Shown piece after piece: positions 1 to 64,000 of a stretch of DNA of 64,000 bases. The stretch is from Rhizobiaceae bacterium. Its GTDB lineage: Bacteria; Pseudomonadota; Alphaproteobacteria; Rhizobiales; Rhizobiaceae. Below the pieces are notes generated by a model. It was not told the DNA's origin, ran no database searches, and was given only the letters and a program-made list of their open reading frames with translations. The stretch lies in NCBI GenBank assembly GCA_965198665.1, contig CBDAPT010000008.1, positions 378,809 to 442,808 of the forward strand, written 5' to 3'. How positions within the stretch are numbered: the stretch's first letter is position 1; each line of letters starts with the position of its first letter. The translations under genes and the position numbers were made by a program.

Positions 1-192
1 ACCGATCTCGCCAAACAGGATCGCGAAACAACCGTGGAAGAAGACATCCATCTGGTGGAATCCGTTCAGCGCGGTCTTAAATCGCGCGGCTATGTGCCCG
101 GTCCGCTGGTGCTGGATCCCAATTGCGGTGTCAGTTCCGAGCATTCGATCCGAGCACTGCAGCAATGGATGCGTGAAGCGGTGGACGGATGA
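1..192 (+). CDS. C-terminal fragment of a Rieske-type ring-hydroxylating oxygenase alpha subunit (5' end lies outside the window)
   Basis: Frame 1 is open from base 1 to TGA at 190-192. The translation ...EEDIHLVESVQRGLKSRGYVPGPLVLDPNCGVSSEHSIRALQQWMREAV resembles the conserved C-terminal 'ED..l.e.vQ.Gl.S..y..G.l....E..i..F..w' block of this family. Confidence 0.4.
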   Translation, partial: TDLAKQDRETTVEEDIHLVESVQRGLKSRGYVPGPLVLDPNCGVSSEHSIRALQQWMREAVDG

Positions 193-310
193 CGCGACAC
201 CAAAGCCAAAACTGATCCATTTCGCAACCAATCGTGATCCAAACGCCGACCAAAGCTGGGCCAATTTTGGAGACCTTGCGTGTTCTCACCCAAAAAAGCG
301 GTGGTTCAGG

Positions 311-1513
311 TCACACCGCTTCCAGTGCAACAGCAATGCCCTGACCCACACCGATGCACATGGTTGCGAGCGCCAGTTTGCCTTTTTTCTCGCTCAGTTC
401 CAGAGCCGCAGTTCCGGTAATTCGTGCACCTGACATGCCAAGCGGATGGCCAAGCGCAATTGCACCACCGTTTGGATTGACGTGTTCGGCTGCCTCGTCA
501 ATGCCAAGCTGGCGAAGAACAGCAAGGCCCTGAGAGGCAAAAGCCTCGTTCAATTCTATCACATCAAAATCAGACGGTTGGATCCCAAGTTGATGGCAGA
601 GTTTTTGTGTGGCCGGGGCTGGTCCGATACCCATAATACGCGGCTCAACGCCGACCGCTGCGCCTCCCATCACCCGCGCAATCGGTGTAAGGCCATGTTT
701 TTTCGCTGATTCCTCACTGGCTATAATCAGCGCGGCCGCCCCGTCGTTGACACCAGAGGCATTACCGGCCGTAACGGTGCCGCCATCGCGAAACGGTGTC
801 GGCAGGCTGCCCAGCTTATCCAGGGTAGTCGTCCTTGGGTGTTCGTCTGCATCCACGACAACAGGCTCTCCCCGGCGTTGGGGAATCCCGACCGATACAA
901 TCTCTTTTGCAAGGCGGCCGTTTGCCTGTGCTGCTGCTGCTTTTTCCTGGCTCCGCAACGCAAAAGCATCCTGATCAGTCCGGCTGATCTGGAAATCCTC
1001 GGCTACATTTTCCCCGGTTTCCGGCATGGAATCGATCCCGTACTGCTTTTTGAGAACCGGGTTCACAAACCGCCAACCGATTGTAGTATCATAAATTTCC
1101 GCGTTTCTGGAAAACGCCGAATGGGCTTTGGGCATAACGAACGGCGCCCGCGACATGCTTTCAACACCAGCGGCAATCACCAGTTCCGCCTCTCCCGATT
1201 TAATGGCTCGCGCAGCATCAATCACAGCATTCATGCCCGAACCGCAGAGCCGATTCAGGGTAACTGCGGGCAGGGATTGCGGAAGGCCCGCCAGCAAAAC
1301 CGCCATCCGCCCGACATTGCGGTTATCCTCACCGGCCTGATTGGCGCATCCCATGATCAGATCGTCGACTGCCTCCCAATCGACTGAGGTATTTCTTTCC
1401 TTAAGGGCATGCAAAGGCACGGCGGCAAGGTCATCAGTCCTTACCGCAGAGAGCGCACCGCCAAACCGTCCGATCGGAGTACGTACATAATCACAGATAA
1501 AAGCGTCGGTCAT
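311..1513 (-). CDS. 3-oxoadipyl-CoA / acetyl-CoA C-acyltransferase (thiolase II, PcaF/PaaJ-like)
   Basis: 400-aa ORF. N-terminus MTDAFICDYVRTPIGRFGGAL, active-site region NRLCGSG, C-terminal GGAIALGHPLGMSGARI...CIGVGQG. These are classic thiolase signatures. Confidence 0.9.
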   Translation of the reverse strand: MTDAFICDYVRTPIGRFGGALSAVRTDDLAAVPLHALKERNTSVDWEAVDDLIMGCANQAGEDNRNVGRMAVLLAGLPQSLPAVTLNRLCGSGMNAVIDAARAIKSGEAELVIAAGVESMSRAPFVMPKAHSAFSRNAEIYDTTIGWRFVNPVLKKQYGIDSMPETGENVAEDFQISRTDQDAFALRSQEKAAAAQANGRLAKEIVSVGIPQRRGEPVVVDADEHPRTTTLDKLGSLPTPFRDGGTVTAGNASGVNDGAAALIIASEESAKKHGLTPIARVMGGAAVGVEPRIMGIGPAPATQKLCHQLGIQPSDFDVIELNEAFASQGLAVLRQLGIDEAAEHVNPNGGAIALGHPLGMSGARITGTAALELSEKKGKLALATMCIGVGQGIAVALEAV

Positions 1514-1727
1514 AATGTTTCCCGGTAGTCATGAAAGATGAAAAACGTGCTTGATGTTGTTAGTTACATTTTGTGCAGATAAAAAATAGGCAATTCGTTC
1601 AATTGGCAACCGGGGGAGGTGAAATTCAACATTTATGCGCCTGCCAGACAACAGGCACTATAATTCAGATTGTCATTGAACTGTTGACGAACTAAGAATC
1701 AACTTTCTTGAAATGGAGGAGATAACA

Positions 1728-2765
1728 GTGAAAAATCTATCCAAACTTCTGGTCAAAGTGGGTGCCACTGCACTTTTGACCACCATGGTTGCAGCTTCTG
1801 CCTACGCGCAGGAAGTAACCCTGAAAATGCACCAGTTCCTGCCGCCGCAGGCAAATGTTCCCAAACTGGTTCTGGATGTCTGGGCCGACAAGGTCGAAAA
1901 AGCTTCCGATGGCCGCATCGATGTCCAGCATTTTCCTTCTATGCAATTGGGCGGCAAACCACCGGAACTCATGGATCAGGCGATTGACGGTGTTGCCGAC
2001 GTCATCTGGACGGTTGTGGGCTACACTCCAGGCCGTTTCCCACGGACAGAGGTTTTTGAGCTACCCTTCATGATGACCGACGCCGGTGCGGTTTCACGTG
2101 CCTACTGGCAGATGTTCGAAACCCACATGAAAGATGCTGACTTCAAGGATCTTAAAATTCTCGGAACCTGGGTGCATGGACCAGGGCTCATTCACGCAAA
2201 CAAGCCGATCCGTGAAGTAGCGGATCTCCAGGGAGTAAAAGTACGCGGTGCTTCGCGCACAGTTACCACCCTGTTTGAAAACTTCGGCGCTACTTCCGTC
2301 GGCATGCCGGTTCCCGCAGTACCGGAAGCACTATCCAAAGGCGTGATCGATGCAACCACCATCCCGTGGGAAGTAACGGCTGCACTCAAGGTACCCGAAT
2401 TGGTGAAAAATCATACGGAATTCTCTAACAAAGCGCTTTACACCGTGACTTTCGTACTCGCCATGAACAAGGCCAAATACGAAAGCCTGCCGGACGATCT
2501 TAAAAAGGTAATTGACGACAATTCCGGCGAGGAATTCTCGGTATTTGCCGGTGAAACCCAGGCCGGTGCTGACGGCCCTGCACGCGAAAAAGCGGTTGCT
2601 GCTGGCAACAACATCATCACTCTGACGGATGAAGAGGTTGCCAAATGGCGGGAAGCTGCACAGCCGGTCTACGACAAATGGATCGCTGACATGGATTCCC
2701 GTGGTATTGACGGCAAGGCCCTGATCGCGAAAGCCCAGGAGCTCATCAAGAAATATTCCAAATAA
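1728..2765 (+). CDS. dctP: TRAP transporter substrate-binding protein (DctP family)
   Basis: DctP-like translation with a signal peptide (VKNLSKLLVKVGATALLTTMVAASAYAQE). GGAGGAG at 1715-1721 lies 6 nt before GTG 1728, so I prefer that start over ATG 1713. Followed by dctQ/dctM homologues. Confidence 0.85.
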   Translation: MKNLSKLLVKVGATALLTTMVAASAYAQEVTLKMHQFLPPQANVPKLVLDVWADKVEKASDGRIDVQHFPSMQLGGKPPELMDQAIDGVADVIWTVVGYTPGRFPRTEVFELPFMMTDAGAVSRAYWQMFETHMKDADFKDLKILGTWVHGPGLIHANKPIREVADLQGVKVRGASRTVTTLFENFGATSVGMPVPAVPEALSKGVIDATTIPWEVTAALKVPELVKNHTEFSNKALYTVTFVLAMNKAKYESLPDDLKKVIDDNSGEEFSVFAGETQAGADGPAREKAVAAGNNIITLTDEEVAKWREAAQPVYDKWIADMDSRGIDGKALIAKAQELIKKYSK

Positions 2766-2774
2766 ACAACAATT

Positions 2775-2801
2775 GAGGAGCGGAATAATAATCCGCTCCT
2801 C
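2775..2801 (+). terminator. Intercistronic hairpin/terminator after dctP, now separated from its T-tract by IS110 copy A
   Basis: 10-bp stem GAGGAGCGGA / TCCGCTCCTC with a 7-nt loop. The matching TTTT(T)G run is found only on the far side of the IS, at 4095-4100. Confidence 0.5.
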
Positions 2802-4096
2802 CTATGATGGTTGTCCAGCGGGAATGTTCTGCCCCGCGATCTTGAAGGCCGGAAAGTCCTCGAAGACCCAGCCGTTCTTGAGCGTGTCGTAGATGATCGC
2901 GAGCAGTTTACGTGCGGTCGCGATGATCGCCTTGCCGGCCCCGCGCCTGGCCTTGATGCGTTGGTAGAAGGCATTGAGGTAGCCCGAGTATCGGATGGCA
3001 ATGAGCGTGCACTGAACCAGCGTGGTGCGCATCAGCTTGTTGCCGCGTTTGGTGATCCGCCCCCGGTTGTCGGTTTCGTTCGACTGGCTGACGCGCGGGA
3101 CGATGCCCACATAGGCAGCCAGCTTGTCGGCGTCCTCGAAGTCATCGACGTTGCCGATCCCCGACAGGAGCACGGCCGCCGAGCGCGGACCGATGCCCTT
3201 GATTGAGACGAGGCCGTCGTAGCCATCCAGTTCCCGGGCGGCCTCTTCGATCGCACCGTCCAGTTCGCCAATCGTCGCCATAAGCCTCAGCGCCTGGTCG
3301 CGCAGGGCCTTCAACTCGACCTGTTCCAGTGTCGAGAACCGGCCGACCTCCAGAGCATTGAGCCGCCGCTTCGAGCCCAGGCTTTCCTTCTTCAGCTTGA
3401 CGCCGTGGCGCGTGTGCAGCGCATGGATCTTGTTGATGAGCCGGGTGCGCTGCTTGACCAGAAGATCGCGCGTGTGGGTGAGTGACGCCAACTCGCTCTC
3501 GGCAACCGTCTTCACACGCGTCTCGGGCAGCATGTCCTTCGACAGGAAGAAGGCCAGTGCCCGGGCATCGTTCCTGTCCGTCTTCTTCACCGACTTGCGG
3601 ATCACGCCGAACTGCCTCGGGTTGACCACGACAACACGGCCGACGCAAGCGACCACCTCGTCACGAAACCAGGCCGAATTGCCCGTCGCCTCCACGGCAA
3701 TCTCGTCGTCCGCATCAAGGCTCAGGCAGAACCGTTCCAGATCGGCCGCTGCCAGCTGGTAGGTTTCAAATATCTCGCTGCCGTCAGCTTCAAGCCGGCA
3801 GACCGTGAAAGACGTCGTGTGAAGATCGACACCGATAAAGGACATGGCTAAACTTCTCCCGTTGGTGAGCGGCGGAACCCTGACAAGGGTGTGAACGGCC
3901 ACGCCAAACTCCTATACGAGGTCACCGGACCGAACCGGGCCTCACGCTGGTCGTTCAGATACAGGCGGCGGGTAATCTCCTTTACAGGGTCGCAATGCCC
4001 TAAGATGACATCCAGCCTGCAGCCTATCCGCCTCTCCCAGCACTCTATCCGAGTCGGGATGCATGACCGCTCACACCCCATTCATGCCATCTCCTT
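2799..4096 (-). mobile_element. IS110-family (IS110 group) insertion sequence, copy A, 1298 bp, intact
   Basis: Boundaries come from aligning the three copies by eye. The common sequence runs from AAGGAGATGGCATGAATGG... to ...CAACCATCATAGGAG. No terminal inverted repeats; AGGAG is present at both ends. Confidence 0.85.
2802..3845 (-). CDS. IS110-family DEDD transposase/recombinase
   Basis: MSFIGVDLHTTSF...VEATGNSAW...KTDRNDARALA... has the IS110 N-terminal RuvC-like motifs. GGGAGA RBS precedes ATG 3845. The longer ORF from 3902 is probably an upstream extension. Confidence 0.9.
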   Translation of the reverse strand: MSFIGVDLHTTSFTVCRLEADGSEIFETYQLAAADLERFCLSLDADDEIAVEATGNSAWFRDEVVACVGRVVVVNPRQFGVIRKSVKKTDRNDARALAFFLSKDMLPETRVKTVAESELASLTHTRDLLVKQRTRLINKIHALHTRHGVKLKKESLGSKRRLNALEVGRFSTLEQVELKALRDQALRLMATIGELDGAIEEAARELDGYDGLVSIKGIGPRSAAVLLSGIGNVDDFEDADKLAAYVGIVPRVSQSNETDNRGRITKRGNKLMRTTLVQCTLIAIRYSGYLNAFYQRIKARRGAGKAIIATARKLLAIIYDTLKNGWVFEDFPAFKIAGQNIPAGQPS

Positions 4097-4147
4097 TTTG
4101 CCTTGTCCTGCAAGTGCTACAAACACGTACTGCTGCATACAAGGTGA

Positions 4148-4738
4148 TTGGGGACAATGAACAAATTCATGCATCTGCTGGCCCGTGGCATGGCCCTTTT
4201 CGGAGGGGCTATTCTGCTGTGCCTGATCATCATTACCTGCAATTCGGTTGCCGGAAGAATTCTCAACACATTGGGCCATACCGAAACACTTAAGGAATCC
4301 CTGCCTGCAATCAGTAGTTTCCTGACCAAGTTCGGGCCTATTGTCGGTGATTTCGAACTGGTCGAAGCGGGTGTCGCTTTTGCCATTATGGCTTTTCTGC
4401 CCTGGTGCCAGTTGAACCGGGCTCATGCCACGGTTGAATTGTTTACCGGATTTCTGCCTGCCCGATTCAACCAAATCCTGGCTTTGCTGTGGGAGGCTCT
4501 GTTTGCCTTCGTTCTCGTTATAGTCACCTGGCGCCTTTATGTCGGAACAACTGACAAAATGCGTTACGGAGAGACAACGTTTCTGCTCCAGTTCCCGGTC
4601 TGGTGGGGATATGCCGCCTGTGCAGCTGCGGCGGCGGTAGCCTGTGTCGTGGCCATCTACTCAACATGGCTTCATGCAACCGAACTGATGTCTGACGAAA
4701 GCAGGGATGATGCAGTCGGTGGAGGGGTTGCGGAATGA
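4148..4738 (+). CDS. dctQ: TRAP transporter small permease (DctQ family)
   Basis: 196-aa hydrophobic protein with about 4 TM segments. Its stop overlaps the start of the DctM-like gene (ATGA). Confidence 0.8.
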   Translation: MGTMNKFMHLLARGMALFGGAILLCLIIITCNSVAGRILNTLGHTETLKESLPAISSFLTKFGPIVGDFELVEAGVAFAIMAFLPWCQLNRAHATVELFTGFLPARFNQILALLWEALFAFVLVIVTWRLYVGTTDKMRYGETTFLLQFPVWWGYAACAAAAAVACVVAIYSTWLHATELMSDESRDDAVGGGVAE

Positions 4739-6057
4739 GTAACCTCGAAATTGGCATGCTTTCCATGCCGGTTCTTTTGCTGCTGATTTTTTTGCGCATG
4801 CCTATCGGCCTTGCCATGCTGGTATGTGGTCTTGGCGGCACCATGTGGATTACCGGCGGTTCGCTCGTCGTACTTGCCAAGCTCAAAAACGAAACCTATT
4901 CAACCTTTTCGAACTATTCCTTGTCTATCGTTCCGTTGTTTCTGCTCATGGGACAGTTTGCAACGCTGGGGGGCATGTCGACTGCCCTGTTCAAAGCGGC
5001 AGAAACCTGGCTGGGCCATAGAAAAGGTGGCGTGGCAATGGCGTCTGTCGGAGCCTGTGCGGGTTTTGGAGCTATTTGCGGTTCTTCACTTGCAACCGCT
5101 GCCACTATGGGACAGGTGGCTTTGCCGGAACTCAAACGGTACGGATATTCAGGCGGTCTTTCAACCGCTACACTGGCGGCAGGCGGCACGCTTGGCATTC
5201 TCATCCCGCCCTCCGTGGTTTTGGTGATTTATGCAATCATCACCGAACAGAACATCGCAAAAATGTTTCTGGCAGCCTTCATTCCGGGCCTGCTTGCGGC
5301 CCTTGGATACATCATCACCATCTCCGTGGTGATGCGGCTCAATCCGGGCAACGCACAACTGCGTGAGCGAGTTCCCTATGGCGAGCGCTTCAGGGCGCTG
5401 TTTGATGTCTGGCCGGTACTGCTGGTATTTCTTCTGGTCGTTGGCGGTATCTATCTTGGCTGGTTCACACCGACGGAAGCCGCGGCAATCGGCGCAGCCG
5501 GTACTGCGATCATCGCCTGGCGAAACAAGGGGCTGACCAAGAGCTCATTGTCAGAAGCAATCCTCGCTACAGCCAAAAACACAGCCATGATTTTCATCAT
5601 CATTCTGGGAGCCGGGTTTTACAATTCATTTCTCGCGCTCTCCCAGGTACCACAGGAAATTTCCGGCTTTATCGTTGAACAGGGGTTCAACCCGTGGCTG
5701 ATCCTGATCATCATCCTGTGCCTATACCTGATTTTCGGCTGTGTCATGGATTCCCTTTCCATGATCCTGCTGACGGTCCCCATATTCTTTCCGATCATAT
5801 CGGTTCTGGAATTCGGTCTGACCATCGAGGAAACCGCAATCTGGTTCGGTATACTGGTACTGATTGTTGTCGAGGTGGGCCTGATCACGCCGCCGGTCGG
5901 CATGAACCTGTTTGTCATTAATGCCATGGACAGAAGCACACGCATCGTTGAAACTTATCGTAATGTCTTTCCGTTTGTCATGTCGGATATCATCCGGACC
6001 GGCATCCTGATTGCATTTCCGGGAATTACCCTGTTTCTGTTGCGAATGTTTTACTGA
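4735..6057 (+). CDS. dctM: TRAP transporter large permease (DctM family)
   Basis: 440-aa polytopic membrane protein with DctM-like blocks (GGTLGILIPPS, PPVGMNLFV). Confidence 0.9.
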   Translation: MSNLEIGMLSMPVLLLLIFLRMPIGLAMLVCGLGGTMWITGGSLVVLAKLKNETYSTFSNYSLSIVPLFLLMGQFATLGGMSTALFKAAETWLGHRKGGVAMASVGACAGFGAICGSSLATAATMGQVALPELKRYGYSGGLSTATLAAGGTLGILIPPSVVLVIYAIITEQNIAKMFLAAFIPGLLAALGYIITISVVMRLNPGNAQLRERVPYGERFRALFDVWPVLLVFLLVVGGIYLGWFTPTEAAAIGAAGTAIIAWRNKGLTKSSLSEAILATAKNTAMIFIIILGAGFYNSFLALSQVPQEISGFIVEQGFNPWLILIIILCLYLIFGCVMDSLSMILLTVPIFFPIISVLEFGLTIEETAIWFGILVLIVVEVGLITPPVGMNLFVINAMDRSTRIVETYRNVFPFVMSDIIRTGILIAFPGITLFLLRMFY

Positions 6058-6891
6058 CCAGCAATCGGGAGGAGAAAATGACACAAGCCAACGAAAATGC
6101 CGCCCTCCATTTTGTTGATCGGCATGCCTCTGGCCCGCTTGGCGACAAGGCGGTATTTATCGAGGCAGATGGTGCCCAGCGCACCATGACCTATGCCGAG
6201 CTTGCCCATGAAAGTGGGAAGATGGCCGAATTTTACGAGGCAAACGGTATTCACCGGGAAGACCGGGCGGCAGTTCTTGTGCTGGACCAGATTGAATTCC
6301 CGGTGATATTCTGGGGCAGCCTCAAGGCAGGGGTTGTGCCAGTCGCCATAAACACGCTTTTGGCCAGCGATGTGTATGACGCAATCCTTCGCGACAGTCG
6401 GGCACGCATACTGTTCGTATCCCAGGCTCTGCTTGCGATTGTCGAACCGGTGCTGAAAGACAATCCCTATCTCGCAAAAGTGTTTGTGATCGGAGATGAT
6501 GCAGGTGCACATGAAACGTTCACAGGCGCTTTGGACAAATACCAGTCACGCGAAGCACTACATGTCACGGGCGAGGAATCGGCATTCTGGTTGTACTCCT
6601 CCGGATCCACCGGGCAACCCAAAGGTGTACGCCACGTTCATTCCAGTCTGAAATACACTGCCGACACTTATGGTGCACAGGTACTCGGCATAGAAGAGGC
6701 AGACACCGTGTATTCAGCGGCAACGTTCTTTTTCGCCTACGGCCTCGGCAACGCCATGACGTTCCCTATGTCTGTGGGTGCAACCACTATCATTCTGGCC
6801 GGACGACCGACACCGGACTCGGTTACCGAAACGCTCAATACGTACAAACCATCTGTCTTTTGTGGCGTCCCGACGCTTTATGCCGCCCTTA

Positions 6892-7958
6892 GAGCGTGTT
6901 CGCATCACGTGAATTCACAGCCGACTGCCCTGAAGAAATTCCGGCACTCCATTGGCGTGAACATATGGCAGACCTCTCCGATTGCCTTCCAGACATCATC
7001 GAAGGTTCTGGCGCCTGCCTTCCTCAGATGAGCCTTGAGCTTCGAAAAGGCCATTTCAATGGCATTGAGATCTGGGGAATATTTCGGCAGGAACAAAAAC
7101 CATGCGCCGATATCTCGCAAGATCTGCTCGGCTTTTTCGCTCTTGTGAGCGGCTAGGTGGTCAAGGATTACGACATCTCTCTTTTCCAGTTCTGGCGCCA
7201 ACTGTGTCTCAACATAAATCTCAAAGATTTCTTTGGTCATGGCCCGGTCAATAACCCAGGGCGCAACCAGTCCATGACTGCGCAGGCCTGCGATAAGTGT
7301 CTGCTTCTTCCAGTGGCCATGAGGGACAAAATCTATGAGGCGCTCTCCTGTTGGGGCCCATCCAGTTTGCTTGGCCATTTTGGTGTTTGTGGACGTCTCA
7401 TCAATGAAGACAAGTTTTTCAATCGACCGATTCAAAAACGGAACACGCCTTGTCTTCCAGAGTTCGCGGTCTTTTTTCACGTCGATGCGGTGTTGCTCCT
7501 TGGCATAAATAGTCTTTTTTTATGCGACAACCCGAAACTGCGCACAACATGCCAGACAGGCGAATGATGGACATTGAGGTTGAATTTTTCGTTCAGCTCC
7601 GCACAAAGCTTACGGATTGTAATGTCCTTTTGTTCATCAACCCGTTTTCGAAGCCAGTCTTTATAGGGTGAAAGCTTGCCATGGCCTGTTTTTCCCGGGT
7701 TATGTTTTGGAGCAAGCGAGCCAGTTTCACGTTTCAACTTCACCATATCATTCACAAATTTGACGGAGACTTTGAAATGGGCAGCCGTTCCACGATGAGT
7801 GTGGCCTTCTTCTACATGAGCTACAACACGTTTACGCAATTCAATCGGATGGGGCTTGGGCATTGAAAATCCTTGGCTTCGAACCGAATCAGGTCACCCC
7901 AATCAGAATCATATTCGCGCACGGAAAGAAACTGAATCTACTCGACACAAACACGCTC
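6892..7958 (-). mobile_element. IS630-family insertion sequence, copy 1 (1067 bp)
   Basis: Terminal IR GAGCGTGTT...AACACGCTC. TA present on both sides (6890-6891 and 7959-7960). Appears identical to copy 2 (same length, identical ORF translations). Confidence 0.9.
6905..7863 (-). CDS. IS630-family transposase, two overlapping frames joined by a predicted -1 frameshift
   Basis: orfA (7477-7863) is the HTH part and orfB (6905-7480) the DDE part. The A AAA AAA G motif (T-run 7515-7521 on the + strand) gives a continuous ...GLSHKKKTIYAKEQHRIDVKKDRELWK... after a -1 slip. Confidence 0.8.
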
Positions 7959-8529
7959 TAATGCGCATCTTGAAGGAGGAAAGGCGAAACTGGAAGTCAA
8001 CCTTCGACGGTGTATTTCTGCCGGCGAGGCCCTGCCCGCTGAAGTCGGCAAGGATGTAAGTAACAACGAAGTCGGAGAACTGCTCGTGAATGGCGATTCT
8101 GCAGCGGCGGATTATTGGAACCAGCGTGAAAAGAGCCGTGCAACCTTTGAAGGCGTATGGACACGCACCGGAGACAAATATGAACGTCGCGAGGACGGTC
8201 GTCACATCTATTGCGGAAGAACCGATGACATGTTCAAGGTTTCGGGGATTTGGGTTTCACCGTTTGAAGTCGAGCAATCGATTTCGTCCCATCCCGACGT
8301 ACTTGAATCCGCCGTTGTCCCGGCAAGGGATGATGAAGATCTGGAAAAACCCAAGGCATTTGTCATCCTCAAAGAAGGGGTAAGTTCCAACGGCATGGAC
8401 CAGATCCTGAAAGAACAGGTCCAACAACAAATAGGCAAATGGAAATATCCACGCTGGGTCGAATTTGTGTCCGAATTGCCCAAAACTGCAACCGGTAAAA
8501 TTCAACGTTTCAAGCTGCGGGACTGAACC

Positions 8530-9354
8530 ATGGCAGGATTCTGCTGGACACCAGGCAGCACGCAGTTCCTTGATGTGAACGGGCATAGTCTCGAGGCTGT
8601 TTGCTACGGCCCATCACCCGAACAGTCACCCACCATCGTCATGCTCCATGAGGGGTTGGGCTGTGTCGAACTCTGGCGCGATTTTCCAAAGGCCCTTTGT
8701 GATCGGACCGGCATGGGCGTATTTGTGTTCAGTCGCGCCGGTTACGGCAAATCCTCAGCCATTTCGCTGCCACGACCGCTGGACTATCAGTCGCGCGAAG
8801 CCATTGAGACATTGCCAAAAGTTCTGGATACGATTGGATTCAGGAACGGAATTTTGTTGGGTCACAGCGATGGAGCGACAATTTCAGCGATCTACGCCGG
8901 TTCGATTGAGGACTTCCGGGTTCGTGGGCTGATACTTATTGCACCGCATTTCTTCGGAGAGCCGGAAAGCTGGGCATCGATTAAAAGGGCAAAAATCGAC
9001 TACGAGACAACGGACCTCAAGGAAAAGCTAGCAAAATATCATGACAATCCGGACTGCGCCTTCCTGGGTTGGAACGGCGCCTGGCTGCACCGGGACTTCA
9101 GAAGCTGGAACGTTGCCGATGTAATCGATTATTTTCGGATACCTGTGCTGGCAGTTCAGGGAATCGACGACCAGTACGGAACGCTTGCGCAAATCGATGA
9201 GCTGGGAAACCGGATCTATTCACCTCTCGAAAAAGCGATCCTGGACGATTGCGGACATTCGCCACATCTTGAAAAGCCGGAAGAGACCCTCGCTGTGATC
9301 GAAGAATATGTCAAAAGGTTAAACCGGATTGAGGCGGAACAAGTGGCTCTGTAA
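8530..9354 (+). CDS. Alpha/beta-fold hydrolase
   Basis: 274 aa with HEGLG, a GHSDG nucleophile elbow and C-terminal ...CGHSPHLEKPEE. Lies between the ligase and boxC. Confidence 0.75.
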   Translation: MAGFCWTPGSTQFLDVNGHSLEAVCYGPSPEQSPTIVMLHEGLGCVELWRDFPKALCDRTGMGVFVFSRAGYGKSSAISLPRPLDYQSREAIETLPKVLDTIGFRNGILLGHSDGATISAIYAGSIEDFRVRGLILIAPHFFGEPESWASIKRAKIDYETTDLKEKLAKYHDNPDCAFLGWNGAWLHRDFRSWNVADVIDYFRIPVLAVQGIDDQYGTLAQIDELGNRIYSPLEKAILDDCGHSPHLEKPEETLAVIEEYVKRLNRIEAEQVAL

Positions 9355-9442
9355 CCAGACCATTTATGAATTATAGTTCATTAACACCAACCTGACATGC
9401 ATTATTATTCTCAAAGTTGCTTATTCTTTCCGGACTTCTTTG

Positions 9443-11107
9443 ATGAATAAAACCGTTGATTTTCAGACCGATCCGTCCCGCTATCGGCACTGGCGCGTGG
9501 AATATGAAGGCAATACAGCTCGCCTGATCATGGATGTTGACGAGAACGGGGGTCTGTTTGAAGGCTACGAGCTGAAGCTCAATTCTTACGATCTCGGAGT
9601 GGAAATCGAGCTCGCCGACATCGTGCAGCGCATGCGCTTCGAGCACCCGGAAATTGGTGCGGTCATTATGGAATCCGGCAAGGAGAAGGTATTTTGTGCT
9701 GGCGCCAACATTCGCATGCTGGGCGGAGCTGAGCATGCGCACAAGGTGAATTTCTGCAAGTTTACCAACGAGACGCGCAACACCTATGAGGCGGCGGCAG
9801 AAGAATCCGGACAGCATTATATTGCAGCGGTTAAGGGTGCGTGCGCCGGAGGCGGTTACGAACTTGCACTTGCCTGCGAAAAGATTTTCATGACCGATGA
9901 CGGTTCGACATCCGTCGCCCTGCCGGAAGTTCCGCTTCTTGCGGTTCTACCGGGCACCGGCGGCCTCACACGCGTGACGGACAAACGCAAAGTCCGCCGT
10001 GACCGTGCCGATGTATTCTGTTCCATCGAGGAAGGGGTTCGCGGCAAACGGGCAGAAGAATGGCGTCTGGTTGATGCGGTGGTGGCTAACTCCAAGTTCG
10101 ACGAGTTTGTGAAAACTCAGGCGCAGGAAATAGCTGACAAGGCCAAGGCCGGCAACGACATGAAAGGCATAAAGCTTACCGCTCTCGATCGGACATTTCA
10201 TGAGGATGGTTCAATTGTCTATTCCCTCGTGGAAGTCGACGTTGATGCAGATGCCCGACTTGCAGCCATCACGCTCAAGGGACCCGACACCCCTGTGCCG
10301 CAATCAATCGATGCCTTGCATCAAGAAGGAGCGGGCAACTGGGCGCTTCGACTGGCCCGTGAGCTGGATGACGCCATCCTGCACCTTCGCCTCAATGAGC
10401 TGGAGCTTGGCGTCATCGTATTCAAGTCCGTCGGCGATCCACAGCAGGTTATCGCCCATGAAACCTTTCTTACTGAAAACCGGTCACAGGATTGGCTGTC
10501 ACGGGAAATATTGCTCTACTGGAAGCGCGTTCTCAAACGCATCGATATGACATCGCGGTCACTGGTTGCTCTGGTAGAAAACGGCTCCTGCTTCGCCGGT
10601 CTCCTCGCCGAAATCCTGTTTGCGGTTGACCGTACCTACATGATGGAGGGAGATTTCGAAGAGGATAACCGGCCGATCGCAACCGTTACACTGAGCGCCA
10701 GCAATTTCGGCACGTTCCCAATGGCCAACGGGCTTTCACGTCTTGAGACCCGCTTCCTTGGCGAACCGGACATGGTTACCACTGCAAAAGAAGCTGCCGG
10801 TGAGGCCCAGGAGGCTTTTGACGCGGATGAACTTGGTCTGATTACCGAAGCCTATGACGAACTCGACTGGGAAGACGAAGTTCGCATAATCCTTGAGGAA
10901 CGGGCAAGTTTCTCACCCGATGCCCTGACCGGCATGGAAGCCAATCTGCGTTTCGTCGGTCCCGAAACCATGGAAACACGCATTTTCGGTCGCCTGACTG
11001 CCTGGCAGAACTGGATATTCCAGCGGCCCAACGCCGTTGGCGAAGACGGTGCTTTGCAACGATACGGAACCGGAAAACGCGGCCAATACGATATGAGGAG
11101 AGTTTGA
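9443..11107 (+). CDS. boxC: 2,3-epoxybenzoyl-CoA dihydrolase / benzoyl-CoA-dihydrodiol lyase (BoxC)
   Basis: About 554-aa crotonase-superfamily protein. Its N-terminus (MNKTVDFQTDPSRYRHWRVEYEGNTARL) and size match BoxC as I remember it. Immediately followed by boxB with a TGATG overlap. Confidence 0.8.
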   Translation: MNKTVDFQTDPSRYRHWRVEYEGNTARLIMDVDENGGLFEGYELKLNSYDLGVEIELADIVQRMRFEHPEIGAVIMESGKEKVFCAGANIRMLGGAEHAHKVNFCKFTNETRNTYEAAAEESGQHYIAAVKGACAGGGYELALACEKIFMTDDGSTSVALPEVPLLAVLPGTGGLTRVTDKRKVRRDRADVFCSIEEGVRGKRAEEWRLVDAVVANSKFDEFVKTQAQEIADKAKAGNDMKGIKLTALDRTFHEDGSIVYSLVEVDVDADARLAAITLKGPDTPVPQSIDALHQEGAGNWALRLARELDDAILHLRLNELELGVIVFKSVGDPQQVIAHETFLTENRSQDWLSREILLYWKRVLKRIDMTSRSLVALVENGSCFAGLLAEILFAVDRTYMMEGDFEEDNRPIATVTLSASNFGTFPMANGLSRLETRFLGEPDMVTTAKEAAGEAQEAFDADELGLITEAYDELDWEDEVRIILEERASFSPDALTGMEANLRFVGPETMETRIFGRLTAWQNWIFQRPNAVGEDGALQRYGTGKRGQYDMRRV

Positions 11108-12558
11108 TGCTTGATCTTGTAAATGTGGAATACGACACCCTCATTCCGAATAATGTCGGACTGTCTTCGGACAAACGGGTGCAGAAAGCGCTCGAAAAGT
11201 GGCACCCCGGTTACATCAACTGGTGGAACGACCTGATCCCCCAGAATTTTCAGAATTCACTGGTTTATCTGCGCACAGCGGTTTCGGTGGATCCCAAAGG
11301 CTGGGCAAAGTTCGATTACGTGAAAATGCCCGAATACCGTTGGGGCATACTGCTGGCACCGCAGGTTGAAGACCGTAAAATTCCGTGCGGCGAACATGCC
11401 GGTGAAGACGCTTGGCAGGAGGTTCCGGGAGAATACCGGGCCATGTTGCAGCGCCTGATTGTCATTCAGGGAGATACCGAGCCAGGCTCTGTGGAACAAC
11501 AGCGTTTCCTCGGCCTCACCGCCCCTTCACTCTATGATATGCGCAACCTGTTCCAGGTAAACGTCGAGGAAGGGCGCCATCTCTGGGCCATGGTTTACCT
11601 GTTGCAGAAATATTTCGGCAAGAACGGCCGTGAGGAAGCCGATGATTTGCTACGCCGTTCATCCGGTTCCGAAGAGGCCCCGCGAATGCTTGGTGCATTC
11701 AACGAGCAAACGCCGGACTGGCTCTCTTTCTTCATGTTTACCTACTTTACCGATCGAGACGGCAAGATGCAGCTGGAGTCCCTTGCACAGTCGGGATTTG
11801 ACCCCCTGTCCCGCACCTGCCGCTTCATGCTGACCGAAGAAGCACATCACATGTTCGTTGGCGAAACCGGTGTTACCCGTGTCATTCAGCGCACCTGCGA
11901 AGCGATGAATGAAGCAGGGATTACAGATCCTTACGATATCGACAAAATTCGCGATCTCGGGGTCATCGACCTGCCTACAATTCAGAAGAAGCTCAACATG
12001 CACTATTCTCTATCGCTGGATCTTTTCGGGCAGGAAGTCTCAACAAATGCCGCCAATGCATTCAATGCAGGCATCAAGGGAAGGTTTATGGAAAACCGCA
12101 TAGACGATGATCACCGGCTGACCGATGCAACATACCCGGTTGTCCAGCTCGAAGATGGTGAAATCAAGTTGAAGGACGTTCCGGCCCTGACAGCGATAAA
12201 CATGCGGTTGCGGGACGATTACAAGAAGGATGCTTCTGGCGGGGTTGGTCGCTGGAACAAGATCATCAAAAAGTCCGGCATCGAGTTTGAGATGATATTG
12301 CCGCATGAAGGCTTTCATCGACAAATAGGCGTCTTCTCGGGATGCCCACTCACACCGGAGGGAGATATGATTTCCACCGAGGAGTGGGAAAAACGGCGCG
12401 ACGAGTGGCTCACCACCAAAGCTGATGGAGATTTCATCCAGTCCTTGATGGTGCCTTGTTTTGAGCCGGGCAAATACGCCGGCTGGATTTCTCCTCCCCG
12501 TGTCGGCATCGACAACAAACCCGGCGACTTTGAGTATGTAAAGCTGCACATGGCCTAG
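11107..12558 (+). CDS. boxB: Benzoyl-CoA 2,3-epoxidase, diiron oxygenase component (BoxB)
   Basis: About 483 aa with diiron-type EEGRH and EEAHH motifs. Size and context are typical of BoxB. Confidence 0.85.
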   Translation: MLDLVNVEYDTLIPNNVGLSSDKRVQKALEKWHPGYINWWNDLIPQNFQNSLVYLRTAVSVDPKGWAKFDYVKMPEYRWGILLAPQVEDRKIPCGEHAGEDAWQEVPGEYRAMLQRLIVIQGDTEPGSVEQQRFLGLTAPSLYDMRNLFQVNVEEGRHLWAMVYLLQKYFGKNGREEADDLLRRSSGSEEAPRMLGAFNEQTPDWLSFFMFTYFTDRDGKMQLESLAQSGFDPLSRTCRFMLTEEAHHMFVGETGVTRVIQRTCEAMNEAGITDPYDIDKIRDLGVIDLPTIQKKLNMHYSLSLDLFGQEVSTNAANAFNAGIKGRFMENRIDDDHRLTDATYPVVQLEDGEIKLKDVPALTAINMRLRDDYKKDASGGVGRWNKIIKKSGIEFEMILPHEGFHRQIGVFSGCPLTPEGDMISTEEWEKRRDEWLTTKADGDFIQSLMVPCFEPGKYAGWISPPRVGIDNKPGDFEYVKLHMA

Positions 12559-12570
12559 AAAAGAACCTCC

Positions 12571-13818
12571 ATGACACACACGATTGCAATCATCGGTGCC
12601 GGGCCTGCAGGTTGCTATGTGGCGCAGGCACTTAGAAAGGCCTGTCCGGAAGCAGAAATTACCGTGATTGACCGACTTCTCACTCCATACGGGCTGGTGC
12701 GTTACGGGGTAGCTCCTGATCACCAGGGAACCAAGGCCGTTGTGCGGCAGTTTTCCCGGCTGTTTGAGAAGCACGGCGTGCACTTTCTGGGTAATCTGGA
12801 AATCGGAAACGATTTGAAACTTGAAGAGCTCACTGACTGCATGGATGCAGTTGTCATCGCAACCGGACTTCATCGCGATCGGACACTCGAAGTTGATGGA
12901 GCAAACCTAAATGGGGTCTATGGGGCAGGTGAAGTAACGCGCTGCTGGAACGCCCACCCGGACAGCGAAGGCTTTTTGACTGAATTTGGTAAAACAGCAA
13001 CCGTTCTGGGCAATGGCAATGTGGCGATGGATATCATACGCGTGCTGGCCAAGTCGGAGGCCGAACTGCAAGGATCCGACCTTGACCCTTCCCAGGTTAA
13101 CACTACGGTGGACACCATCCACATAATCGGACGCTCACCCCTGGAAAACGCCAAGTTTGATCCGACACTGGTTCGGGAATTGACCAACATTCAAGGGCTG
13201 CAATGCCGCCTAGAGGATGGAGATCTGTTTTCAGCAGATCCGGAAGTGCCAATGCATGCAGCTCTTCAGGAGTTGTTCTCGTCCCGCGTGGATAATCCGG
13301 ACAAAGAGATTATTTTTCACTCCGGATGGTCGGTTGAGGCAATAGTAGGAACGGCGGAAAAGGTTGGCAGTGTCTCATTGCGAAAAACCAATGGCGAGCA
13401 ACGAAAAACCGTTTACTGTAACTCCATAATCACAGCAATCGGATTTGAAAACGAAAACCACATCGACCGCGAAAGCCTTGTCGGTAACGCCAGCGCAATT
13501 GAAAATGGTATTCTCAAACCAGGACTTTTCGCAGCCGGTTGGTTCAAGACTGGGCCGAACGGCACAATTCCTGAAAATCGCCTTGCCAGCCAGCAGGTTG
13601 CAGGCAATATTGTTGACTGGCTGCAGCAAACAACGGGCAGTAAACCCGGCAAACAGGCTATTCTGGAAAGGCTTGGCGATCAGATAACCGATTATCAGGA
13701 CTGGCTGGCGATAGACCGTATGGAAATCGAAACGGCTGCACCCGGTCGCTGCAGGCAAAAGTGGTCTTCCAAAGAAAAAATGTTTCAGACAATTGAGAAT
13801 CAAAGGCAGGTTTCATGA
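12571..13818 (+). CDS. Adrenodoxin-reductase/FprA-type NADPH:ferredoxin(flavodoxin) oxidoreductase
   Basis: IIGAGPAGCY, YGLVRYGVAPDH, VLGNGNVAMDIIRVL, AAGWFKTGPNGTI. No Cys-rich Fe-S cluster motif. Occupies the position where boxA would be expected. Confidence 0.75.
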   Translation: MTHTIAIIGAGPAGCYVAQALRKACPEAEITVIDRLLTPYGLVRYGVAPDHQGTKAVVRQFSRLFEKHGVHFLGNLEIGNDLKLEELTDCMDAVVIATGLHRDRTLEVDGANLNGVYGAGEVTRCWNAHPDSEGFLTEFGKTATVLGNGNVAMDIIRVLAKSEAELQGSDLDPSQVNTTVDTIHIIGRSPLENAKFDPTLVRELTNIQGLQCRLEDGDLFSADPEVPMHAALQELFSSRVDNPDKEIIFHSGWSVEAIVGTAEKVGSVSLRKTNGEQRKTVYCNSIITAIGFENENHIDRESLVGNASAIENGILKPGLFAAGWFKTGPNGTIPENRLASQQVAGNIVDWLQQTTGSKPGKQAILERLGDQITDYQDWLAIDRMEIETAAPGRCRQKWSSKEKMFQTIENQRQVS

Positions 13819-14273
13819 AAGTTGGACTGTTATTCGGAACAGAAACAGGCAATGCCGAATTGCTGTGCGATGATATCGAAGAAGAATTGGGAAGCGATTT
13901 CGAGTGTGAGATTGCTGATCTTGGAGACATTGCGCCGGATGATTTGACCGCTGATCGCTTCTACATCATTGTTACGTCGACGTATGGCAACGGCGATCTG
14001 CCGACAAACGCTACCGATTTCTTCGATGCGCTGGACGAACAGCGTCCTGATCTCACCGGTATTCGTTTCGCAATATTCGGACTGGGTGACCAGGTCTTTG
14101 ACCAGACCTTCAATCAGGGTTCCGAACGACTGAAAGATTTGCTGGTTGAATGCAAGGCCACCATGGTGGGCGAGCGGGGATTGCATGATGCATCTTCCGG
14201 CGAGGCACCGGAAGACATAGCGCTTCCCTGGCTACAAACGGTATTGCCTGAACTTGTTTCGGAGGCTGCATGA
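13815..14273 (+). CDS. Flavodoxin
   Basis: 152 aa. MKVGLLFGTETGNAE FMN-phosphate loop and STYGNGDLP. ATGA overlap with the reductase gene. Confidence 0.8.
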   Translation: MKVGLLFGTETGNAELLCDDIEEELGSDFECEIADLGDIAPDDLTADRFYIIVTSTYGNGDLPTNATDFFDALDEQRPDLTGIRFAIFGLGDQVFDQTFNQGSERLKDLLVECKATMVGERGLHDASSGEAPEDIALPWLQTVLPELVSEAA

Positions 14274-14321
14274 AACCCCTTCAACCGGGCAGACACAAAA
14301 ATTTGCGGGAACAGGATTAAA

Positions 14322-15236
14322 GTGAGCGCTGCAAAAACCAAAAATAAGGAGCCCCGAAAATCCGATCCGGATGCGGTTGAGGAATTTGTCGCAAATGTCG
14401 GCCTCAAGGTTCGTCTGATCCGAACACGCCGTAACCTTTCGCGACGAGAACTATCGGAACTTTCGGGAATTTCAGAGCGTTATCTTGCACAGCTGGAAGC
14501 CGGGCACAGCAATGTTTCGGTAGCACTGTTGTTCAGAATCGCAAAAGCTCTGGACAAGACGCCCGACTGGTTTCTCGGAAACGAATTCATGGATGATGAA
14601 GTTTTTGATCTTGTCCAGAAATACAAATCTGCCAATCCGATATTAAAGGAGCAGGTAACTGATCTTCTCGACTCCAGCCTGGCAAACTCCCACAAAGCCG
14701 AACGCATATGTCTGATAGGACTGCGCGGGGCTGGCAAGTCAACCCTGGGCAGGCTGCTGGCAAACCACTTCGGGTTCGAATTTATCGAATTGAATAAACT
14801 TATCGAAAACGAAAGTGGCATGCCGGTATCAGAAGTCATCGCACTATACGGCGCAGAGGGTTACCGCCAGCGTGAACACGCGCTGATCAACGCACTGAGC
14901 GAACGGCAGGACAAGGTGGTGCTGGCTGTCGGCGGGGGAATCGTTTCTGACAGCAATACCTTTAACCGGATCCTTTCAAGCTTTCATTCGATTTGGCTGC
15001 GGGCATCCCCGCAGGAACACATGCAACGGGTGCGTGATCAGGGTGACTACCGCCCTATGGCGGGAAATCCCAATGCAATGGACGACCTGAAATTGATCCT
15101 CACAAACCGTGAGGAAGCATACTCAAAGGCAGACATTACAGTGGACACATCAGGGCAAACCGTGGAACAAAGCAGCAATGCCGTTTTCGAAGCAATCCGA
15201 AATCTGGTGTTACGATCCTATCACGAAACAGCGTAA
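14322..15236 (+). CDS. boxR: BoxR/BzdR-type regulator (XRE HTH fused to a shikimate-kinase-like domain)
   Basis: N-terminal XRE HTH (LSRRELSELSGISERYLAQLEAG) plus a C-terminal P-loop GLRGAGKSTLGRLLA shikimate-kinase fold. This domain architecture is that of BzdR/BoxR. Confidence 0.75.
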   Translation: MSAAKTKNKEPRKSDPDAVEEFVANVGLKVRLIRTRRNLSRRELSELSGISERYLAQLEAGHSNVSVALLFRIAKALDKTPDWFLGNEFMDDEVFDLVQKYKSANPILKEQVTDLLDSSLANSHKAERICLIGLRGAGKSTLGRLLANHFGFEFIELNKLIENESGMPVSEVIALYGAEGYRQREHALINALSERQDKVVLAVGGGIVSDSNTFNRILSSFHSIWLRASPQEHMQRVRDQGDYRPMAGNPNAMDDLKLILTNREEAYSKADITVDTSGQTVEQSSNAVFEAIRNLVLRSYHETA

Positions 15237-15261
15237 AAGCGGGACCGGAAGGCAAATCCAG

Positions 15262-16752
15262 GTGGCAGGCACACAATCCGAATTCAATTTCGACAACAGC
15301 TTTGCAAAGGAGCTTGAAGGTTTTTATGTGCCTATAAAGGGGCATGACGCTCCAAAGCCGGAATTGGTTCGCCTTAACGAGAGCCTTGCAGCAGAACTAC
15401 AGCTTGATGCGGAATTTCTGAGTTCGGACGCTGGAGTGGAAATCCTCTCCGGCAAACAGGCCCCCGAGGGTGCTTACCCACTGGCACAGGCCTATGCGGG
15501 CCATCAGTTTGGCGGATTTTCGCCCAGCCTCGGTGACGGAAGAGCTATGTTGCTTGGTGAGGTTATTGATCTCGACGGCGTGCGCCGCGATATCCAGTTG
15601 AAGGGGTCCGGTCGCACCCCGTTCTCCCGCAACGGCGATGGCAAAGCTGCACTCGGGCCCGTTCTGCGCGAATATATTGTCAGTGAAGCTATGCATGCCC
15701 TGGGAGTTCCAACCACCCGCTCGCTTGCAGCAGTGACAACCGGAGAACAGGTGTATCGGGAAGTTCCTTTGCCCGGCGCGGTACTCACCCGCATTGCATC
15801 CAGCCACCTGCGCATCGGCACGTTCCAGTTTTTTGCAGCTCGCAACGATGAGGCGAAGGTGAAACAATTGGCAGACTATGCGATTAACCGCCATTACCCG
15901 TCTCTCAATGAACATCCGGACAAGTACCTTGAATTCCTGAAAGCCGTGATTTCCGTTCAGGCCTCACTTGTGGCGCAATGGATGGCAATTGGATTCGTGC
16001 ATGGTGTCATGAACACGGACAACATGACCATTTCCGGAGAGACCATCGATTATGGTCCCTGCGCTTTCATCGATGTGTTTACAGAAAACGCCGTATTCAG
16101 TTCGATTGATGAAACCGGTCGTTATGCCTATCGCATGCAACCCCTGATCCTGCAATGGAACCTGGCACGCCTGGCAGAGTGTCTGTTGGGCCTGATAGAC
16201 AATGAAGACAAGGACAATGCCGTGCGTGTCGCAACGAACGAACTGAATGTTGTGCCGGAAATCTACAAGAAACAGTGGCTGGAACGGATGGGTGCGAAAA
16301 TCGGGTTGAAAGAACCAGTCGCTGAAGACAACAAACTGATCGAGAACCTGCTCAAAGTGATGGAAGATGGCAGGGCTGACTTCACAAACACATTCAGGGC
16401 ACTTGCGATGGCCGTGGAAAAAAATGATCAGCCGTTTCTCGAACAGTTTTCGGAAAGCACTGTTAATCCCGCCAAGGACTGGCTGGCGGACTGGCGTTCC
16501 CGGACAAGACAGGAAACCGTCTCTGACGATGATCGCATTGAGCAAATGAAACAAGCCAACCCGCATTACATTCCGCGCAACCATTTGGTTGAAGAGGCAA
16601 TCCGGGAGGCTGTTTCGTCAAACAATCTGGAGCCCTTTACTTCATTGATGACAGTTCTTGAAAAGCCGTTTGACGAACAGGACGGCACAGAGAAATACAC
16701 CCGAGGTGCACCAGCGGATTCCGGTCCTTACATAACCTTTTGTGGAACATGA
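15262..16752 (+). CDS. selO: Protein adenylyltransferase SelO (YdiU/UPF0061 family)
   Basis: FDNSFAKELEGFY..., AYAGHQFGGFSPSLGDGRAMLLGEV, LKGSGRTPFSR, HGVMNTDNMTISGETIDYGP. The start is uncertain; GTG 15262 is the first start after the boxR stop. Confidence 0.8.
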   Translation: MAGTQSEFNFDNSFAKELEGFYVPIKGHDAPKPELVRLNESLAAELQLDAEFLSSDAGVEILSGKQAPEGAYPLAQAYAGHQFGGFSPSLGDGRAMLLGEVIDLDGVRRDIQLKGSGRTPFSRNGDGKAALGPVLREYIVSEAMHALGVPTTRSLAAVTTGEQVYREVPLPGAVLTRIASSHLRIGTFQFFAARNDEAKVKQLADYAINRHYPSLNEHPDKYLEFLKAVISVQASLVAQWMAIGFVHGVMNTDNMTISGETIDYGPCAFIDVFTENAVFSSIDETGRYAYRMQPLILQWNLARLAECLLGLIDNEDKDNAVRVATNELNVVPEIYKKQWLERMGAKIGLKEPVAEDNKLIENLLKVMEDGRADFTNTFRALAMAVEKNDQPFLEQFSESTVNPAKDWLADWRSRTRQETVSDDDRIEQMKQANPHYIPRNHLVEEAIREAVSSNNLEPFTSLMTVLEKPFDEQDGTEKYTRGAPADSGPYITFCGT

Positions 16753-16826
16753 AATTGACCTCAGAATTCGGCCATTAGTTGTTTTCATCCCGCGAGATTC
16801 GTGGTTTCATCCATGACAATAAGAAC

Positions 16827-17868
16827 AAGGAGATGGCATGAATGGGGTGTGAGCGGTCATGCATCCCGACTCGGATAGAGTGCTGGGAGAGGCGGATAGG
16901 CTGCAGGCTGGATGTCATCTTAGGGCATTGCGACCCTGTAAAGGAGATTACCCGCCGCCTGTATCTGAACGACCAGCGTGAGGCCCGGTTCGGTCCGGTG
17001 ACCTCGTATAGGAGTTTGGCGTGGCCGTTCACACCCTTGTCAGGGTTCCGCCGCTCACCAACGGGAGAAGTTTAGCCATGTCCTTTATCGGTGTCGATCT
17101 TCACACGACGTCTTTCACGGTCTGCCGGCTTGAAGCTGACGGCAGCGAGATATTTGAAACCTACCAGCTGGCAGCGGCCGATCTGGAACGGTTCTGCCTG
17201 AGCCTTGATGCGGACGACGAGATTGCCGTGGAGGCGACGGGCAATTCGGCCTGGTTTCGTGACGAGGTGGTCGCTTGCGTCGGCCGTGTTGTCGTGGTCA
17301 ACCCGAGGCAGTTCGGCGTGATCCGCAAGTCGGTGAAGAAGACGGACAGGAACGATGCCCGGGCACTGGCCTTCTTCCTGTCGAAGGACATGCTGCCCGA
17401 GACGCGTGTGAAGACGGTTGCCGAGAGCGAGTTGGCGTCACTCACCCACACGCGCGATCTTCTGGTCAAGCAGCGCACCCGGCTCATCAACAAGATCCAT
17501 GCGCTGCACACGCGCCACGGCGTCAAGCTGAAGAAGGAAAGCCTGGGCTCGAAGCGGCGGCTCAATGCTCTGGAGGTCGGCCGGTTCTCGACACTGGAAC
17601 AGGTCGAGTTGAAGGCCCTGCGCGACCAGGCGCTGAGGCTTATGGCGACGATTGGCGAACTGGACGGTGCGATCGAAGAGGCCGCCCGGGAACTGGATGG
17701 CTACGACGGCCTCGTCTCAATCAAGGGCATCGGTCCGCGCTCGGCGGCCGTGCTCCTGTCGGGGATCGGCAACGTCGATGACTTCGAGGACGCCGACAAG
17801 CTGGCTGCCTATGTGGGCATCGTCCCGCGCGTCAGCCAGTCGAACGAAACCGACAACCGGGGGCGGAT
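16827..17868 (+). mobile_element. IS110-group element, copy B, 3'-truncated by IS21
   Basis: Appears identical to copies A and C from AAGGAGATGG... up to ...CAACCGGGGGCGGAT, where the IS21 terminal TGTCAATG... begins. Confidence 0.85.
17078..17868 (+). pseudogene. Truncated IS110 transposase (first ~263 codons)
   Basis: Same translation as copies A and C up to ...ETDNRGRI. After that the ORF reads into IS21 sequence. Confidence 0.85.
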
Positions 17869-17935
17869 TGTCAATGTTCAATTAAAACTGACCCTGTATT
17901 TCCATTTAAAACTGACCCACCGTTTTTGCATGCAA

Positions 17936-17984
17936 GCCCCCGGACGATCAGCTCTCCAATTGCAAGATCGTCCGGGGGCTTTTT
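17936..17984 (+). terminator. Strong hairpin plus T-tract inside the IS21 end
   Basis: 14-bp perfect stem GCCCCCGGACGATC / GATCGTCCGGGGGC with a 16-nt loop, followed by TTTTT (17980-17984). Confidence 0.55.
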
Positions 17985-17988
17985 CTGA

Positions 17989-18723
17989 TCAGGATTGAGT
18001 TTTTTGTTTTTTGCTTTGAGCAAACCGGTATGATGCATTCCCGGTTTCTATAATGGTGCAATGATGGGTAATTCGGTCCAGCAGTGCGGTTGTCATCTTT
18101 GCATCTGCGAAGACCTGCGTCCATTCCCCGAACTCCAGGTTGGTTGTAATGATGACGCTTGTCTTCTCGTACAGTTTGCTGATCAGATGGAACAGTAGCG
18201 CTCCGCCGGACTTTGGGAACGGAATATAGCCGAGTTCATCAATAATGACGCAATCCAGTGCGCATAATTGCCGTACGATCCTTGCGGTATTTCCCTCTGC
18301 CTGTTCACTGATCAGCGCATTGATCAGGTCGACAGCATTGAAGAACCGAATTCTCTTGCCGTGATTAACAAGCGTTGTTCCAAGAGCAATGGCAATGTGG
18401 GATTTTCCAGTTCCCGTTCCACCAACCAGAATCAGATTATGTGCATCGGCAATAAACTGTCCGGAACACAAGGGTTCAATCTGTGTTCGGGTTACAGCCG
18501 CCGCATCATAATCGAAGGTGGCAAAGTCCTTGTGATGAGGGAAGTTTGCACTGCGCATTTGATACCGGACCGAACGCACCCTTCGTTCCACGGTCTCTGC
18601 CTCTATCAACTGCTTTATCGCCGTGGCCAGGTTTGGCGGCTGACGTGCACTTAGCAAGTCCTGTGCGCAAGAGGCCATTCCATGCAATCTCAACCCTGCC
18701 AGCTGTTCAATGAGGCCGTTCAT
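17989..18723 (-). CDS. istB: IS21 helper ATPase IstB
   Basis: 244 aa with Walker [12 protein letters not shown] and Walker B VIIDELGY. Overlaps the istA stop. Confidence 0.9.
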
Positions 18724-20219
18724 GCCGTCACCTCATACAGAGCTTCATAACGCTTGCAGTCGGCTTGCGGGACAGTTGAGATCAGAGGATAATTGCCGGT
18801 TTCGCTCAATGGCGTAATTTCCGGTTCTTGCAATTGATTAATCAGATTGATGATGGCAGGAAGACGCAAGGTATTTTGCTTTACAGCCAGCTTACAGGCC
18901 TGCTCGATCACCTCTGTTCCATGCTTGTGTGCCAGCAGCAGAAGATCGACAAAATACCGGTCCCCTCCCTTGTCCTGCATGTAGTGATCCCGGATCGTCA
19001 TCATAACATTTGGCAATTGCCAATCCACGAAAGGGGCGCCATTTCTTAAGGCACCGGGTTTGCGATCCAGCAATGGCACATAGTGCCAGGGCTCAAAGTA
19101 ACTGATATTGCGGGTAAAACGACGTTTGTGCCCGGCAATTACTTCATGATCCGCAACAAGAACTATTCGCCCGGCATAGGCTCGCAGCGAGACTTGTTGC
19201 CCGGCAAACTGACAAGGCACGCTGTAACGATTGTTATCATACTGAACCAGACAGGTGGAACGCACCCGCACACTCTTTTCGATGTACCCGTCAAAGGGTT
19301 GGCCGAGAGGGCGAAGCGCGGCAACCTCTTCTGCAAAAACCGCATCAATTGTGCGATCCTGCATCCCGGGATGCGCACGTTCGCCAAGTTCTTGACAACG
19401 CCGCTCCAGATGTTCATTCAAGCTATCAAGGTCATCAAAGGAAAGCTTGGGCGTAAACACCTCTGCTCGTATGAACCCGACCTGGTTCTCAACCTGGCCC
19501 TTCTCCCAGCCAGATGCCGGCGTACAGGCGACCGGCTCCATAACGTAATGGTTCATACAGGCAAGGAAACGTGCATGGAACATTCGTTCCTTCGAACGCG
19601 ATACATAGGTGACCATAGTCTTGGGATTGTCGATGATGACACGGCGGGGAACTCCCCCGTAAAAGGCCAACGCACGCACAAAAGCATCAAGTACCATCTC
19701 CTGCACTTCGCTGGGATAGGCGTATACAAACGGCTTGCGGCTGTGGCAAAGCCGGAAGTGGGCAATCTTCACTTTCTGGGGTACTCCGCCCAGAACAACG
19801 TGTTCCTCACTCCAGTCAAACTGAACCGCATCACCTGCCGCAAACTGCAGGGGAACAAATGCTCCTCTGGACCCCGAACTCGAATGCTTCAACTCGCGGA
19901 TAAGTCGCTGGGTCGTTGAATAAGACCCTTTATAGCCTTCCCCAACCAGTTCCTCGTAAAGCTTCTTGCCTGTGCGACGCTCCCGGCGCGGCAGCTTCAG
20001 ATCATGCTCCCAGCGTGACCGAAGCTTGTCTGCATGCTTCCCAAGCAATTTATGCAAGGGTGCAGGAGTGTGGCGCTGATAACGAGGCTCCCCATCATCC
20101 TTCAAATACTTCCTGATCGTATTGCGCGAAACTCCCGTCTCACGACTTACCTGTCGAATGCTCTTTTCACCGCGCAATATCCAGCAACGGACCTTCAAAA
20201 CCGTTTCCATTTGTAACAC
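18720..20219 (-). CDS. istA: IS21 transposase IstA
   Basis: 499 aa with an N-terminal HTH ([20 protein letters not shown]) and a DDE region (QFDWSE...IIDNPKT...GWEKGQVEN). Confidence 0.9.
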
Positions 20220-20321
20220 CTGTCTCTTCCTCGCGCTTAAAACGCGAAACCTAAAACAGGCGGGTCAATTTTACTTGAAAATTACCCACCCAAGTGGGTC
20301 AAATTTGCATGGAAATTCACA

Positions 20322-20526
20322 CTCCATGATAGAGCAGATTCGCAGCGTCGTTGTACGCATGAAAAACGAGGGTGTTGCTGTGGTTCTGGTGGAGCAGCGG
20401 GTTGATGCAGTATTGTCAATCGCGGATCGTGTAACCTTTATTGAAAACGGCTACAGCCGCGACACAATAGATGCTTCGGTTTTGAAAACCGACAACTCAT
20501 TGCTTGAGCGATATGTCGGCGTGTGA
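20322..20526 (+). pseudogene. 3' remnant of a LivF/LivG-type ABC ATPase gene, 5'-truncated at the IS21 end
   Basis: ...IEQIRSVVVRMKNEGVAVVLVEQRVDAVLSIADRVTFIENG... is the D-loop/H-loop C-terminus of a branched-chain-type ABC ATPase. No upstream part is present. Confidence 0.6.
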
Positions 20527-20596
20527 ATCGCCGCAAGTCAACTTGGCCCTAAACGTTTTCAGTTTTTCAGTGGTTTCAGACCAAACGAAATTCGCT

Positions 20597-21217
20597 TCAG
20601 CTTAAGGCATCACTTGTTTTGAAGTCGACACCTGCATCACGCATCTGTGCCATCGCCGCATCAAGCGATCCATCCAGATCAATGCCACGGCACCCATCGG
20701 TTATCACGGTGGCTGCAAAACCCTGTTTCACCGCGTCAAGCGCTGAGTAACAGACACAGAAATCGGTTGCCAAACCTACCAGATAGACTTCGCTTGTACC
20801 TCGCTCCCGCAGGTAACCGGCCAGACCTGTTTCAGTTTTCTTGTCATTTTCAAAGAACGCCGAATAGCTGTCGATTGCCGCACGGAAACCTTTTCGGATA
20901 ATCATATCAGCCCGGTTTATTTCCAGATCCGGATGAAATTCCGAGCCTTTACTTCCAATCACGCAGTGGGTGGGCCACAGGACCTGGGGTCCATAGGGCA
21001 TATCAATCAAAGAAAACGGTTCCGGCCCTTCATGATTGGCCGCGAAGGATGAATGGTCGCCGGGATGCCAATCCTGTGTCAGCACCCTCACCTGAAACCT
21101 CTCCTGCAAAGCGTTGCTGATCGGTACCACCGCATCGCCGTCATCGACGGCAAGCGCACCGCCCGGACAGAAATCGTTCTGGATATCAATCATCAGAAGT
21201 GCTGCATTGTCTGTCAT
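20597..21217 (-). CDS. pncA: Nicotinamidase/pyrazinamidase (isochorismatase family)
   Basis: MTDNAALLMIDIQNDFCPGGALAV...QDWHP..H.SF...ATDFCV. Carries the PncA catalytic Asp/Lys/Cys and metal-site pattern. Confidence 0.8.
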   Translation of the reverse strand: MTDNAALLMIDIQNDFCPGGALAVDDGDAVVPISNALQERFQVRVLTQDWHPGDHSSFAANHEGPEPFSLIDMPYGPQVLWPTHCVIGSKGSEFHPDLEINRADMIIRKGFRAAIDSYSAFFENDKKTETGLAGYLRERGTSEVYLVGLATDFCVCYSALDAVKQGFAATVITDGCRGIDLDGSLDAAMAQMRDAGVDFKTSDALS

Positions 21218-21334
21218 AATCTCTTCCAACCCTCATCAACCGGTCAAACTTCTCGGTCTATTAAAATACACTTTCGGCTGTGGAATCAAACAACCGTTTC
21301 GCAATATCCAATTACGCAGATAGCAGCCTTGTGG

Positions 21335-22156
21335 CTAGCCCACAAACGCGCGCTCAACGACAAAGGTTGCCGGTTTGTTATTTGCTCCCTCCTGCAAACC
21401 AAGCCCCTCAAGAATTGCTTTGGTCTCATTGAGCATTTCCATGGAGCCGCAAATCATGCCGCGATCGGTTTCCGGCGTGATCGGGTCAACACCCAGATCA
21501 CTGAATACCTTGCCGCTTCTCAACAAGTCGGTGATCCGGCCGGTATGGGGATAATCCTCACGGGTAACCGTGCAGTAATGCGTCAGGCGCCCTGGCGCCA
21601 GTTCACCAACCAGGGGATCATTTGCAATCTGCCCGATCAGATCCTGTCCGTATTTCAACTCAGCGACTTCGCGACAGGTATGAGTGAGGATCACCTTTTC
21701 AAATTTCTCGTAAGTTTCCGGGTCGCGTATCAGCGAAGCAAAAGGGGCAATTCCGGTGCCTGTCGAAAACATCCACAGGCGTTTTCCTGGCAACAGGGCA
21801 TCATTGACAAGCGTGCCGGTCGGTTTTTTTCTGATGAGAATCGTATCACCCGGCTTGATGCGCTGAAGATGTTCGGTGAGGGGTCCGCCGGGTATCTTGA
21901 TCGAGAAAAACTCAAGGGTGTCATCCCAGCTCGGGGAGGCAACTGAATAGGCACGGTAAACCGGTTTTTCAGAATTCGGCAGGCCAATCATTACGAACTC
22001 GCCAGACCGGAACCTCAGGCTTGCGGGCCGGGTTGTGCGAAACCGGAAAAGCCTGTCGGTGTAGTGCTGGACTTCGGTAACGGTTTCTCCAAATACGCCC
22101 TGCGGTATATTGAATTCGCCTTGCAAGTGCTCGTCGGGTCCGACAACTCTCATCAC
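21335..22156 (-). CDS. fpr: Ferredoxin-NADP+ reductase (bacterial Fpr type)
   Basis: 273 aa with [35 protein letters not shown] and a C-terminal ...FVVERAFV. Its start overlaps the stop of the ferredoxin gene upstream of it. Confidence 0.85.
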
Positions 22157-22497
22157 AATGCTCCAGATTCCGCTGCCGGTGCTTCAGAAAGCAGTTGCAG
22201 TTTTTCGGGTTTGTCTGCCCAGATTTCACAATCGGCGCAGGCTTCTCCCTGTTCAGTTATGTTTGGCCAGATTTCCGCGTACTTCCGGTTCAGTTCGATA
22301 CAGAAATCAGCCCCGCTGATTGTATCCGGCTTGATTGCATCAACCGGACACTCGGGCTCACACACTGCGCAGTCAATACACTCGTCGGGATGGATTACCA
22401 CCATGTTCCCGCCTTCAAAGAAACAGTCGACAGGGCAAACCTCAACACAGTCCTTGTATTTGCAGTTGATGCAGCCATCGGTAACCAGGAAAGGCAT
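22153..22497 (-). CDS. fdxA: 7Fe (Azotobacter FdI-type) ferredoxin
   Basis: [29 protein letters not shown]...[22 protein letters not shown] set the start at ATG 22497; the 205-aa ORF extension would overlap the enamidase gene. Confidence 0.85.
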
Positions 22498-22884
22498 GCA
22501 TGAAAACCCGCAGGAGTATCTAGGATGGCAGATAAACTGGTGATCAAAAACATTGGCCTGATTCTTTCTGGCAGGATCGAGGAGCCGATTCTCGATGGCA
22601 ACTGCCTGATCGCCATTGACGGCAAAATCCATTCCTGGGGCAATGAAAAAGATTTGGACACGGCGGATGCGAAAACCGTCATTGATGCACAGGGCGTGAC
22701 ACTCGCACCGGGGCTCATAGACAGTCACATTCATCCGGTTGTTGGAGACTACACTCCAAGGCAGCAGCAATTACACTGGATCGATTCTACCCTGCATGGC
22801 GGCGTGACTACGCTGATTTCGGCTGGCGAAGTCCACATGCCGGGGCGTCCAAAAGATGTGGTTGGCCTAAAAGCGATGGCAATA

Positions 22885-23951
22885 GAGCGTGTTCGCATCA
22901 CGTGAATTCACAGCCGACTGCCCTGAAGAAATTCCGGCACTCCATTGGCGTGAACATATGGCAGACCTCTCCGATTGCCTTCCAGACATCATCGAAGGTT
23001 CTGGCGCCTGCCTTCCTCAGATGAGCCTTGAGCTTCGAAAAGGCCATTTCAATGGCATTGAGATCTGGGGAATATTTCGGCAGGAACAAAAACCATGCGC
23101 CGATATCTCGCAAGATCTGCTCGGCTTTTTCGCTCTTGTGAGCGGCTAGGTGGTCAAGGATTACGACATCTCTCTTTTCCAGTTCTGGCGCCAACTGTGT
23201 CTCAACATAAATCTCAAAGATTTCTTTGGTCATGGCCCGGTCAATAACCCAGGGCGCAACCAGTCCATGACTGCGCAGGCCTGCGATAAGTGTCTGCTTC
23301 TTCCAGTGGCCATGAGGGACAAAATCTATGAGGCGCTCTCCTGTTGGGGCCCATCCAGTTTGCTTGGCCATTTTGGTGTTTGTGGACGTCTCATCAATGA
23401 AGACAAGTTTTTCAATCGACCGATTCAAAAACGGAACACGCCTTGTCTTCCAGAGTTCGCGGTCTTTTTTCACGTCGATGCGGTGTTGCTCCTTGGCATA
23501 AATAGTCTTTTTTTATGCGACAACCCGAAACTGCGCACAACATGCCAGACAGGCGAATGATGGACATTGAGGTTGAATTTTTCGTTCAGCTCCGCACAAA
23601 GCTTACGGATTGTAATGTCCTTTTGTTCATCAACCCGTTTTCGAAGCCAGTCTTTATAGGGTGAAAGCTTGCCATGGCCTGTTTTTCCCGGGTTATGTTT
23701 TGGAGCAAGCGAGCCAGTTTCACGTTTCAACTTCACCATATCATTCACAAATTTGACGGAGACTTTGAAATGGGCAGCCGTTCCACGATGAGTGTGGCCT
23801 TCTTCTACATGAGCTACAACACGTTTACGCAATTCAATCGGATGGGGCTTGGGCATTGAAAATCCTTGGCTTCGAACCGAATCAGGTCACCCCAATCAGA
23901 ATCATATTCGCGCACGGAAAGAAACTGAATCTACTCGACACAAACACGCTC
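22885..23951 (-). mobile_element. IS630-family insertion sequence, copy 2 (1067 bp)
   Basis: Same IRs as copy 1. TA at 22883-22884 and 23952-23953. Confidence 0.9.
22898..23856 (-). CDS. IS630-family transposase (-1 frameshift at T-run 23508-23514)
   Basis: ORF translations are identical to copy 1. Confidence 0.8.
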
Positions 23952-24789
23952 TAGCCGCCCAGCGCTGGTACGAAAACTTCAGACCCTCCGGGATGAAAGT
24001 TCACGCCGGCGCACCGGTGATTGAGCACGGCATGGTGGAAGAGGATTTCAAGGAACTCGCGGAATCAGGGGTAAAGTTTCTGGGCGAGGTTGGCCTCGGC
24101 ACCGTAAAAGACGGAAAGACTGCAAGCCAGATGGTTGGTTGGGCCAGGAAATACGGCATTCAGAGTACCATCCACACGGGCGGACCTTCTATCCCCGGTT
24201 CCGGATTGATTGACGCTGATATGGTACTGGAAACAGGAACGGATGTGGTTGGCCATATCAATGGCGGTCATTCCGCGTTACCCGATGACCAGATCATCTG
24301 CCTGTGTGAAAACTGCAAGGCTGCGCTGGAAATAGTTCATAACGGAAACGAGCGTGCGGCACTCCTGACGCTGAACACGGCCCGCGAGCTGGACAAACTG
24401 GATCAGCTTATTTTAGGGACAGACGGACCGGCGGGATCCGGTGTGCAACCGCTGGGTATCATACGGATGATTGCCATGCTTTCCAGCCTCGGCAATGTAG
24501 CCGCCGAAACCGCACTGTGCTTTGGCACCGGCAACACTTCGAGGCGCAGGAACCTTGATACGGGCATGATAGAAAACGGCTATTGTGCTGACTTTGTATT
24601 GATGGACCAGGCACAGCATGCACCGGGAAAAGACATCCTGGAATCCATTCAGCTGGGTAATCTTCCCGGCGTTGGTATGACCGTCATAGATGGTGTCGTG
24701 CGCAGCGAGCGAAGCCGCAATACACCCCCGGCGACCAGACTGCCCTGCGTGGTTTAAGTTAAAACACATATGCCACAGGGACATATGTG

Positions 24790-24810
24790 GATGCGCACCC
24801 GCATCGTTTT
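24790..24810 (+). terminator. Rho-independent terminator after the enamidase gene
   Basis: GATGCG-cacc-CGCATC followed by GTTTT. Preceded by a second hairpin, CACATATG-n9-CATATGTG (24765-24789). Confidence 0.55.
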
Positions 24811-24816
24811 GACAGT

Positions 24817-25278
24817 TCAGGTTAATTTTTTCAGGATTTTAAGAAACGTTTTTTGTTCCTGAGCGGTAAGCGGCTGCAGGGTTTTTGCGGTAATCACCTT
24901 ACCGGCTTTTTTCATTTCTTCTATCAACACAGTTCCGGCCTCTGTAAGGGACACCAATAACCGTCGCTTGTCATTGGGATCAGGTCGGGACTTTACCAGC
25001 CCGCGATGAATCAGGCGATCAACCACTCCCTTGATAGTCGCCACATCCATTCCCGCAAGACGTCCGAGATGGTTTTGTGAACACTCCCCATTGTCGGATA
25101 TGCGCACAAGTGCCGAGAATTGAGTAGGCGTGATGTTGTCTATTGTGTTGCTTTGAAAAATAACGCTATGGCGCTGGCTGGCCAATCGAAGCAGAAATCC
25201 TACCTGGTTATCGAGATCATATCTGTCTTCTGCATGACTCATTGTTTGTTCCATATGCCACGTTCGTGCGATTTTCAT
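24817..25278 (-). CDS. MarR-family transcriptional regulator
   Basis: 153 aa with a winged-helix core ...ITPTQFSALVRISDNGECSQNHLGRLAGMDVATIKGVVDRLIHRGLV...DKRRLLVSLTEAG. Confidence 0.8.
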   Translation of the reverse strand: MKIARTWHMEQTMSHAEDRYDLDNQVGFLLRLASQRHSVIFQSNTIDNITPTQFSALVRISDNGECSQNHLGRLAGMDVATIKGVVDRLIHRGLVKSRPDPNDKRRLLVSLTEAGTVLIEEMKKAGKVITAKTLQPLTAQEQKTFLKILKKLT

Positions 25279-25466
25279 TTGGCGGATATTGCCGACTAAA
25301 CGAAAAACGCAAATACTCTACAGATGCTCTGCGCTCGGTGTCCGTTTATCCCGGAATAAAAGGTGGCTTCGATAGCGAATTATAATTGGAACCACCAAAA
25401 CAAATCAAACAGATATTGAATGACAACACGTCATGGAAAAATTCGACATAAGTCTGCGTTGACAAC

Positions 25467-26045
25467 TCAACGCAATCCGTCGTTGCCCTCTGCCTCTTCA
25501 TGGGTAAGGCCGCCGACCCGTGGAAGCGGGCGCCCGGAATCCGTCACGGCAATTGCAACCATTATTTCATTGGCTCTTGGTGCATCATTTATCCGCACTT
25601 CCATGCCATCAAAATGGGACCGGACATAGGCGGCGTCCTTATGACCCAGAGGAACATCCAGCGGTTGTCCCATGGAGCCCATTTTCTTGGAGGATGGAAC
25701 CAGAGCCGCCCCTTTCTCCACAGCGGCGCGAAGTGGTTTGCCCAATCTGGGATGCAGGATTGCCGCAGCATGTTCGAGCTCTCCGTTTTCGCCGACCATC
25801 GCTGCCTTGCCATAACTTTCAGCTTCCTGTGGACTGATACCAAGTGCGTCGACGCATTTTTGACCCAGCAAGCCACCCAGTTCCTCACCAGCACTCATGA
25901 GTTCTTCCAGGTCTTCCTGATACACACCCGCAAACGGATTTTCGATAACGGCAATTGCCGCCGCGCGCCGTGTCGGTGGCGATATTTGCCGACCGATTTC
26001 AATATGGGTATCTTCGACCACAACCGATATCTTCCGGATTTTCAT
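25467..26045 (-). CDS. Amino-acid-synthesis family protein (DUF1185/PF06684-like), paralogue 2
   Basis: 192 aa. Shares YGKA.VGE.GELEHAA, VPS.KK.G and YVRSHFD..EV.I.DAPR.NE blocks with the upstream paralogue. Confidence 0.6.
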   Translation of the reverse strand: MKIRKISVVVEDTHIEIGRQISPPTRRAAAIAVIENPFAGVYQEDLEELMSAGEELGGLLGQKCVDALGISPQEAESYGKAAMVGENGELEHAAAILHPRLGKPLRAAVEKGAALVPSSKKMGSMGQPLDVPLGHKDAAYVRSHFDGMEVRINDAPRANEIMVAIAVTDSGRPLPRVGGLTHEEAEGNDGLR

Positions 26046-26061
26046 TGTCTCTCTCCTAACC

Positions 26062-26646
26062 CTATTTCAGTCCATCTTCACCGATCACATCCGCAGCCGC
26101 CAGCCCGCCGGCACGATTGTGAATACGGGCACCTGTCGTCATCGCCAAAATCACGATCATTTCGTTCTTTCTGGGGGCATGGTTGATACCAACCTCAATC
26201 GAATCAAAATGCGATCGCACATATGATGCATTGGAATGGGTAACCGGCACGTCAATTCTCACGCCCGGGCCTCCCACTTTTTTTGCGGACGGAACAATTG
26301 CCTTGGAATTGGGAAGCAGTTCCCGCATGGAATAACCGCCAGGGGCATGCCACAGGGCTGCGTGTTCGAGTTCTCCGTCCTCTCCGACAACCGAAGCCTT
26401 GCCATATGCCTCCACGCCTTCGGGCCCGCAGCCGATAGCAGTGATCAGTTGTTCAGCCATTTTCAGTCCCAGCGGCTTCAGATCGTCCATGAAGCCCGCA
26501 ATATCCTCCACATAACTTCCGGCATACGGGTTCGTAATAACAGTTGCGATATAGGCCCGCCTGTACGGTGTCTGCGACACAGGCCCGCCCTCATGATAGA
26601 TCTCATCCACGGAAATGATGGTTTTTCGTACAATTACTTCAGGCAT
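26062..26646 (-). CDS. Amino-acid-synthesis family protein (DUF1185/PF06684-like), paralogue 1
   Basis: 194 aa, clearly paralogous to 25467-26045. Overlaps the stop of the UPF0280-like gene. Confidence 0.6.
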   Translation of the reverse strand: MPEVIVRKTIISVDEIYHEGGPVSQTPYRRAYIATVITNPYAGSYVEDIAGFMDDLKPLGLKMAEQLITAIGCGPEGVEAYGKASVVGEDGELEHAALWHAPGGYSMRELLPNSKAIVPSAKKVGGPGVRIDVPVTHSNASYVRSHFDSIEVGINHAPRKNEMIVILAMTTGARIHNRAGGLAAADVIGEDGLK

Positions 26647-27583
26647 GAACTTGTCCCGCAGGTTCTGAATTAATGTGTGAATTGGTACCTGTATGCCCCG
26701 CGATCAGATCTGATTTGCCCGGTGTGACCACCCGATGCATGCCCTGGAGCACGAGGTGTGCTAAATGTATTATCCCTGATCGCCTCATTTTTTCGGCTAG
26801 CCGGCAACCCTCTGTGAGTGCATCCTGCTTTTCAAAAGCATCCAGACGGGCAACACCGGTTGTTACCAGCATGTCGCCCAGATCACTGTCCGGGTTAAGT
26901 TCCCGGGCAGGTGCTCGTTCTATCTTGCGTGATGACGGCAGATTGACCGCATTGGCAATCAGTGTCGCAGCCGCGTCAGCCAGTGCGGCGTTAGCAGCGA
27001 ACACGGTCACTGCATCGGCAATGCCAAGGGAATGGCTGCGCCCGGCCCAGCCGCTGGTGGCTACGCCACCGACATCATCTTCGGCGCGAATGGTAGCTCT
27101 GGAACAAATCCTGCCAGTTGCGAGGTCGGAACAAATGCCGACTGTGAACGATTGATTTTCACTAAGCCTCACGGATATATCACCGCCATTATTCACAAAT
27201 ATCCGCCGGGCTGAGACCTTCCCGGCAACACATTGCGTCAGATGATCCGCCACAGATCCCGCTACTGCAATCATAGGTGTGACGAAGTGTTTTTCTGAGA
27301 ATACCGATACCGCATCTAGCATTCTGGCAGCCACCGGACTGTCCGGCACCCATTGACGCGTTGTCACCGGGAGGCGCAACACATCCAACTCCCCACAGAG
27401 ATCGGAGAGTATCGGCTCAAATGAAGCAGCCGCTATCCTGAATGCTTTTTGCCGGTCAGGTTCATCGTGTGTATCAACACCCATGAACAGATCAATGGGG
27501 CCATGACGAAGGAACAGGAGATCACCCTTTTCTGATAACGATATTTGCGGAGCATCCTGAAGCATCGTTACTTTAACTCCCAC
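26639..27583 (-). CDS. UPF0280-family protein (possibly ApbE-like fold)
   Basis: 314-aa soluble protein whose start overlaps the stop of the hnr-like gene by 11 nt. The family call is from memory of the conserved hnr-UPF0280-DUF1185 gene neighbourhood. Confidence 0.5.
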   Translation of the reverse strand: MGVKVTMLQDAPQISLSEKGDLLFLRHGPIDLFMGVDTHDEPDRQKAFRIAAASFEPILSDLCGELDVLRLPVTTRQWVPDSPVAARMLDAVSVFSEKHFVTPMIAVAGSVADHLTQCVAGKVSARRIFVNNGGDISVRLSENQSFTVGICSDLATGRICSRATIRAEDDVGGVATSGWAGRSHSLGIADAVTVFAANAALADAAATLIANAVNLPSSRKIERAPARELNPDSDLGDMLVTTGVARLDAFEKQDALTEGCRLAEKMRRSGIIHLAHLVLQGMHRVVTPGKSDLIAGHTGTNSHINSEPAGQVHA

Positions 27584-29066
27584 CCTTCACAGGCCATGGA
27601 TTATCCAAATGGTTGCCGACGATCCGCTGGCCGCTCAATATGTGATCTTGCTGTTTTCCGGCGTTGGATGCGATCGCTTGATCAAGACTGACAACATGAT
27701 CCATTTGACCGCCGAGCGCTTCATAGTTTTCAAGACTCATGGTGAATTCAATCGGTGCAACCAGGGCCGGCGTGGGTACATAGCCAAACGAATTTTCGGG
27801 CATTCTCGAAACATCAGCCATCACTGTAATACCACCGCCCGGCCAACGGTAGGTCGGCGCACCTCCGCAGGTCACGCTGGTGATCGTCTCCTGGGCCGAA
27901 CGGGTGAGTTTTACGGGATTTTCGGTGACGCCTGCTCTCAACGAACCGCCTGCACCGCCCATAAACATCACCGTGGCAAGTGCAGGTTCACAATTCTCGT
28001 CAATCCGTTTGATCGACGGTCCGAGTCTGTCCGGAACACTCTTTTCTACCGGGATCAGTTCTTCGTTGAGTTCAAAATATGCGAATTGCTCACCAGTCGT
28101 GGACACCATCAGCAGGCTTTGACCGGGACTTGCTTTCTGGGGGTTGAATTCACCAAGGATGTCCAGCGGATCCAAAAGGTCGGTACCGCCCCACCCCGTG
28201 CCTGATCCTGCCACCTGGAAATACCGTCCGGGTGTCGAACGCCGCCCCTTAATCCTGATCCCGGTTTCCGGCCATCCGATAACCTTTCCGGCCTGATGTT
28301 CGGACATGACACCGGTAATGTGGTCATCAACCACAACAACCTCATCGACAAGCCCTTTCCATTGGGAAGCAAACATGCCGACCGTTGCCGAGCCGCAACC
28401 CACCCGCATCCGCTGTTCGGTAACACCATTGACGATGGGTGCCTTGTTCGCCTGTACCACCACCTCAGCCCCGTCATCTATAGACAGTTCCACCGGCTCC
28501 CCGTTACACAGGGCAAGGAGGGTCGCGCATGTTACACGGCCTTCTTTTTTGCCGCCGCCGGTCAAATGATGCACACCACCGAGCGATAACATCTGGGAGC
28601 CGTATTCCGCGGTAGTGACATGACCGACCGGTTCGCCCTGCGCACGCACCAGAGAGCGTTCCGGGCCCAGATGTCTGTCGGTATCAATCTTTACCTTGGC
28701 ACCGCAGTAGCTGAATATCCCCTCGGTAACGACGGTTACCGTGTCGATGCCATTTACCTTGCTAGAGACAATGAACGGTGCTGGCTTATAGTCGGGATAG
28801 GTCGTTCCCGCACCAATTGCCGAAATAAAACGGTCTTTTGGGCGGACAAGTTCACCATCCCAGTTTTCATCACCGTCTTGAAACGGCACCAGCGGCGCCA
28901 TTTCGCTGACACGGTTTTCAATGACGGTGAGGGGATCCAGACGGACGAGTTCACCGCCCTCATTGGCATAGCGATCACATGCACCTGATCTGCCATCAGC
29001 GATGTAACACATGACGGGACATGCATCACATCTGATCTTGTCGGTCGGTTTTGCTTTTTCTACCAA
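27573..29066 (-). CDS. 6-hydroxynicotinate-reductase-like protein
   Basis: 497 aa. The N-terminal Cys cluster IRCDACPVMCYIADGRSGACDRYAN matches proteins I remember as annotated 6-hydroxynicotinate reductase. Lies directly downstream of the Mo-hydroxylase genes. Confidence 0.6.
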   Translation of the reverse strand: MVEKAKPTDKIRCDACPVMCYIADGRSGACDRYANEGGELVRLDPLTVIENRVSEMAPLVPFQDGDENWDGELVRPKDRFISAIGAGTTYPDYKPAPFIVSSKVNGIDTVTVVTEGIFSYCGAKVKIDTDRHLGPERSLVRAQGEPVGHVTTAEYGSQMLSLGGVHHLTGGGKKEGRVTCATLLALCNGEPVELSIDDGAEVVVQANKAPIVNGVTEQRMRVGCGSATVGMFASQWKGLVDEVVVVDDHITGVMSEHQAGKVIGWPETGIRIKGRRSTPGRYFQVAGSGTGWGGTDLLDPLDILGEFNPQKASPGQSLLMVSTTGEQFAYFELNEELIPVEKSVPDRLGPSIKRIDENCEPALATVMFMGGAGGSLRAGVTENPVKLTRSAQETITSVTCGGAPTYRWPGGGITVMADVSRMPENSFGYVPTPALVAPIEFTMSLENYEALGGQMDHVVSLDQAIASNAGKQQDHILSGQRIVGNHLDNPWPVKGGS

Positions 29067-29067
29067 T

Positions 29068-31809
29068 TTATTGAATCCCGTTACCGTCTTTCAGTGCCGC
29101 CAGTACCTTGTCCGGGGTGGCTGGCAAATCCGTAATCAAAACCCCTGTCGCATCCCGTATCGCATTGATAATGGCTGGCGCTGTCGGAATGAGCACATGC
29201 TCCCCCAACCCCTTGGCTCCGTATGGGCCCTCCGCATCTTCCACCTCGATGATCAGGTTGTGGAATTCGGGAACATCACCAAAAGTCGGGATCAGATAGT
29301 CGTGCAGGTTCTCGGTTTTGCCGGGTGCATAATTTTCCATCAACGCCATGCCAATGCCCTGTGCAACACCGCCTTCGATTTGGCCTTCCACCAACAGGGG
29401 GTTTATTGCTTTACCCACGTCATGGGCTGTAACGATGCGGTCAAGTTTCACCGTACCAAGTCCCGTATCAACCGTGAGTTCCATCATTTGTGCGCCATAT
29501 CCATACATGGCGTAGGGAATGCCCTGCCCTTTTTCATCCAGGGGCTTGGTTGGCGGATCATAGGTTTCTTCCGACATGAAGACATAACCAAGTTCATTTT
29601 CCGGCAATCTGGTCAGATCAATCGATGTGGTTGTTTTGCCCTCGCCCGCTGTTATCATTCCGGCTTCAAAAATCAGTTCGGCGTCATGACTGACATTTGC
29701 TTTTCGCAAAATCTGTCTGCGCAATGCTTCACCTGAAAGCTTCGCGGCCTTGCCGGTAATATAGGTCTGACGGGACGCCGAGGTTTTGCCGCAGTCGGGG
29801 GTGAGATCAGTATCACCATCAATTATCTCTATGCAGTGAACCGGCACACCCAGGCCGTCAGCGGCTATTTGAGCAATGACTGTGTTGGCTCCCTGCCCTA
29901 TGTCCATTGCACCCTGATGCAACACTACGGTGCCATCCTGTCTGATCCCCATACGTACGGTGGACGGGTTCGGCAGCGAGGTGTTGCCGCAACCGTACCA
30001 GCAACTGCCAAGCCCTACACCCTTCCTCATCCCTGATCCGTTTGCTCGCCGGTTATGGCTGGCGGCTTCCTCGCGCGCTTCGTCCCAAAACGGTTTGAGG
30101 GCGTTCAGGCACTCTTCTATGCCTACGCCTTTTTCAAAGACCTGCCCCGTTACCGTCGGCAGTCCGTTCTTCAGGACGTTTCTCAAGCGAAAATCGAGAC
30201 GATCGATGTCTGCCCTGTCAGCGAGCAGGTCAAACGCTACCTCCTGAGCGATTGCCGATTGCGGCACGCCAAATCCGCGAAATGCGCCTGATGGCGGTGT
30301 GTTGGTATGAACCGCAACACTTCTGGCCCGGTAATTCTCGACAAAGTATGGACCCGACGCGTGAACCGGCACGCGGTTTGCGACCGTTGGGCCCCAGCTG
30401 GCATACGCTCCGGTGTTGAACACCCCTTCAAAGTCGAAGCCGGTAATTTTTCCGTCTTCAGTACAGCCAATTTTCAAGGCTATCTCTGAAGGGTGCCGCT
30501 TGGTTGTCGACTGCATGGATTCTGATCGATCATAGGTGATAAACGCCGGTTTCCCGAGTTTCCATGCGGCGAGCGCGACATAGGGCTGAAACGACAGATC
30601 CAGTTTTGATCCGAACCCGCCGCCACATGCAGATGGCATTACCCGGATATCATCGAGTTGCAGGCCCATGATCTCGGCAAGGCATTCGCGATCCATCTGT
30701 GCAGCCTGCGTGCATCCAAACAACTCGAGCCGGTCCCCGTTGCGGATGCAGTGCCCGGCTTCAAGTTCGATGTACCCATGTTCGACAAACGGCGTGGAGG
30801 TTCTGACTTCCACCTGGTGACTGGATGACGCCAGGCCGTCGCCAACGCAACCCTTTTCGACAAAACCCTCAACGAGAATATTTTCTCTGCGATCATGATG
30901 CAGATCGATCAGGTTTCCACCCATTGCATCTCTGGGAAGCAGGGCATGATCGGTTGGCTGCCAATCAATCGGCAGGCTTTCCACTTTCAAAGCTTTCACG
31001 GTTTCATACGCGCCAACCACTGCCGCTACAGCTTCTCCCCGGTAGATAGCGACTTCCTCCGCAAATACCGGTTGATCCGCAAACGGAGGAATAACGCCAA
31101 AGCAGTTTTTGCCCGGGATATCTGTTGCATCAAGAAACGCTTCAACACCACGCGTTTCTGAAACGAACCTGTCCTTGTCACCAATCGTGAATTTGGCATG
31201 GTGATGCGGACTGCGGACTACCCGGACATAAAGCGCATCTTTCGGGACAATGTCAGCGCCATACATCAAGGTGCCGTCGACTTTTGGCCTGCCATCCAGA
31301 TGTCGCACCGATGTCCCGACCCCACATCCTGCCTGCGGAGTTACCTCGGCAGCAACGAAATTGTTTGCATGCATCACCGCTTCGACAATTTTGCGATAGC
31401 CTGTGCATCGGCACAAAACACCACCCAGGGCATCCTCCACCTCGTGTTTTGAAGGCTCCGGGTTGTGATCGAGCAATGCCTTTGCGGACATTAACATACC
31501 CGGCGTGCATATTCCGCACTGGGCTGCCCCGTAATGCAGAAAGCTCTGTTGCAGTTTTGTCAGGGTACCGTCATCGGAAAGGCTTTCCAGTGTCTCCATT
31601 CTGGATCCGTCGATCTGTCCGGTACTGGTGGGGCAACTGCAGGCGATATCGCCGTCAATGAGAACGCTGCAGGAACCGCAATCACCGGCATTGCAGCCAA
31701 CCTTGGTTGCAGTGAGGTTCATGTCATCACGAAGAAAATCCGACAGCCGTTTTACCGGGTCAATCGTGGCATGATGTTCATCGCCATTCAGGTGAAAATT
31801 GATTTTCAT
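29068..31809 (-). CDS. Molybdopterin hydroxylase (xanthine/nicotinate dehydrogenase family) with an N-terminal fused [2Fe-2S] subunit
   Basis: 913 aa. The N-terminus has GCNAGDCGSCSV and GAAQCGICTPG...CRCTGY (two 2Fe-2S sites), followed by aldehyde-oxidase/xanthine-dehydrogenase MoCo domains (GGGFG, ...GLGE...). Confidence 0.85.
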   Translation of the reverse strand: MKINFHLNGDEHHATIDPVKRLSDFLRDDMNLTATKVGCNAGDCGSCSVLIDGDIACSCPTSTGQIDGSRMETLESLSDDGTLTKLQQSFLHYGAAQCGICTPGMLMSAKALLDHNPEPSKHEVEDALGGVLCRCTGYRKIVEAVMHANNFVAAEVTPQAGCGVGTSVRHLDGRPKVDGTLMYGADIVPKDALYVRVVRSPHHHAKFTIGDKDRFVSETRGVEAFLDATDIPGKNCFGVIPPFADQPVFAEEVAIYRGEAVAAVVGAYETVKALKVESLPIDWQPTDHALLPRDAMGGNLIDLHHDRRENILVEGFVEKGCVGDGLASSSHQVEVRTSTPFVEHGYIELEAGHCIRNGDRLELFGCTQAAQMDRECLAEIMGLQLDDIRVMPSACGGGFGSKLDLSFQPYVALAAWKLGKPAFITYDRSESMQSTTKRHPSEIALKIGCTEDGKITGFDFEGVFNTGAYASWGPTVANRVPVHASGPYFVENYRARSVAVHTNTPPSGAFRGFGVPQSAIAQEVAFDLLADRADIDRLDFRLRNVLKNGLPTVTGQVFEKGVGIEECLNALKPFWDEAREEAASHNRRANGSGMRKGVGLGSCWYGCGNTSLPNPSTVRMGIRQDGTVVLHQGAMDIGQGANTVIAQIAADGLGVPVHCIEIIDGDTDLTPDCGKTSASRQTYITGKAAKLSGEALRRQILRKANVSHDAELIFEAGMITAGEGKTTTSIDLTRLPENELGYVFMSEETYDPPTKPLDEKGQGIPYAMYGYGAQMMELTVDTGLGTVKLDRIVTAHDVGKAINPLLVEGQIEGGVAQGIGMALMENYAPGKTENLHDYLIPTFGDVPEFHNLIIEVEDAEGPYGAKGLGEHVLIPTAPAIINAIRDATGVLITDLPATPDKVLAALKDGNGIQ

Positions 31810-31811
31810 TG

Positions 31812-32654
31812 CTATGGGTTCCCCGCCAATGAGCCCAGCACCCGGATTGCAAGCTCCTTGCTCGCCAGCGTTCGGTAGGCCCCGGTGGAACGTATGTCAT
31901 CAATGGGTGACAGCGAGGCAAAATGTTCATCGGCCACATCCGTCACGAGATCACGCGACAGCGCTTTGCCGACCAGCATAGCCTCCAGAGCCGGCAATCG
32001 TGTTGCGACGGCGGAGCACGAACCGACACTGATTTTTGCATCCTCGATGATGCCGTTTTCTCCGACAGCCAGACGGGCAGCCAACATTGAAATCGAAATC
32101 ACCAGATATTTTCGTGCGCCGAGTTTCAGAAACGCAGACCTGCCCAGGGATTGTTCAGCGGGAATCATAAGGCCGACAACCATTTCATTCGGCTTCAGAT
32201 TTGTCTGGCGATTGCCCAGGATAAACTCTTCAAGCGGGAGTTCACGTTCTCCATCGACAGAGGCAATCTTGACGATTGCGCCGAGTGTGAGCAGAGGCGG
32301 AACGCCATCAGCGGCCGGAGATGCATTGCAGATGTTACCGACAACGGTCGCCCGATTTTGGATCTGTACTGAACCGACTTCTTTTGCCGACAGCTTCAGG
32401 CCTTCAAAAGCTGGCGGAAAATCATGTGCGATTACTTCTGACCAGGTGACAAGCGCCCCAATATGCCAGTTGCCCTGGGTGTCCTTCTCGATATTGCGCA
32501 GGGAAGATATTCCGGAAATATCCAGCACATTGAAATCGACTTCTTTCTCCCCGAGAGATGGATAAAAATCCGTGCCACCAGCAAGAATTTTCCAATCTTG
32601 CGAGTTCAACAAGGTAACCGCGCGGTGCAATTTTTCGGGTTTGCTAAACTGCAT
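31812..32654 (-). CDS. FAD-binding subunit of the Mo-hydroxylase (CoxM/XdhB-like)
   Basis: MQFSKPEKLHRAVTLL...ILAGGTDFYP... is FAD_binding_5-type. GAGGTGG RBS lies 6 nt before ATG 32654. 2-nt gap to the next gene. Confidence 0.8.
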   Translation of the reverse strand: MQFSKPEKLHRAVTLLNSQDWKILAGGTDFYPSLGEKEVDFNVLDISGISSLRNIEKDTQGNWHIGALVTWSEVIAHDFPPAFEGLKLSAKEVGSVQIQNRATVVGNICNASPAADGVPPLLTLGAIVKIASVDGERELPLEEFILGNRQTNLKPNEMVVGLMIPAEQSLGRSAFLKLGARKYLVISISMLAARLAVGENGIIEDAKISVGSCSAVATRLPALEAMLVGKALSRDLVTDVADEHFASLSPIDDIRSTGAYRTLASKELAIRVLGSLAGNP

Positions 32655-32834
32655 TGCACGCCACCTCAAGCCACGCGGAACTGAAATGCCATATCGAAAT
32701 TTTCAAGCTCCTCAACCATCTAATCTGGAACCTGTTCCTTAACCTCCTGTCACCAGCAGGTTATTGTTAGCATACAAATAAAAATTTTGTTTGTAAACAT
32801 CGTTAGGGGAGCTCATTTCAAGACGCATGGAGCA

Positions 32835-33476
32835 TCACACCTGGGCCTGTTGCCTGCCGGCCTGTACGGCGGATACCCACCTGCCGGGGGACACTCCAAA
32901 AGCGCGGGCAAAGTGACGGGTCATGTGGCTCTGGTCGGCAAACCCGGTAGCAGCGGCGGTTTCACTTAGCGGGGTACCGGATGACATCATTTCACGGGCA
33001 ATTTCCAGGCGCCGCATGATCAGAAAACGGTGCGGGCTTGTTCCGAACGCATCCCGAAACCTGCGGGACAGGGAATATCGGTCGAGCCCGGAAACTTTCT
33101 CCAGGTCGTCGAGTGTTACATTCTGCCGACAATTGTCCACCAGAAAATCCCGTGCCCTCAGGAGTTGTCGCTTCGGCAATGCTCTGCGTCGCCGGGCCGT
33201 CTGCCTGGCGTGCCTCTCCAGCGCAGCCGTGATTTCAGCAATGCTGCCTGCCGCCTGAACCGCTTCGAGACCCGGTTCGAATGGCTGTGTTGCAGCGAGC
33301 AACGCAGCGTGTAGTGTCGCATTCGCAGAATTCACACCGAAGGAAGCAGCGATTGTCGGGCTCGCCCTGCATGCGGACACCAAGGTTGTCGACAAAATTA
33401 CCAAGGGTGCAAAACTGCATCCATGAAGATGACACATCAGGCTGCATATTCTGATTAGAAAAGGGCGTGAAACCAC
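32835..33476 (-). CDS. AraC-family transcriptional regulator (C-terminal HTH domain clear; N-terminal domain possibly frameshifted)
   Basis: The C-terminus ...LDDLEKVSGLDRYSLSRRFRDAFGTSPHRFLIMRRLEIAREMM...ETAAATGFADQSHMTRHFARAFGVSPGRW is a canonical AraC dual HTH. A second ORF (33235-33684) in another frame overlaps its 5' part. Confidence 0.6.
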   Translation of the reverse strand: MVSRPFLIRICSLMCHLHGCSFAPLVILSTTLVSACRASPTIAASFGVNSANATLHAALLAATQPFEPGLEAVQAAGSIAEITAALERHARQTARRRRALPKRQLLRARDFLVDNCRQNVTLDDLEKVSGLDRYSLSRRFRDAFGTSPHRFLIMRRLEIAREMMSSGTPLSETAAATGFADQSHMTRHFARAFGVSPGRWVSAVQAGRQQAQV

Positions 33477-33952
33477 CTGCCTGTTCTTTCTTGTTCATTG
33501 CGGCAGCCTGCTTTCTCTGCTTGCAAATAAAGCGTTTGGCGGGGAGATTTATCGGCATGAGTTTTGCCGGAAGAGGTACCACATCATGCAAAATGAACTG
33601 ACACCGGATCAGGTCGCGACCCGCAGGGAATAAGGGTACATCGTCCTGGAAAAGCAAGTGGCGTGTGTTATGCGGCACGTCCACGATTGAGCAGCGTGTG
33701 GTGCCCTGCCCGATGCGTGTCGCAAATCCGGATGGGGCAACGCAGGGGTCAATTTACGAAGTGCAGAAATCCATGGGCAGCCGTTCGTTTAATGTGCTGG
33801 ACTGATTGGATTGGCAGGAACAGGCAGATCACCTACCAGGTGCAATTGACTATCTTTGAGAATGGTTATGATTTTTGACCCCCGGCGGTCGGCAAAATGA
33901 CTGCTGGTCAGGAGTTCGAAAACCTCTTCGTCACAAAGAACAATTCAGCGTT

Positions 33953-35391
33953 TTATAACCCGCACATAGGTGGGCGCCGGTGCTGCCAGGGCAATGCTAT
34001 CTCCAACTGCCGGGCGAGTTGCAGAAGGGTGAGGTCGTCCCCGACCCGGCCGGCAAAATGGATGCCGATCGGCAGTCTGTTTTCGCTCTCATATAGTGGG
34101 ACAGACATGGCGGGCTGGCTGGTAACGTTGAAAATTTCCGGATAAGGGGCAAATTTCCATGCTTCGTCCATCCAGGTTTCAATGCTGCGATTAGCCGCTT
34201 GTGTAAAGACACCGGTTTCAGGCGGGGGACCGGTTACCACCGGCGACATAATGACATCAATACCGTTCATCGAAACGGTCATTTGTCTTTGCAGCCGTGT
34301 CAGTTGCGCCTGTGCGCGGGCGACTTCAACGGAATTTGTTGCCCGCGCCTGTTCCATGGCTCATTGTATGACCGGACCCAATTCTCCATCTCGGGGTGGC
34401 CGGCCCAAGGTTTCGGCATGTTCTTCTACCAGCACCGTCAATTCATTGGCCCAGAATACCGAGGCAGCATCACACGCGTCACAATTCGGCGGCCATTCCC
34501 AGGGGATAACAGTATGTCCCAGTTCTTGCAGCAGCCGGGCGGTAGCTTCAAGACAAGAGGCCATGTCTGCGTCCGGCTTGATGCCGGTGGGCGAATGGGG
34601 GACCATTGCAATTGAGAGACCGGCAGGCGCTTCATCAAGCCGGTCAAGAAACCCGGCTCTGTTTTCTTGATAGGCGCGCGGTGAGCCGGTTTCCGGACCG
34701 GTGGTAGCGTCAAGCAATGCGGCGGAATCCCTGACCGTCCAACTGACAGCATGATCGCAATTAAGGCCATTGACGAGCGGCCCCAGATGAGACCCGGTGG
34801 CGACCAGCCCGCTGGTTGGCTTGAACCCGAACACTCCGCAGCAGGCTGCGGGAACCCTAATTGAACCGCCAGAATCCGTCGCATGTGCCAGGGGCACAAT
34901 ACCTGCGGCCACCGCACAAGCGGCACCACCACTGGATCCGCCGGGCGTGAGGCTCAAGTCCCAGGGATTGTTGGCCGGGCCATATAATTCAGGTTCGCAG
35001 CCATAATCGGTTGCAAATTCCGGGGTATTGGTACGACCAAATACAACCAGCCCCGCTTCATGCCACCGTTGCGCCAGCAGACTGCTCTCCGCCGACGCCG
35101 GTGCGTCGTCAAAAAACGGCAGGCGTGTTTTAGCGGCATGCCCTTTACCTGGACATTGATATCCTTCGCGGGAAAAGGAACACCTGCCAAAGGCATTTCA
35201 GGTGACTCCGATGCGGCTGCTTTGTAAGCCAGTTCATCATAGCGACTTACGATTGCATTGAGTTGGGGATTGTGGATGTCTATCTCACGAAAGACAGCAT
35301 CCAAAAGTTCAGACGGTTTGATCTTTTTGTGGCGAACCAGTTTCGCCATAGCCACCGCGTCGAGTTTTCGAAATTCGCTTCTGCTCAGCAT
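33953..35391 (-). pseudogene. Amidase-signature (GatA-like) amidase, inactivated by a homopolymer frameshift and an in-frame TGA
   Basis: Three consecutive ORF pieces. The AS motif [32 protein letters not shown] is present. Reading T6 (A6 at 35111-35116 on +) as T7 restores ...RFFDDAPASAESSLLAQRWHEAGLVVFGRTNTPEF.... TGA at 34361-34363 is in frame between ...GPVIQ and AMEQARA.... Confidence 0.75.
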
Positions 35392-35404
35392 GTCGGCCCG
35401 CAAT

Positions 35405-35836
35405 TCACCCGTTTTCGATTTTCTGTATTCGCCTGGTATGTCTTCCGCCATCAAACGGCGTTTCGATCCATTTCATGACAAGCGCTTCGAGAATGTCTTC
35501 ATCAATCATCCGTTCGCCAAGCGACAGCACATTGGCGTCGTTGTGGCGGCGTGCCATTTCTGCGGACAGCACATTCCAGCAAACTGCACAGCGGATACCC
35601 GCAACCTTGTTGGCCGCAATCGCCTCACCATTGCCGGAACCGCCCAGAACAATTCCGCGATCATATTCCCCGGCTGCAACCGCCCGGGCAACGGGAAAAA
35701 TGAAATCCGGATAGTCACAGGACTCTTCACTGAACGTTCCGAAGTCCTTTACCGTATAGCCGCGGGTGACAAGGAAATCGCGGATACGCTCCTTGTACCT
35801 GTAGCCTGCATGGTCCGTTCCGATAGCGATTTTCAT
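35405..35836 (-). CDS. rpiB: Ribose-5-phosphate isomerase B (RpiB/LacAB family)
   Basis: MKIAIGTDHAGY...DYPD...GIVLGGSGNGEAIAANK..GIRCA...ARRHNDANVLSLG. Confidence 0.85.
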   Translation of the reverse strand: MKIAIGTDHAGYRYKERIRDFLVTRGYTVKDFGTFSEESCDYPDFIFPVARAVAAGEYDRGIVLGGSGNGEAIAANKVAGIRCAVCWNVLSAEMARRHNDANVLSLGERMIDEDILEALVMKWIETPFDGGRHTRRIQKIENG

Positions 35837-36683
35837 GGCCCTGCCCCGTCTGTTTTTTGCAGCCTAACGGATTTCAGGGTTTGCACAAATCCATGTTGAG
35901 GACTTCACCACAGATAGTTTTGGGTTGGCTTACAAGACGTCATGGTTGTCTGCTAGCGCAACGCTCTCAGCCAATTGGCAAATGCCCTGGTAGCACCGGT
36001 TACAGGAGTTGAGGCTTCCAGGGTAAAATAGCCAAGCAGCACTTCGTCACTACCGGGCAATGGACAAAGGCGATTTGCTTCCAGATCATCGCGGATCATG
36101 AATTGAGAGGAAAGCACCATTCCCAGTCCGGCAATTGCTGCTCGCAGTGCTGCATCATCAAGATCGAAATGTCCCCCATACGTCAGCCTAACGTCTGTCT
36201 TCCCGGTTGCCTTCAACCACATCTGCCAATCCCAGTTGCTGCTGGTGCACTGCAAGGCGGGAATGTCGCCGAGCCCTGTGCCGTTGCGCTTGCGTTCCAG
36301 CAAGGCCGGCGAAAGATAAGGGCGGCAACGGTCCTCCAGGAGAACCTCTCTGCCCTCAAGCGGAGTTCCCGCGGGCAGATACAACAGTGAAAGGTCGCTA
36401 CCGGCAGTTTGTGCCGGATCGATATCGTTCGCTGTTTCAATCCGTACCGAAATGTCCGGAAAGCGTTTGCGAAAACCATCAAGGCGGGGAATGAGCCATC
36501 GGATTGCCAAACTGGTCGAAACCAGCACAGACAGATCACGCCCGTCGCGCATGGTCATTTCTATCGCCCGCCCAAGTGCGTTCAGGCCTGTGACGGCCTG
36601 ACGAAAGAAGCTCTCTCCCGTGTCGGTGAGCCGGATAGCGTTGTTGCTGCGATCGAAAAGTTTCACACCCATCGCTGTTTCAT

Positions 36684-38036
36684 ATGTGGACGCCCCGGAT
36701 TGGCAAGACATTTTTTGATGTTTTGATCGGTTGCTTTCATATGTCCGGCCTGTTGATGCGATATTTGATAGATCGCTGGCCCTGATGGAAATCCGCAAAC
36801 GAGGTTCCTGATCAAGATGACGCGCTCATGGGGCGCATTGAATCACACGGTGTAACCTCGTTTTTGGCTGATCATGTCACATCACTTTCTGCCATTACCA
36901 ATTTCTGTGCCTTGCCTTCAAGCGGCGCTGATTCGCAAGGGGTTATAGCGCTGTCCTCTGGTCATAAGAACCCAGGCGATGCGAGCGGTCTTGTTGGCCA
37001 ATGCGACAGAGACCAGTCTCACAGGTTTCTTTTCCAGCAGACCATTGATCCAGACCGCGGTCGGGCTCTTCTTGTTTCGATTGTGGCGAATAACAGCTGT
37101 CGCACCAATGACAAGCAGGCGGCGAATATACCGGTCTCCCTGCTTTGATATGCCAGCGAGCCTTACTTTGTCACCGCTTGAATGCTGTTTGGGGACCAGG
37201 CCAAGCCATGCGGCGAACTGCCGTCCGCTTTTGAATTGTCCCGGATCGCTGACGGTTGCCATCAGTGCAGTGGCTGTGATCACACCAATACCCGGAATGG
37301 CTGCCAGGCGCCTGCTGGCTTCATTTTGCCGGTGCCAGTCACGCAGGACCTTCTCAAGAGCCTGCAATTCTTCCTCCAGTTCGAGCAAGCGACGGGCAAG
37401 CGTTGCCAGCGCGACTTGTGCAATAGCCGGCAGGACATGCTTCTCGTCGTTTTCGTTGAAGATGGAATGAGCCAGCTTGACGATGTTCCTGACGCCGGGG
37501 GTGGTGACAAGACCGAACTCTGCACAATGAGCACGCAGTGCATTGGCTGCCATGGTGCGTTGCCGCACAATCAGGGAACGGGTTCGGTGTATCATCAGGA
37601 TACTTTGCTGCTCAGGTGTTTTGACAGGCACGAAACGCATGGTGGGCCGCCTGACAGCCTCGCAAATCGCTTCAGCATCGGCAGCGTCATTCTTGCCCCG
37701 CTTTACGTAGGCCTTGACGTAGGCAGGAGGCATCAGTCTGACCTCATGACCAAAGGCTGCCAGGGTGCGAGCCCAATAATGGGCAGTGGCACAAGCCTCC
37801 ATGCCGACAAGGCAAGCTGGCAGTTTCGAGAAAAAGCCTTTCAACTGTTTTCGCCGCAACCTTTTGATCACGATAACACTGCCATCATCGTCAACACCGT
37901 GAACCTGGAAGACACTTTTGGCAAGATCAAGCCCGATCGTGGTAACTTTCATAAGGACGCTCCTTCGTTATTTGTGGTTCATTCATCAACAACCACCTTA
38001 CGACAATTCATTTGCCGGTATGAGGGGGCGTCCACC
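36684..38036 (-). mobile_element. IS110-family element of the IS1111 type (1353 bp)
   Basis: Subterminal IR GTGGACGCCCC (36686-36696) / GGGGCGTCCAC (38025-38035). TCAT on both flanks (36680-36683 and 38037-38040). 234-nt non-coding arm downstream of the transposase and 84 nt upstream. Confidence 0.8.
36918..37952 (-). CDS. IS110-family (IS1111-group) DEDD transposase/recombinase
   Basis: MKVTTIGLDLAKSVFQVHGVD...VGMEACATAHYWAR...GKNDAADAEAI...IPGIGVITATAL.... Confidence 0.9.
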   Translation of the reverse strand: MKVTTIGLDLAKSVFQVHGVDDDGSVIVIKRLRRKQLKGFFSKLPACLVGMEACATAHYWARTLAAFGHEVRLMPPAYVKAYVKRGKNDAADAEAICEAVRRPTMRFVPVKTPEQQSILMIHRTRSLIVRQRTMAANALRAHCAEFGLVTTPGVRNIVKLAHSIFNENDEKHVLPAIAQVALATLARRLLELEEELQALEKVLRDWHRQNEASRRLAAIPGIGVITATALMATVSDPGQFKSGRQFAAWLGLVPKQHSSGDKVRLAGISKQGDRYIRRLLVIGATAVIRHNRNKKSPTAVWINGLLEKKPVRLVSVALANKTARIAWVLMTRGQRYNPLRISAA

Positions 38037-38263
38037 TCATCAAGATTGAACACCTGACGGCTCACGGCACCTGCCGTAACACCAAGACGATGAGCCGCGT
38101 TCTTGAAACTGCGACACTCGGCTGCAACAACAAAAACACGCACTGCGTTGAGGGAAATCTGTTCTAGATCCTGCATCATATTTCTTCACTCAAAGAGAGA
38201 TTTTCTCGTTTGTTTTTCTAAGGCTACTTTAATTTAACTGATTATATCAACCAGGCTGGTGAG

Positions 38264-39133
38264 ATGAGGCCGATGCAGGAAAACGTGACAGCGATATTGT
38301 GGGTGCTGTTGAGCACCTTCTTGTGGACTTTGATCTTTGCCGCAGCGAAATTCTTCGATGGCGGCATCGGTGTCTTCCAACTCTCCCTGTTTCGCTATTT
38401 GGGCGGCATGGCCACGCTGCTGATCCTGGTTCCCGGCAATGGCGGCCTGCGGTCACTTCGCAGCAATCAACCCTGGGTTCATCTTGTGCGCGCGGTTTGC
38501 GGGTGCGGGGCGGTAGTGGCCATTACCTGGGCCTCGGCCAATATGCCGCTCGTCGACGCTACCGCAATCGGTTTGACCTACGGCATCCTTGCGCTCCTTC
38601 TTGGTGCATTTGTGCTAAAGGAAACCATCAGCAGGCGACATTGGAACGCAGTGCTTGTTTCGCTTGCCGGCGTAGCGCTTGTCATGACCAGCAAGGGGGC
38701 ATTTAATTCTGAACTGAACCTCCTGCCGGCACTGGCGGCTCTTCTGGGCGCGGCATTGTTTGCCCTGGAAGGTTTGTTGATCAGCTTGCTGGGACGTTCA
38801 GAACACGCTCTGACCGTTATGCTATATGTCACGTTTTTCGGGTTTTGCCTGATGCTTCCGCCGGCTGTTCTGGAATGGCGTTGTGTCGGAGCAACGACCA
38901 TTACGTGGGCGCTGCTGTTGGGCCCGCTCGCTATTTTCGGTCAATATTGCACGATACGCGGATACCGCGCAGCACCCATGTCGGTAGTGGCCCCGGTGGA
39001 TTATTCTTGGCTTTTATTCTCCGCCATACTTGGCATGCTGTTCTTCAACGAGATCCCGGGCCCCGGCACCTGGATTGGTTGTGCAATCATAATTCTGGGC
39101 GGGTTTTTGCTGGCGCAGGCCGGAAAAGACTGA
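38264..39133 (+). CDS. DMT-superfamily (EamA) transporter
   Basis: 289 aa with about 10 TM segments and a duplicated EamA-like architecture. Confidence 0.75.
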   Translation: MRPMQENVTAILWVLLSTFLWTLIFAAAKFFDGGIGVFQLSLFRYLGGMATLLILVPGNGGLRSLRSNQPWVHLVRAVCGCGAVVAITWASANMPLVDATAIGLTYGILALLLGAFVLKETISRRHWNAVLVSLAGVALVMTSKGAFNSELNLLPALAALLGAALFALEGLLISLLGRSEHALTVMLYVTFFGFCLMLPPAVLEWRCVGATTITWALLLGPLAIFGQYCTIRGYRAAPMSVVAPVDYSWLLFSAILGMLFFNEIPGPGTWIGCAIIILGGFLLAQAGKD

Positions 39134-39294
39134 TGCGCCCGGCAATAAGGTGCCGGATTTGGCACTTGAAAAAAGCCAGTCTCGCGCCAGTTTCGGAAAT
39201 TATTGTACGAAAACAGTATCAATCGGAACCCGGGGGAATGATACCGCAAATCTCCAATTGTAATGGCCCAACTGATGCTACATAATGGAAGCTG

Positions 39295-39507
39295 ATGTTT
39301 GCCATACCGAATTTTTATTTCTGGTTTGCTGCGCTCATATCCGGATTTGGATGGGTATGGCTATTCTTCATTAAGCCCGAAAAATATGAATTCACCCGGG
39401 TAGAAGGTTTTGTCATCTGGCTTTTGGGTGTGATTTTTTCCTGGCTGCTGTTTATTGCCAAATCCGAAACCTCGATACTGGAAGTACTTTCGGCAGCCAA
39501 ATTCTGA
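39295..39507 (+). CDS. Hypothetical small membrane protein (70 aa)
   Basis: Two clear hydrophobic segments in an AT-rich spacer. I see no recognisable family and no strong RBS. Confidence 0.25.
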   Translation: MFAIPNFYFWFAALISGFGWVWLFFIKPEKYEFTRVEGFVIWLLGVIFSWLLFIAKSETSILEVLSAAKF

Positions 39508-39618
39508 CGCCGGAATGTTTCGTATGCTCGCCACTTGAGAACCCTGGAAAAAATAGACTAACCTGTTTTTCGGCCGGTCTTTCAACACCGGCTGCGCATT
39601 CAATCGGGAGGTATTTCA

Positions 39619-40668
39619 ATGGCGGTGAAAACAACTTGCATCGGGGCTTATCCCAAACCGGATTATGTTCCGATCAGTGACTGGTTTCAGGTTGGTCATG
39701 AGGACGACTCTTACACCGAAAAAGTGCTGAGGAAATGGGACGATTCCGATACCCAAGAAGCCAGGGAACTGCTGGACCGGGCAACCTGCGAGGTTATTGC
39801 CGATCAGATTGAGTGCGGTATTGATGTGCCGACGGACGGCGAGATCCGACGCGACAATTATGTCCACTATCAGTGCAGGCATTTTGAAGGCTTTGACTTC
39901 GAGAACCTGACCGAAAGGGTCTTGCGCAACGGGGCCTATACCTCGTTTCTGCCGACCATCCGCTCCGACATCAAGGCAGGCGACACCTCTACCCTGGTCA
40001 ATGACTGGCGGTTTGCGGAGGAGGCTGCCGGACGTCCGGTCAAAATCACAATGCCCGGGCCGATGACCGTTTCAGATACTACCGCCGACGCCCATTATAA
40101 CGATGCAGTGCACCTGGCAACGGATTTGGCAAAAGCCCTTAACGCCCAGGTGACCGCACTTGCTGATGCCGGGTGCACCAATATCCAGATTGACGAACCC
40201 ATATTTGCACGAAAGCCAAAAGAGGCTCTTGAATATGGCATTGATACACTGCGTGCGTGTTTCGACGGTGTGCCGGACACGGTAAACCGCGCCATCCACA
40301 TGTGTTGCGGGTATCCAAATGCGCTTGATGCAAAAGACTATCCAAAGGCTGATCCCGACGCTTATCTTCAGATTGCTGAAGCTGTCGACGGCATTGCGGA
40401 TGAAATTTCCATCGAGGATGCGCATCGCCACAATCCCAATGACTTGTTTTCCAGGTTCAGTCAGTCAAAACTGATTGTCGGCTTTGTCACCATCGCCTCA
40501 AACCGGGTGGAACCGGTTGATGAGGTAAAGGCACGCATGGCCCAGGTGCTGGAAATCCTTCCGAAAGAACAAATGATCGCAGCACCCGATTGCGGGTTGG
40601 GTTTTCTGGGGCGGGAACTGGCCATGACGAAACTGCGGGTACTTACAGAAGCTGCACAGAGTTTTTGA
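39619..40668 (+). CDS. Cobalamin-independent methionine-synthase-like (MetE C-terminal domain / Meth_synt_2 family) protein
   Basis: 349 aa with GAYPKP...TDGEIRRDNY...IQIDEP...HMCCGY...EDAHR...APDCG. Zn-ligand-like His/Cys/Glu/Cys pattern. GGGAGG RBS before the ATG. Confidence 0.7.
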   Translation: MAVKTTCIGAYPKPDYVPISDWFQVGHEDDSYTEKVLRKWDDSDTQEARELLDRATCEVIADQIECGIDVPTDGEIRRDNYVHYQCRHFEGFDFENLTERVLRNGAYTSFLPTIRSDIKAGDTSTLVNDWRFAEEAAGRPVKITMPGPMTVSDTTADAHYNDAVHLATDLAKALNAQVTALADAGCTNIQIDEPIFARKPKEALEYGIDTLRACFDGVPDTVNRAIHMCCGYPNALDAKDYPKADPDAYLQIAEAVDGIADEISIEDAHRHNPNDLFSRFSQSKLIVGFVTIASNRVEPVDEVKARMAQVLEILPKEQMIAAPDCGLGFLGRELAMTKLRVLTEAAQSF

Positions 40669-40822
40669 TCATCCCCAAACGCAACACTTTAGTGAAACCT
40701 AAAAACCTGCCCTTCTGCCGCCCACGAATGTCCGCGAGAACGATATGGCTTGTTCTGGCCAAAATTTGCCGCCAAAATAGCGGGTAGTTTCGTCTGAAAA
40801 ACAGGTTCCGGGAAAACACCCC

Positions 40823-42796
40823 ATGTCACCCCTTCGTAACATTTTGTCCATCCTGGTACTCGTGACGATGATGGGACTGGTTGCCGAGCGCTCCAGTTCA
40901 AAGGACATTCAGATTGAACCGGCCACGCATCCCGCACTGGTTGATGCGGACCTACCGCCGTTAATTCCGGTGGAGACTTTCTTTTCCACCCGTACGGAAA
41001 GCTGGCGCCATCGGGTATCTCCTGATGGAACAAAACTGCTATGGATCGCGCTGCATGATGGCCGGCCTACTGTGCATTTTCGTCATCTTAATTCTGAGGA
41101 TGTTACGATTATTAAAGGTAAGAGGGCTGTCAGATGGGCACACTGGGCCGCTGACAACCGCCACATAACCGGCTGGTGGGACAATGACGGGGATGAGAAT
41201 TTTCATTTCCTGCTGGCAGACAGCGAAAACCCCGAAAAGCCGTTCCGTGATGTTACACAGTACAGAAGTACCAAGGTGAGGTTTCAGCAATGGTTTCCTG
41301 ACAAGCCACTCGAATACCTGCTTTCTGACAACCGCAGGGATAAGTCTCTGTTTGACCTGTACTGGCATAATGTCGGCACCGGTGAAGAACGAATGGTGCT
41401 CCAAAATCCCGGGGACATTTCGTTCTATCAAACAGATTTGTCTGGAAACGTGATCGCGGTAGGACGCCGACTGGACGACGAACGCTGGGCGTTTGAAGTA
41501 TCCGACGGTGACGGCGGCTGGAACAGAATGATTGAAGGTGGTGTTGAAGATACATTCTGGATAGTCGGCACTCCGCCCGTGAACGCCAAATGGGCATGGG
41601 CTATCTCCAATATCGCACGAGACCGGCAGGTTTTGGTGAAGTATGATCTTGCGAAAGGAAGAGAAACCGTCGTTTATGAAAACCCGAACGCTGACGTAAC
41701 CAATGTATGGATTGATGATGATACATACGAACTGATGGCCGCCTGGTCGTCACCGGATTACAATCTTATCAAGATTTTCAACAGTGAACTCCAGTCGGTC
41801 TATGACAAATTCGCCAGCAAGAGGAAAACCAATTTCAGAGTCAGAAGCAGATCCCGCAACTTTGATGTGCTCACCATAAGTCTCAGCTCGGATGTGACGT
41901 CAGACGAGGCCTTCCTGCTCGACAGACGATCAGGTTCCCTGACCAAGCTTGCAGAAACGGCAGTGGCTCGTCATTCGCACAACCTTTCCGAAATGAAACC
42001 CATCCGTTTCACCGCACGCGATGGAATGGTTCTCAACGGATATCTGACCATACCCAATGGTACTACAGGCAAAAAGCTGCCCATGGTTCTGGCGGTACAC
42101 GGGGGACCGTTCGCCAGGGACATATGGGGTTTTTATGATTACGATCAGTTTTTTGCCAATCGCGGTTATGCGGTGCTGCGGGTTAACTACAGGGGGTCCA
42201 CCGGTTATGGCCGGGATTATATAGCGGCTGCCAACCGGCAAATCGGCCGCGCCATGCATACCGATCTGATTGACGGGGTTAACTGGGCGATTGAACACGG
42301 CATAGCCGATCGCGACAAAATTGCCATTTACGGGCGCAGTTATGGCGGTTACTCGGCGCTTGCTGGGCTTACTTTCACACCAGAAGTTTTTGCTGCAGGA
42401 GTCAATATTGTTGGAGTGGCAGACCTTGAACTGGTCTACAAGACATTTCCTGCATACTGGAGAAACTGGCTCAATCGCTGGTACAAATATATCGGTCATC
42501 CCGATAGTCCCGAGGATATGGCTGAGCTTCGCAGATACTCACCCATAAATCATGTTGAAAAGATCACCAAGCCACTGTTTGTCGCCCAGGGTTCTAATGA
42601 CGTTCGGGTCGTCAAAGAACACTCAGACCGGATCGTTGAAGCGGCAAAGCGCAATGGTGTTGATGTTGAGTATGTCATTTATGATGATGAGGGCCACCAG
42701 ATCAGGAAGTGGAACAATCGCATGGATCTGGCTCGAAAAATTGAACGGTTTCTTGCTAAGCACATTGGCGGGCGAATGGAACTCACATCCGATTGA
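40823..42796 (+). CDS. Secreted S9-family serine peptidase (prolyl oligopeptidase / acylaminoacyl-peptidase type)
   Basis: Signal peptide, beta-propeller-like N-terminal half, and a C-terminal alpha/beta hydrolase with GRSYGGY (Ser nucleophile), ...QGSNDVRV... and ...DEGH. Confidence 0.85.
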   Translation: MSPLRNILSILVLVTMMGLVAERSSSKDIQIEPATHPALVDADLPPLIPVETFFSTRTESWRHRVSPDGTKLLWIALHDGRPTVHFRHLNSEDVTIIKGKRAVRWAHWAADNRHITGWWDNDGDENFHFLLADSENPEKPFRDVTQYRSTKVRFQQWFPDKPLEYLLSDNRRDKSLFDLYWHNVGTGEERMVLQNPGDISFYQTDLSGNVIAVGRRLDDERWAFEVSDGDGGWNRMIEGGVEDTFWIVGTPPVNAKWAWAISNIARDRQVLVKYDLAKGRETVVYENPNADVTNVWIDDDTYELMAAWSSPDYNLIKIFNSELQSVYDKFASKRKTNFRVRSRSRNFDVLTISLSSDVTSDEAFLLDRRSGSLTKLAETAVARHSHNLSEMKPIRFTARDGMVLNGYLTIPNGTTGKKLPMVLAVHGGPFARDIWGFYDYDQFFANRGYAVLRVNYRGSTGYGRDYIAAANRQIGRAMHTDLIDGVNWAIEHGIADRDKIAIYGRSYGGYSALAGLTFTPEVFAAGVNIVGVADLELVYKTFPAYWRNWLNRWYKYIGHPDSPEDMAELRRYSPINHVEKITKPLFVAQGSNDVRVVKEHSDRIVEAAKRNGVDVEYVIYDDEGHQIRKWNNRMDLARKIERFLAKHIGGRMELTSD

Positions 42797-42899
42797 TGCG
42801 GTTAATTCAACCCGCATCTCCGCAAAAGGGAATCCGCTCGAAATATGCAGCCCCTCACAAGGCATTTGCGACTAGACAAGCAGCACGTGAACAGAGGTG

Positions 42900-43808
42900 T
42901 TAGTTCCCCGCTTTCACAACGCGTTCCCGATTTATCGTATACAAGCCGGTTGCAACGATAACTATCGCTCCGACAAGCGTCCATAAATCAGGCAATTGAT
43001 CGAACAGGAGATAGCCATACATGGTTGCCCAGATCAAAAGACTGTATTGAACCGGTGCGACCACTACCGCATGAGCAACGTCCAAAGCCATAATGATGAG
43101 GGTTTCAGCAAACGCTGCAAAAACAGCAATGGCTATTAGCAGACCTATTTGTCCAAGCGTTTCCGGTGATGTCCAGACGAAGGGAAGCGGGATACAAAGC
43201 AAAGCCCATGAAACAATCGCAGTATATGCGACAGTTGTTGCGGTGCTGTCACCGTTCGCCAACACCCGTGACAATATCTGACGGCAGGCAAATGCTGTTG
43301 CAGCAATAATCAAGAGAAAGGCTGCCGGATGTACAACACCCATTCCCGGTCGCAAGACGATCAGAGTGCCGCAGAAGCCTATAACAACAGCAGCCCATCG
43401 CCTGATGCCGACCGGCTCCTTGAGCAACACCGCTCCCATAATGGTTACGATAAATGGCGCAATGAACGTTATGGAAACAGCATCAGCCAGCGGGACATAG
43501 GCAACCCCGATCACGAATAATGTCGCGGAAAATACTGCCAGTACCCCGCGGGCTATCTGCAATTTTGGCTGGGTCGTGTACAGAATCCGGAACCCGCGTA
43601 CTGCCATATACAACAGAATTCCAACCAAAAGCCCGCTCTGTCGACTCCAGACAATCTGAACCGGAGGCAGGGTTTCGGTGAGCAATTTGGCAAAGGCATC
43701 TGTTGCGGCAAACAGGGCCATTCCGGCAAACATATAGGCGAGGCCCAACCGGCTATTGACCGGTCTGGATGTCATGTCGGTCTCAATTGGAGTTTTGGAA
43801 AGCGTCAC
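42900..43808 (-). CDS. DMT-superfamily (EamA) transporter
   Basis: 302 aa with 10 predicted TM segments. Confidence 0.75.
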   Translation of the reverse strand: MTLSKTPIETDMTSRPVNSRLGLAYMFAGMALFAATDAFAKLLTETLPPVQIVWSRQSGLLVGILLYMAVRGFRILYTTQPKLQIARGVLAVFSATLFVIGVAYVPLADAVSITFIAPFIVTIMGAVLLKEPVGIRRWAAVVIGFCGTLIVLRPGMGVVHPAAFLLIIAATAFACRQILSRVLANGDSTATTVAYTAIVSWALLCIPLPFVWTSPETLGQIGLLIAIAVFAAFAETLIIMALDVAHAVVVAPVQYSLLIWATMYGYLLFDQLPDLWTLVGAIVIVATGLYTINRERVVKAGN

Positions 43809-43880
43809 AGATTTTCCACCGGGATATGGCCATCACTGTAATTGCGGATGCACTGACCTGACAGCACCCATCCGCCCGCG

Positions 43881-44594
43881 TTACGTCACGGCCCGTTTGA
43901 ACCCGTCATACATCGCCCGTGAGCATGCCTCGAAGTCATCCATCACGGCAGCAGCGTCTGCTTTCAGCGTTTCCAGCGCACCGGGGCCCAGAGAGTTTTC
44001 AAGTGCCTGGGCGTAGGCAGGTATTTCGCCCCAATTGGCCACTGTGTCCGGCTCGCATTCCACATGATACTGCGCCGACCAGGCGTTCTCGCCCACCCGC
44101 ATTGCCTGGTAACGTCCAGCACTGGATGACGCCAGACAGACCGTATCTTCAGGCATTTGTGCAACCTCGACCGAATGCCATTGCAGGCATTTCTGCACCG
44201 GCGGTAGACTGCCGAAAACCGGGTCGCGCCTGCCCTCTTCGGTAAGTTTGACTTCCAGCACACCAATCTCGGGCGGTCTGGCGGGACCGCAGGTGCCGCC
44301 CAGCGCATCGGCAAGAAGCTGATGGCCAAGGCAAAGCCCGAGATAGGGTTTCTTCATGTCGCGCACCCAGGTGCGGATCGCCCGCTTCTCCTCAATCAAC
44401 CAGGGGTTCTCTGCCACATCCCAGACATCCATCGGCCCGCCCATGACCCAGAGTGCGTCGTAATTTTCAAGGTTGGGAATAGGCTCTCCCTCGTCCAGTT
44501 CCACCGCATCCCATTCGATTGCATCCTCGCGCAGGTAATTGCGCAGCGAGCCCGGATGCTCACAATCCACGTGCTGAAAAACCAACAGGCGCAT
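43881..44594 (-). CDS. Class-I glutamine amidotransferase-like protein
   Basis: MRLLVFQHVDCEHPG...PYLGLCLGHQLLA (nucleophile Cys elbow) ...QYHVE. Confidence 0.8.
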   Translation of the reverse strand: MRLLVFQHVDCEHPGSLRNYLREDAIEWDAVELDEGEPIPNLENYDALWVMGGPMDVWDVAENPWLIEEKRAIRTWVRDMKKPYLGLCLGHQLLADALGGTCGPARPPEIGVLEVKLTEEGRRDPVFGSLPPVQKCLQWHSVEVAQMPEDTVCLASSSAGRYQAMRVGENAWSAQYHVECEPDTVANWGEIPAYAQALENSLGPGALETLKADAAAVMDDFEACSRAMYDGFKRAVT

Positions 44595-44606
44595 AGCCCA
44601 CTCCCC

Positions 44607-45332
44607 TTAGTTGATGGAAACATCAACCCGCAGTGTATCGCCTTTTCGGCCCATGTCACGAGGTAATTCGCGGTTCGCAATCGTACTCGAAATCTCGCGC
44701 AGGAGCTTGCGGCGGATGGCCCGGCCAAAGTCCTCAAACCCATCTGCCCGCTCAACAAAAGCGCCGGGGCCGGTTATCACTCTTTCACGGTAATAGGCGT
44801 CAAGGTCAGGGTGATCCCTGGATACTATCGGCAGCCCGTTAATGGTGACGTTTTCCGCCTCCGCAAGGAGCTTTGCATCCGGCATCATGATTGAGGTGGC
44901 GAACCAGAACTCGGTTTCCACCCCTGCGCCAATTCCGGTGCCACCTCCGCCGAAGCTGATTGTGTTATCCGCGCTCAACTGGAAGGTCCGGATGAGGGCC
45001 GCGAATGCATCAGCCGACTGTGGACTGTCGAGCACATGCCACCCGGTATTCACCTTGGGGAAAGCAGCATCTGACCACAACATCACGTTGACCGCTATCT
45101 TGCCTACGAGGCCTGACAGAATAGCTGCCTGAACCGCCGGATCGCGAAAGGCGGACGATGTGCCCTCGAGCTGGAGGATATATTCGGCTTCGCTGATCGA
45201 GCCAGAGGCGTCCATCGCCAGCACGAGTTCCAGATCCACCTCTTCCGCATTCACGGAAGCGGCAGCAAAAAATAATACGATTGCCGCAATGCGCGTAATT
45301 GCCCGCGCCGTTTCCGCTCCGAGGTGCACCAC
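44607..45332 (-). CDS. DUF1194 (vWA-like) secreted protein
   Basis: Signal peptide, then VDLELVLAMDASGSISEAEY...AVNVMLWS.... Pattern as I remember for DUF1194. Confidence 0.6.
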   Translation of the reverse strand: MVHLGAETARAITRIAAIVLFFAAASVNAEEVDLELVLAMDASGSISEAEYILQLEGTSSAFRDPAVQAAILSGLVGKIAVNVMLWSDAAFPKVNTGWHVLDSPQSADAFAALIRTFQLSADNTISFGGGGTGIGAGVETEFWFATSIMMPDAKLLAEAENVTINGLPIVSRDHPDLDAYYRERVITGPGAFVERADGFEDFGRAIRRKLLREISSTIANRELPRDMGRKGDTLRVDVSIN

Positions 45333-45423
45333 CGCCAGGCGGAGCCTGCGATGACTTGAATTGCCGTTACCAATACCCCTACCGCAGAATTGCGCACAAG
45401 CGCAATCGCCTCTTCGAACAGAC

Positions 45424-46544
45424 TGTGCCGAAGAGAGATTTCACGCTGTGCGCTTCCCAGAGGTTTGAGAGCGGTCATGGCGGTGCCTGCGCATCTCTGA
45501 ACACCTCCTCCGGCGTCCGGAAGCCGAGTGCCTTGCGCGGCCGTGCGTTGAGCAGATCCTCCACCGCCTGGACCTCGGCATCGGTCACAGACCGGAAATC
45601 CGTGCCTTTCGGCAAATACTGGCGGACCAGTCCATTGGTGTGTTCATTCAGCCCGCGCTCCCATGAGTGGTAGGGCCGGGCAAAATAGAACTTGGCATCA
45701 AGCGCCTTGGACAGGCTGCTGTGGCCAGCGAATTCCTTACCGTTGTCCGCAGTGATCGTGTGAACCAGGTGCCGATCTGCCTCCAGCCGGCGTCTGAGCG
45801 CAGCTCCGACATCTTCGGCCGTTTTCCTGTCGAGCCGTACCAGTCGGGTCATCTTCGAGGCGCGGTCCACCGCCGAAACCACTGCGCCGCTTTGACCCGC
45901 TCCAACGATCGTGTCCACCTCCCAGTCACCGATCCGCAACTTCTGTTCGACGATCGCGGGCCGCTCACTGATATCGACACGACCGGGAATGCGTCCTCGC
46001 CCGGCGTGCCGGCCGCCGCGCCAATTCGGTTTCTTCCCACGCCGCCGCAGACGTTTGTAAAGGCTGCCACCGGCCCTGCGGTCCGCGCGGACGTATTCGT
46101 AGATCCGCATCCGCCCCACCATGGCTTGGCCTTCCCGACGAAACCGACCCGAAATTTGCTCTGGGCTCCAGCCAGCCGCCAACTTCTCCTCGACCAATTG
46201 CCACAGGGCGGGTGTCATCTTCCTTGGCACCGATGACGCCCTGTGGCGGCGCTCTGTCGCCTTGTTATGGGCCTGTTTGTACCGGTAGCCCCGGCCGCCG
46301 CTGTTGCGCTGCATCTCTCGACGGATTGTCGTGTGATGGCGTCCGAGCTCACGCCCAATGTCTCTCTGCGAGAGGCCGCTTTTCTTCAACCCCCAAATCT
46401 GGCAACGTTCATCTTGGGTCAGGTGGTGGTAGCCGCGAGGCATAGGCGAATCTCCTTCTACAAGATTCTCGCCATCGCCTGGCCCGCCCGCAAGGAAGAA
46501 TGCTCATCACGCTGCCGTTTTCACTGGTGCACTTCGGAATGGCA
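45424..46544 (-). mobile_element. IS30-family insertion sequence (boundaries approximate)
   Basis: Contains a complete IS30 transposase. Only a weak candidate IR (GTGCC..CGAAG) was found at the proposed ends, so the limits are tentative. Confidence 0.35.
45475..46443 (-). CDS. IS30-family transposase
   Basis: MPRGYHHLTQDERCQIWGLKKSGLSQRDIGRELGRHHTTIRREMQRN... with the DDE region ...GDWEVDTIVG...ITADNGKEF...PYHSWERGLNEHTNGL. Confidence 0.9.
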   Translation of the reverse strand: MPRGYHHLTQDERCQIWGLKKSGLSQRDIGRELGRHHTTIRREMQRNSGGRGYRYKQAHNKATERRHRASSVPRKMTPALWQLVEEKLAAGWSPEQISGRFRREGQAMVGRMRIYEYVRADRRAGGSLYKRLRRRGKKPNWRGGRHAGRGRIPGRVDISERPAIVEQKLRIGDWEVDTIVGAGQSGAVVSAVDRASKMTRLVRLDRKTAEDVGAALRRRLEADRHLVHTITADNGKEFAGHSSLSKALDAKFYFARPYHSWERGLNEHTNGLVRQYLPKGTDFRSVTDAEVQAVEDLLNARPRKALGFRTPEEVFRDAQAPP

Positions 46545-46645
46545 CGGGGGCCGCATAAAGCCTGTTCCTTGTGACGCCATGCACTGTAAATGGGGTAGCC
46601 TGACAGTCAAATCAGGTATGTGTGTTCCAGGGCCGATTTACCTGA

Positions 46646-46677
46646 CCAAAAACAAACACCCCGGCAGAACCGGGGTG
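46646..46677 (-). terminator. Rho-independent terminator of tmm
   Basis: CACCCCGG-n5-CCGGGGTG (46657-46677), followed on the minus strand by TTTGTTTTTGG. Confidence 0.7.
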
Positions 46678-46704
46678 CAAAGTCACTCTGTTGATCGTGG
46701 GAGA

Positions 46705-48042
46705 TCAGATCTGGAGATAGCTCTCCAGAGAATCATCCAGCGCATCTTTCCATGGTGTGTGATGCGGTGGTGCCTGCGTGCCGGTCATCGGCGACACATA
46801 TCCGTGGTTGCGGAATTCCATGATGCCTTTCTTCTTGTGTTTCTTCCACTGGAAGAAAGCCTCGTTTGCAGCATCAATGTCGAAGCTGGGATAATCCGTC
46901 TCGTTGATAAGTTCCTGAGTGTATGCGCCCTGATAACGAATGCAGTCGTAATCGTCTTCCAGCGCGTCTTCGGCATCCACACGGGCGTTGACGTCAGCCA
47001 CCATGGCCGCCTTGTCCGGCATGGAAATCTTGCCCATGATCGCATCGCGTGTCCACCAGGCCTGGGCATCGAACATGTTAAACGTGTACCACTGATCCTG
47101 CATCCCGAGATAGAAGAGGTCCGCGTCATGCACATAGGCCACGCCCTTGTAGAGGTCAGCGGAGGCAAGACGGTTTGCGGTCCGCAGGCGCAGATTGTCC
47201 GCCATGAACGGGAAGCGATGCAGATAGCCGGTACACAATATTATCGCGTCAACGTCCTTGGTAGTACCGTCCTTGAAGTGTGCCGTCTTGCCTTCAACTT
47301 TTATCAGGGCCGGAACTTCCTGCCAGTTGTCGGGCCAGTCATAGCCCATTGGAGCGGTGCGGTGGGCAACGGTCACCGATTTGCAACCGTATTTCCAGCA
47401 CTGGGAGCCGATGTCCTCGGCGGAGTAGGATGTGCCCAGGATAAGGATGTCCTTGTCATTCATCTCCATCGCATCACGGAAATCGTGGGCGTGCAGCACC
47501 CTGCCCTTGAAGGTTTCGAAACCGGGATAATGCGGCACATTGGGGGTTGAGAAGTGACCGGAAGCCACAACTACATGATCGAAGACTTCATCGCTTTCGG
47601 TATCGTTGACGCTGTCATTGGCAATGACGCGAAACTTTCCGTCCGCATTCTTTTCGACGCGGCGTACCACGTGATTGAACTTGATCCAGTCACGTACGCC
47701 TGCTTTCTTCACCCGTCCCTCGATATAATCGAACAGGACCGCGCGCGGCGGATATGAGGCAATCGGTTTGCCGAAATGCTCTTCAAAGGTGTAATCGGCA
47801 AATTCAAGCCCCTCTTTCGGACCGTTGGACCACAGATAGCGATACATGGAACCGTGAACAGCCTCACCATGCTCATCAAGGCCGGTGCGCCAGGTGTATT
47901 TCCAAAGGCCGCCCCAGTCGTCCTGTTTTTCGTAGCAGACGATTTCAGGAATTTCCTCGCCGTTCTGCTTTGCTGACTGGAATGCCCGCAATTGGGCGAG
48001 CCCAGAAGGCCCCGCACCGATAACCGCTATCCGTTTCGTCAT
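46705..48042 (-). CDS. tmm: Flavin-containing monooxygenase, bacterial trimethylamine monooxygenase type
   Basis: [15 protein letters not shown] (FAD), FxGxxxHxxxY-like [26 protein letters not shown] (NADPH), C-terminal ...PPHHTPW.... GGGAGGGA RBS before ATG 48042. Confidence 0.8.
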
Positions 48043-48082
48043 GATTTCCCTCCCAGAAAGTGTTGATGCCGTCACAAATTCG

Positions 48083-48216
48083 AAATTGGTATACCATACC
48101 TGAACCAATTTTAGGATATTCGAACCAATAGTCAATAAAATCCTTGATTTTCCAGCCCAATATGTACCAATTTGTGGGTAATTGGTATAGCGAAGTCGAG
48201 ATTTGGTATTTTTGGT
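48083..48216. promoter_or_regulatory. Array of ATTGGT/ACCAAT operator-like repeats in the tmm / SBP divergent region
   Basis: TGGTATACCA (48087-48096); ACCAAT (48104-48109 and 48124-48129); TACCAATT-n7-AATTGGTA (48165-48187); TTGGT twice (48203-48216). Confidence 0.6.
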
Positions 48217-48263
48217 CCCTTGGAACAAGGACTTACCCTCGGCAGGCGCAGCAGGAGACTATT

Positions 48264-49574
48264 GTGAGTGCAGCAAGTTTTGCATTACGCATGTCCGTGG
48301 TGGGGGCAACGTCGCGTTTCGGGGTCAGTGCGGAACAGACCATCAAAATAGGATTTCTCGCACCGCTCACCGGTGAGGTGAGTTCCTGGGGCCAGCCGGG
48401 TCTCAACGGCTCGCACATCTGGGCGGACCGGGTGAATAGCGAAGGCGGCATCCTGCTCAATGGTCAGCGCCATAAAATAGAGATTGTTGCCTATGATTGC
48501 GGCTATGATGCGGATCGGGCACTGGCAGGCGCTAAAAAACTGATCCAGGAGGAAGACGTAAAATTCCTGATGATGCTGGGCGGGGACACCTTCACCCCGA
48601 TCCTGGATTATGTGCGCCAGCGCAAGATCCTCACCTCCACTCTTTTGCCCAGCGATCTTTCGCCGGACACACCCTATCTGATCGCCCCAAGCGAAATTCA
48701 TCCAATCTACAACGTTACAGGTGTTGAGTGGCTCGCGCAGAACAAGCCGCTTCTCAAAACCGTTGCCCTGTGCAGCCAGAAAGATGCACTGGGGCTGCCG
48801 TCACTGGCCACCTATCGCGCGGCTTTTGAAGCAACAGACATCGAAATCGTCGAGGAGGTGATTTACAACCCGGAAAATCCGGACGCCGATGGTATCGTCG
48901 AAACGCTGATGGCCTCACAGCCGGACATTATGTGCTGGTGTACTGCCTATGAGCCGGTCGTTCATGCACTCACCCAGGCTGCCTATCAAAGAGGTTATGA
49001 AGGACAGCTTCTGTCCTGTACAATTGACGACTACAAGTCGCTGATTGAAGCGACCAGCACGGAATTCATGGAAGGGTTCGTGTTCCAGTTTCCGGATTTT
49101 GATGATCAGAAGCTCAACTCAAAATCCGTCAATTTCAATCGGCCCAACGCGTTTTATGCGGAATATGACCAGCGGTTCCCAGGTTCCTGGACTGCCGTTT
49201 CCTGGGAATATGTATCCGGCCTCGATCTGTGGCGTTCGGCAATCGAAAAAGCCGGCACTGTTGAACCGGTCTCCGTTCTTGCCGCCATGAAGCACGGCGG
49301 TCAGGCAGTCCATGCCTTTGGCAATGCCGAGTGGTGGGGTGATGAACTGTTCGGCATCGATAATGCGCTTGTCGGAGACTGGCCGGTGGTATCTATCAGG
49401 AACGGCAAGGCGCAGATCGAGGAATTCCGTTCCACGATCAGCTGGTGCCGTGATCACGTGGGATTGCTTGAGAAACACATGCGGGCCCTGGGCCAGATGT
49501 GGGATCAGCGACTGGTACCCAAGCCGGTCGAGGAAACAACAATTCCACGCCATTTCTCCCCACACCGTGCATAA
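48264..49574 (+). CDS. LivK/AmiC-type (Peripla_BP_6) ligand-binding protein with no obvious signal peptide
   Basis: IKIGFLAPLTGEVSSWG... is typical of family-1 branched-chain/amide binding proteins. AGGAG lies 6 nt before GTG 48264. The N-terminus is not clearly hydrophobic. Confidence 0.7.
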   Translation: MSAASFALRMSVVGATSRFGVSAEQTIKIGFLAPLTGEVSSWGQPGLNGSHIWADRVNSEGGILLNGQRHKIEIVAYDCGYDADRALAGAKKLIQEEDVKFLMMLGGDTFTPILDYVRQRKILTSTLLPSDLSPDTPYLIAPSEIHPIYNVTGVEWLAQNKPLLKTVALCSQKDALGLPSLATYRAAFEATDIEIVEEVIYNPENPDADGIVETLMASQPDIMCWCTAYEPVVHALTQAAYQRGYEGQLLSCTIDDYKSLIEATSTEFMEGFVFQFPDFDDQKLNSKSVNFNRPNAFYAEYDQRFPGSWTAVSWEYVSGLDLWRSAIEKAGTVEPVSVLAAMKHGGQAVHAFGNAEWWGDELFGIDNALVGDWPVVSIRNGKAQIEEFRSTISWCRDHVGLLEKHMRALGQMWDQRLVPKPVEETTIPRHFSPHRA

Positions 49575-49610
49575 AAACGCTTTCATCATTTCCAGCAGCC
49601 GTCTCTGCCC

Positions 49611-49641
49611 TTGACTTGGAGTAACTCCAGGCCGGTATAAA
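49611..49641 (+). promoter_or_regulatory. MerR-type promoter with a 19-bp spacer containing a palindrome
   Basis: TTGACT (49611-49616), 19 nt, then TATAAA (49636-49641). The spacer starts with TGGAGT-A-ACTCCA (49617-49629). Lies 25 nt upstream of the merR-family ATG. Confidence 0.55.

Positions 49642-64000: not shown

Follow-up and report, generated by a model that had tools for sequence, protein, structure and literature searches.

A flavodoxin and its putative reductase probably replace BoxA in a bacterial box operon

Results

The box operon lacks BoxA and carries a reductase-flavodoxin pair

The operon described here carries, downstream of boxB, a reductase-flavodoxin pair that we consider, with a probability of about 70%, to replace BoxA, the protein with FAD and two [4Fe-4S] clusters. 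No BoxA is encoded in the window, by which we mean the whole 64-kb stretch of DNA that was analyzed and that is part of a 608-kb contig. When a bona fide BoxA was used as a tblastn query, no match was found in positions 9000-17000. The two CxxCxxCxxxCP [4Fe-4S] motifs of the N-terminal domain of BoxA are absent from both the reductase and the flavodoxin. Neither has the FNR-type module (FAD_binding_6/NAD_binding_1) that forms the C-terminal part of BoxA, and TIGR03224, the BoxA profile with an equivalog cutoff at 459 bits, was missing from their NCBIfam matches. As controls, the same profile returned 529 bits for the BoxA of the related locus L008, 293 bits at L087 and 181 bits at L088. Weak tblastn matches to BoxA at 21335-22770 on the minus strand correspond to an unrelated pair of FdxA and Fpr, and the window has a single CxxCxxCxxxC motif, which belongs to the FdxA ferredoxin (minus strand, about 22380).

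The host is a marine alphaproteobacterium, and the operon is a benzoate-degrading box operon (Table 1). Its genes follow the order boxC, boxB, reductase, flavodoxin, boxR; all five are full-length and match their families at high score, and residues 8-482 of BoxB align with the solved BoxB structure 3PER (E-value 1.6e-204). The boxC and boxB genes overlap in TGATG, 12 nucleotides separate boxB from the reductase gene, and the stop codon of the reductase shares ATGA with the start codon of the flavodoxin at 13815-18. No terminator-like site was found on the plus strand between 8400 and 17000, and no insertion sequence borders the pair. The open reading frames, family profiles and tblastn searches thus agree with the first-pass annotation, which had described a box cluster without canonical BoxA in the window, where boxC and boxB are followed by a 415-aa flavoprotein of the adrenodoxin reductase/FprA type, with four motifs and no iron-sulfur cysteine cluster, and by a 152-aa flavodoxin coupled through an ATGA overlap.

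Table 1. Features of the box operon and of the genes upstream of it, in window coordinates
Feature	Position	Strand	Evidence
dctP, TRAP transporter solute-binding subunit	1713..2765	+	PF03480, 167.7 bits
IS110-family transposase, between dctP and dctQ	2802..3902	-	PF01548 + PF02371
dctQ and dctM, TRAP transporter membrane subunits	dctQ 4148-4738, dctM 4735-6057	+	PF04290, PF06808
Benzoate-CoA ligase, N-terminal part (residues 1-273)	6078..6896	+	TIGR02262, 305 bits, profile positions 4-281 of 508 only
IS630-family insertion sequence within the ligase gene	6889..7961	-	DDE_3 + HTH_Tnp_Tc3_2; transposase ORFs 6905-7480, 7477-7863
Benzoate-CoA ligase, C-terminal part (residues 272-511)	7960..8526	+	64.6% identical to the L005 ligase (tblastn)
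Alpha/beta hydrolase	8530..9354	+	PF00561, PF12697
Promoter-like site upstream of boxC	9381..9408	+	10/12 hexamer matches; consensus match only
boxC	9443..11107	+	TIGR03222, 920.6 bits (cutoff 712.3); full length; ATG at 9443 (ORF 9440/9443-11107)
boxB, oxygenase subunit of the diiron benzoyl-CoA 2,3-epoxidase	11107..12558	+	TIGR03225, 904.7 bits (cutoff 499.1); full length (ORF 11104/11107-12558)
Adrenodoxin reductase/FprA-type FAD flavoprotein, 415 aa	12571..13818	+	Pyr_redox_2
Short-chain cindoxin-like flavodoxin, 152 aa	13815..14273	+	PF00258 (Flavodoxin_1), 80.8 bits
boxR-type regulator, HTH_3 + shikimate-kinase-like domain	14322..15236	+	NF006015, 357.7 bits (cutoff 204)

The upstream half of the cluster hosts two insertion sequences. 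The dctP gene opens a conserved dctPQM-bcl-hydrolase-box cluster, whose order is matched in the related loci L004 and L005. In both of these relatives dctP adjoins dctQ, and the IS110 element is absent from the site; their DctM proteins are 90-92% identical to that of the window. Two other open reading frames with the IS110 profiles (PF01548 and PF02371) lie at 50209-51309 and 17021-17998. The IS630 element ends in inverted repeats of 29 nt (6889-6917 and 7933-7961) and has duplicated its TA target; a second copy at 22883-23182 is identical across the 300 nt compared. We mapped the two halves of the interrupted ligase by tblastn with the intact 512-aa ligase of L005. Overall, the 64 kb contain at least eight copies of insertion sequences. 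The alpha/beta hydrolase gene is kept 5' of boxC in nearly all of the 80 related box loci.

Family and fold of the two proteins

The reductase carries GAGPAGCY at residues 9-16, YGLVRYGVAPDH at 40-51, GNGNVAMD at 147-154 and GWFKTGPNG at 323-331. Within these motifs, the signatures of the adrenodoxin reductase/FprA family, namely GAGPAG (9-14, N-terminal GxGxxG for FAD), GNGNVA (147-152, GxGxxA for NADP) and GWFKTGPNG (C-terminal, flavin), are invariant in 36 homologues. Its seven cysteines are scattered and form no CxxCxxCxxxC motif. The closest solved relatives are bovine adrenodoxin reductase (1cjc, E-value 8e-43) and FprA of Mycobacterium tuberculosis (1lqt, E-value 2e-36). The AlphaFold model (pLDDT 92.1) superposes on 1e6e/1cjc with a TM-score of 0.88-0.90 and on 1lqt with 0.87, and the score drops to 0.61 for the next fold class. 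We propose that this protein is the NADPH:flavodoxin reductase of the epoxidase. The adjacent and translationally coupled flavodoxin is a circumstantial sign that it may use NADPH to reduce a small one-electron carrier.

The flavodoxin exceeds the gathering score of its Pfam family (25 bits) and has the FMN phosphate-binding loop GTETGNAE at residues 8-15, which follows the pattern (T/S)-x-T-G-x-(T/A/S); E10 and G12 are invariant in 32 family members. Its closest match in the PDB is cindoxin (4oxx, E-value 2.9e-28). The same entry is the best structural match of the model (pLDDT 90.3), with a TM-score of 0.88, an rmsd of 2.0 A and 37% identity, and the 152 residues are predicted to adopt a five-stranded alpha/beta fold without the long-chain insertion. 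We propose this flavodoxin as the direct electron donor to BoxB.

The BoxA slot in related loci

We compared the window with the 80 nearest BoxB loci from species genomes (83-94% BoxB identity). BoxA lies directly 3' of boxB in 73 of the 80, a count that includes L044, where BoxA was detected only in part. In L008, the closest relative of the BoxA type, the order is dctM-bcl-hydrolase-boxC-boxB-[BoxA]-boxR-selO. Because these flanks are identical to those of the window and BoxA occupies the position of the reductase and flavodoxin, the comparison points to an in-place swap. In all related loci except one, boxR is placed after BoxA or the flavodoxin.

The order boxC-boxB-reductase-flavodoxin-boxR was found in four other lineages (L004, L005, L087 and L088), and since their reductases are only 51-59% identical, the arrangement is no chance juxtaposition. 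L004 and L005 have an intact 512-aa ligase and no insertion sequence. At L087, the pair is accompanied by a BoxA without the iron-sulfur domain (TIGR03224 profile positions 112-411 only), and at L088 it lies beside a truncated BoxA. Judged by their gene content, these two loci look like intermediates of BoxA decay next to the new pair.

Nonsynonymous divergence (reductase, 0.26-0.29; flavodoxin, 0.12-0.18) stays below the synonymous divergence, which is saturated at 0.71-0.89 and thus indicates purifying selection on both genes. Residue 389 of BoxB appears to change with the type of partner. It is a lysine in the window, in 7 of the 14 flavodoxin-type loci and in all five loci with reductase and flavodoxin, as opposed to none of the 74 BoxA-type loci. 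Alanine occurs at this position in 42 of the 74 BoxA-type loci and never in flavodoxin-type loci.

The flavodoxin forms a box-specific clade

The family of the window flavodoxin comprises 247 clusters, and the best 120 of the 247 are all at least 55% identical. Box-linked flavodoxins form one clade, separate from non-box flavodoxins. We counted a flavodoxin as a member of this clade if it was 55% or more identical to that of the window and encoded directly 3' of boxB in place of boxA, and both properties were found in all 14 loci examined (WIN, L004, L005/7, L010, L047, L066, L078, L087, L088, L115, L116, L117, L119 and L120). No full BoxA lies within 7-10 kb of any of them. The remoter flavodoxins that we checked (30-52% identity; L002, L003 and L090-L096) are not box-linked. 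Of the family members whose context was looked up, 5/5 (55-64% identity) sit in the BoxA slot, between boxB and the thioesterase or boxR. The 4HBT thioesterase gene found 3' of the flavodoxin is also found 3' of BoxA in BoxA-type loci, which places the flavodoxin in the exact position of BoxA. Among the carriers are the cultured Tateyamaria omphalii (CP019312) and Thalassococcus sp. S3 (CP022303). The window is therefore no singular case but belongs to a variant that is widespread in marine Alphaproteobacteria. We found no description in the literature of a flavodoxin filling the BoxA slot in marine bacteria.

Carriers of the slot flavodoxin are usually without the reductase: an adrenodoxin-reductase-like gene is absent nearby in 9 of the 14 flavodoxin-type loci, so the reductase is not obligatory. 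These results refine the proposal of the first-pass annotation, which had read the pair as an iron-sulfur-free chain displacing BoxA by non-orthologous replacement and had suggested a survey of box clusters for the same pairing. The displacement is backed by the flanks of L008 and by the likely intermediates L087 and L088, and the pairing does recur. However, the conserved replacement element appears, from the gene content of these loci, to be the flavodoxin rather than the pair.

Comparison with known systems

The window resembles the BoxAB system of Aromatoleum (Azoarcus) evansii in the oxygenase BoxB, in BoxC, in the BoxR regulator and in the neighboring ligase and hydrolase, and in both cases two electrons are needed from a pyridine nucleotide. 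BoxA unites two [4Fe-4S] clusters and an FAD/NADPH module of the FNR type in one polypeptide (PMC4498308). In its place, the window has an FAD protein of the glutathione reductase type and an FMN flavodoxin, which are separate polypeptides that differ in fold, and no iron-sulfur cluster.

A parallel in tiers is P450cin (CYP176A1) of Citrobacter braakii, which is reduced via cindoxin reductase and then cindoxin (PMC9687028). The chain proposed for the window would likewise run from NADPH through an FAD reductase and an FMN flavodoxin to an oxygenase, and cindoxin is the best match of the window flavodoxin in sequence and structure. The acceptor differs, as it would be a soluble diiron enzyme that epoxidises a CoA thioester and not a haem P450; no P450 (PF00067) was found among the operon genes or the approximately 50 window ORFs scanned. 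Relatives of the reductase partner flavodoxins or flavodoxin domains. A reductase 40% identical to that of the window belongs to a reductase-flavodoxin-P450 operon on a Klebsiella plasmid. In the XplB/XplA system of RDX degradation in Rhodococcus and Gordonia, a flavodoxin domain receives its electrons from XplB, a flavoprotein that resembles adrenodoxin reductase (PMC10820124). The XplB homologue of Gordonia KTR9, also 40% identical to the window reductase, adjoins a 552-aa XplA-type P450. In that system flavodoxin and P450 are parts of one fusion protein, whereas in the window the flavodoxin is free and its proposed acceptor is BoxB.

Bovine adrenodoxin reductase and M. tuberculosis FprA have the fold of the window reductase (TM-score 0.87-0.90) and the same motifs for FAD and NADP, but they are only 24-25% identical to it and the window protein is about 40 residues shorter. 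They partner a [2Fe-2S] or 7Fe ferredoxin, whereas the presumed partner of the window reductase is the flavodoxin. Reductase and flavodoxin genes on pOM-1 of Nitratireductor sp. OM-1 and on pDSM107133_b of Pseudosulfitobacter match the window pair in their order and in the overlap of stop and start codons (42-44% identity for the reductase, 43-46% for the flavodoxin). Their operons differ from that of the window in that they contain the gene of a Rieske oxygenase alpha subunit and genes of the meta-cleavage type, and no box genes.

Discussion

The most likely route of electrons leads from NADPH through FAD and FMN to the diiron centre of BoxB, and we infer each transfer along it. A hydride from NADPH would reduce the FAD of the adrenodoxin-reductase-like protein, which would hand on electrons one at a time to FMN in the acidic flavodoxin. 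The flavodoxin would then dock transiently on BoxB and reduce its diiron centre, which would activate O2 and epoxidise benzoyl-CoA, and the ring would be opened by BoxC. BoxA acts on BoxB catalytically and only transiently (PMC4498308), which makes a swap of partners plausible. Several observations speak against this chain. Most flavodoxin-type clusters have no reductase gene, and the ligase gene of the present strain is disrupted. The reductase evolves at about six times the rate of BoxB. The FNR module of BoxA, intact in L087, could itself reduce the flavodoxin. Finally, the Arg-Arg of adrenodoxin reductase (GRRG), which we take to be the motif that binds the 2'-phosphate of NADPH, is half conserved in the window reductase (GRS).

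An unlikely alternative is that a canonical boxA elsewhere in the genome encodes the real reductase of BoxB, with the pair serving as an auxiliary or conditional system, for example under iron limitation or oxidative stress. The window spans 64 kb of the 608-kb contig, surveys have reported box clusters in which a second cluster makes up for a missing boxA (PMC10803450), and at L087 the BoxA-derived FNR module coexists with the new pair. However, the remnants of BoxA beside the pair are degraded and not duplicated, and the 14 flavodoxin-type loci have no full BoxA within 7-10 kb. In agreement with this, the 120 proteins most closely related to a Tateyamaria BoxA include none attributable to T. 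omphalii, Tateyamaria SN3-11 or Thalassococcus S3, which is a weak check.

It is very unlikely that the pair has nothing to do with BoxB and is a mobile redox module for a P450 or Rieske enzyme encoded elsewhere or for general flavodoxin-dependent metabolism. Such a role would fit the close relatives of the pair (42-52% identity) outside box clusters, namely those in the Rieske oxygenase operons of the Nitratireductor and Pseudosulfitobacter plasmids and those at L090, a locus with a P450 gene about 4 kb away, and it would fit the abundance of insertion sequences in the window. It fits poorly with a clade found in the BoxA slot in 14 of 14 contexts across otherwise differing genomes, with the coincidence of BoxA loss and flavodoxin presence, with the BoxB residue that follows the partner type, and with a pair that no insertion sequence borders. 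Still less probable is the simple loss of BoxA from a cluster turning into pseudogenes in a genome ridden with insertion sequences. The number of these elements, two of them in the upstream half of the cluster, would favor such decay, and since one of them cuts the benzoate-CoA ligase, the box pathway may be off, or the operon unused, in the present strain. Yet all genes from boxC to boxR are full-length with high family scores, the arrangement is shared by L004 and L005, where the ligase is uninterrupted, and the identity of the two IS630 copies over the compared stretch indicates that the ligase insertion is recent and secondary.

If the pair did replace BoxA, both genes were probably taken up together, and their source would be the cassettes of reductase and flavodoxin that supply P450s (P450cin, XplA) and Rieske oxygenases. 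We infer the direction of the series: the pair would have been inserted in front of boxA, which would then have lost its iron-sulfur domain and later vanished. In many related bacteria the dedicated reductase may subsequently have been lost, leaving the flavodoxin alone in the BoxA slot.

Taken as a whole, the following reading has, in our view, slightly less than an even chance of being right. Many marine Alphaproteobacteria, in the Roseobacter group and in Rhizobiaceae-like lineages and including the cultured Tateyamaria and Thalassococcus, would run the aerobic benzoyl-CoA (box) pathway on a dedicated flavodoxin that stands in for the 8-iron BoxA reductase. A diiron epoxidase of the BoxB/PaaA class would thus draw its electrons from a supply that is free of iron-sulfur clusters and possibly spares iron, and this supply would have a single origin and would have passed from one box cluster to another. 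The window would then represent its complete form, with its own NADPH:flavodoxin reductase of the adrenodoxin reductase type.

A reductase and a flavodoxin follow boxB in the box operon

A box-type benzoate cluster occupies the + strand of the window from 1.7 to 16.8 kb. The first-pass annotation had described, after boxB, an adrenodoxin-reductase/FprA-type flavoprotein devoid of an Fe-S Cys cluster and coupled through an ATGA to a flavodoxin. This observation is confirmed, as the gene order holds, all four reported reductase motifs are found in the translation, the Fe-S Cys motif is absent from the protein, and the ATGA overlap joins the stop of the reductase to the start of the flavodoxin. 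The reductase gene starts 12 nt after boxB, while boxC and boxB overlap by TGATG, preceded by a GAGGAG ribosome-binding site. A promoter-like site lies upstream of boxC, and no terminator-like site was found on the + strand of the box operon upstream of SelO. In the window and in its closest relatives L004, L005 and L008, whether of the flavodoxin or the BoxA type, selO is the gene immediately after boxR; in the remaining related loci it was not found at this position.

Features of the window and of related loci (coordinates after an L-handle are those of that locus)
Feature	Position	Strand	Remark
dctP	1713-2765	+	
IS110	2802-3902	-	between dctP and dctQ
dctQM	4148-6057	+	
Benzoate-CoA ligase	6078-8526	+	split by IS630
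IS630	6889-7961		inside ligase gene
Alpha/beta hydrolase	8530-9354	+	
boxC	9443-11107	+	TIGR03222, 920.6 bits (cutoff 712)
boxB	11107-12558	+	TIGR03225, 904.7 bits (cutoff 499)
Reductase	12571-13818	+	415-aa flavoprotein
Flavodoxin	13815-14273	+	152 aa
BoxR-type regulator	14322-15236	+	
SelO	15109-16752	+	after boxR
IS110 ORF	17021-17998	+	
IS copy	17989-20219	-	
FdxA and Fpr-like genes	21335-22770	-	
IS630, second copy	22883-23955		
Xanthine-dehydrogenase-family cluster	25467-32669	-	
IS copy	36918-37952	-	
IS copy	45475-46443	-	
FMO-like monooxygenase	46705-48228	-	507 aa
IS copy	50209-51309	+	
Cys-rich ORF	L087:7784-7996		
Cys-rich ORF	L089:903-1106		
Cys-rich ORF	L115:9772-9963		
Cys-rich ORF	L116:9787-9972		
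Cys-rich ORF	L047:9456-9614		
FNR-thioesterase fusion	L087:9761-11149		462 aa
Box cluster with SnoaL-like gene	L011:5128-10688		
Rieske-oxygenase operon	L002:1-9715		plasmid
Rieske-oxygenase operon	L003:1-9682		plasmid

As a query for BoxA we used the bona fide Mycetohabitans protein from locus L001. By tblastn it had no match in the box operon and only weak matches in the 64-kb window, all within a single region of the - strand. We rejected this region as part of the system because it consists of separate FdxA and Fpr-like FNR genes, neither of which matches the BoxA profile TIGR03224. The two genes lie 7 kb from the box operon, on the opposite strand and beyond IS110 and IS21 elements, and are not found in the syntenic L004 and L005; they fall outside the conserved box synteny. 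The FdxA-type 7Fe ferredoxin (Fer4 and DUF3470; 138 bits, with a cutoff of 135) is followed at once by the Fpr-like ferredoxin-NADP+ reductase (124 bits, under the cutoff), and together they imitate the domain content of BoxA.

A probable in-place exchange of BoxA, judged from related loci

We scanned species-representative genomes with the window BoxB and classified the 80 closest loci by tblastn. Their BoxB proteins share 83-94% identity with that of the window, and all derive from marine Alphaproteobacteria (Rhizobiaceae/Hoeflea/Nitratireductor-like MAGs and the Roseobacter group). BoxA lies directly 3' of boxB in 73 of the 80, including L044, where only a partial BoxA was detected. L008, whose BoxB is 89% identical and which is among the BoxA-type loci nearest the window clade, shares the flanks of the window, with the order dctM-bcl-hydrolase-boxC-boxB-[BoxA]-boxR-selO. 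L007, on the contig of L005, carries the reductase and the flavodoxin as in the window. Four loci (L010, L047, L066 and L078) have a flavodoxin alone between boxB and boxR, 56-62% identical to that of the window, with neither a reductase nor BoxA found within 8 kb. A dedicated reductase near these flavodoxin-only clusters was rejected, since the largest unidentified flanking ORFs matched only Pfam families with no relation to flavin reductases, among them ALAD, SHMT, 3HCDH and FAA hydrolase. In L011 neither flavodoxin nor reductase was found: this box cluster is devoid of any reductase component, with boxC and boxB separated by a class-V aminotransferase gene and the BoxA slot taken by a SnoaL-like gene.

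Homologues of the reductase are found in the box clusters of L004 and L005 (58-59% identical) and of L087 and L088 (51-52%), as well as in a non-box context in L090 (52%). The pairing for which the first-pass annotation had suggested surveying box clusters does recur, in L004, L005/L007, L087 and L088, but many clusters have the flavodoxin only. A metagenome scan with the reductase, using lineage-specific patterns, returned 22 distant loci, none of them with boxB; most of these distant relatives have an adjoining flavodoxin.

L087 and L088 still contain a BoxA relic after the flavodoxin. That of L087 covers only positions 112-411 of the BoxA profile (293 bits) and has no Fe-S domain, and that of L088 is a truncated piece of 227 aa (181 bits). 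These loci can be arranged in a plausible series, whose direction we infer, from BoxA to the pair with a BoxA lacking its Fe-S domain, then to the pair with a BoxA fragment, and finally to the pair only, as in the window. The relic of L087 is part of a fusion of the BoxA FNR module with the 4HBT thioesterase of box clusters, directly after the reductase and the flavodoxin, and may act as an additional flavodoxin reductase, derived from BoxA.

The pair belongs to a known kind of redox module

In sequence the reductase resembles bovine adrenodoxin reductase (E 8e-43) and Mycobacterium tuberculosis FprA (E 2e-36), and its AlphaFold model (pLDDT 92.1) has TM scores of 0.87-0.90 to adrenodoxin reductase/FprA, compared with 0.61 for the next fold class. 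Among solved structures, cindoxin, the FMN protein that partners P450cin, is closest to the flavodoxin in sequence (E 2.9e-28) as well as in fold (TM 0.88, 37% identity). In a plasmid collection, the window reductase is 40% identical both to the XplB-type reductase of Gordonia KTR9, which adjoins the flavodoxin-P450 XplA, and to the reductase of a Klebsiella reductase-flavodoxin-P450 operon. Reductases of Nitratireductor and Pseudosulfitobacter plasmids (L002 and L003) are 42-44% identical, and with a flavodoxin they end operons that also encode a Rieske oxygenase alpha subunit, SDRs, a VOC (extradiol-type) protein, a ThDP enzyme and an aldehyde dehydrogenase. Rieske oxygenases normally use ferredoxins, and these operons suggest that the reductase-flavodoxin module also serves them. 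XplB has been described as adrenodoxin-reductase-like (PMC10820124) and the P450cin chain as an NADPH-FAD-FMN redox module (PMC9687028). Given the XplB, Klebsiella P450 and Rieske-operon relatives, the pair is a known kind of portable NADPH-FAD-FMN module.

The flavodoxin is the constant element of the variant

A search with the window flavodoxin returned 247 clusters at E < 1e-20, the top 120 of which are all at least 55% identical to it. Among the clusters listed, all organism-named matches are marine alphaproteobacteria or unclassified Pseudomonadota MAGs. We read the context of five members: Thalassococcus sp. S3 (L115), Tateyamaria omphalii (L116), L117, whose contig occurs in 23 assemblies, L119 and L120. 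In all five the flavodoxin lies between boxB and the thioesterase/boxR, without the reductase. The same thioesterase also follows BoxA in BoxA-type loci (detected in 52), so the flavodoxin occupies exactly the place of BoxA. Judging from gene order, the flavodoxin, with or without the reductase, is the constant element of the variant. Some flavodoxin-type loci have a Cys-rich ORF of 61-70 aa between boxB and the flavodoxin (or reductase), which in Thalassococcus and Tateyamaria shows the pattern Cx3Cx2Cx3C ahead of a conserved acidic helix. The ORF matches no family, was not detected in any BoxA-type locus, and is absent from the window.

In neighbour-joining trees, box-linked flavodoxins form one clade, apart from non-box flavodoxins. 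The reductase tree is broadly congruent, with the non-box L090 nested among the box-linked reductases. Since both genes are present in every non-box relative whose locus reaches far enough beyond the reductase, the pair appears to have been recruited as a unit, the reductase being subsequently lost in many lineages, where a housekeeping reductase presumably replaces it. Flavodoxin-type loci are scattered on the BoxB tree (4-11 switches by Fitch parsimony, median 7, in 60 bootstrap replicates), which suggests that box clusters have exchanged their downstream genes.

Signs of function and a candidate electron path

Between the window, L004 and L005, nonsynonymous divergence is 0.26-0.29 for the reductase, the fastest evolving of the three, 0.12-0.18 for the flavodoxin and 0.04-0.05 for BoxB. 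Because synonymous sites are saturated (pS 0.71-0.89), we contrasted pN with pS instead of computing dN/dS; this contrast indicates that the reductase and flavodoxin genes are both under purifying selection. The FMN loops GTETGN, TSTYGNGDLP and FGLGD are strictly kept across the flavodoxin family. Residue 389 of BoxB, aligned with Ala380 of 3PER, is Lys in all five loci with reductase and flavodoxin, in 7 of the 14 flavodoxin-type loci and in none of the 74 BoxA-type loci, 42 of which have Ala, never found in flavodoxin-type loci (P-value 5e-7, Fisher test, not corrected for phylogeny). With net charges of -18 to -25 the flavodoxins are strongly acidic, and a new basic residue on BoxB such as Lys389 would fit their docking.

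With a probability of about 0.7, we infer every step of a path that would run from NADPH to BoxB in place of BoxA. NADPH would reduce the FAD of the adrenodoxin-reductase-like protein, which would pass single electrons in turn to the FMN of the flavodoxin; the flavodoxin would then reduce the diiron centre of BoxB, allowing O2 activation and epoxidation of benzoyl-CoA, and BoxC would hydrolyse the epoxide. FMN-to-diiron transfer is known elsewhere, from NrdI with class Ib ribonucleotide reductase and from flavodiiron proteins. BoxA is required in merely catalytic amounts and binds BoxB transiently (PMC4498308). These two points make the proposed path plausible. The main alternative, that BoxA is encoded elsewhere in the genome, we consider unlikely. 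In a weak check, none of the best 120 relatives of a Tateyamaria BoxA came from T. omphalii, Tateyamaria SN3-11 or Thalassococcus S3, or from a contig as long as those of the flavodoxin-type genomes.

Insertion sequences and other genes of the window

The window has a very high load of insertion sequences. Its 64 kb contain at least eight copies, namely four IS110-type ORFs, two IS630 elements, an istAB pair of IS21 and a single IS30-like element. An IS630-family element with 29-nt inverted repeats and a TA duplication cuts the benzoate-CoA ligase gene at residue 273, and the second IS630 copy is identical to it over the 300 nt compared. The IS110 ORF that abuts IS21 has 325 aa, compared with 366 aa for the copy next to dctP, and may be cut by IS21. 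The ligase gene is intact in relatives (512 aa). As the orthologous clusters of L004 and L005 are intact, the insertions in the box cluster of the window are recent and secondary. In this strain benzoate can probably not be activated through this cluster.

Further along the - strand, a cluster encodes a 913-aa xanthine-dehydrogenase-family protein (Fer2, Fer2_2 and MoCoBD) with its FAD_binding_5 subunit, two proteins of the AA_synth family (PF06684) and two large ORFs of 497 and 314 aa that match no Pfam family. The cluster may serve to hydroxylate an aromatic or heterocyclic compound. An FMO-like flavin-containing monooxygenase gene adjoins the IS30-like element and a gene for a periplasmic binding protein.

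Implications for the aerobic benzoyl-CoA pathway

Textbook accounts of the aerobic benzoyl-CoA pathway give BoxAB as its two-component epoxidase. In ocean microbes, the switch from ferredoxin to flavodoxin is a known iron-sparing strategy, and flavins instead of the eight Fe atoms of each BoxA would fit it attractively. Marine sources are common to BoxA-type and flavodoxin-type loci, so these loci lend the idea no support. In the full-text literature, searched for flavodoxin with boxA, boxB or benzoyl-CoA, we found no description of the arrangement; the oxygenase, the pathway and the type of redox module are known already, and their combination is new. It is widespread in marine bacteria, and the existence of cultured, fully sequenced carriers makes the idea directly testable.

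Box clusters without boxA count as incomplete in a recent survey (PMC10803450). Should a flavodoxin, alone or together with an adrenodoxin-reductase-like partner, replace BoxA, such calls would misjudge a considerable group of abundant marine bacteria. A flavodoxin-driven member would be added to the soluble diiron CoA-ester epoxidases, and the reductase-flavodoxin cassette of P450cin and XplA/B would be a portable one, also serving diiron and probably Rieske oxygenases.

Follow-up and report, generated by a model that had tools for sequence, protein, structure and literature searches.

A probable, recently inactivated copy of the nicotinate THON cluster beside a ferredoxin and ferredoxin-NADP reductase pair in a Rhizobiaceae bacterium

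We analyzed a 64-kb stretch of DNA from a Rhizobiaceae bacterium (hereafter, the window), in which a sequence-only reading had recognized a reductive nicotinate pathway accompanied by a dedicated ferredoxin and ferredoxin-NADP(H) reductase (FNR). All the genes listed in that reading were found again where it had placed them (Table 1). The pncA product passes the cut-off of the NF008623 equivalog (223.4 bits against 174), upholding its identification as a PncA-type nicotinamidase. The six consecutive genes from 32654 down to 25467 form a tight run, as described previously, with spacings of, in order, a 2-nt gap, a 1-nt gap, overlaps of 11 and 8 nt, and a 16-nt gap. The MarR-family protein encoded beyond this run is likely to be the regulator of the cluster.

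Table 1. Genes and insertion sequences in and around the cluster (window coordinates)
Feature	Coordinates	Strand	Basis or remark
IS21-family element, istB (17989-18723) and istA (18720-20219)	17989..20219	-	NCBIfam transpos_IS21, IS21_help_AAA
ABC ATPase remnant (C-terminal 72 codons and stop), second ATPase of a branched-chain-type transporter	20308..20526	+	tblastn
pncA, nicotinamidase/pyrazinamidase (nicotinamide to nicotinate and ammonia)	20597..21229	-	NF008623; Pfam Isochorismatase
fpr, bacterial-type ferredoxin-NADP(H) reductase	21335..22156	-	PDB 2BGI match; translationally coupled to fdxA
fdxA, 7Fe ([3Fe-4S][4Fe-4S]) ferredoxin, 114 aa	22153..22497	-	NF045490 FdxA_Protbact; Pfam DUF3470 and Fer4
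ena, 5' part (codons 1-120)	22525..22884	+	IS630-interrupted enamidase gene
IS630-family insertion sequence	22885..23951	-	Transposase in two frames that join at an A7G run; duplicated TA flanks
ena, 3' part (codons 121-387 and stop)	23954..24757	+	Spliced product, as for the 5' part
MarR-family transcriptional regulator	24817..25278	-	Pfam MarR, 8.8e-15
DUF1185 / 'amino acid synthesis' family protein, copy 1	25467..26045	-	PF06684, 4.9e-73
DUF1185 family protein, copy 2	26062..26646	-	PF06684, 2.9e-67
UPF0280 (ApbE-like) family protein	26639..27583	-	NCBIfam NF003322, 320.5 bits (cut-off 290)
hnr, short-form 6-hydroxynicotinate reductase homologue, 497 aa	27573..29066	-	Homologue names; identity to Firmicute members
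Nicotinate dehydrogenase-like Mo hydroxylase, 2x[2Fe-2S] fused to MoCo domains (~NdhS + NdhL + NdhM)	29068..31809	-	PDB 3HRD match
Hydroxylase FAD-binding subunit (NdhF-like)	31812..32669	-	3HRD_C match; likely start ATG 32654

In the fused molybdenum hydroxylase, residues 1-150 resemble small 2Fe-2S subunits and residues 160-913 resemble MoCo subunits. Its matches to chains D, A and B of PDB 3HRD (153, 211 and 226 bits) sum to about 590 bits; the best single-chain match in the PDB, over the same residues, is the aldehyde oxidoreductase of D. gigas (360 bits), and none of the NCBIfam equivalog cut-offs for xanthine, CO or aldehyde dehydrogenases was reached. The top PDB match of the FAD subunit is likewise nicotinate dehydrogenase (3HRD_C, 2e-23), only marginally above XDH. 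These comparisons bear out the proposal of a three-cofactor Mo hydroxylase, the nearest solved relative being the nicotinate dehydrogenase of Eubacterium barkeri rather than xanthine or CO dehydrogenases. In E. barkeri, however, the MoCo subunit is split and S, L and M are three individual polypeptides, whereas the window encodes one fused 913-aa chain.

The 497-aa protein encoded next in the run has more than 8000 homologues, to which NCBI, PGAP and JGI give the name 6-hydroxynicotinate reductase (Hnr), in a family found in more than 596 species, mostly with the same neighbors. It produced no match to Pfam, NCBIfam or PDB sequences, and the family has neither a Pfam or NCBIfam model nor a structural neighbor in the PDB. 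The protein is 40-42% identical (E 1e-112 to 1e-120) to proteins of Sporomusa and Thermanaeromonas that bear the 6-hydroxynicotinate reductase name and contains an invariant CxxCxxxCx9C motif (C13, C16, C20, C30) along with a near-invariant C224 (alignment A1). It lacks the N-terminal 2x(CxxCxxCxxxC) ferredoxin domain (2x[4Fe-4S]) of the 508-530-aa forms from anaerobes. Hnr as purified by Alhapel in 2006 reportedly contained a covalent flavin, one [2Fe-2S] and two [4Fe-4S] clusters, a cofactor set that the window sequence does not match in that the fused two-[4Fe-4S] domain is absent. The identity to the Firmicute members is at the level reported when a homologue from the Bradyrhizobiaceae was compared with the enzyme of E. 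barkeri, 42% (PMC3511419). Judged by these similarities, the protein clearly belongs to the Hnr family, as the sequence-only reading had held, although its link to the purified E. barkeri enzyme is indirect.

The gene previously described as a split, enamidase-like amidohydrolase is interrupted by a 1067-bp IS630-family element with 28-nt inverted ends (22883-22910 and 23926-23953) and a TA duplication. The product of orfB in this element (22898-23473) scores 123 bits against transpos_IS630, above the cut-off of 100, and that of orfA (23470-23856) scores 52 bits, below it. When the element and one TA are removed, ena regains an intact frame of 387 codons, with no stop or frameshift at the junction. 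The spliced product aligns end to end and without gaps with the E. barkeri enamidase 2VUN (residues 4-383 to residues 3-382; E 1.8e-105; 170/380 identical, 45%), which substantiates the enamidase assignment. The HxH, HTGG, HINGG and G(T/N)D(G/A)P stretches are all conserved; from the amidohydrolase superfamily, we take the first three and the D-containing stretch to be metal-binding motifs. A second copy in the window (6890-7960) matches the element at 100% identity over 1071 bp, and the insertion is therefore recent.

Damage is also evident at the other end of the locus, where an IS21 element (281 bits for transpos_IS21 and 257 bits for IS21_help_AAA, both above cut-off) lies between an IS110 copy truncated at 17868 and what is left of the ABC ATPase gene of the cluster. 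In a tblastn search with the ATPase of a related locus (L007), only residues 161-232 of 234 were matched, at 58% identity, and the remainder of the usual ABC transporter operon of the cluster is missing from the window, a loss that the sequence-only reading had not noticed. The best explanation of the IS630 insertion in ena and of the transporter loss beside IS21 is that this copy of the cluster was inactivated recently and that its pathway cannot run, and the past tense with which the earlier reading had spoken of the route is apt. Alternatively, the pathway might still work despite the insertions, via a second ena, a HyuAB-type enzyme or another transporter encoded elsewhere in the genome. 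The cluster genes other than ena and those of the ABC transporter are full length, the insertion is so recent that the IS630 copies are identical, and HyuAB is used instead of Ena in some relatives, all of which fits continued function; but the window contains no second ena, HyuAB or intact cognate ABC transporter, and IS-driven gene decay is general across it, such that we consider continued function quite unlikely.

To place this locus among its relatives, we assembled a synteny set of 82 hnr loci from different species and scored the neighbors within 10 kb of hnr, which itself is present in all 82. The hydroxylase accompanies it in most of them (fused NdhSLM in 67/82, NdhF in 65/82), whereas Ena is found in 44/82 loci, a MarR ortholog in 36/82, complete ABC ATPase genes in about 32/82, and a PncA ortholog in only 5/82. 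A UPF0280 gene directly follows hnr in 74 of the 82 loci, and DUF1185 adjoins it in 73, mostly as two tandem copies. Because this gene order is repeated in dozens of species, it is not a chance arrangement, and the UPF0280 and DUF1185 genes, which the sequence-only reading had overlooked, belong to the core cluster. Neither occurs in the long-form loci examined; the hydroxylase and ena are co-located with hnr in long-form loci, too (L083 and L085). Orthologs of the UPF0280 protein carry a precomputed Pfam assignment, PF27030 AbpE_bact, and the PGAP name 'UPF0280 family protein'. The first DUF1185 copy matches the uncharacterized protein SPO0826 (PDB 2QTP, E 4.7e-101), and the 'amino acid synthesis' name of this family seems to have no basis other than neighboring ABC transporters.

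The route in question proceeds via 1,4,5,6-tetrahydro-6-oxonicotinate (THON) and is known biochemically from E. barkeri and Azorhizobium caulinodans. Given the enzyme homologies, the conserved synteny and the IS damage that we observe, the locus is very probably a copy of the widespread nicotinate THON cluster that was inactivated recently, with Hnr plausibly fed by FdxA and FPR. Under this reading, PncA would deamidate nicotinamide to nicotinate, which the FAD / 2x[2Fe-2S] / MoCo hydroxylase (NdhF and fused NdhSLM) would convert to 6-hydroxynicotinate; the short-form Hnr would then reduce the latter to THON, and enamidase would hydrolyze THON to 2-formylglutarate and ammonia. MarR would regulate these genes, and the UPF0280 and two DUF1185 proteins would be conserved accessory partners. 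The three enzymatic steps (Mo hydroxylation, reduction to THON and hydrolytic ring opening) had been proposed previously; both the route and the gene assignments behind it are supported, and the outcomes that the sequence-only reading had named as refuting it did not occur.

A different substrate, such as a related lactam or a pyridine carboxylate other than nicotinate, would imply that the names were merely transferred from E. barkeri. The identities to characterized enzymes are moderate (40-45%), none of the three enzymes has an NCBIfam equivalog, in distant lineages genes of the Hnr family adjoin other Mo hydroxylases, transporters and ring-opening enzymes, and even among the related loci, HyuA/HyuB take the place of Ena in 10 and a Rieske oxygenase subunit is added in 13. 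Conversely, the three signature enzymes occur together, as in E. barkeri, and a true nicotinamidase is linked to them here as well as in five other loci. Furthermore, the cluster-bearing strain SG-6C degrades nicotinate via 6-hydroxynicotinate, and the cluster-bearing A. caulinodans uses the THON route (PMC3511419, PMC9304392), so that another N-heterocyclic acid appears improbable as the substrate.

The novelty that the sequence-only reading implied for a "hybrid" route did not survive comparison with the literature, in which the same pathway and cluster are already described (PMC3511419, PMC9304392). The THON pathway was reported in A. caulinodans from 1989, and the same cluster in Proteobacteria in 2006 and 2012; the route operates in this bacterium, an aerobe (PMC3511419; the pathway also in PMC9304392). 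Conserved versions of the cluster are present in A. caulinodans (AZC_2790-2804), Bradyrhizobium japonicum (blr3818-3830), Rhodopseudomonas palustris (RPB_1658-1671) and strain SG-6C (CSIRO_2076-2090), which grows on nicotinate and 6-hydroxynicotinate (PMC3511419, citing Alhapel 2006). With the route and its proteobacterial cluster in the literature of 1989-2012, and the genes already named by genome pipelines, the window adds little that is new for the pathway.

The E. barkeri cluster (NdhFSLM, Hnr, Ena; Alhapel et al. 2006 via PMC3511419 and PMC9304392) likewise groups these three enzyme families, which serve its first three steps, at a single locus. The window differs from it in the short form of Hnr, in the addition of UPF0280 and two DUF1185 genes and in its IS-broken ena. 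Among the subset of window ORFs that was scanned, no B12 mutase or dimethylmalate branch was apparent, nor were the functions that complete the E. barkeri fermentation to propionate and pyruvate (2-(hydroxymethyl)glutarate dehydrogenase and dehydratase, B12-dependent 2-methyleneglutarate mutase, methylitaconate isomerase, and dimethylmalate dehydratase and lyase). The A. caulinodans-type cluster, in a proteobacterial host like that of the window, has counterparts of UPF0280 and DUF1185; compared with it, the window copy has lost the transporter, has an interrupted ena, contains no glutarate or glutaryl-CoA genes within the window, and has pncA and fdxA-fpr, which are nearby in only a minority of relatives. 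Roseobacteraceae plasmids (Pseudosulfitobacter pDSM107133_b, Sagittula stellata E-37) share hnr, UPF0280, two DUF1185 genes, the fused Mo hydroxylase with its FAD subunit and MarR with the window, but encode a 'ferredoxin--NADP reductase' directly upstream of hnr without fdxA, HyuA/HyuB in place of enamidase, an additional Rieske oxygenase subunit and an intact ABC transporter. The nic cluster of Pseudomonas putida (NicAB, NicC, NicX) acts on the same substrate and yields the same first product, 6-hydroxynicotinate (PMC3511419), but continues by oxidative decarboxylation and dioxygenolytic ring cleavage, in contrast to the FAD-subunit hydroxylase, Hnr and Ena of the window. No candidate for NicC (6-hydroxynicotinate 3-monooxygenase) or NicX (2,5-dihydroxypyridine dioxygenase) was present in the ORF lists or in the family-scanned subset of ORFs, the only flavin monooxygenase among the scanned ORFs being a trimethylamine monooxygenase, above its cut-off.

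The only slightly unusual feature of the window cluster is the neighboring ferredoxin and FNR pair. Re-reading of starts and stops confirmed that the two genes overlap: the true start of fdxA is ATG 22497, and fpr starts at GTG 22156, or at the in-frame ATG 22153, over the fdxA stop at 22155-22153. Since the short-form Hnr is devoid of the fused two-[4Fe-4S] domain, a free ferredoxin most likely would deliver the low-potential electrons; at this locus, the neighboring 7Fe FdxA could fill this role, itself receiving electrons from NAD(P)H through the translationally coupled FPR. The pair could instead be an ordinary housekeeping FdxA and Fpr, serving in oxidative stress, Fe-S metabolism or general ferredoxin reduction and merely located near a genuine THON cluster, in which case Hnr would be reduced by any cellular ferredoxin or other donor at hand. 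The fdxA product fits the generic proteobacterial FdxA equivalog (NF045490; 137.5 bits, cut-off 135), and the FNR, a typical FPR, matches the Rhodobacter capsulatus enzyme 2BGI over almost its full length (residues 23-273; 359 bits, E 1.3e-106). Moreover, fdxA-fpr lies outside the six-gene operon and on the strand opposite ena, with ena, the IS and marR standing between the pair and hnr.

Within 10 kb of hnr, an FdxA ortholog occurs in only 3 of the 82 loci (L002, L040 and L062; adjoining the FNR in L040 and L062), and FNR orthologs in 14; neither is found near hnr in any Acidobacteriota or Granulosicoccaceae locus of the set, and most other loci are also without both. Because of this rarity, the pair is not a core component and could be of the housekeeping kind. 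Against that stands the recurrence of the FNR orthologs (51-79% identity) beside hnr in at least four different arrangements with otherwise unrelated gene orders, including positions directly upstream of hnr, beside ena and after the DUF1185 genes, a linkage that would be far above chance for a gene present in one or two copies per multi-megabase genome. The loss of the ferredoxin domain from the short-form Hnr also argues against a coincidental neighbor. On balance, we regard a housekeeping pair as a serious alternative, albeit not the favored one. Of the electron supply from NAD(P)H via FNR to ferredoxin that the sequence-only reading had considered dedicated, the linkage is thus real but confined to a minority of loci, and a supply reserved for Hnr is plausible but unproven.

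The uncharacterized accessory parts, UPF0280 (ApbE-like) and DUF1185, present in about 90% of the loci, and the recurrent FNR, are of interest for the question of how, in aerobes, low-potential electrons reach the reduction of a pyridine ring. A tentative and rather doubtful possibility is that the short-form Hnr clade (Alpha- and Gammaproteobacteria, Acidobacteriota) represents a re-engineered form of the anaerobe enzyme that is compatible with oxygen, has shed the ferredoxin domain, has acquired obligate UPF0280 and DUF1185 partners and, in some Alphaproteobacteria, is served by a dedicated FPR with or without FdxA for NAD(P)H-driven reduction. If so, the window locus would be the most complete form of this electron supply, and two families long annotated as being of 'unknown function' would gain a function. 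The locus also records a recent, IS-driven loss of vitamin-B3 catabolism in an IS-rich alphaproteobacterial genome. In some relatives, aldehyde:ferredoxin or 2-oxoacid:ferredoxin oxidoreductases adjoin the cluster in place of FNR and ferredoxin, and the physiological reductant may therefore differ between lineages.

Open reading frame lists and family scans recovered every gene that the sequence-only reading had placed at the nicotinate locus, and the tight six-gene run (32654 to 25467) likewise held, with spacings of +2, +1, -11, -8 and +16 nt. The start codon of the ferredoxin-NADP(H) reductase (FNR, gene fpr) gene, GTG at 22156 or the in-frame ATG at 22153, overlaps the stop codon of the ferredoxin gene fdxA (22155-22153). 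Assignment of the cluster to the pathway via 1,4,5,6-tetrahydro-6-oxonicotinate (THON), that is, nicotinate hydroxylation, ring reduction and hydrolytic ring opening, is supported at the level of both genes and pathway.

Features of the nicotinate locus and of its surroundings in the window
Feature	Coordinates	Strand	Basis or remark
pncA nicotinamidase	20597-21229	-	NF008623 equivalog, 223 bits vs cut-off 174
Ferredoxin-NADP(H) reductase	21335-22156	-	R. capsulatus FPR 2BGI, E 1.3e-106
7Fe ferredoxin	22153-22497	-	FdxA_Protbact, over cut-off
Split amidohydrolase (ena)	22525-22884 + 23954-24757	+	IS630-interrupted, matches 2VUN
MarR regulator	24817-25278	-	Pfam MarR
Two DUF1185 genes ("amino acid synthesis", PF06684)	25467-26045, 26062-26646	-	Pfam
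UPF0280/ApbE-like gene	26639-27583	-	NCBIfam scan
497-aa protein (Hnr)	27573-29066	-	No Pfam, NCBIfam or PDB sequence match
913-aa 2Fe-2S/MoCo fusion	29068-31809	-	PDB sequence comparison
FAD subunit	31812-32669	-	PDB sequence comparison
Transporter second ATPase, remnant	20308-20523		Last 72 codons
IS110 copies	2799-4100, 16824-17868, 50011-51312		
IS630 copies	6890-7960, 22883-23953		
IS21 (istAB)	17989-20219		
Further IS110-family transposase	36918-37952		
IS30	45475-46443		
Benzoate-CoA ligase gene	6078-6890		TIGR02262, profile positions 4-281 of 508
boxC + boxB region	9440-14273		NCBIfam cut-offs passed
GltD-like NAD(P)-binding flavoprotein	12571-13818		3' of boxB
MioC-like flavodoxin	13815-14273		3' of boxB
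Amidase-signature-family gene	33953-34957		Two adjacent ORF fragments
Trimethylamine monooxygenase gene	46705-48228		NF058570, 800 bits vs cut-off 675

In a search of all PDB sequences, the chains of Eubacterium barkeri nicotinate dehydrogenase (Ndh) tiled the 913-aa protein end to end, with NdhS matching residues 2-149 (153 bits), NdhL residues 170-570 (211 bits) and NdhM residues 595-907 (226 bits). The three sum to approximately 590 bits, compared with 360 bits over the same residues for the best single chain, D. gigas aldehyde oxidoreductase, approximately 260 bits for xanthine dehydrogenases and at most about 200 bits for CO dehydrogenases. No NCBIfam cut-off for equivalogs of the xanthine, CO, aldehyde or 4-hydroxybenzoyl-CoA enzymes was reached by the hydroxylase, so that, on PDB scores and NCBIfam cut-offs alike, it does not group with the xanthine or CO dehydrogenases. 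For the FAD subunit, NdhF ranked first in the PDB, by a marginal lead only. Whereas the S, L and M subunits of the E. barkeri enzyme are separate, those of the window hydroxylase form a single polypeptide.

The enamidase gene ena is split by a 1067-bp IS630-family element (22885-23951) with 28-nt imperfect inverted ends and a duplicated TA; an A7G run marks the junction between its two transposase frames. Excising the element and one TA in silico restored a continuous frame of 387 codons, and residues 4-383 of the spliced product aligned without gaps to residues 3-382 of the E. barkeri enamidase (2VUN; E 1.8e-105, 170/380 identical). The stretches conserved between the two include an HxH motif, which we take to be the metal-binding motif of the amidohydrolase superfamily.

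Homologues of the 497-aa protein (Hnr) number more than 8000; those close to it are alphaproteobacterial and, where named, called 6-hydroxynicotinate reductase, a name that PGAP and Prokka apply on 26 Roseobacteraceae and Rhizobiaceae plasmids. Scans with the window protein showed that this family is without a Pfam or NCBIfam model. Hnr is 40% identical to the 6-hydroxynicotinate reductase of Sporomusa ovata (E 7e-112) and 42% identical to that of Thermanaeromonas toyohensis (E 1e-120); a Bradyrhizobiaceae homologue is 42% identical to the purified E. barkeri enzyme (PMC3511419). Through these named Firmicute members and the published identity level, sequence similarity appears to tie the window protein to the E. 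barkeri enzyme, a connection that is indirect but consistent.

Four cysteines are invariant in the Hnr alignment (C13, C16, C20 and C30, CxxCxxxCx9C), and C224 is near-invariant within a GCGSA motif. In the public annotation the identical protein (P0001) is listed at 479 aa, with a start 18 codons downstream; because this version would lose the invariant C13 and C16, its start is too late, and the 497-aa call is better. Firmicutes, Chloroflexota, Nitrospiraceae and others have longer Hnr forms of 508-530 aa, which are extended at the N terminus by a domain of approximately 55 aa that contains two CxxCxxCxxxC(P) motifs and gives Fer4 Pfam matches; in the alignment, neither the window protein nor its near relatives have this domain. 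Purified E. barkeri Hnr reportedly contains one [2Fe-2S] and two [4Fe-4S] clusters (abstract of Alhapel et al., 2006), and the N-terminal domain of the long forms fits this cluster content. An AlphaFold2 model of the window protein was confident (pLDDT 81, pTM 0.80), and searching the PDB with its fold gave no match at E <= 0.001, the best TM-score being approximately 0.1; the fold therefore offers no mechanistic clue.

Genes of the first three enzymes are said to have been recognised in nine Proteobacteria in that same abstract of 2006. The cluster is conserved in Azorhizobium caulinodans ORS571, Bradyrhizobium japonicum USDA110, Rhodopseudomonas palustris HaA2 and strain SG-6C, the last of which grows on nicotinate and 6-hydroxynicotinate, and in A. 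caulinodans the product of the THON route proceeds via glutarate (PMC3511419). The hybrid oxidative-reductive route that the sequence-only reading put forward is therefore established knowledge and no discovery, and the window locus is one more, degraded copy of a known, widely annotated cluster. A study of nicotinate in the root microbiota (PMC13510662) deals with the P. putida-type nicAB cluster and was set aside.

Surveying one genome per species, we found relatives of hnr in at least 596 species, which, among the matches listed, included Hyphomicrobiales, Rhizobiaceae, Rhodobacterales, Kiloniellaceae and Rhodospirillaceae, the gammaproteobacterial Granulosicoccaceae and Marinobacter, and many Terriglobia (Acidobacteriota); the top identity among them was 80-82%, in a Hyphomicrobiales MAG. 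Megablast with the locus gave no match in E. coli genomes or in plasmids; the host is probably an alphaproteobacterium of marine or soil origin. We then counted neighbours in 82 loci by searching hnr and as much as 10 kb of sequence at either end of it with the window proteins. UPF0280 (74/82), DUF1185 (73), the fused hydroxylase (67) and the FAD subunit (65) were the most frequent, followed by enamidase (44), MarR (36), cognate ABC ATPases (about 32), FNR (14), PncA (5) and FdxA (3). These counts define a core of NdhF-NdhSLM-Hnr-UPF0280-DUF1185 (the last in one or two copies), to which Ena and a branched-chain-type ABC transporter are usually added. Separately, hydantoinase/oxoprolinase genes hyuA/hyuB adjoin the cluster in 10 of the 82 loci (L018, L020, L021, L024, L025, L026, L032, L064, L065 and L081), all among the 38 without an enamidase gene, and are also annotated in two further loci, L087 and L088, which suggests an alternative, ATP-dependent opening of the THON lactam ring.

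The sole element of the earlier interpretation for which we found no precedent in the pathway literature consulted is the dedicated ferredoxin/FNR electron supply; ferredoxin is not mentioned in PMC3511419. A functional link is favored by the translational coupling of fdxA with fpr and by FNR orthologs (51-79% identity, two of the 14 being partial matches of 63-132 residues that end at the locus edge) that recur near hnr, all in Alphaproteobacteria or unclassified Pseudomonadota MAGs. Their placement varies: immediately upstream of hnr in Roseibium, Salipiger, Actibacterium, and Pseudosulfitobacter and Sagittula plasmids, adjoining ena in Xanthobacter and Beijerinckiaceae, after the DUF1185 genes in Roseovarius and one Rhodobacteraceae MAG, and in an Fdx-FNR-Ena run in one related locus (L040). 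Fdx and FNR are also side by side in Roseovarius aestuarii (L062), whose cluster, like that of Sagittula stellata E-37, is intact. For genomes with one or two fpr copies, we infer that such proximity is far above chance. Loss of the fused ferredoxin domain in short-form Hnr also makes a separate ferredoxin mechanistically reasonable. Against the link, FdxA is adjacent in only 3 of the 82 loci, and most have neither gene. Moreover, at L002 (1406-6374), aldehyde:ferredoxin oxidoreductase, 2-oxoacid:ferredoxin oxidoreductase and FdxA adjoin the cluster instead, suggesting other sources of reduced ferredoxin; downstream oxidation of an aldehyde or oxo acid could regenerate reduced ferredoxin for Hnr. 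We consider an electron chain from NAD(P)H through FPR and FdxA to Hnr plausible, with an even chance of being correct, and rate it as an accessory, lineage-specific rather than defining feature of the cluster. Across seven relatives (L002, L005, L006, L008, L009, L010 and L057), we also noted aldehyde:ferredoxin oxidoreductase in five loci and 2-oxoacid:ferredoxin oxidoreductase in three, with FdxA, glutaryl-CoA-dehydrogenase-like and CoA-transferase genes by the hnr cluster.

UPF0280 and DUF1185 accompany short-form hnr in approximately 90% of loci and were absent at the four distant-Hnr loci examined (three long-form, one distant short-form), where hnr neighbors enamidase-like amidohydrolases, Mo-hydroxylases and other transporters. 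The nearest solved DUF1185 structure is SPO0826 (2QTP, E 4.7e-101), a protein of unknown function. The "amino acid synthesis" label of this family arose, in a structural-genomics paper, from proximity to branched-chain-type ABC transporters (PMC2954203) and is probably misleading, since the adjoining transporter here is a putative nicotinate transporter. UPF0280, which is ApbE-like, may be the transferase that makes a covalent flavin of Hnr; against this, long-form loci lack UPF0280. In the alignment, Hnr matches the ApbE target motif only in part, and the near-invariant cysteine of GCGSA occupies that position. Short-form Hnr may be driven by NAD(P)H, in which case FPR/FdxA, UPF0280 and DUF1185 would be its partners.

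The copy in the window has decayed. The IS630 element in ena and the second copy share 100% identity across 1071 bp, so that the insertion in ena is recent. Of the transporter, the binding protein, permeases and first ATPase are gone from the locus, and the remnant of the second ATPase gene lies beside IS21, the far side of which abuts a truncated IS110; the remaining cluster genes are full length relative to homologues. Because ena is split and the ABC transporter lost, in an IS-ridden window where other genes are broken too, the pathway is very probably non-functional in this copy, and its loss recent.

More broadly, insertion sequences of five kinds are present in the window in at least eight copies, of which several are mutually 99.9-100% identical and one, the IS21, has inserted into an IS110; this points to recent IS expansion and gene decay. 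The benzoate-CoA ligase gene is truncated by the second, identical IS630 copy, and the amidase-signature gene, found only as fragments, is likely a pseudogene. Beside boxC and boxB of the benzoyl-CoA epoxidase pathway, canonical BoxA is absent, and the epoxidase may, as a variant arrangement, draw its electrons from the GltD-like and MioC-like pair. Finally, the trimethylamine monooxygenase gene hints at a marine, methylamine-using lifestyle.

Follow-up and report, generated by a model that had tools for sequence, protein, structure and literature searches.

A conserved gene neighborhood probably links UPF0280 and paired DUF1185 proteins to 6-hydroxynicotinate reductase

In a 64,000-nucleotide stretch of DNA from a Rhizobiaceae bacterium (hereafter the window), an hnr-like gene is followed by a UPF0280 gene and two DUF1185 genes, DUF1185a and DUF1185b, and these four genes very probably constitute one functional module. 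The step served would be the ferredoxin-dependent reduction of 6-hydroxynicotinate to 6-oxo-1,4,5,6-tetrahydronicotinate in a nicotinate pathway of the E. barkeri/Azorhizobium type. Our best overall explanation, which we advance tentatively, is a fixed module in which UPF0280 matures Hnr and a DUF1185 hetero-hexamer helps. The gene cluster is already known, and a 2012 paper noted conserved unknown proteins in it; the original prediction of an undescribed enzymatic function at this place was a fair one.

The UPF0280, DUF1185a and DUF1185b ORFs are real and intact. They are the last three genes of a six-gene operon on the minus strand, in the order nicotinate-hydroxylase FAD subunit, Fe-S/Mo subunit, hnr, UPF0280, DUF1185a and DUF1185b. 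The features of the locus are as follows.

32797-32769, minus strand: promoter-like site ahead of the hydroxylase FAD-subunit gene (consensus match only)
31812-32669, minus strand: FAD-binding subunit of a xanthine-dehydrogenase-type (nicotinate) hydroxylase, operon gene 1 (Pfam FAD_binding_5, CO_deh_flav_C)
29068-31809, minus strand: fused [2Fe-2S] and molybdopterin subunit of the hydroxylase (Pfam Fer2, Fer2_2, Ald_Xan_dh_C, MoCoBD_1, MoCoBD_2)
27573-29066, minus strand: hnr-like gene, 6-hydroxynicotinate reductase homologue, 497 aa (after the NCBI naming of homologues)
26639-27565, minus strand: UPF0280/COG2122, ApbE superfamily, hnr-linked clade, 308 aa from the ATG at 27565 (NF003322)
26062-26646, minus strand: DUF1185 (PF06684), a-type, 194 aa (Pfam, 225.9 bits)
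25467-26045, minus strand: DUF1185 (PF06684), b-type, 192 aa, likely SPO0826 orthologue (Pfam, 244.7 bits)
25408-25379: promoter-like site of the MarR gene
24817-25278, minus strand: MarR-family regulator, probably with its own promoter (Pfam MarR)
24789-24765: terminator-like hairpin of the MarR gene
22534-24757, plus strand: enamidase-like gene (ena) split by an IS630-family element (parts 22534-22896 and 23948-24757)
22883-22910 and 23926-23953: 28-nt inverted repeats
22898-23856: DDE_3 transposase ORFs within ena
22153-22497, minus strand: ferredoxin (Fer4, DUF3470; start read from the translation)
21335-22156, minus strand: ferredoxin-NADP reductase-like (FNR-like) gene (FAD_binding_6)
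20597-21229, minus strand: isochorismatase/nicotinamidase-like gene (Isochorismatase domain)

The window shares with the known nicotinate cluster a hydroxylase, an hnr gene (66 to 80% identical to homologues there), an enamidase-like gene and a MarR gene, and the unknown genes after hnr are also the same. The branched-chain-type ABC transporter of that cluster, which related loci have, is not in the window, and the window's ena is broken. In a tblastn search with a full-length ena homologue, residues 8-128 matched at 22534-22896 and residues 123-390 at 23948-24751. Several IS flank the region, and amidase fragments are present; a search with a guessed IS-end pattern gave no match, which has no bearing on the module. 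A MarR homologue occurs within 10 kb on either side in about half of the related loci. Judged from their sequences, the genes at 20597-22497 are probable electron-supply and feeder genes. The FNR-like protein is 67% identical to the product of an FNR-like gene adjoining hnr in another locus (L026), and FNR-like genes flank hnr in at least eight loci, in L081 and in Sagittula.

The junctions within the operon are tight. The stop codon of the FAD-subunit gene lies 2 nt from the start of the fused-subunit gene, whose own stop lies 1 nt from the hnr start. An 11-nt overlap had been proposed between hnr and UPF0280. It exists if UPF0280 is read as the longest ORF, with a GTG start at 27583 (26639-27583), but not from the ATG at 27565, where the identical database protein P0121 (308 aa) begins; this ATG is separated from the hnr TAA (27575-27573) by a 7-nt spacer, and a GGGAG lies 11 nt upstream of it. 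The junction is tight with either start. The other two junctions were described exactly: DUF1185a starts with the ATG at 26646 and the UPF0280 TGA runs to 26639, an 8-nt overlap, whereas the end of the DUF1185a stop codon (26062) and the ATG of DUF1185b (26045) are separated by a 16-nt spacer that carries an AGGAGA Shine-Dalgarno sequence. The 8-nt overlap is kept in 39 of 45 related loci, the two DUF1185 genes overlap by 4 nt in 34 of 42, and RefSeq gene calls for Sagittula give module overlaps of 4, 8 and 4 nt. Because they are conserved across phyla, these junctions go far beyond chance.

A functional link to hnr implied co-occurrence across genomes, and this was found essentially everywhere. 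Among 77 genome loci that could be evaluated, 72 (a count to which locus L051 was added after inspection) have UPF0280 as the next gene 3′ of hnr, as do all 26 hnr-bearing plasmids; the single plasmid with UPF0280 and without hnr is an IS1071-truncated remnant. An adjacent UPF0280 gene is missing from 5 of the 77 loci and an adjacent DUF1185 gene from 8 of 68, which counts against a strict need for the whole module, and 17 of 68 loci hold a single DUF1185 paralogue. The paralogue kept at single-DUF1185 loci is the b-type (14 loci); Bradyrhizobium-type loci have this type only, whereas the window has both. The hnr-UPF0280-DUF1185 block occurs with hydroxylases of the XDH or NicAB type and with enamidase or hydantoinase A/B, i.e., the module is intact while the surrounding hydroxylase, ring-opening amidase and transporter are swapped. 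It is kept as a unit, with overlapping stop and start codons, in Alpha- and Gammaproteobacteria and Acidobacteriota. No fusion of UPF0280 with hnr or DUF1185 was found among the 150 best representatives, in which longer proteins have unrelated extensions; the sequence of one of 654 aa (P0002) contains an internal duplication and looks like an artefact of assembly or gene calling.

The product of the UPF0280 ORF (26639-27583) scored 320.5 bits against NCBIfam NF003322 (PRK04334, UPF0280 group; cutoff, 290), and PF27030 is precomputed for P0121 and for all 120 listed homologues. It matched DVU1097 (PDB 2O34) by phmmer (E = 3e-7), by profile (E = 1.9e-11) and by Foldseek (E = 2e-10). Foldseek analysis of its AF2 model (pLDDT, 91.2) returned 2O34 first and then, at ranks 3 to 40 (38 matches), ApbE/Ftp/FmnB flavin transferases throughout, with no fold other than these at E ≤ 0.001. 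The Foldseek probability was 1.0 for the 22 ApbE/Ftp/FmnB chains at E ≤ 0.001 and 0.77 to 1.0 for the rest, with TM values of 0.36 to 0.50 and 11 to 13% identity. With a confident model and these matches, the ApbE likeness put forward in the original prediction is borne out for the overall fold. By sequence, a profile of 58 UPF0280 homologues found 2O34 alone in the PDB and no solved ApbE chain, and UPF0280 matched no Pfam family at E ≤ 0.01 and is no member of PF02424 (ApbE).

Aligned with ApbE/Ftp/FmnB proteins, UPF0280 appears to have the same series of motifs, A-x-G..A-D, GGD, TSG and VTV..AD..T, in which the conserved Ser and Asp of their catalytic center fall. In a statistically weak alignment (hhalign probability, 9%) with ApbE sequences taken from the PDB alignment output, Ser171 and Asp197 of UPF0280 align with ApbE Ser241 and Asp285, which together with His257 are catalytic-center residues in V. 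cholerae numbering (PMC12052999). Ser171, Asp197 and Thr201 are invariant in 58 of 58 homologues. In contrast, the segment with the ApbE His is shortened in UPF0280, and the residue aligned to His257 in the same weak alignment is His in 46 of 58 homologues and Phe in 10. UPF0280 also differs from ApbE/Ftp/FmnB proteins in having, by eye, no hydrophobic N-terminal stretch and no obvious signal or lipobox, and it appears to be cytoplasmic. A motif scan of 1.5 Mb of sequence from related loci found no ApbE gene.

UPF0280 would be a dedicated partner of Hnr, most likely a maturation factor, whose apparently retained ApbE-type site (the invariant NNGGD, ATSG with Ser171, and ADAAAT with Asp197 and Thr201) may install or hold an Hnr cofactor. 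Foremost among the candidates is the flavin that E. barkeri 6-hydroxynicotinate reductase reportedly binds covalently (Alhapel et al., 2006). Flavin installation by UPF0280 specifically is, in our judgment, possible but doubtful. Structure prediction agrees with an ApbE-like fold, but the variable His, the missing Pfam membership and the missing acceptor motif speak otherwise: D-x-x-[S/T]-G-A-[S/T], strict or core, occurs in 0 of 46 Hnr sequences and is absent from all cluster proteins and window ORFs of at least 80 aa. A passage of PMC5764234 cites Rauch and Perona for COG2122 homology stopping short of the ApbE flavin-binding region. Also against it, the COG2122 proteins that have been studied serve homocysteine synthesis and sulfide assimilation and not flavinylation. 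Hnr has more than 8,000 homologues, named 6-hydroxynicotinate reductase by NCBI, and it has no relative in Pfam, NCBIfam or the PDB; a proteobacterial (Bradyrhizobiaceae) homologue was reported to be 42% identical to E. barkeri Hnr (PMC3511419). The Hnr AF2 model was poor (pLDDT, 57.9), too low for locating a cofactor site, and Foldseek found no match for it at E ≤ 0.001.

DUF1185a and DUF1185b matched Pfam PF06684 (AA_synth, formerly DUF1185) with 225.9 and 244.7 bits (cutoff, 27), both over positions 1-175 of the 175-position model. They are paralogues as proposed, with 44% identity over 190 aa (E = 8e-52), but only one of the three shared blocks quoted for them was exact: YGKA..VGE.GELEHAA takes two wildcards after YGKA, and in the third block (YVRSHFD...) DAPR reads HAPR in the first paralogue. 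DUF1185b matched PDB 2QTP (SPO0826) at E = 4.7e-101, with about 85% identity by hand count on the printed alignment, and PDB 3BYQ (BB2672) was also matched (E = 5.6e-36). SPO0826 is like the b-type gene, and BB2672 shares the a-type signature, i.e., a one-residue gap and WH..GG common to DUF1185a and 3BYQ. Crystal structures exist for both families (2O34 for UPF0280; 2QTP and 3BYQ for DUF1185). That DUF1185 might be an unconcatenated relative of cyanuric acid hydrolase/barbiturase, or a relative of RidA, was considered and dropped; the PDB profile search returned 2QTP and 3BYQ only.

The DUF1185 fold is hexameric and Bacillus chorismate-mutase-like, and BB2672 has the dimer-interface salt bridges Glu90-Arg176 and Glu92-Arg172 as well as a His cluster (PMC2954203). 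In our alignment, a- and b-type sequences alike have E89, E91, H92, H98, H144, R172 and R176 without exception, and all 3BYQ interface and His-cluster residues, whose roles are taken from the same paper, are common to DUF1185a and DUF1185b. DUF1185a and DUF1185b retain every dimer-interface residue of the solved homohexamers. They would probably pair as a:b dimers, three of which make up a hetero-hexamer produced in a fixed ratio with UPF0280. By analogy with the 'assisting' role reported for TgnF, this hetero-hexamer may be a helper of the reductase step. The supposition that none of these families has an experimentally assigned function did not hold. Genetic evidence connects COG2122 (= UPF0280) with homocysteine synthesis and sulfide assimilation, together with DUF39 enzymes (PMC5764234), and an anaerobic homocysteine route depends on it genetically; the DUF1185 protein TgnF is described, in work cited in a passage of PMC7913881, as stimulating or assisting an aldehyde dehydrogenase.

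The DUF1185 pair might instead act downstream of Hnr on a labile ring-opened product, e.g., as an enamine/imine or aldehyde/lactol 'helper', which we regard as a minority possibility and which is compatible with any role of UPF0280. Most DUF1185 genes lie outside hnr clusters (389 plasmid records with a DUF1185 homologue versus 26 with hnr) and recur in heterocycle-catabolic operons beside hydrolases and aldehyde dehydrogenases, e.g., in trigonelline-type clusters on Rhizobium and Acinetobacter plasmids and in the order FAH-DUF1185-VOC-ALDH in Rhodococcus. The Bacillus chorismate-mutase-like fold class includes RidA-type enamine/imine deaminases, but the DUF1185 profile found neither a RidA nor a cyclic-amide-hydrolase relative in the PDB. 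TgnF is said to assist succinate-semialdehyde dehydrogenase in a passage of PMC7913881 that also discusses HcdD, whose stimulatory effect, however, those authors did not reproduce. TgnF-type genes stand at the head of trigonelline operons, beside an alpha/beta hydrolase and with an aldehyde dehydrogenase nearby, whereas the window has two tandem DUF1185 paralogues coupled to UPF0280; its operon contains none of the TgnF-type operon genes (alpha/beta hydrolase, flavin reductase, LLM oxygenase, aldehyde dehydrogenase), and no aldehyde dehydrogenase is conserved near hnr loci. At these loci the pair stays with UPF0280 and hnr, not with enamidase, and its retention where hydantoinase-type enzymes replace enamidase argues against the enamidase-specific role that had been raised.

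Alternatively, UPF0280 and DUF1185a/b may be built stoichiometrically, as structural subunits, into a heteromeric Hnr holoenzyme of aerobes, with UPF0280 as, e.g., a nucleotide- or flavin-binding subunit and DUF1185 as a scaffold, and without any transient maturase. The stop/start overlaps conserved across phyla point to equimolar co-translation, Hnr has no recognizable flavin-binding domain, DUF1185 proteins are stable hexamers (PMC2954203) and ApbE-fold proteins bind FAD (PMC12052999). Counting against structural subunits are the loci that dispense with DUF1185 or hold a single paralogue, and the lack of gene fusions. The E. barkeri enzyme, moreover, was reportedly purified as a single polypeptide type. 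We consider such a holoenzyme somewhat unlikely.

A further role for UPF0280 would be to traffic sulfur (persulfide) or to help build a special Fe-S/sulfur site in the Cys-rich Hnr, as COG2122 is thought to do for DUF39/COG1900. UPF0280 and the COG2122 proteins of the homocysteine pathway (DVU1097, DvMF_0044 and MA1715) are members of one family (NF0033xx group, PF27030), and hhalign gave UPF0280 a probability of 99.6% against the DVU1097-like clade. In both settings the gene directly follows that of a ferredoxin-dependent, Cys-rich enzyme: the order HcyBio(DUF39)-NIL/Fer4-UPF0280, found in 3 of 6 distinct sister-clade contexts (L083/84, L087 and L088), mirrors hnr-UPF0280. Genetic data show that COG2122 is needed together with DUF39 (cofitness r = 0.98; PMC5764234), MA1715 has been described as a sulfur-trafficking protein (PMC12068725), and Hnr, which uses ferredoxin-type electrons, has ten conserved Cys in homologue alignments, including an N-terminal CxxCxxxCx9C. 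Yet the Cys of the sister-clade C-x-S-S motif, 100% conserved in 55 sequences, is replaced by Ala169, itself invariant, in the hnr-linked clade, where G-H-S-L-S also reads G-R-S-H-S and no Cys is invariant (best column, 84%). The hnr-linked proteins further differ in length (about 300 versus 250 aa), in occurring mostly in lineages that are presumably aerobic, judged from their taxa, and in their partner, which in the window and 80 related loci is hnr, with DUF39 (HcyBio) and NIL/ferredoxin absent as UPF0280 partners. A sulfur role is quite unlikely here.

The two UPF0280 contexts would be united if Hnr were distantly related to DUF39/HcyBio, and this was also considered. Hnr showed no detectable DUF39 homology (hhalign probability, 0.1 to 0.3%; no HcyBio match among 46 Hnr sequences scanned at E ≤ 10), and the idea was dropped, its sole residue being a short motif resemblance, DTVTVVTEGIFSYCG versus VDVVTTGTFSPMCSS.

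That UPF0280 and DUF1185 are mere hitch-hikers beside hnr, as the IS-rich and partly decayed surroundings (a split ena, amidase fragments) might suggest, is extremely improbable because it is contradicted by the synteny statistics, i.e., a near-perfect two-way association in two independent collections and junctions conserved across three phyla.

The preferred reading of UPF0280 as a maturation factor of Hnr can be extended into a broader idea, which we offer as a long shot. UPF0280/COG2122 would be a general class of dedicated maturases for ferredoxin-dependent, Cys-rich reductases that lack any other known assembly factor (DUF39/COG1900 and Hnr), of which the hnr-linked clade, having lost the sulfur-carrying Cys, might have turned to a non-canonical ApbE-like covalent flavinylation of Hnr. 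The target could be, e.g., the invariant GAGTTYPDYKPAPF loop at residues 85-98, which looks unstructured, and an a3b3 scaffold of DUF1185 would serve as platform or partner. If true, this would add a new pair of flavinylation motif and transferase and the first mechanistic role for DUF1185.

Hnr (EC 1.3.7.1) is a ferredoxin-dependent ene-reductase of the pyridone ring without a Pfam family or a solved relative, and solving the module would explain how it is made or works in aerobes. ApbE-type protein modification could also prove to have a second form, and a handle would be gained on what COG2122 does in sulfate reducers and methanogens. The label 'amino acid synthesis family protein', which misleads, would be corrected on hundreds of plasmid-borne genes (the 389 plasmid records) and presumably on many more chromosomal ones. 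The module is widespread in genomes and plasmids of rhizobia and of the marine Roseobacter group, which makes it relevant to vitamin B3 turnover.

Searches of the window sequence for ORFs and protein families resolved a tightly packed operon of six genes on the minus strand:

31812-32669, minus: FAD subunit of a xanthine dehydrogenase (XDH)-type hydroxylase
29068-31809, minus: fused 2Fe-2S/molybdopterin subunit
27573-29066, minus: hnr-like protein of 497 aa (Hnr, a 6-hydroxynicotinate reductase homologue)
26639-27583, minus: UPF0280 protein, longest ORF
26062-26646, minus: first PF06684/DUF1185 gene (a-type)
25467-26045, minus: second PF06684/DUF1185 gene (b-type)

The original prediction of an 8-nt overlap between the UPF0280 and DUF1185 genes and a 16-nt spacer between the DUF1185 genes is exact. 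The 11-nt overlap proposed for hnr and UPF0280 holds with a GTG start and disappears with the start of an identical database protein (P0121, 308 aa), an ATG at 27565, 7 nt past the hnr stop codon. The DUF1185 genes are indeed paralogues (44% identity, E = 8e-52), and two of the sequence blocks ascribed to both had been transcribed with small errors. Consensus scans, which provide weak evidence, placed a promoter-like site upstream of the first operon gene and the strongest terminator-like hairpin past a MarR gene (24817-25278); weaker matches were spread over the region.

Scanning of species-representative genomes for hnr yielded 80 loci, 66-80% identical, in Alphaproteobacteria, Gammaproteobacteria (Granulosicoccaceae, Marinobacter) and Acidobacteriota. 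Of the 77 evaluable loci, 72 carry UPF0280 immediately 3′ of hnr and in the same orientation, followed by DUF1185 genes as listed here.

DUF1185 genes 3′ of UPF0280 (68 evaluable loci)
a then b: 43/68
b only: 14/68
a only: 3/68
none adjacent: 8/68

The 8-nt overlap between UPF0280 and DUF1185a is present in 39/45 loci, and a 4-nt overlap joins DUF1185a to DUF1185b in 34/42; in Sagittula stellata, the RefSeq gene calls of the module overlap by 4, 8 and 4 nt. The anticipated co-occurrence with hnr was also found in a second, independent sample of 72,556 plasmids, where UPF0280 is directly downstream of hnr in all 26 hnr-bearing records. A single plasmid record carries UPF0280 without hnr (Hydrogenophaga sp. 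BPS33 pBPS33-1, NZ_CP044550.1). There, the gene sits immediately past an IS1071 transposase in a remnant cut by IS1071, and this locus looks like what is left, in a composite transposon, of an hnr-type cluster that lost hnr. Its neighbours encode MarR, a Rieske oxygenase and a PDR/VanB reductase; four UPF0280 matches were reported on this plasmid, and duplication of the surrounding genes is evident within the segment examined.

The hnr-UPF0280-DUF1185 block is modular, being combined with a hydroxylase of the XDH or the NicA/NicB type and with an enamidase or hydantoinase A/B. As UPF0280 and DUF1185 stay with hnr whichever of these enzymes accompanies it, we argue mainly from this attachment that both serve Hnr itself; the case that hnr, UPF0280, DUF1185a and DUF1185b work together around the Hnr step is strong. 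In a variant cluster of Roseibium, Salipiger, Actibacterium and Sagittula (loci L019, L021, L026, L028 and L089), hnr is immediately preceded by an FNR-like gene, the DUF1185 pair is immediately followed by a gene for a VanA-type Rieske oxygenase, and hydantoinase A/B genes replace that of enamidase. This gene content points to another mode of ring opening, which may depend on ATP, and perhaps to a shift in the range of substrates.

UPF0280 gave no match in a local copy of Pfam; it belongs to NF003322 and to the newer PF27030 'AbpE_bact'. Its proposed likeness to ApbE was supported by structure prediction: the confident model (pLDDT 91.2) matches DVU1097 (2O34), and the matches ranked 3-40 are all ApbE/Ftp/FmnB flavin transferases (TM 0.36-0.50, 11-13% identity). 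In a weak profile alignment with ApbE sequences drawn from the PDB output, VAGSVAD, NNGGDI, ATSG, RSHSLG and AVTV..ADAAAT line up with ApbE motifs. A 2025 review names three conserved residues of the ApbE catalytic centre (PMC12052999). By the same weak alignment, two have invariant counterparts in UPF0280, Ser171 and Asp197, and the position of the catalytic His is His in 46 of 58 homologues and Phe in 10. A motif search found the canonical ApbE acceptor motif D-x-x-[S/T]-G-A-[S/T] neither in Hnr nor in any other cluster protein. An invariant Hnr block, F-x-[ST]-A-x-GAGTTYPDYKPAPFI (residues 80-99, window ~28770-28829, minus strand), in a region without confident structure in the AF2 model, loosely resembles the small-residue/Thr core (SGAT) of ApbE acceptor sites and, purely by inference, is a candidate modification loop. 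We rank first the reading of UPF0280 as an Hnr-dedicated maturation factor or partner; covalent flavin installation on Hnr is the leading, unproven chemistry. A role as a stoichiometric subunit ranks second.

The literature searched has no mention of UPF0280; UPF0280 and COG2122 are one family, which has been studied before. In Desulfovibrio vulgaris, COG2122 is required for homocysteine synthesis, with a cofitness of 0.98 to DUF39 (PMC5764234), and MA1715 aids sulfide assimilation; a persulfide role has been proposed (PMC5764234; PMC12068725). In this sister clade of the hnr-linked genes, the order HcyBio (DUF39), NIL/4Fe-4S ferredoxin, UPF0280 in the operons of three metagenomic contigs (L083, L087, L088) confirms the published association with DUF39; the genes around three further DVU1097-like members (L082, L085, L086) are unrelated. 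However, the Cys invariant in this sister clade is an invariant Ala in the hnr-linked clade, which has no invariant Cys in the alignment, and GHSLS is replaced by GRSHS; because of this Cys loss, sulfur trafficking by UPF0280 ranks third. Profile comparisons and scans of the Hnr sequence detected no homology between Hnr and DUF39. A second invariant Hnr block, DTVTVVTEGIFSYCG (residues 108-122, window ~28701-28745, minus strand), briefly resembles the DUF39/HcyBio motif VDVVTTGTFSPMCSS (L083:5263-6417), a resemblance without statistical support as homology; a UPF0280 gene follows those for both enzymes.

The b-type DUF1185 protein matches the crystallised SPO0826 (2QTP; E = 4.7e-101, ~85% identical by manual alignment count), and the a-type carries the signature of BB2672 (3BYQ). 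Both structures are hexamers, trimers of dimers, in which conserved His, Glu and Arg line a cavity of ~1000 cubic angstroms at the dimer interface (PMC2954203). As all these residues are invariant in both paralogues, a:b heterodimers are plausible. DUF1185 extends well beyond hnr, with 389 plasmid records versus 26 with hnr. Its commonest other plasmid context (DUF1185, alpha/beta hydrolase, flavin reductase, LLM oxygenase, aldehyde dehydrogenase) looks, from the gene products, like a trigonelline-type cluster, and a Rhodococcus plasmid has the order FAH-DUF1185-VOC-ALDH. TgnF, the DUF1185 protein of the trigonelline cluster, is reported, in work cited in PMC7913881, to stimulate the aldehyde dehydrogenase encoded there. 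The DUF1185 pair of the hnr module could assist the reductase step as a bound helper or deal with the labile product of ring opening.

The region around the nicotinate locus is IS-rich and partly decayed, with IS110, IS21 and IS630 elements as well as amidase fragments:

17021-17998 and 36918-37952: IS110-family transposases
17989-20219: IS21 istA/istB pair
20597-22497, minus: ferredoxin, ferredoxin-NADP reductase (FNR)-like and isochorismatase (nicotinamidase-like) genes in a row
22534-22896 and 23948-24757, plus: two pieces of ena (enamidase-like), convergent with the operon
33953-35454, minus: three consecutive ORFs matching Pfam Amidase profile positions 1-78, 124-286 and 342-445

Since IS110 and IS21 copies bracket it, the nicotinate region may be a mobile or decaying island. 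ena is split by an IS630-family element (~22883-23953) that has 28-nt imperfect inverted repeats at its ends and minus-strand ORFs for a DDE_3 transposase, so this locus has probably lost the pathway step after Hnr; despite the broken ena, the hnr, UPF0280 and two DUF1185 genes are intact. The ORF at 23849 begins with IS-end sequence fused to the ena fragment, and a 35-residue stretch at 7856-7960 repeats this beginning with 97% identity, which suggests that the IS630-family element has another copy or another end there. The ferredoxin and FNR-like genes plausibly supply electrons from NAD(P)H via ferredoxin to Hnr, and FNR-like genes flank hnr in other genomes too; the isochorismatase is a plausible nicotinamide feeder. 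In the longest ferredoxin ORF (to 22770), the part upstream of the Met at 22497 is spurious and runs across the N-terminal ena fragment of the opposite strand. The amidase ORFs look like a frameshifted pseudogene and adjoin genes for AraC-type (32835-33476) and LysR-type (35953-36798) regulators. A full-length gene for the protein adenylyltransferase SelO (15109-16752, plus strand), just beyond the IS-bounded region, is unrelated.

The locus is thus another member of an already known cluster. Within the literature searched, and to our knowledge, what is new is the link of an unknown gene of this cluster to COG2122, the Cys loss specific to the hnr-linked UPF0280 clade, and the quantified two-way linkage with its conserved overlaps.

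Follow-up and report, generated by a model that had tools for sequence, protein, structure and literature searches.

Which protein acts on the dense cluster of ATTGGT/ACCAAT repeats that lies between the trimethylamine monooxygenase gene tmm and a divergent livK-like gene in this Rhizobiaceae genome? The stretch of DNA analysed, hereafter the window, is 64 kb long, and its preliminary description had attributed the cluster to a FadR-subfamily GntR regulator encoded in the same module. The control of Tmm matters for the cycling of nitrogen and sulphur in the sea, because the enzyme converts trimethylamine to TMAO and can oxidise DMS to DMSO as well. TmoR of Ruegeria pomeroyi DSS-3 was reportedly described by Lidbury et al. 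in 2016 as a GntR-family repressor of tmm. From the sequence, we consider it probable that the cluster serves as an array of operators for the GntR repressor of the FadR subfamily encoded nearby, and that this repressor is the counterpart of TmoR.

Gene content of the tmm module

The tmm gene (46705-48042, minus strand) was assigned by the NCBIfam equivalog NF058570, whose cut-off of 675 bits it exceeds with 800.7. Divergent from it, and probably the second regulated gene, is a livK-like gene of the Peripla_BP_6 type (48264-49574, plus strand; Pfam PF13458, 2e-50). The 221-bp intergenic region between them (48043-48263) is bounded by the ATG of tmm (CAT at 48040-48042) and the GTG of the livK-like gene (48264). 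A kinship of the livK-like protein with AmiC, as had been suggested, was rejected: AmiC is unnamed among the 20 PDB matches listed, the best of which are generic HAAT/Tat-signal binding proteins (~1e-6). Beyond the livK-like gene comes an insertion, made up of an IS110 element plus a gene fragment, and then gntR on the minus strand. On the same strand and upstream of gntR is tmoX-tmoV-tmoW (52919-57140), which encodes a betaine/TMAO-type ABC transporter (NCBIfam ProV/ProW/choline-type matches); this order is repeated in two relatives (L081, L087). An amt-like gene for an ammonium/methylammonium transporter (57610-58992, plus strand; TIGR00836, 1.5e-56) faces away from tmoX.

Profile matches identify the gntR product (52040-52786), the proposed binder, as a full-length regulator of the FadR subfamily with a GntR wHTH and an FCD domain, and both domains (PF00392 and PF07729) are recorded for every homologue listed, including P0001, which is identical to the window regulator. 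Its full-length NCBIfam matches, each below cut-off, are NanR, LldR, ExuR, GlcC, FadR and PdhR; NanR is the best of them (8.1e-21) and also the second-best PDB match. Across the family the DNA-binding region is invariant and is preceded by a conserved N-terminal segment of ~24 residues. The closest homologue is P0002 (89%), while roseobacter and rhizobial proteins sharing the gntR/livK/tmm synteny are 49-64% identical to the window regulator. A further protein, P0093 from Pseudomonas sp. GX19020, is 60% identical, and Wang et al. 2026 (PMC13390433, Table S1) list that strain as tmoR+. Synteny and family membership together suggest orthology to SPO1553, the TmoR of R. pomeroyi. The subfamily given in the preliminary description is supported; what needs correction is that the protein appears to belong to an already named system, that of TmoR.

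Half-site arrays in the two intergenic regions

Every element listed in the preliminary description was found in its place when the sequence was re-read, and the tmm/livK-like region contains seven half-sites over 131 bp. Half-site 1, AATTGGTAT (48084-48092, plus strand), falls roughly at positions +9 to +17 in the predicted tmm transcript and forms the left arm of the 10-bp palindrome TGGTATACCA (48087-48096). The predicted tmm promoter, TTGACT-16-TAAAAT on the minus strand (-35 at 48130-48135, -10 at 48108-48113), scored 10 of 12 matches in a promoter scan, and half-sites 2 and 3 lie directly over it: ACCAATT (48104-48110, minus strand) overlaps the -10 and the discriminator, and ACCAAT (48124-48129, minus strand) occupies the spacer, abutting the -35. 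With sites in the spacer, on the -10 and just downstream, the predicted core elements are overlapped, as repression requires. Half-sites 4 and 5 form the inverted repeat TACCAATT-n7-AATTGGTA (48165-48187), and half-sites 6 and 7 a direct repeat, TTGGT-N4-TTGGT (48203-48216, plus strand; copies at 48203-48207 and 48212-48216), whose direct N4 arrangement is the family's commonest spacing class.

On the livK-like side we place a putative extended -10, TGGTATAGC (48184-48192, plus strand), inside the array; L081 shows TGGTATAAT there, and TGnTAnnnT occurs immediately before the livK ATG in relatives. The consensus promoter scan made no call at 48184-48192. Some TGGTAT copies could themselves be -10-like promoter elements. 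A search for known RNA elements in the leaders (Rfam, 47900-57700) gave no match at E <= 1. Because half-sites overlap both the predicted tmm promoter and the putative livK promoter, the earlier proposal that the cluster controls both divergent promoters is consistent with the anatomy. We predict these sites to be TmoR-type operators.

The preliminary description has to be extended by a second cluster (about 57287-57563), located in the intergenic region that separates tmoX from the amt-like gene and contains eight half-sites. Its part A, AACCAATGCAATCCAAAACCATACCAATTA (57287-57316, minus strand), is upstream of tmoX and is the sole noncoding block of this region conserved with L081 (82.6% over 69 bp); L087 has a similar ACCAAT pair upstream of tmoX. 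Part B, upstream of the amt-like gene, comprises six half-sites (57502-57563), among them a canonical perfect N4 palindrome, TTGGTTACAACCAA (57533-57546), and its GGTTACAACCAATnAGGACCAATTTTGG is conserved in L081.

Half-sites in both regions are phased at 9-11 or 16-21 bp, with mixed orientation in the tmm/livK-like region, where 42 bp separate the half-sites across the centre. The inverted spacings there are N2 (within TGGTATACCA) and N13, with an everted N11. The family-canonical TTGGT-N4-ACCAA is absent from the tmm/livK-like region, and neither intergenic region contains an N3 unit of the PdhR/LldR-type box AATTGGT-N3-ACCAATT, a 17-bp palindrome. Nor can the tmm/livK-like array be read as a row of canonical N4 palindromes, since the positions 9 bp from the strong half-sites, judged by eye on the sequence, match only 0-2 of 5 bases.

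How much of this could arise by chance? In 1000 shuffles of the tmm/livK-like region itself, with dinucleotide composition preserved, none reached the observed seven TTGGT/ACCAA pentamers (mean 0.74) and none the observed five ATTGGT hexamers (0.27 expected). The tmoX-amt region holds another five ATTGGT copies, while over the entire 64 kb the hexamer is not in excess (37 against 38.3 expected). In the window AATTGGTA has eight copies where 1.14 would be expected, a count that none of 100 shuffles reached, and five of the eight are within the two intergenic regions. The preliminary description had raised the point that AT-rich DNA might be equally rich in the motif, and it is not: among 137 other 221-bp windows of GC <= 0.46 within the 64 kb, 99 are without a half-site and none exceeds three, against seven here. 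The palindromes fare differently. The 10-bp perfect palindrome was matched in 224 of 1000 shuffles and the 8-bp inverted-repeat arm in 51, so that at 22% and 5%, respectively, the palindromes alone are weak evidence; we rejected them as the main signal, as the right arm of TGGTATACCA is also unconserved. The strong evidence is the recurrence of the half-site rather than the palindromes.

Conservation of the arrays and their association with gntR

Among 80 genome loci gathered via the GntR protein, 61 show the gntR/livK-like/tmm synteny, uninterrupted by an insertion like that of the window; it is thus present in at least 61 alphaproteobacterial genomes, with the module occurring in Roseovarius, Leisingera, Sedimentitalea, Mesorhizobium, Aminobacter and others. 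Enrichment of words in these 61 intergenic regions is dominated by TTGGT/ACCAA, with 213 occurrences where 16.8 (all DNA) or 40.7 (low-GC DNA) would be expected, and about 40 of the 48 exact half-site clusters in 1.45 Mb of loci are tmm intergenic regions. The relatives carry phased arrays in fixed register with a conserved TTGAC(A), the tmm -35, and ACCAAT beside GTCAA is common among them; GTCAA (TTGAC on the tmm strand) is conserved in every one of the rows listed of a 62-sequence alignment. Two spacings predominate, inverted N4 (33 cases against ~1 expected) and direct N4 (51 against ~2), with inverted N3 (seven cases) and N2 (three) as minor classes. A second conserved inverted repeat, TTCC-N5-GGAA, also occurs at the TTGGT promoters.

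A closer view comes from a four-sequence alignment of the window with L081, L082 and L087, the closest relatives readable, all three of which also have the tmm/livK-like/gntR order and lack the window's insertion. Three blocks are invariant amid varying flanks: AATTGGTAT (half-site 1), ACCAATT (half-site 2) and ACCAAT.GTCAA (half-site 3 with the -35). The 10-bp palindrome, put forward in the preliminary description as a unit, is not conserved as one; its right arm reads TTTT, TTTG or GTTT in these three relatives, and N2 is rare. L081 does keep the inverted repeat of half-sites 4 and 5, with both arms and the 7-nt spacing retained around a different spacer (tgtgggt as against taatgcc), and has one TTGGT in the region of half-sites 6 and 7, aligned to neither window copy. 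An origin of the repeats in insertion sequences was rejected: the window is rich in them, yet the arrays are conserved in relatives free of them.

The motif also follows gntR away from tmm. Where a gntR paralogue stands beside amt or alone, TTGGT-N4-ACCAA-type sites occur at the gntR and/or the amt promoter (L046, L052, L055, L058, L059, L062). Among metagenomic tmm loci, at least three half-sites were found in four of four with gntR and in five of 36 without (Fisher p = 0.0014), a comparison that ignores shared ancestry and in which the short contigs of the latter class may conceal a gntR gene; pooling metagenomic and genome loci gave p = 8e-13 (Mann-Whitney), again with shared ancestry ignored. 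Conserved synteny, phylogenetic footprints, co-occurrence with gntR and absence from promoters to which the other known regulator binds all point to a tie between the half-site arrays and the GntR family, as the preliminary description had supposed.

Could the boxes instead serve some other regulator encoded elsewhere, for instance one of nitrogen status, with the adjacent GntR gene an accident? Genes for nitrogen acquisition (tmm, amt, tmoX) are indeed those concerned, the TTCC-N5-GGAA repeat implies that at least one more factor acts at these promoters, and the genome sequence read was that of the 64 kb alone. We nonetheless regard this as decidedly improbable, given that the motif tracks gntR over loci and contexts, that its half-site is a classic FadR-subfamily sequence, and that the invariant GntR DNA-binding region fits an invariant TGGT core. 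The motif is also unlike the consensus of NtrC (TGCACC-N5-GGTGCA) or NtcA (GTA-N8-TAC).

A more specific candidate is TmaR (SPO1584), the AraC-type master regulator of methylamine catabolism; dimers of the AraC family can recognise half-sites in direct or inverted arrangement that are separated by some two turns of the helix. Its DNA-binding domain binds the same Ptmm fragment as that of TmoR with a Kd of 1.4 µM, and it mildly represses tmm in R. pomeroyi (PMC13390433). Window half-sites 18-21 bp apart in mixed orientation would suit such a protein, and the motif is present upstream of tdm in L081 and of a dmmD-like gene in Leisingera. However, TmaR has further targets in the promoters of tdm, dmm, gmaS-mgs, mgd and tmaR (PMC13390433), yet in the loci examined 23 of 24 regions upstream of tdm, and all 15 upstream of gmaS, are without a cluster. 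TmaR belongs to another protein family. The unit seen throughout the TmoR family, a GT..AC palindrome built on the half-site of PdhR, is characteristic of GntR proteins, and the occurrence of the motif at promoters of gntR genes away from tmm speaks in the same direction. No AraC-type gene adjoins the window module, the only one within the window (32835-33476) standing beside Mo-dehydrogenase genes 15 kb off. Because the tdm and gmaS promoters lack the arrays, we rejected TmaR as the main binder and hold this reading to be very improbable. As a TmaR box TTCC-N5-GGAA was rejected too: it is likewise absent at tdm and gmaS and accompanies the TTGGT promoters. Least probable of all is that the repeats are promoter elements (TGGTAT as an extended -10, or UP-like DNA rich in A/T) or arose by chance in AT-rich intergenic DNA, for although TGGTATAGC resembles an extended -10, as does its L081 equivalent, and both palindromes are within chance's reach, the half-site count is beyond that of any shuffle or other AT-rich segment, and copies in both orientations are conserved at fixed sites within the spacer and past the -10, positions at which a promoter can work without a conserved sequence.

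Proposed mechanism and comparison with known systems

Under the reading that we prefer, operators of the adjacent GntR repressor, we infer that this protein binds these bases, and likewise infer its stoichiometry, its inducer and its targets other than tmm (livK, tmoX and amt), as follows. The protein would recognise (A)ATTGGT(A/T) as its half-site. At the predicted tmm promoter, three conserved copies adjoin the -35, cover the -10 and fall roughly at +9 to +17, and four further copies span the putative promoter of the livK-like gene and the first part of its leader. Several repressor dimers on the ~130-bp array would thereby exclude RNA polymerase from the two divergent promoters. A methylated amine (DMA, less so TMAO) would release the repressor, by analogy with R. 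pomeroyi. The tmoX-amt array points to further targets of this repressor in the present lineage, namely the operon for the TMAO transporter and the gene for the amt-like transporter, and read-through from the tmoX operon could bring gntR under its own control.

The livK-like protein might have a part in this. Its conserved N-terminal peptide is without a hydrophobic core or twin arginines, whereas transporter-linked LivK-like paralogues bear a clear Tat leader; because of this difference the gntR-adjacent copy may be a cytoplasmic co-sensor, which may transfer the logic of AmiC/AmiR or NasS/NasT to a GntR repressor. The full version of this idea, a three-part switch in which TmoR-type dimers polymerise over ~130 bp spanning the two divergent promoters and the always-adjacent LivK-like protein, with its own putative promoter inside the array, at least partly delivers the amine signal, strikes us as unlikely. 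It is compatible with the R. pomeroyi work, in which effectors were inferred genetically and the purified protein was the DNA-binding domain only.

That tmm should be under such a repressor was largely expected, TmoR being known already; what is new is the half-site, as Wang et al. 2026 define no TmoR operator sequence (PMC13390433). For the family as a whole we offer a grammar in which repeats, both inverted and direct, are phased at 9 bp beside the tmm -35. In some lineages the regulon is likely to be wider, taking in the livK-like gene, amt and tmoXVW, as well as tdm (one relative) and the dmmD-like gene (Leisingera). With half-site and grammar together, regulons can be predicted from genomes as well as metagenomes, and mutants can be designed for footprinting.

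The closest known system is TmoR itself (SPO1553, GntR family), which in R. pomeroyi DSS-3 represses tmm and binds the tmm intergenic fragment; that work purified the DNA-binding domain only, which bound Ptmm with a Kd of 5.1 µM by MST and also in EMSA (PMC13390433). The primers of that Ptmm probe start with ACCAAT and end with TTGGTT (PMC13390433), and loci of the L079 type have a match to the forward primer in their livK-start site. Release by a methylated amine was inferred in vivo and genetically, in DSS-3 only (PMC13390433). As in R. pomeroyi, where one uncharacterised HAAT-type binding-protein gene lies between tmoR and tmm (PMC13390433), the window GntR gene is linked to tmm with a single binding-protein gene between (see also PMC4744692). 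Unlike the R. pomeroyi locus, the window has its IS110 element and gene fragment between livK and gntR, and whereas TmoR of DSS-3 is reported to affect tmm only among the catabolic genes tested, the window motif stands at tmoX and amt too. The spacing of the window half-sites also departs from the 9-bp register of the TmoR family.

PdhR of E. coli, likewise of the FadR subfamily, has an identical half-site (AATTGGT), and its sites overlap promoters, divergent ones included. The PdhR box is AATTGGTnnnACCAATT (PMC7660256), in agreement with the preliminary description. The spacers differ, however: N3 in PdhR, predominantly N4 over N3 in the TmoR family (33 against seven), and N2, N13 and everted N11 in the tmm/livK-like region. 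The effector of PdhR, pyruvate, and its regulon are also unlike those of the TmoR system.

With NanR of E. coli the window protein shares its membership of the FadR subfamily of GntR proteins and an N-terminal extension, and the extended half-site TTGGTAT contains the GGTAT of the NanR repeat. The window repeats are 9 to 21 bp apart in mixed orientation, as against a NanR repeat period of 8-9 bp, and sequence similarity to NanR is distant. At its (GGTATA)3 operator three NanR dimers bind cooperatively, each engaging one repeat asymmetrically (PMC8012715). This precedent, with the number and phasing of the window half-sites, suggests that the window regulator may also bind cooperatively as several dimers, as the preliminary description had proposed.

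The half-site array between tmm and the LivK-like gene

The 221-bp intergenic region (IGR, 48043–48263) lies between the starts of two genes: tmm on the minus strand (ATG, read as CAT at 48040–48042), whose product scores 800.7 bits (cut-off 675) with the NCBIfam trimethylamine monooxygenase equivalog, and a LivK-like gene (Peripla_BP_6) that starts with GTG at 48264. The preliminary description had read this region as a set of palindromic GntR operators, and every element it listed is present where it placed them: a 10-bp palindrome, TGGTATACCA (48087–48096), an inverted repeat, TACCAATT-n7-AATTGGTA (48165–48187), ACCAAT at 48104 and 48124, and TTGGT at 48203 and 48212. An Rfam search of the region returned no family matches.

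Across the whole window, the ATTGGT hexamer is not enriched (37 found versus 38.3 expected); ten of the 37 copies are split evenly between two IGRs, this one and that separating tmoX from the amt-like gene (57288–57557). When the 221-bp IGR was shuffled 1000 times with dinucleotides preserved, its seven TTGGT/ACCAA pentamers (shuffle mean 0.74) and five hexamers (mean 0.27) were never reached, while a perfect 10-bp palindrome arose in 224 shuffles and an 8-bp inverted-repeat arm in 51. Because the pentamer and hexamer counts beat all shuffles and the palindromes do not, the true signal is a repeated half-site, roughly (A)ATTGGT(A/T), rather than palindromes as such. Nor is the motif as frequent in other AT-rich DNA, a possibility raised at the outset: 99 of 137 other AT-rich 221-bp segments of the window held no half-site and none held more than three. 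Likewise, AATTGGTA occurs eight times in the window versus 1.14 expected, with five of the eight inside the two IGRs.

Conservation of the array and the predicted promoters

Querying with the GntR protein turned up hundreds of alphaproteobacterial homologues, and a locus scan limited to one genome per species gave 80 loci, 61 of which have the order gntR, convergent LivK-like gene, divergent tmm. TTGGT/ACCAA was the top enriched word in these 61 tmm IGRs; its 213 copies compare with expectations of 16.8 based on all locus DNA and 40.7 based on low-GC DNA. Among the rows listed, the alignment runs outward from the tmm start through a ribosome-binding site, TTGGT-N4-ACCAA, about 8 nt and TTGGT-N4-TTGGT, often followed by N4-ACCAA, then an extra ACCAAT and a conserved GTCAA, which on the tmm strand is TTGAC, a −35 hexamer. 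Clusters of at least four exact half-sites numbered 48 in 1.45 Mb of locus DNA, and about 40 of them were tmm IGRs. Spacing in this DNA was strongly biased: it held 33 inverted N4 spacings (about one expected) and 51 direct N4 spacings (about two expected), along with 19 everted N9, 15 inverted N13 and just three inverted N2 cases. The window has no canonical N4 unit between tmm and the LivK-like gene.

A different module layout, with tmm and gntR co-oriented and adjacent, was seen in five loci (L001, L084, L085, L088, L089). Two of these, L084 and L089, also have a complete HAAT-type ABC transporter, made up of a binding protein, two permeases and two ATPases, divergent from tmm. Arrays of (T)ATACCAATT lie upstream of tmm in L085, L088 and L089, with a period of about 21–22 bp in L088.

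When the window was aligned to L081 (GntR 82% identical), L082 and L087 (both 74%), three blocks were invariant in all four, AATTGGTAT (48084–48092), ACCAATT (48104–48110) and ACCAAT.GTCAA (48124–48135), separated by DNA that varies. In the 10-bp palindrome the right arm (ACCA, 48093–48096) is not conserved: the relatives read TTTT, TTTG or GTTT. The second inverted repeat is kept in L081 with equal 7-nt spacing and a different spacer (tgtgggt versus taatgcc); arms and spacing kept around a changed spacer are, on sequence comparison, a classic signature of a protein-binding site.

A consensus scan of the IGR called one promoter, on the tmm strand, consisting of TTGACT (48135–48130), 16 nt and TAAAAT (48113–48108), with 10 of 12 matches. 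Numbering half-sites along the IGR, half-site 3 occupies the spacer beside the predicted −35, half-site 2 overlaps the predicted −10 and discriminator, and half-site 1 falls at roughly +9 to +17. The scan did not call a promoter for the LivK-like gene, for which we infer a putative extended −10 at 48184–48192 (TGGTATAGC; TGGTATAAT in L081). Given that element, the inverted repeat would cover the LivK-like −35 to −10, with both TTGGT copies just downstream. Most of the 61 relatives carry a TGnTAnnnT box 6–9 nt ahead of the LivK-like ATG, suggesting that their mRNA may be leaderless or nearly so. In the window (at 48184–48263) and in L081 the leader instead runs to about 64 nt and includes an AGGAG ribosome-binding site.

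Sixteen of 62 tmm IGRs carry another conserved inverted repeat, TTCC-N5-GGAA, 10–13 nt past GTCAA and immediately ahead of the tmm −35. It also stands at dmmD-like promoters of Leisingera and at amt promoters of Celeribacter and Thalassovita; it was found upstream of tdm in 0 of 24 and of gmaS in 0 of 14 loci. At this position (48137–48151) the window reads AAAATC-CTT-GATTTT.

The candidate binding protein and its possible regulon

The proposed binder is the full-length GntR + FCD regulator (52040–52786, minus strand), to which five lines of sequence evidence point. The array half-site is that of PdhR, and across the family the unit is a GT..AC palindrome, the usual form for GntR proteins. The motif also tracks the gene: with gntR paralogues found next to amt in loci lacking tmm (L046, L052, L055, L059), next to amt (L062) or on their own (L058), sites of the TTGGT-N4-ACCAA type occur at the gntR and/or amt promoter. 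In a metagenome scan with Tmm, counting gntR-less loci given enough flanking DNA, all four tmm loci with gntR had at least three half-sites upstream of tmm, whereas 29 of 36 without it had none or one and five had at least three (Fisher p = 0.0014, although gntR may sit just beyond some contigs, such as L105, which ends right after tmoW). Pooling with the 61 genome loci gave a Mann–Whitney p = 8e-13; both tests ignore shared ancestry. In Ruegeria pomeroyi DSS-3, the AraC-type methylamine regulator TmaR binds the same tmm fragment as the known repressor TmoR plus the tdm, dmm, gmaS-mgs, mgd and tmaR promoters (PMC13390433), and half-site clusters are absent upstream of tdm in 23 of 24 loci and of gmaS in all 15; that these TmaR targets lack arrays argues for GntR as the binder. 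The DNA-binding segment of GntR (GVARNT.REAL, RR.G.GSFV) is invariant across the family, which fits the invariant TGGT core. The AraC-type gene in the window (213-aa ORF, 32835–33476) is no TmaR candidate by position, lying beside xanthine-dehydrogenase-like Mo-enzyme genes (29068–32669) in a context unrelated to the methylamine module.

Upstream of gntR on the minus strand lie tmoW (52919–54856), tmoV (54853–55884) and tmoX (56184–57140), with the amt-like gene (57610–58992) divergent from tmoX. The tmoX/amt-like IGR holds a second half-site cluster (57287–57316 and 57502–57563). Its sole noncoding block conserved with L081 (82.6% over 69 bp) contains AACCAATGCAATCCAAA.C.ATACCAATT, the amt-proximal GGTTACAACCAATnAGGACCAATTTTGG is retained in L081, a perfect family-type unit, TTGGTTACAACCAA, lies at 57533–57546, and L087 has a similar ACCAAT pair ahead of tmoX. 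These sites suggest that the same repressor may control the TMAO transporter operon and amt in the window lineage. L081 carries the motif ahead of tdm as well (18612–18653; ACCAA-N10-TTGGTATGGAATTGGTATGTGATTGGT), and Leisingera L029 has it after a TTGACA box, ahead of a dmmD-like gene (4529–4566; TTGGTCCGCACCAA); the 64-kb window has no tdm. The tmoX/amt arrays, plus the tdm array in L081, suggest a broader regulon in this lineage, and regulon content seems to differ between lineages. With gntR following tmoXVW on one strand and no half-site in the 132-bp gap between them, the regulon could include gntR autoregulation via read-through.

Between the LivK-like gene and gntR, the window carries an IS110-family element (50011–51312; 99.9% identical to 2799–4100, with another copy at 16824–17868) and, adjoining it, a 5'-truncated EhuB-like binding-protein gene (51320–52030); in L081 the gap is 20 bp. 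The window is rich in IS elements, including IS30 (45475–46443), IS21 (17989–20219), an IS630-type repeat (6890–7960 = 22883–23953) and a further IS110-type element (36918–37952).

The LivK-like protein beside gntR has a conserved N-terminal peptide, M..SSFAxRLAV..LPRL, with no twin arginine and low hydrophobicity in 24 of 24 orthologues. Its transporter-linked paralogues (L083, L084, L089) show an obvious Tat leader (SRLDRRDFLSASAAA...AFA/ADK), and the gntR-adjacent copy is probably not exported. The missing leader is the basis for reading this co-conserved protein as a cytoplasmic co-sensor for the repressor, which we consider quite unlikely.

As a mechanism, we propose that several TmoR-type repressor dimers would cover the half-site array and shut off both divergent promoters until a methylated amine released them. 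More than one dimer is suggested by the number and phasing of the half-sites, which are spaced 9–11 bp apart in many relatives and 16–21 bp apart in the window and L081.

Comparison with known regulatory systems

TmoR (SPO1553) is a GntR-family protein and the main tmm repressor of Ruegeria pomeroyi DSS-3 (Wang et al. 2026, PMC13390433); the original report is that of Lidbury et al. (2016; cited in PMC13390433). Its DNA-binding domain binds a tmm promoter fragment in EMSA and MST (Kd 5.1 uM), DMA and, less strongly, TMAO are its reported effectors in vivo, and tmoR lies beside tmm in 12 of 13 strains, 'usually separated by a gene of unknown function' (PMC13390433). The terms 'motif' and 'palindrom' are absent from that paper, which defines no operator for TmoR; nothing further of relevance came up in a full-text search for SPO1552/SPO1553. 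The Ptmm probe primers of PMC13390433 are ACCAATTTCTACCACTCCGCC and GTCGGTCTCCCTGCTTGGTT. The forward primer starts with a half-site and matches the LivK-start site in L079-type loci, and the reverse primer ends in a half-site; the TmoR-shifted probe is thus the counterpart of the IGR studied here. The window element would work like the TmoR system, to which it belongs by synteny. The value of our analysis lies in a testable operator definition and regulon hints rather than in a new principle.

The array shares its half-site with the PdhR box (AATTGGTnnnACCAATT; PMC7660256) but is not such a box, because the spacing differs. The best NCBIfam match and second-best PDB match of the window GntR protein, though distant, is NanR, which belongs to the FadR subfamily of repressors and has an N-terminal extension. 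In the window protein, some 24 conserved N-terminal residues precede the winged helix. Three NanR dimers bind cooperatively, each asymmetrically on one GGTATA repeat (PMC8012715), and NanR, whose operator is likewise an array, provides a direct precedent for multi-dimer binding.
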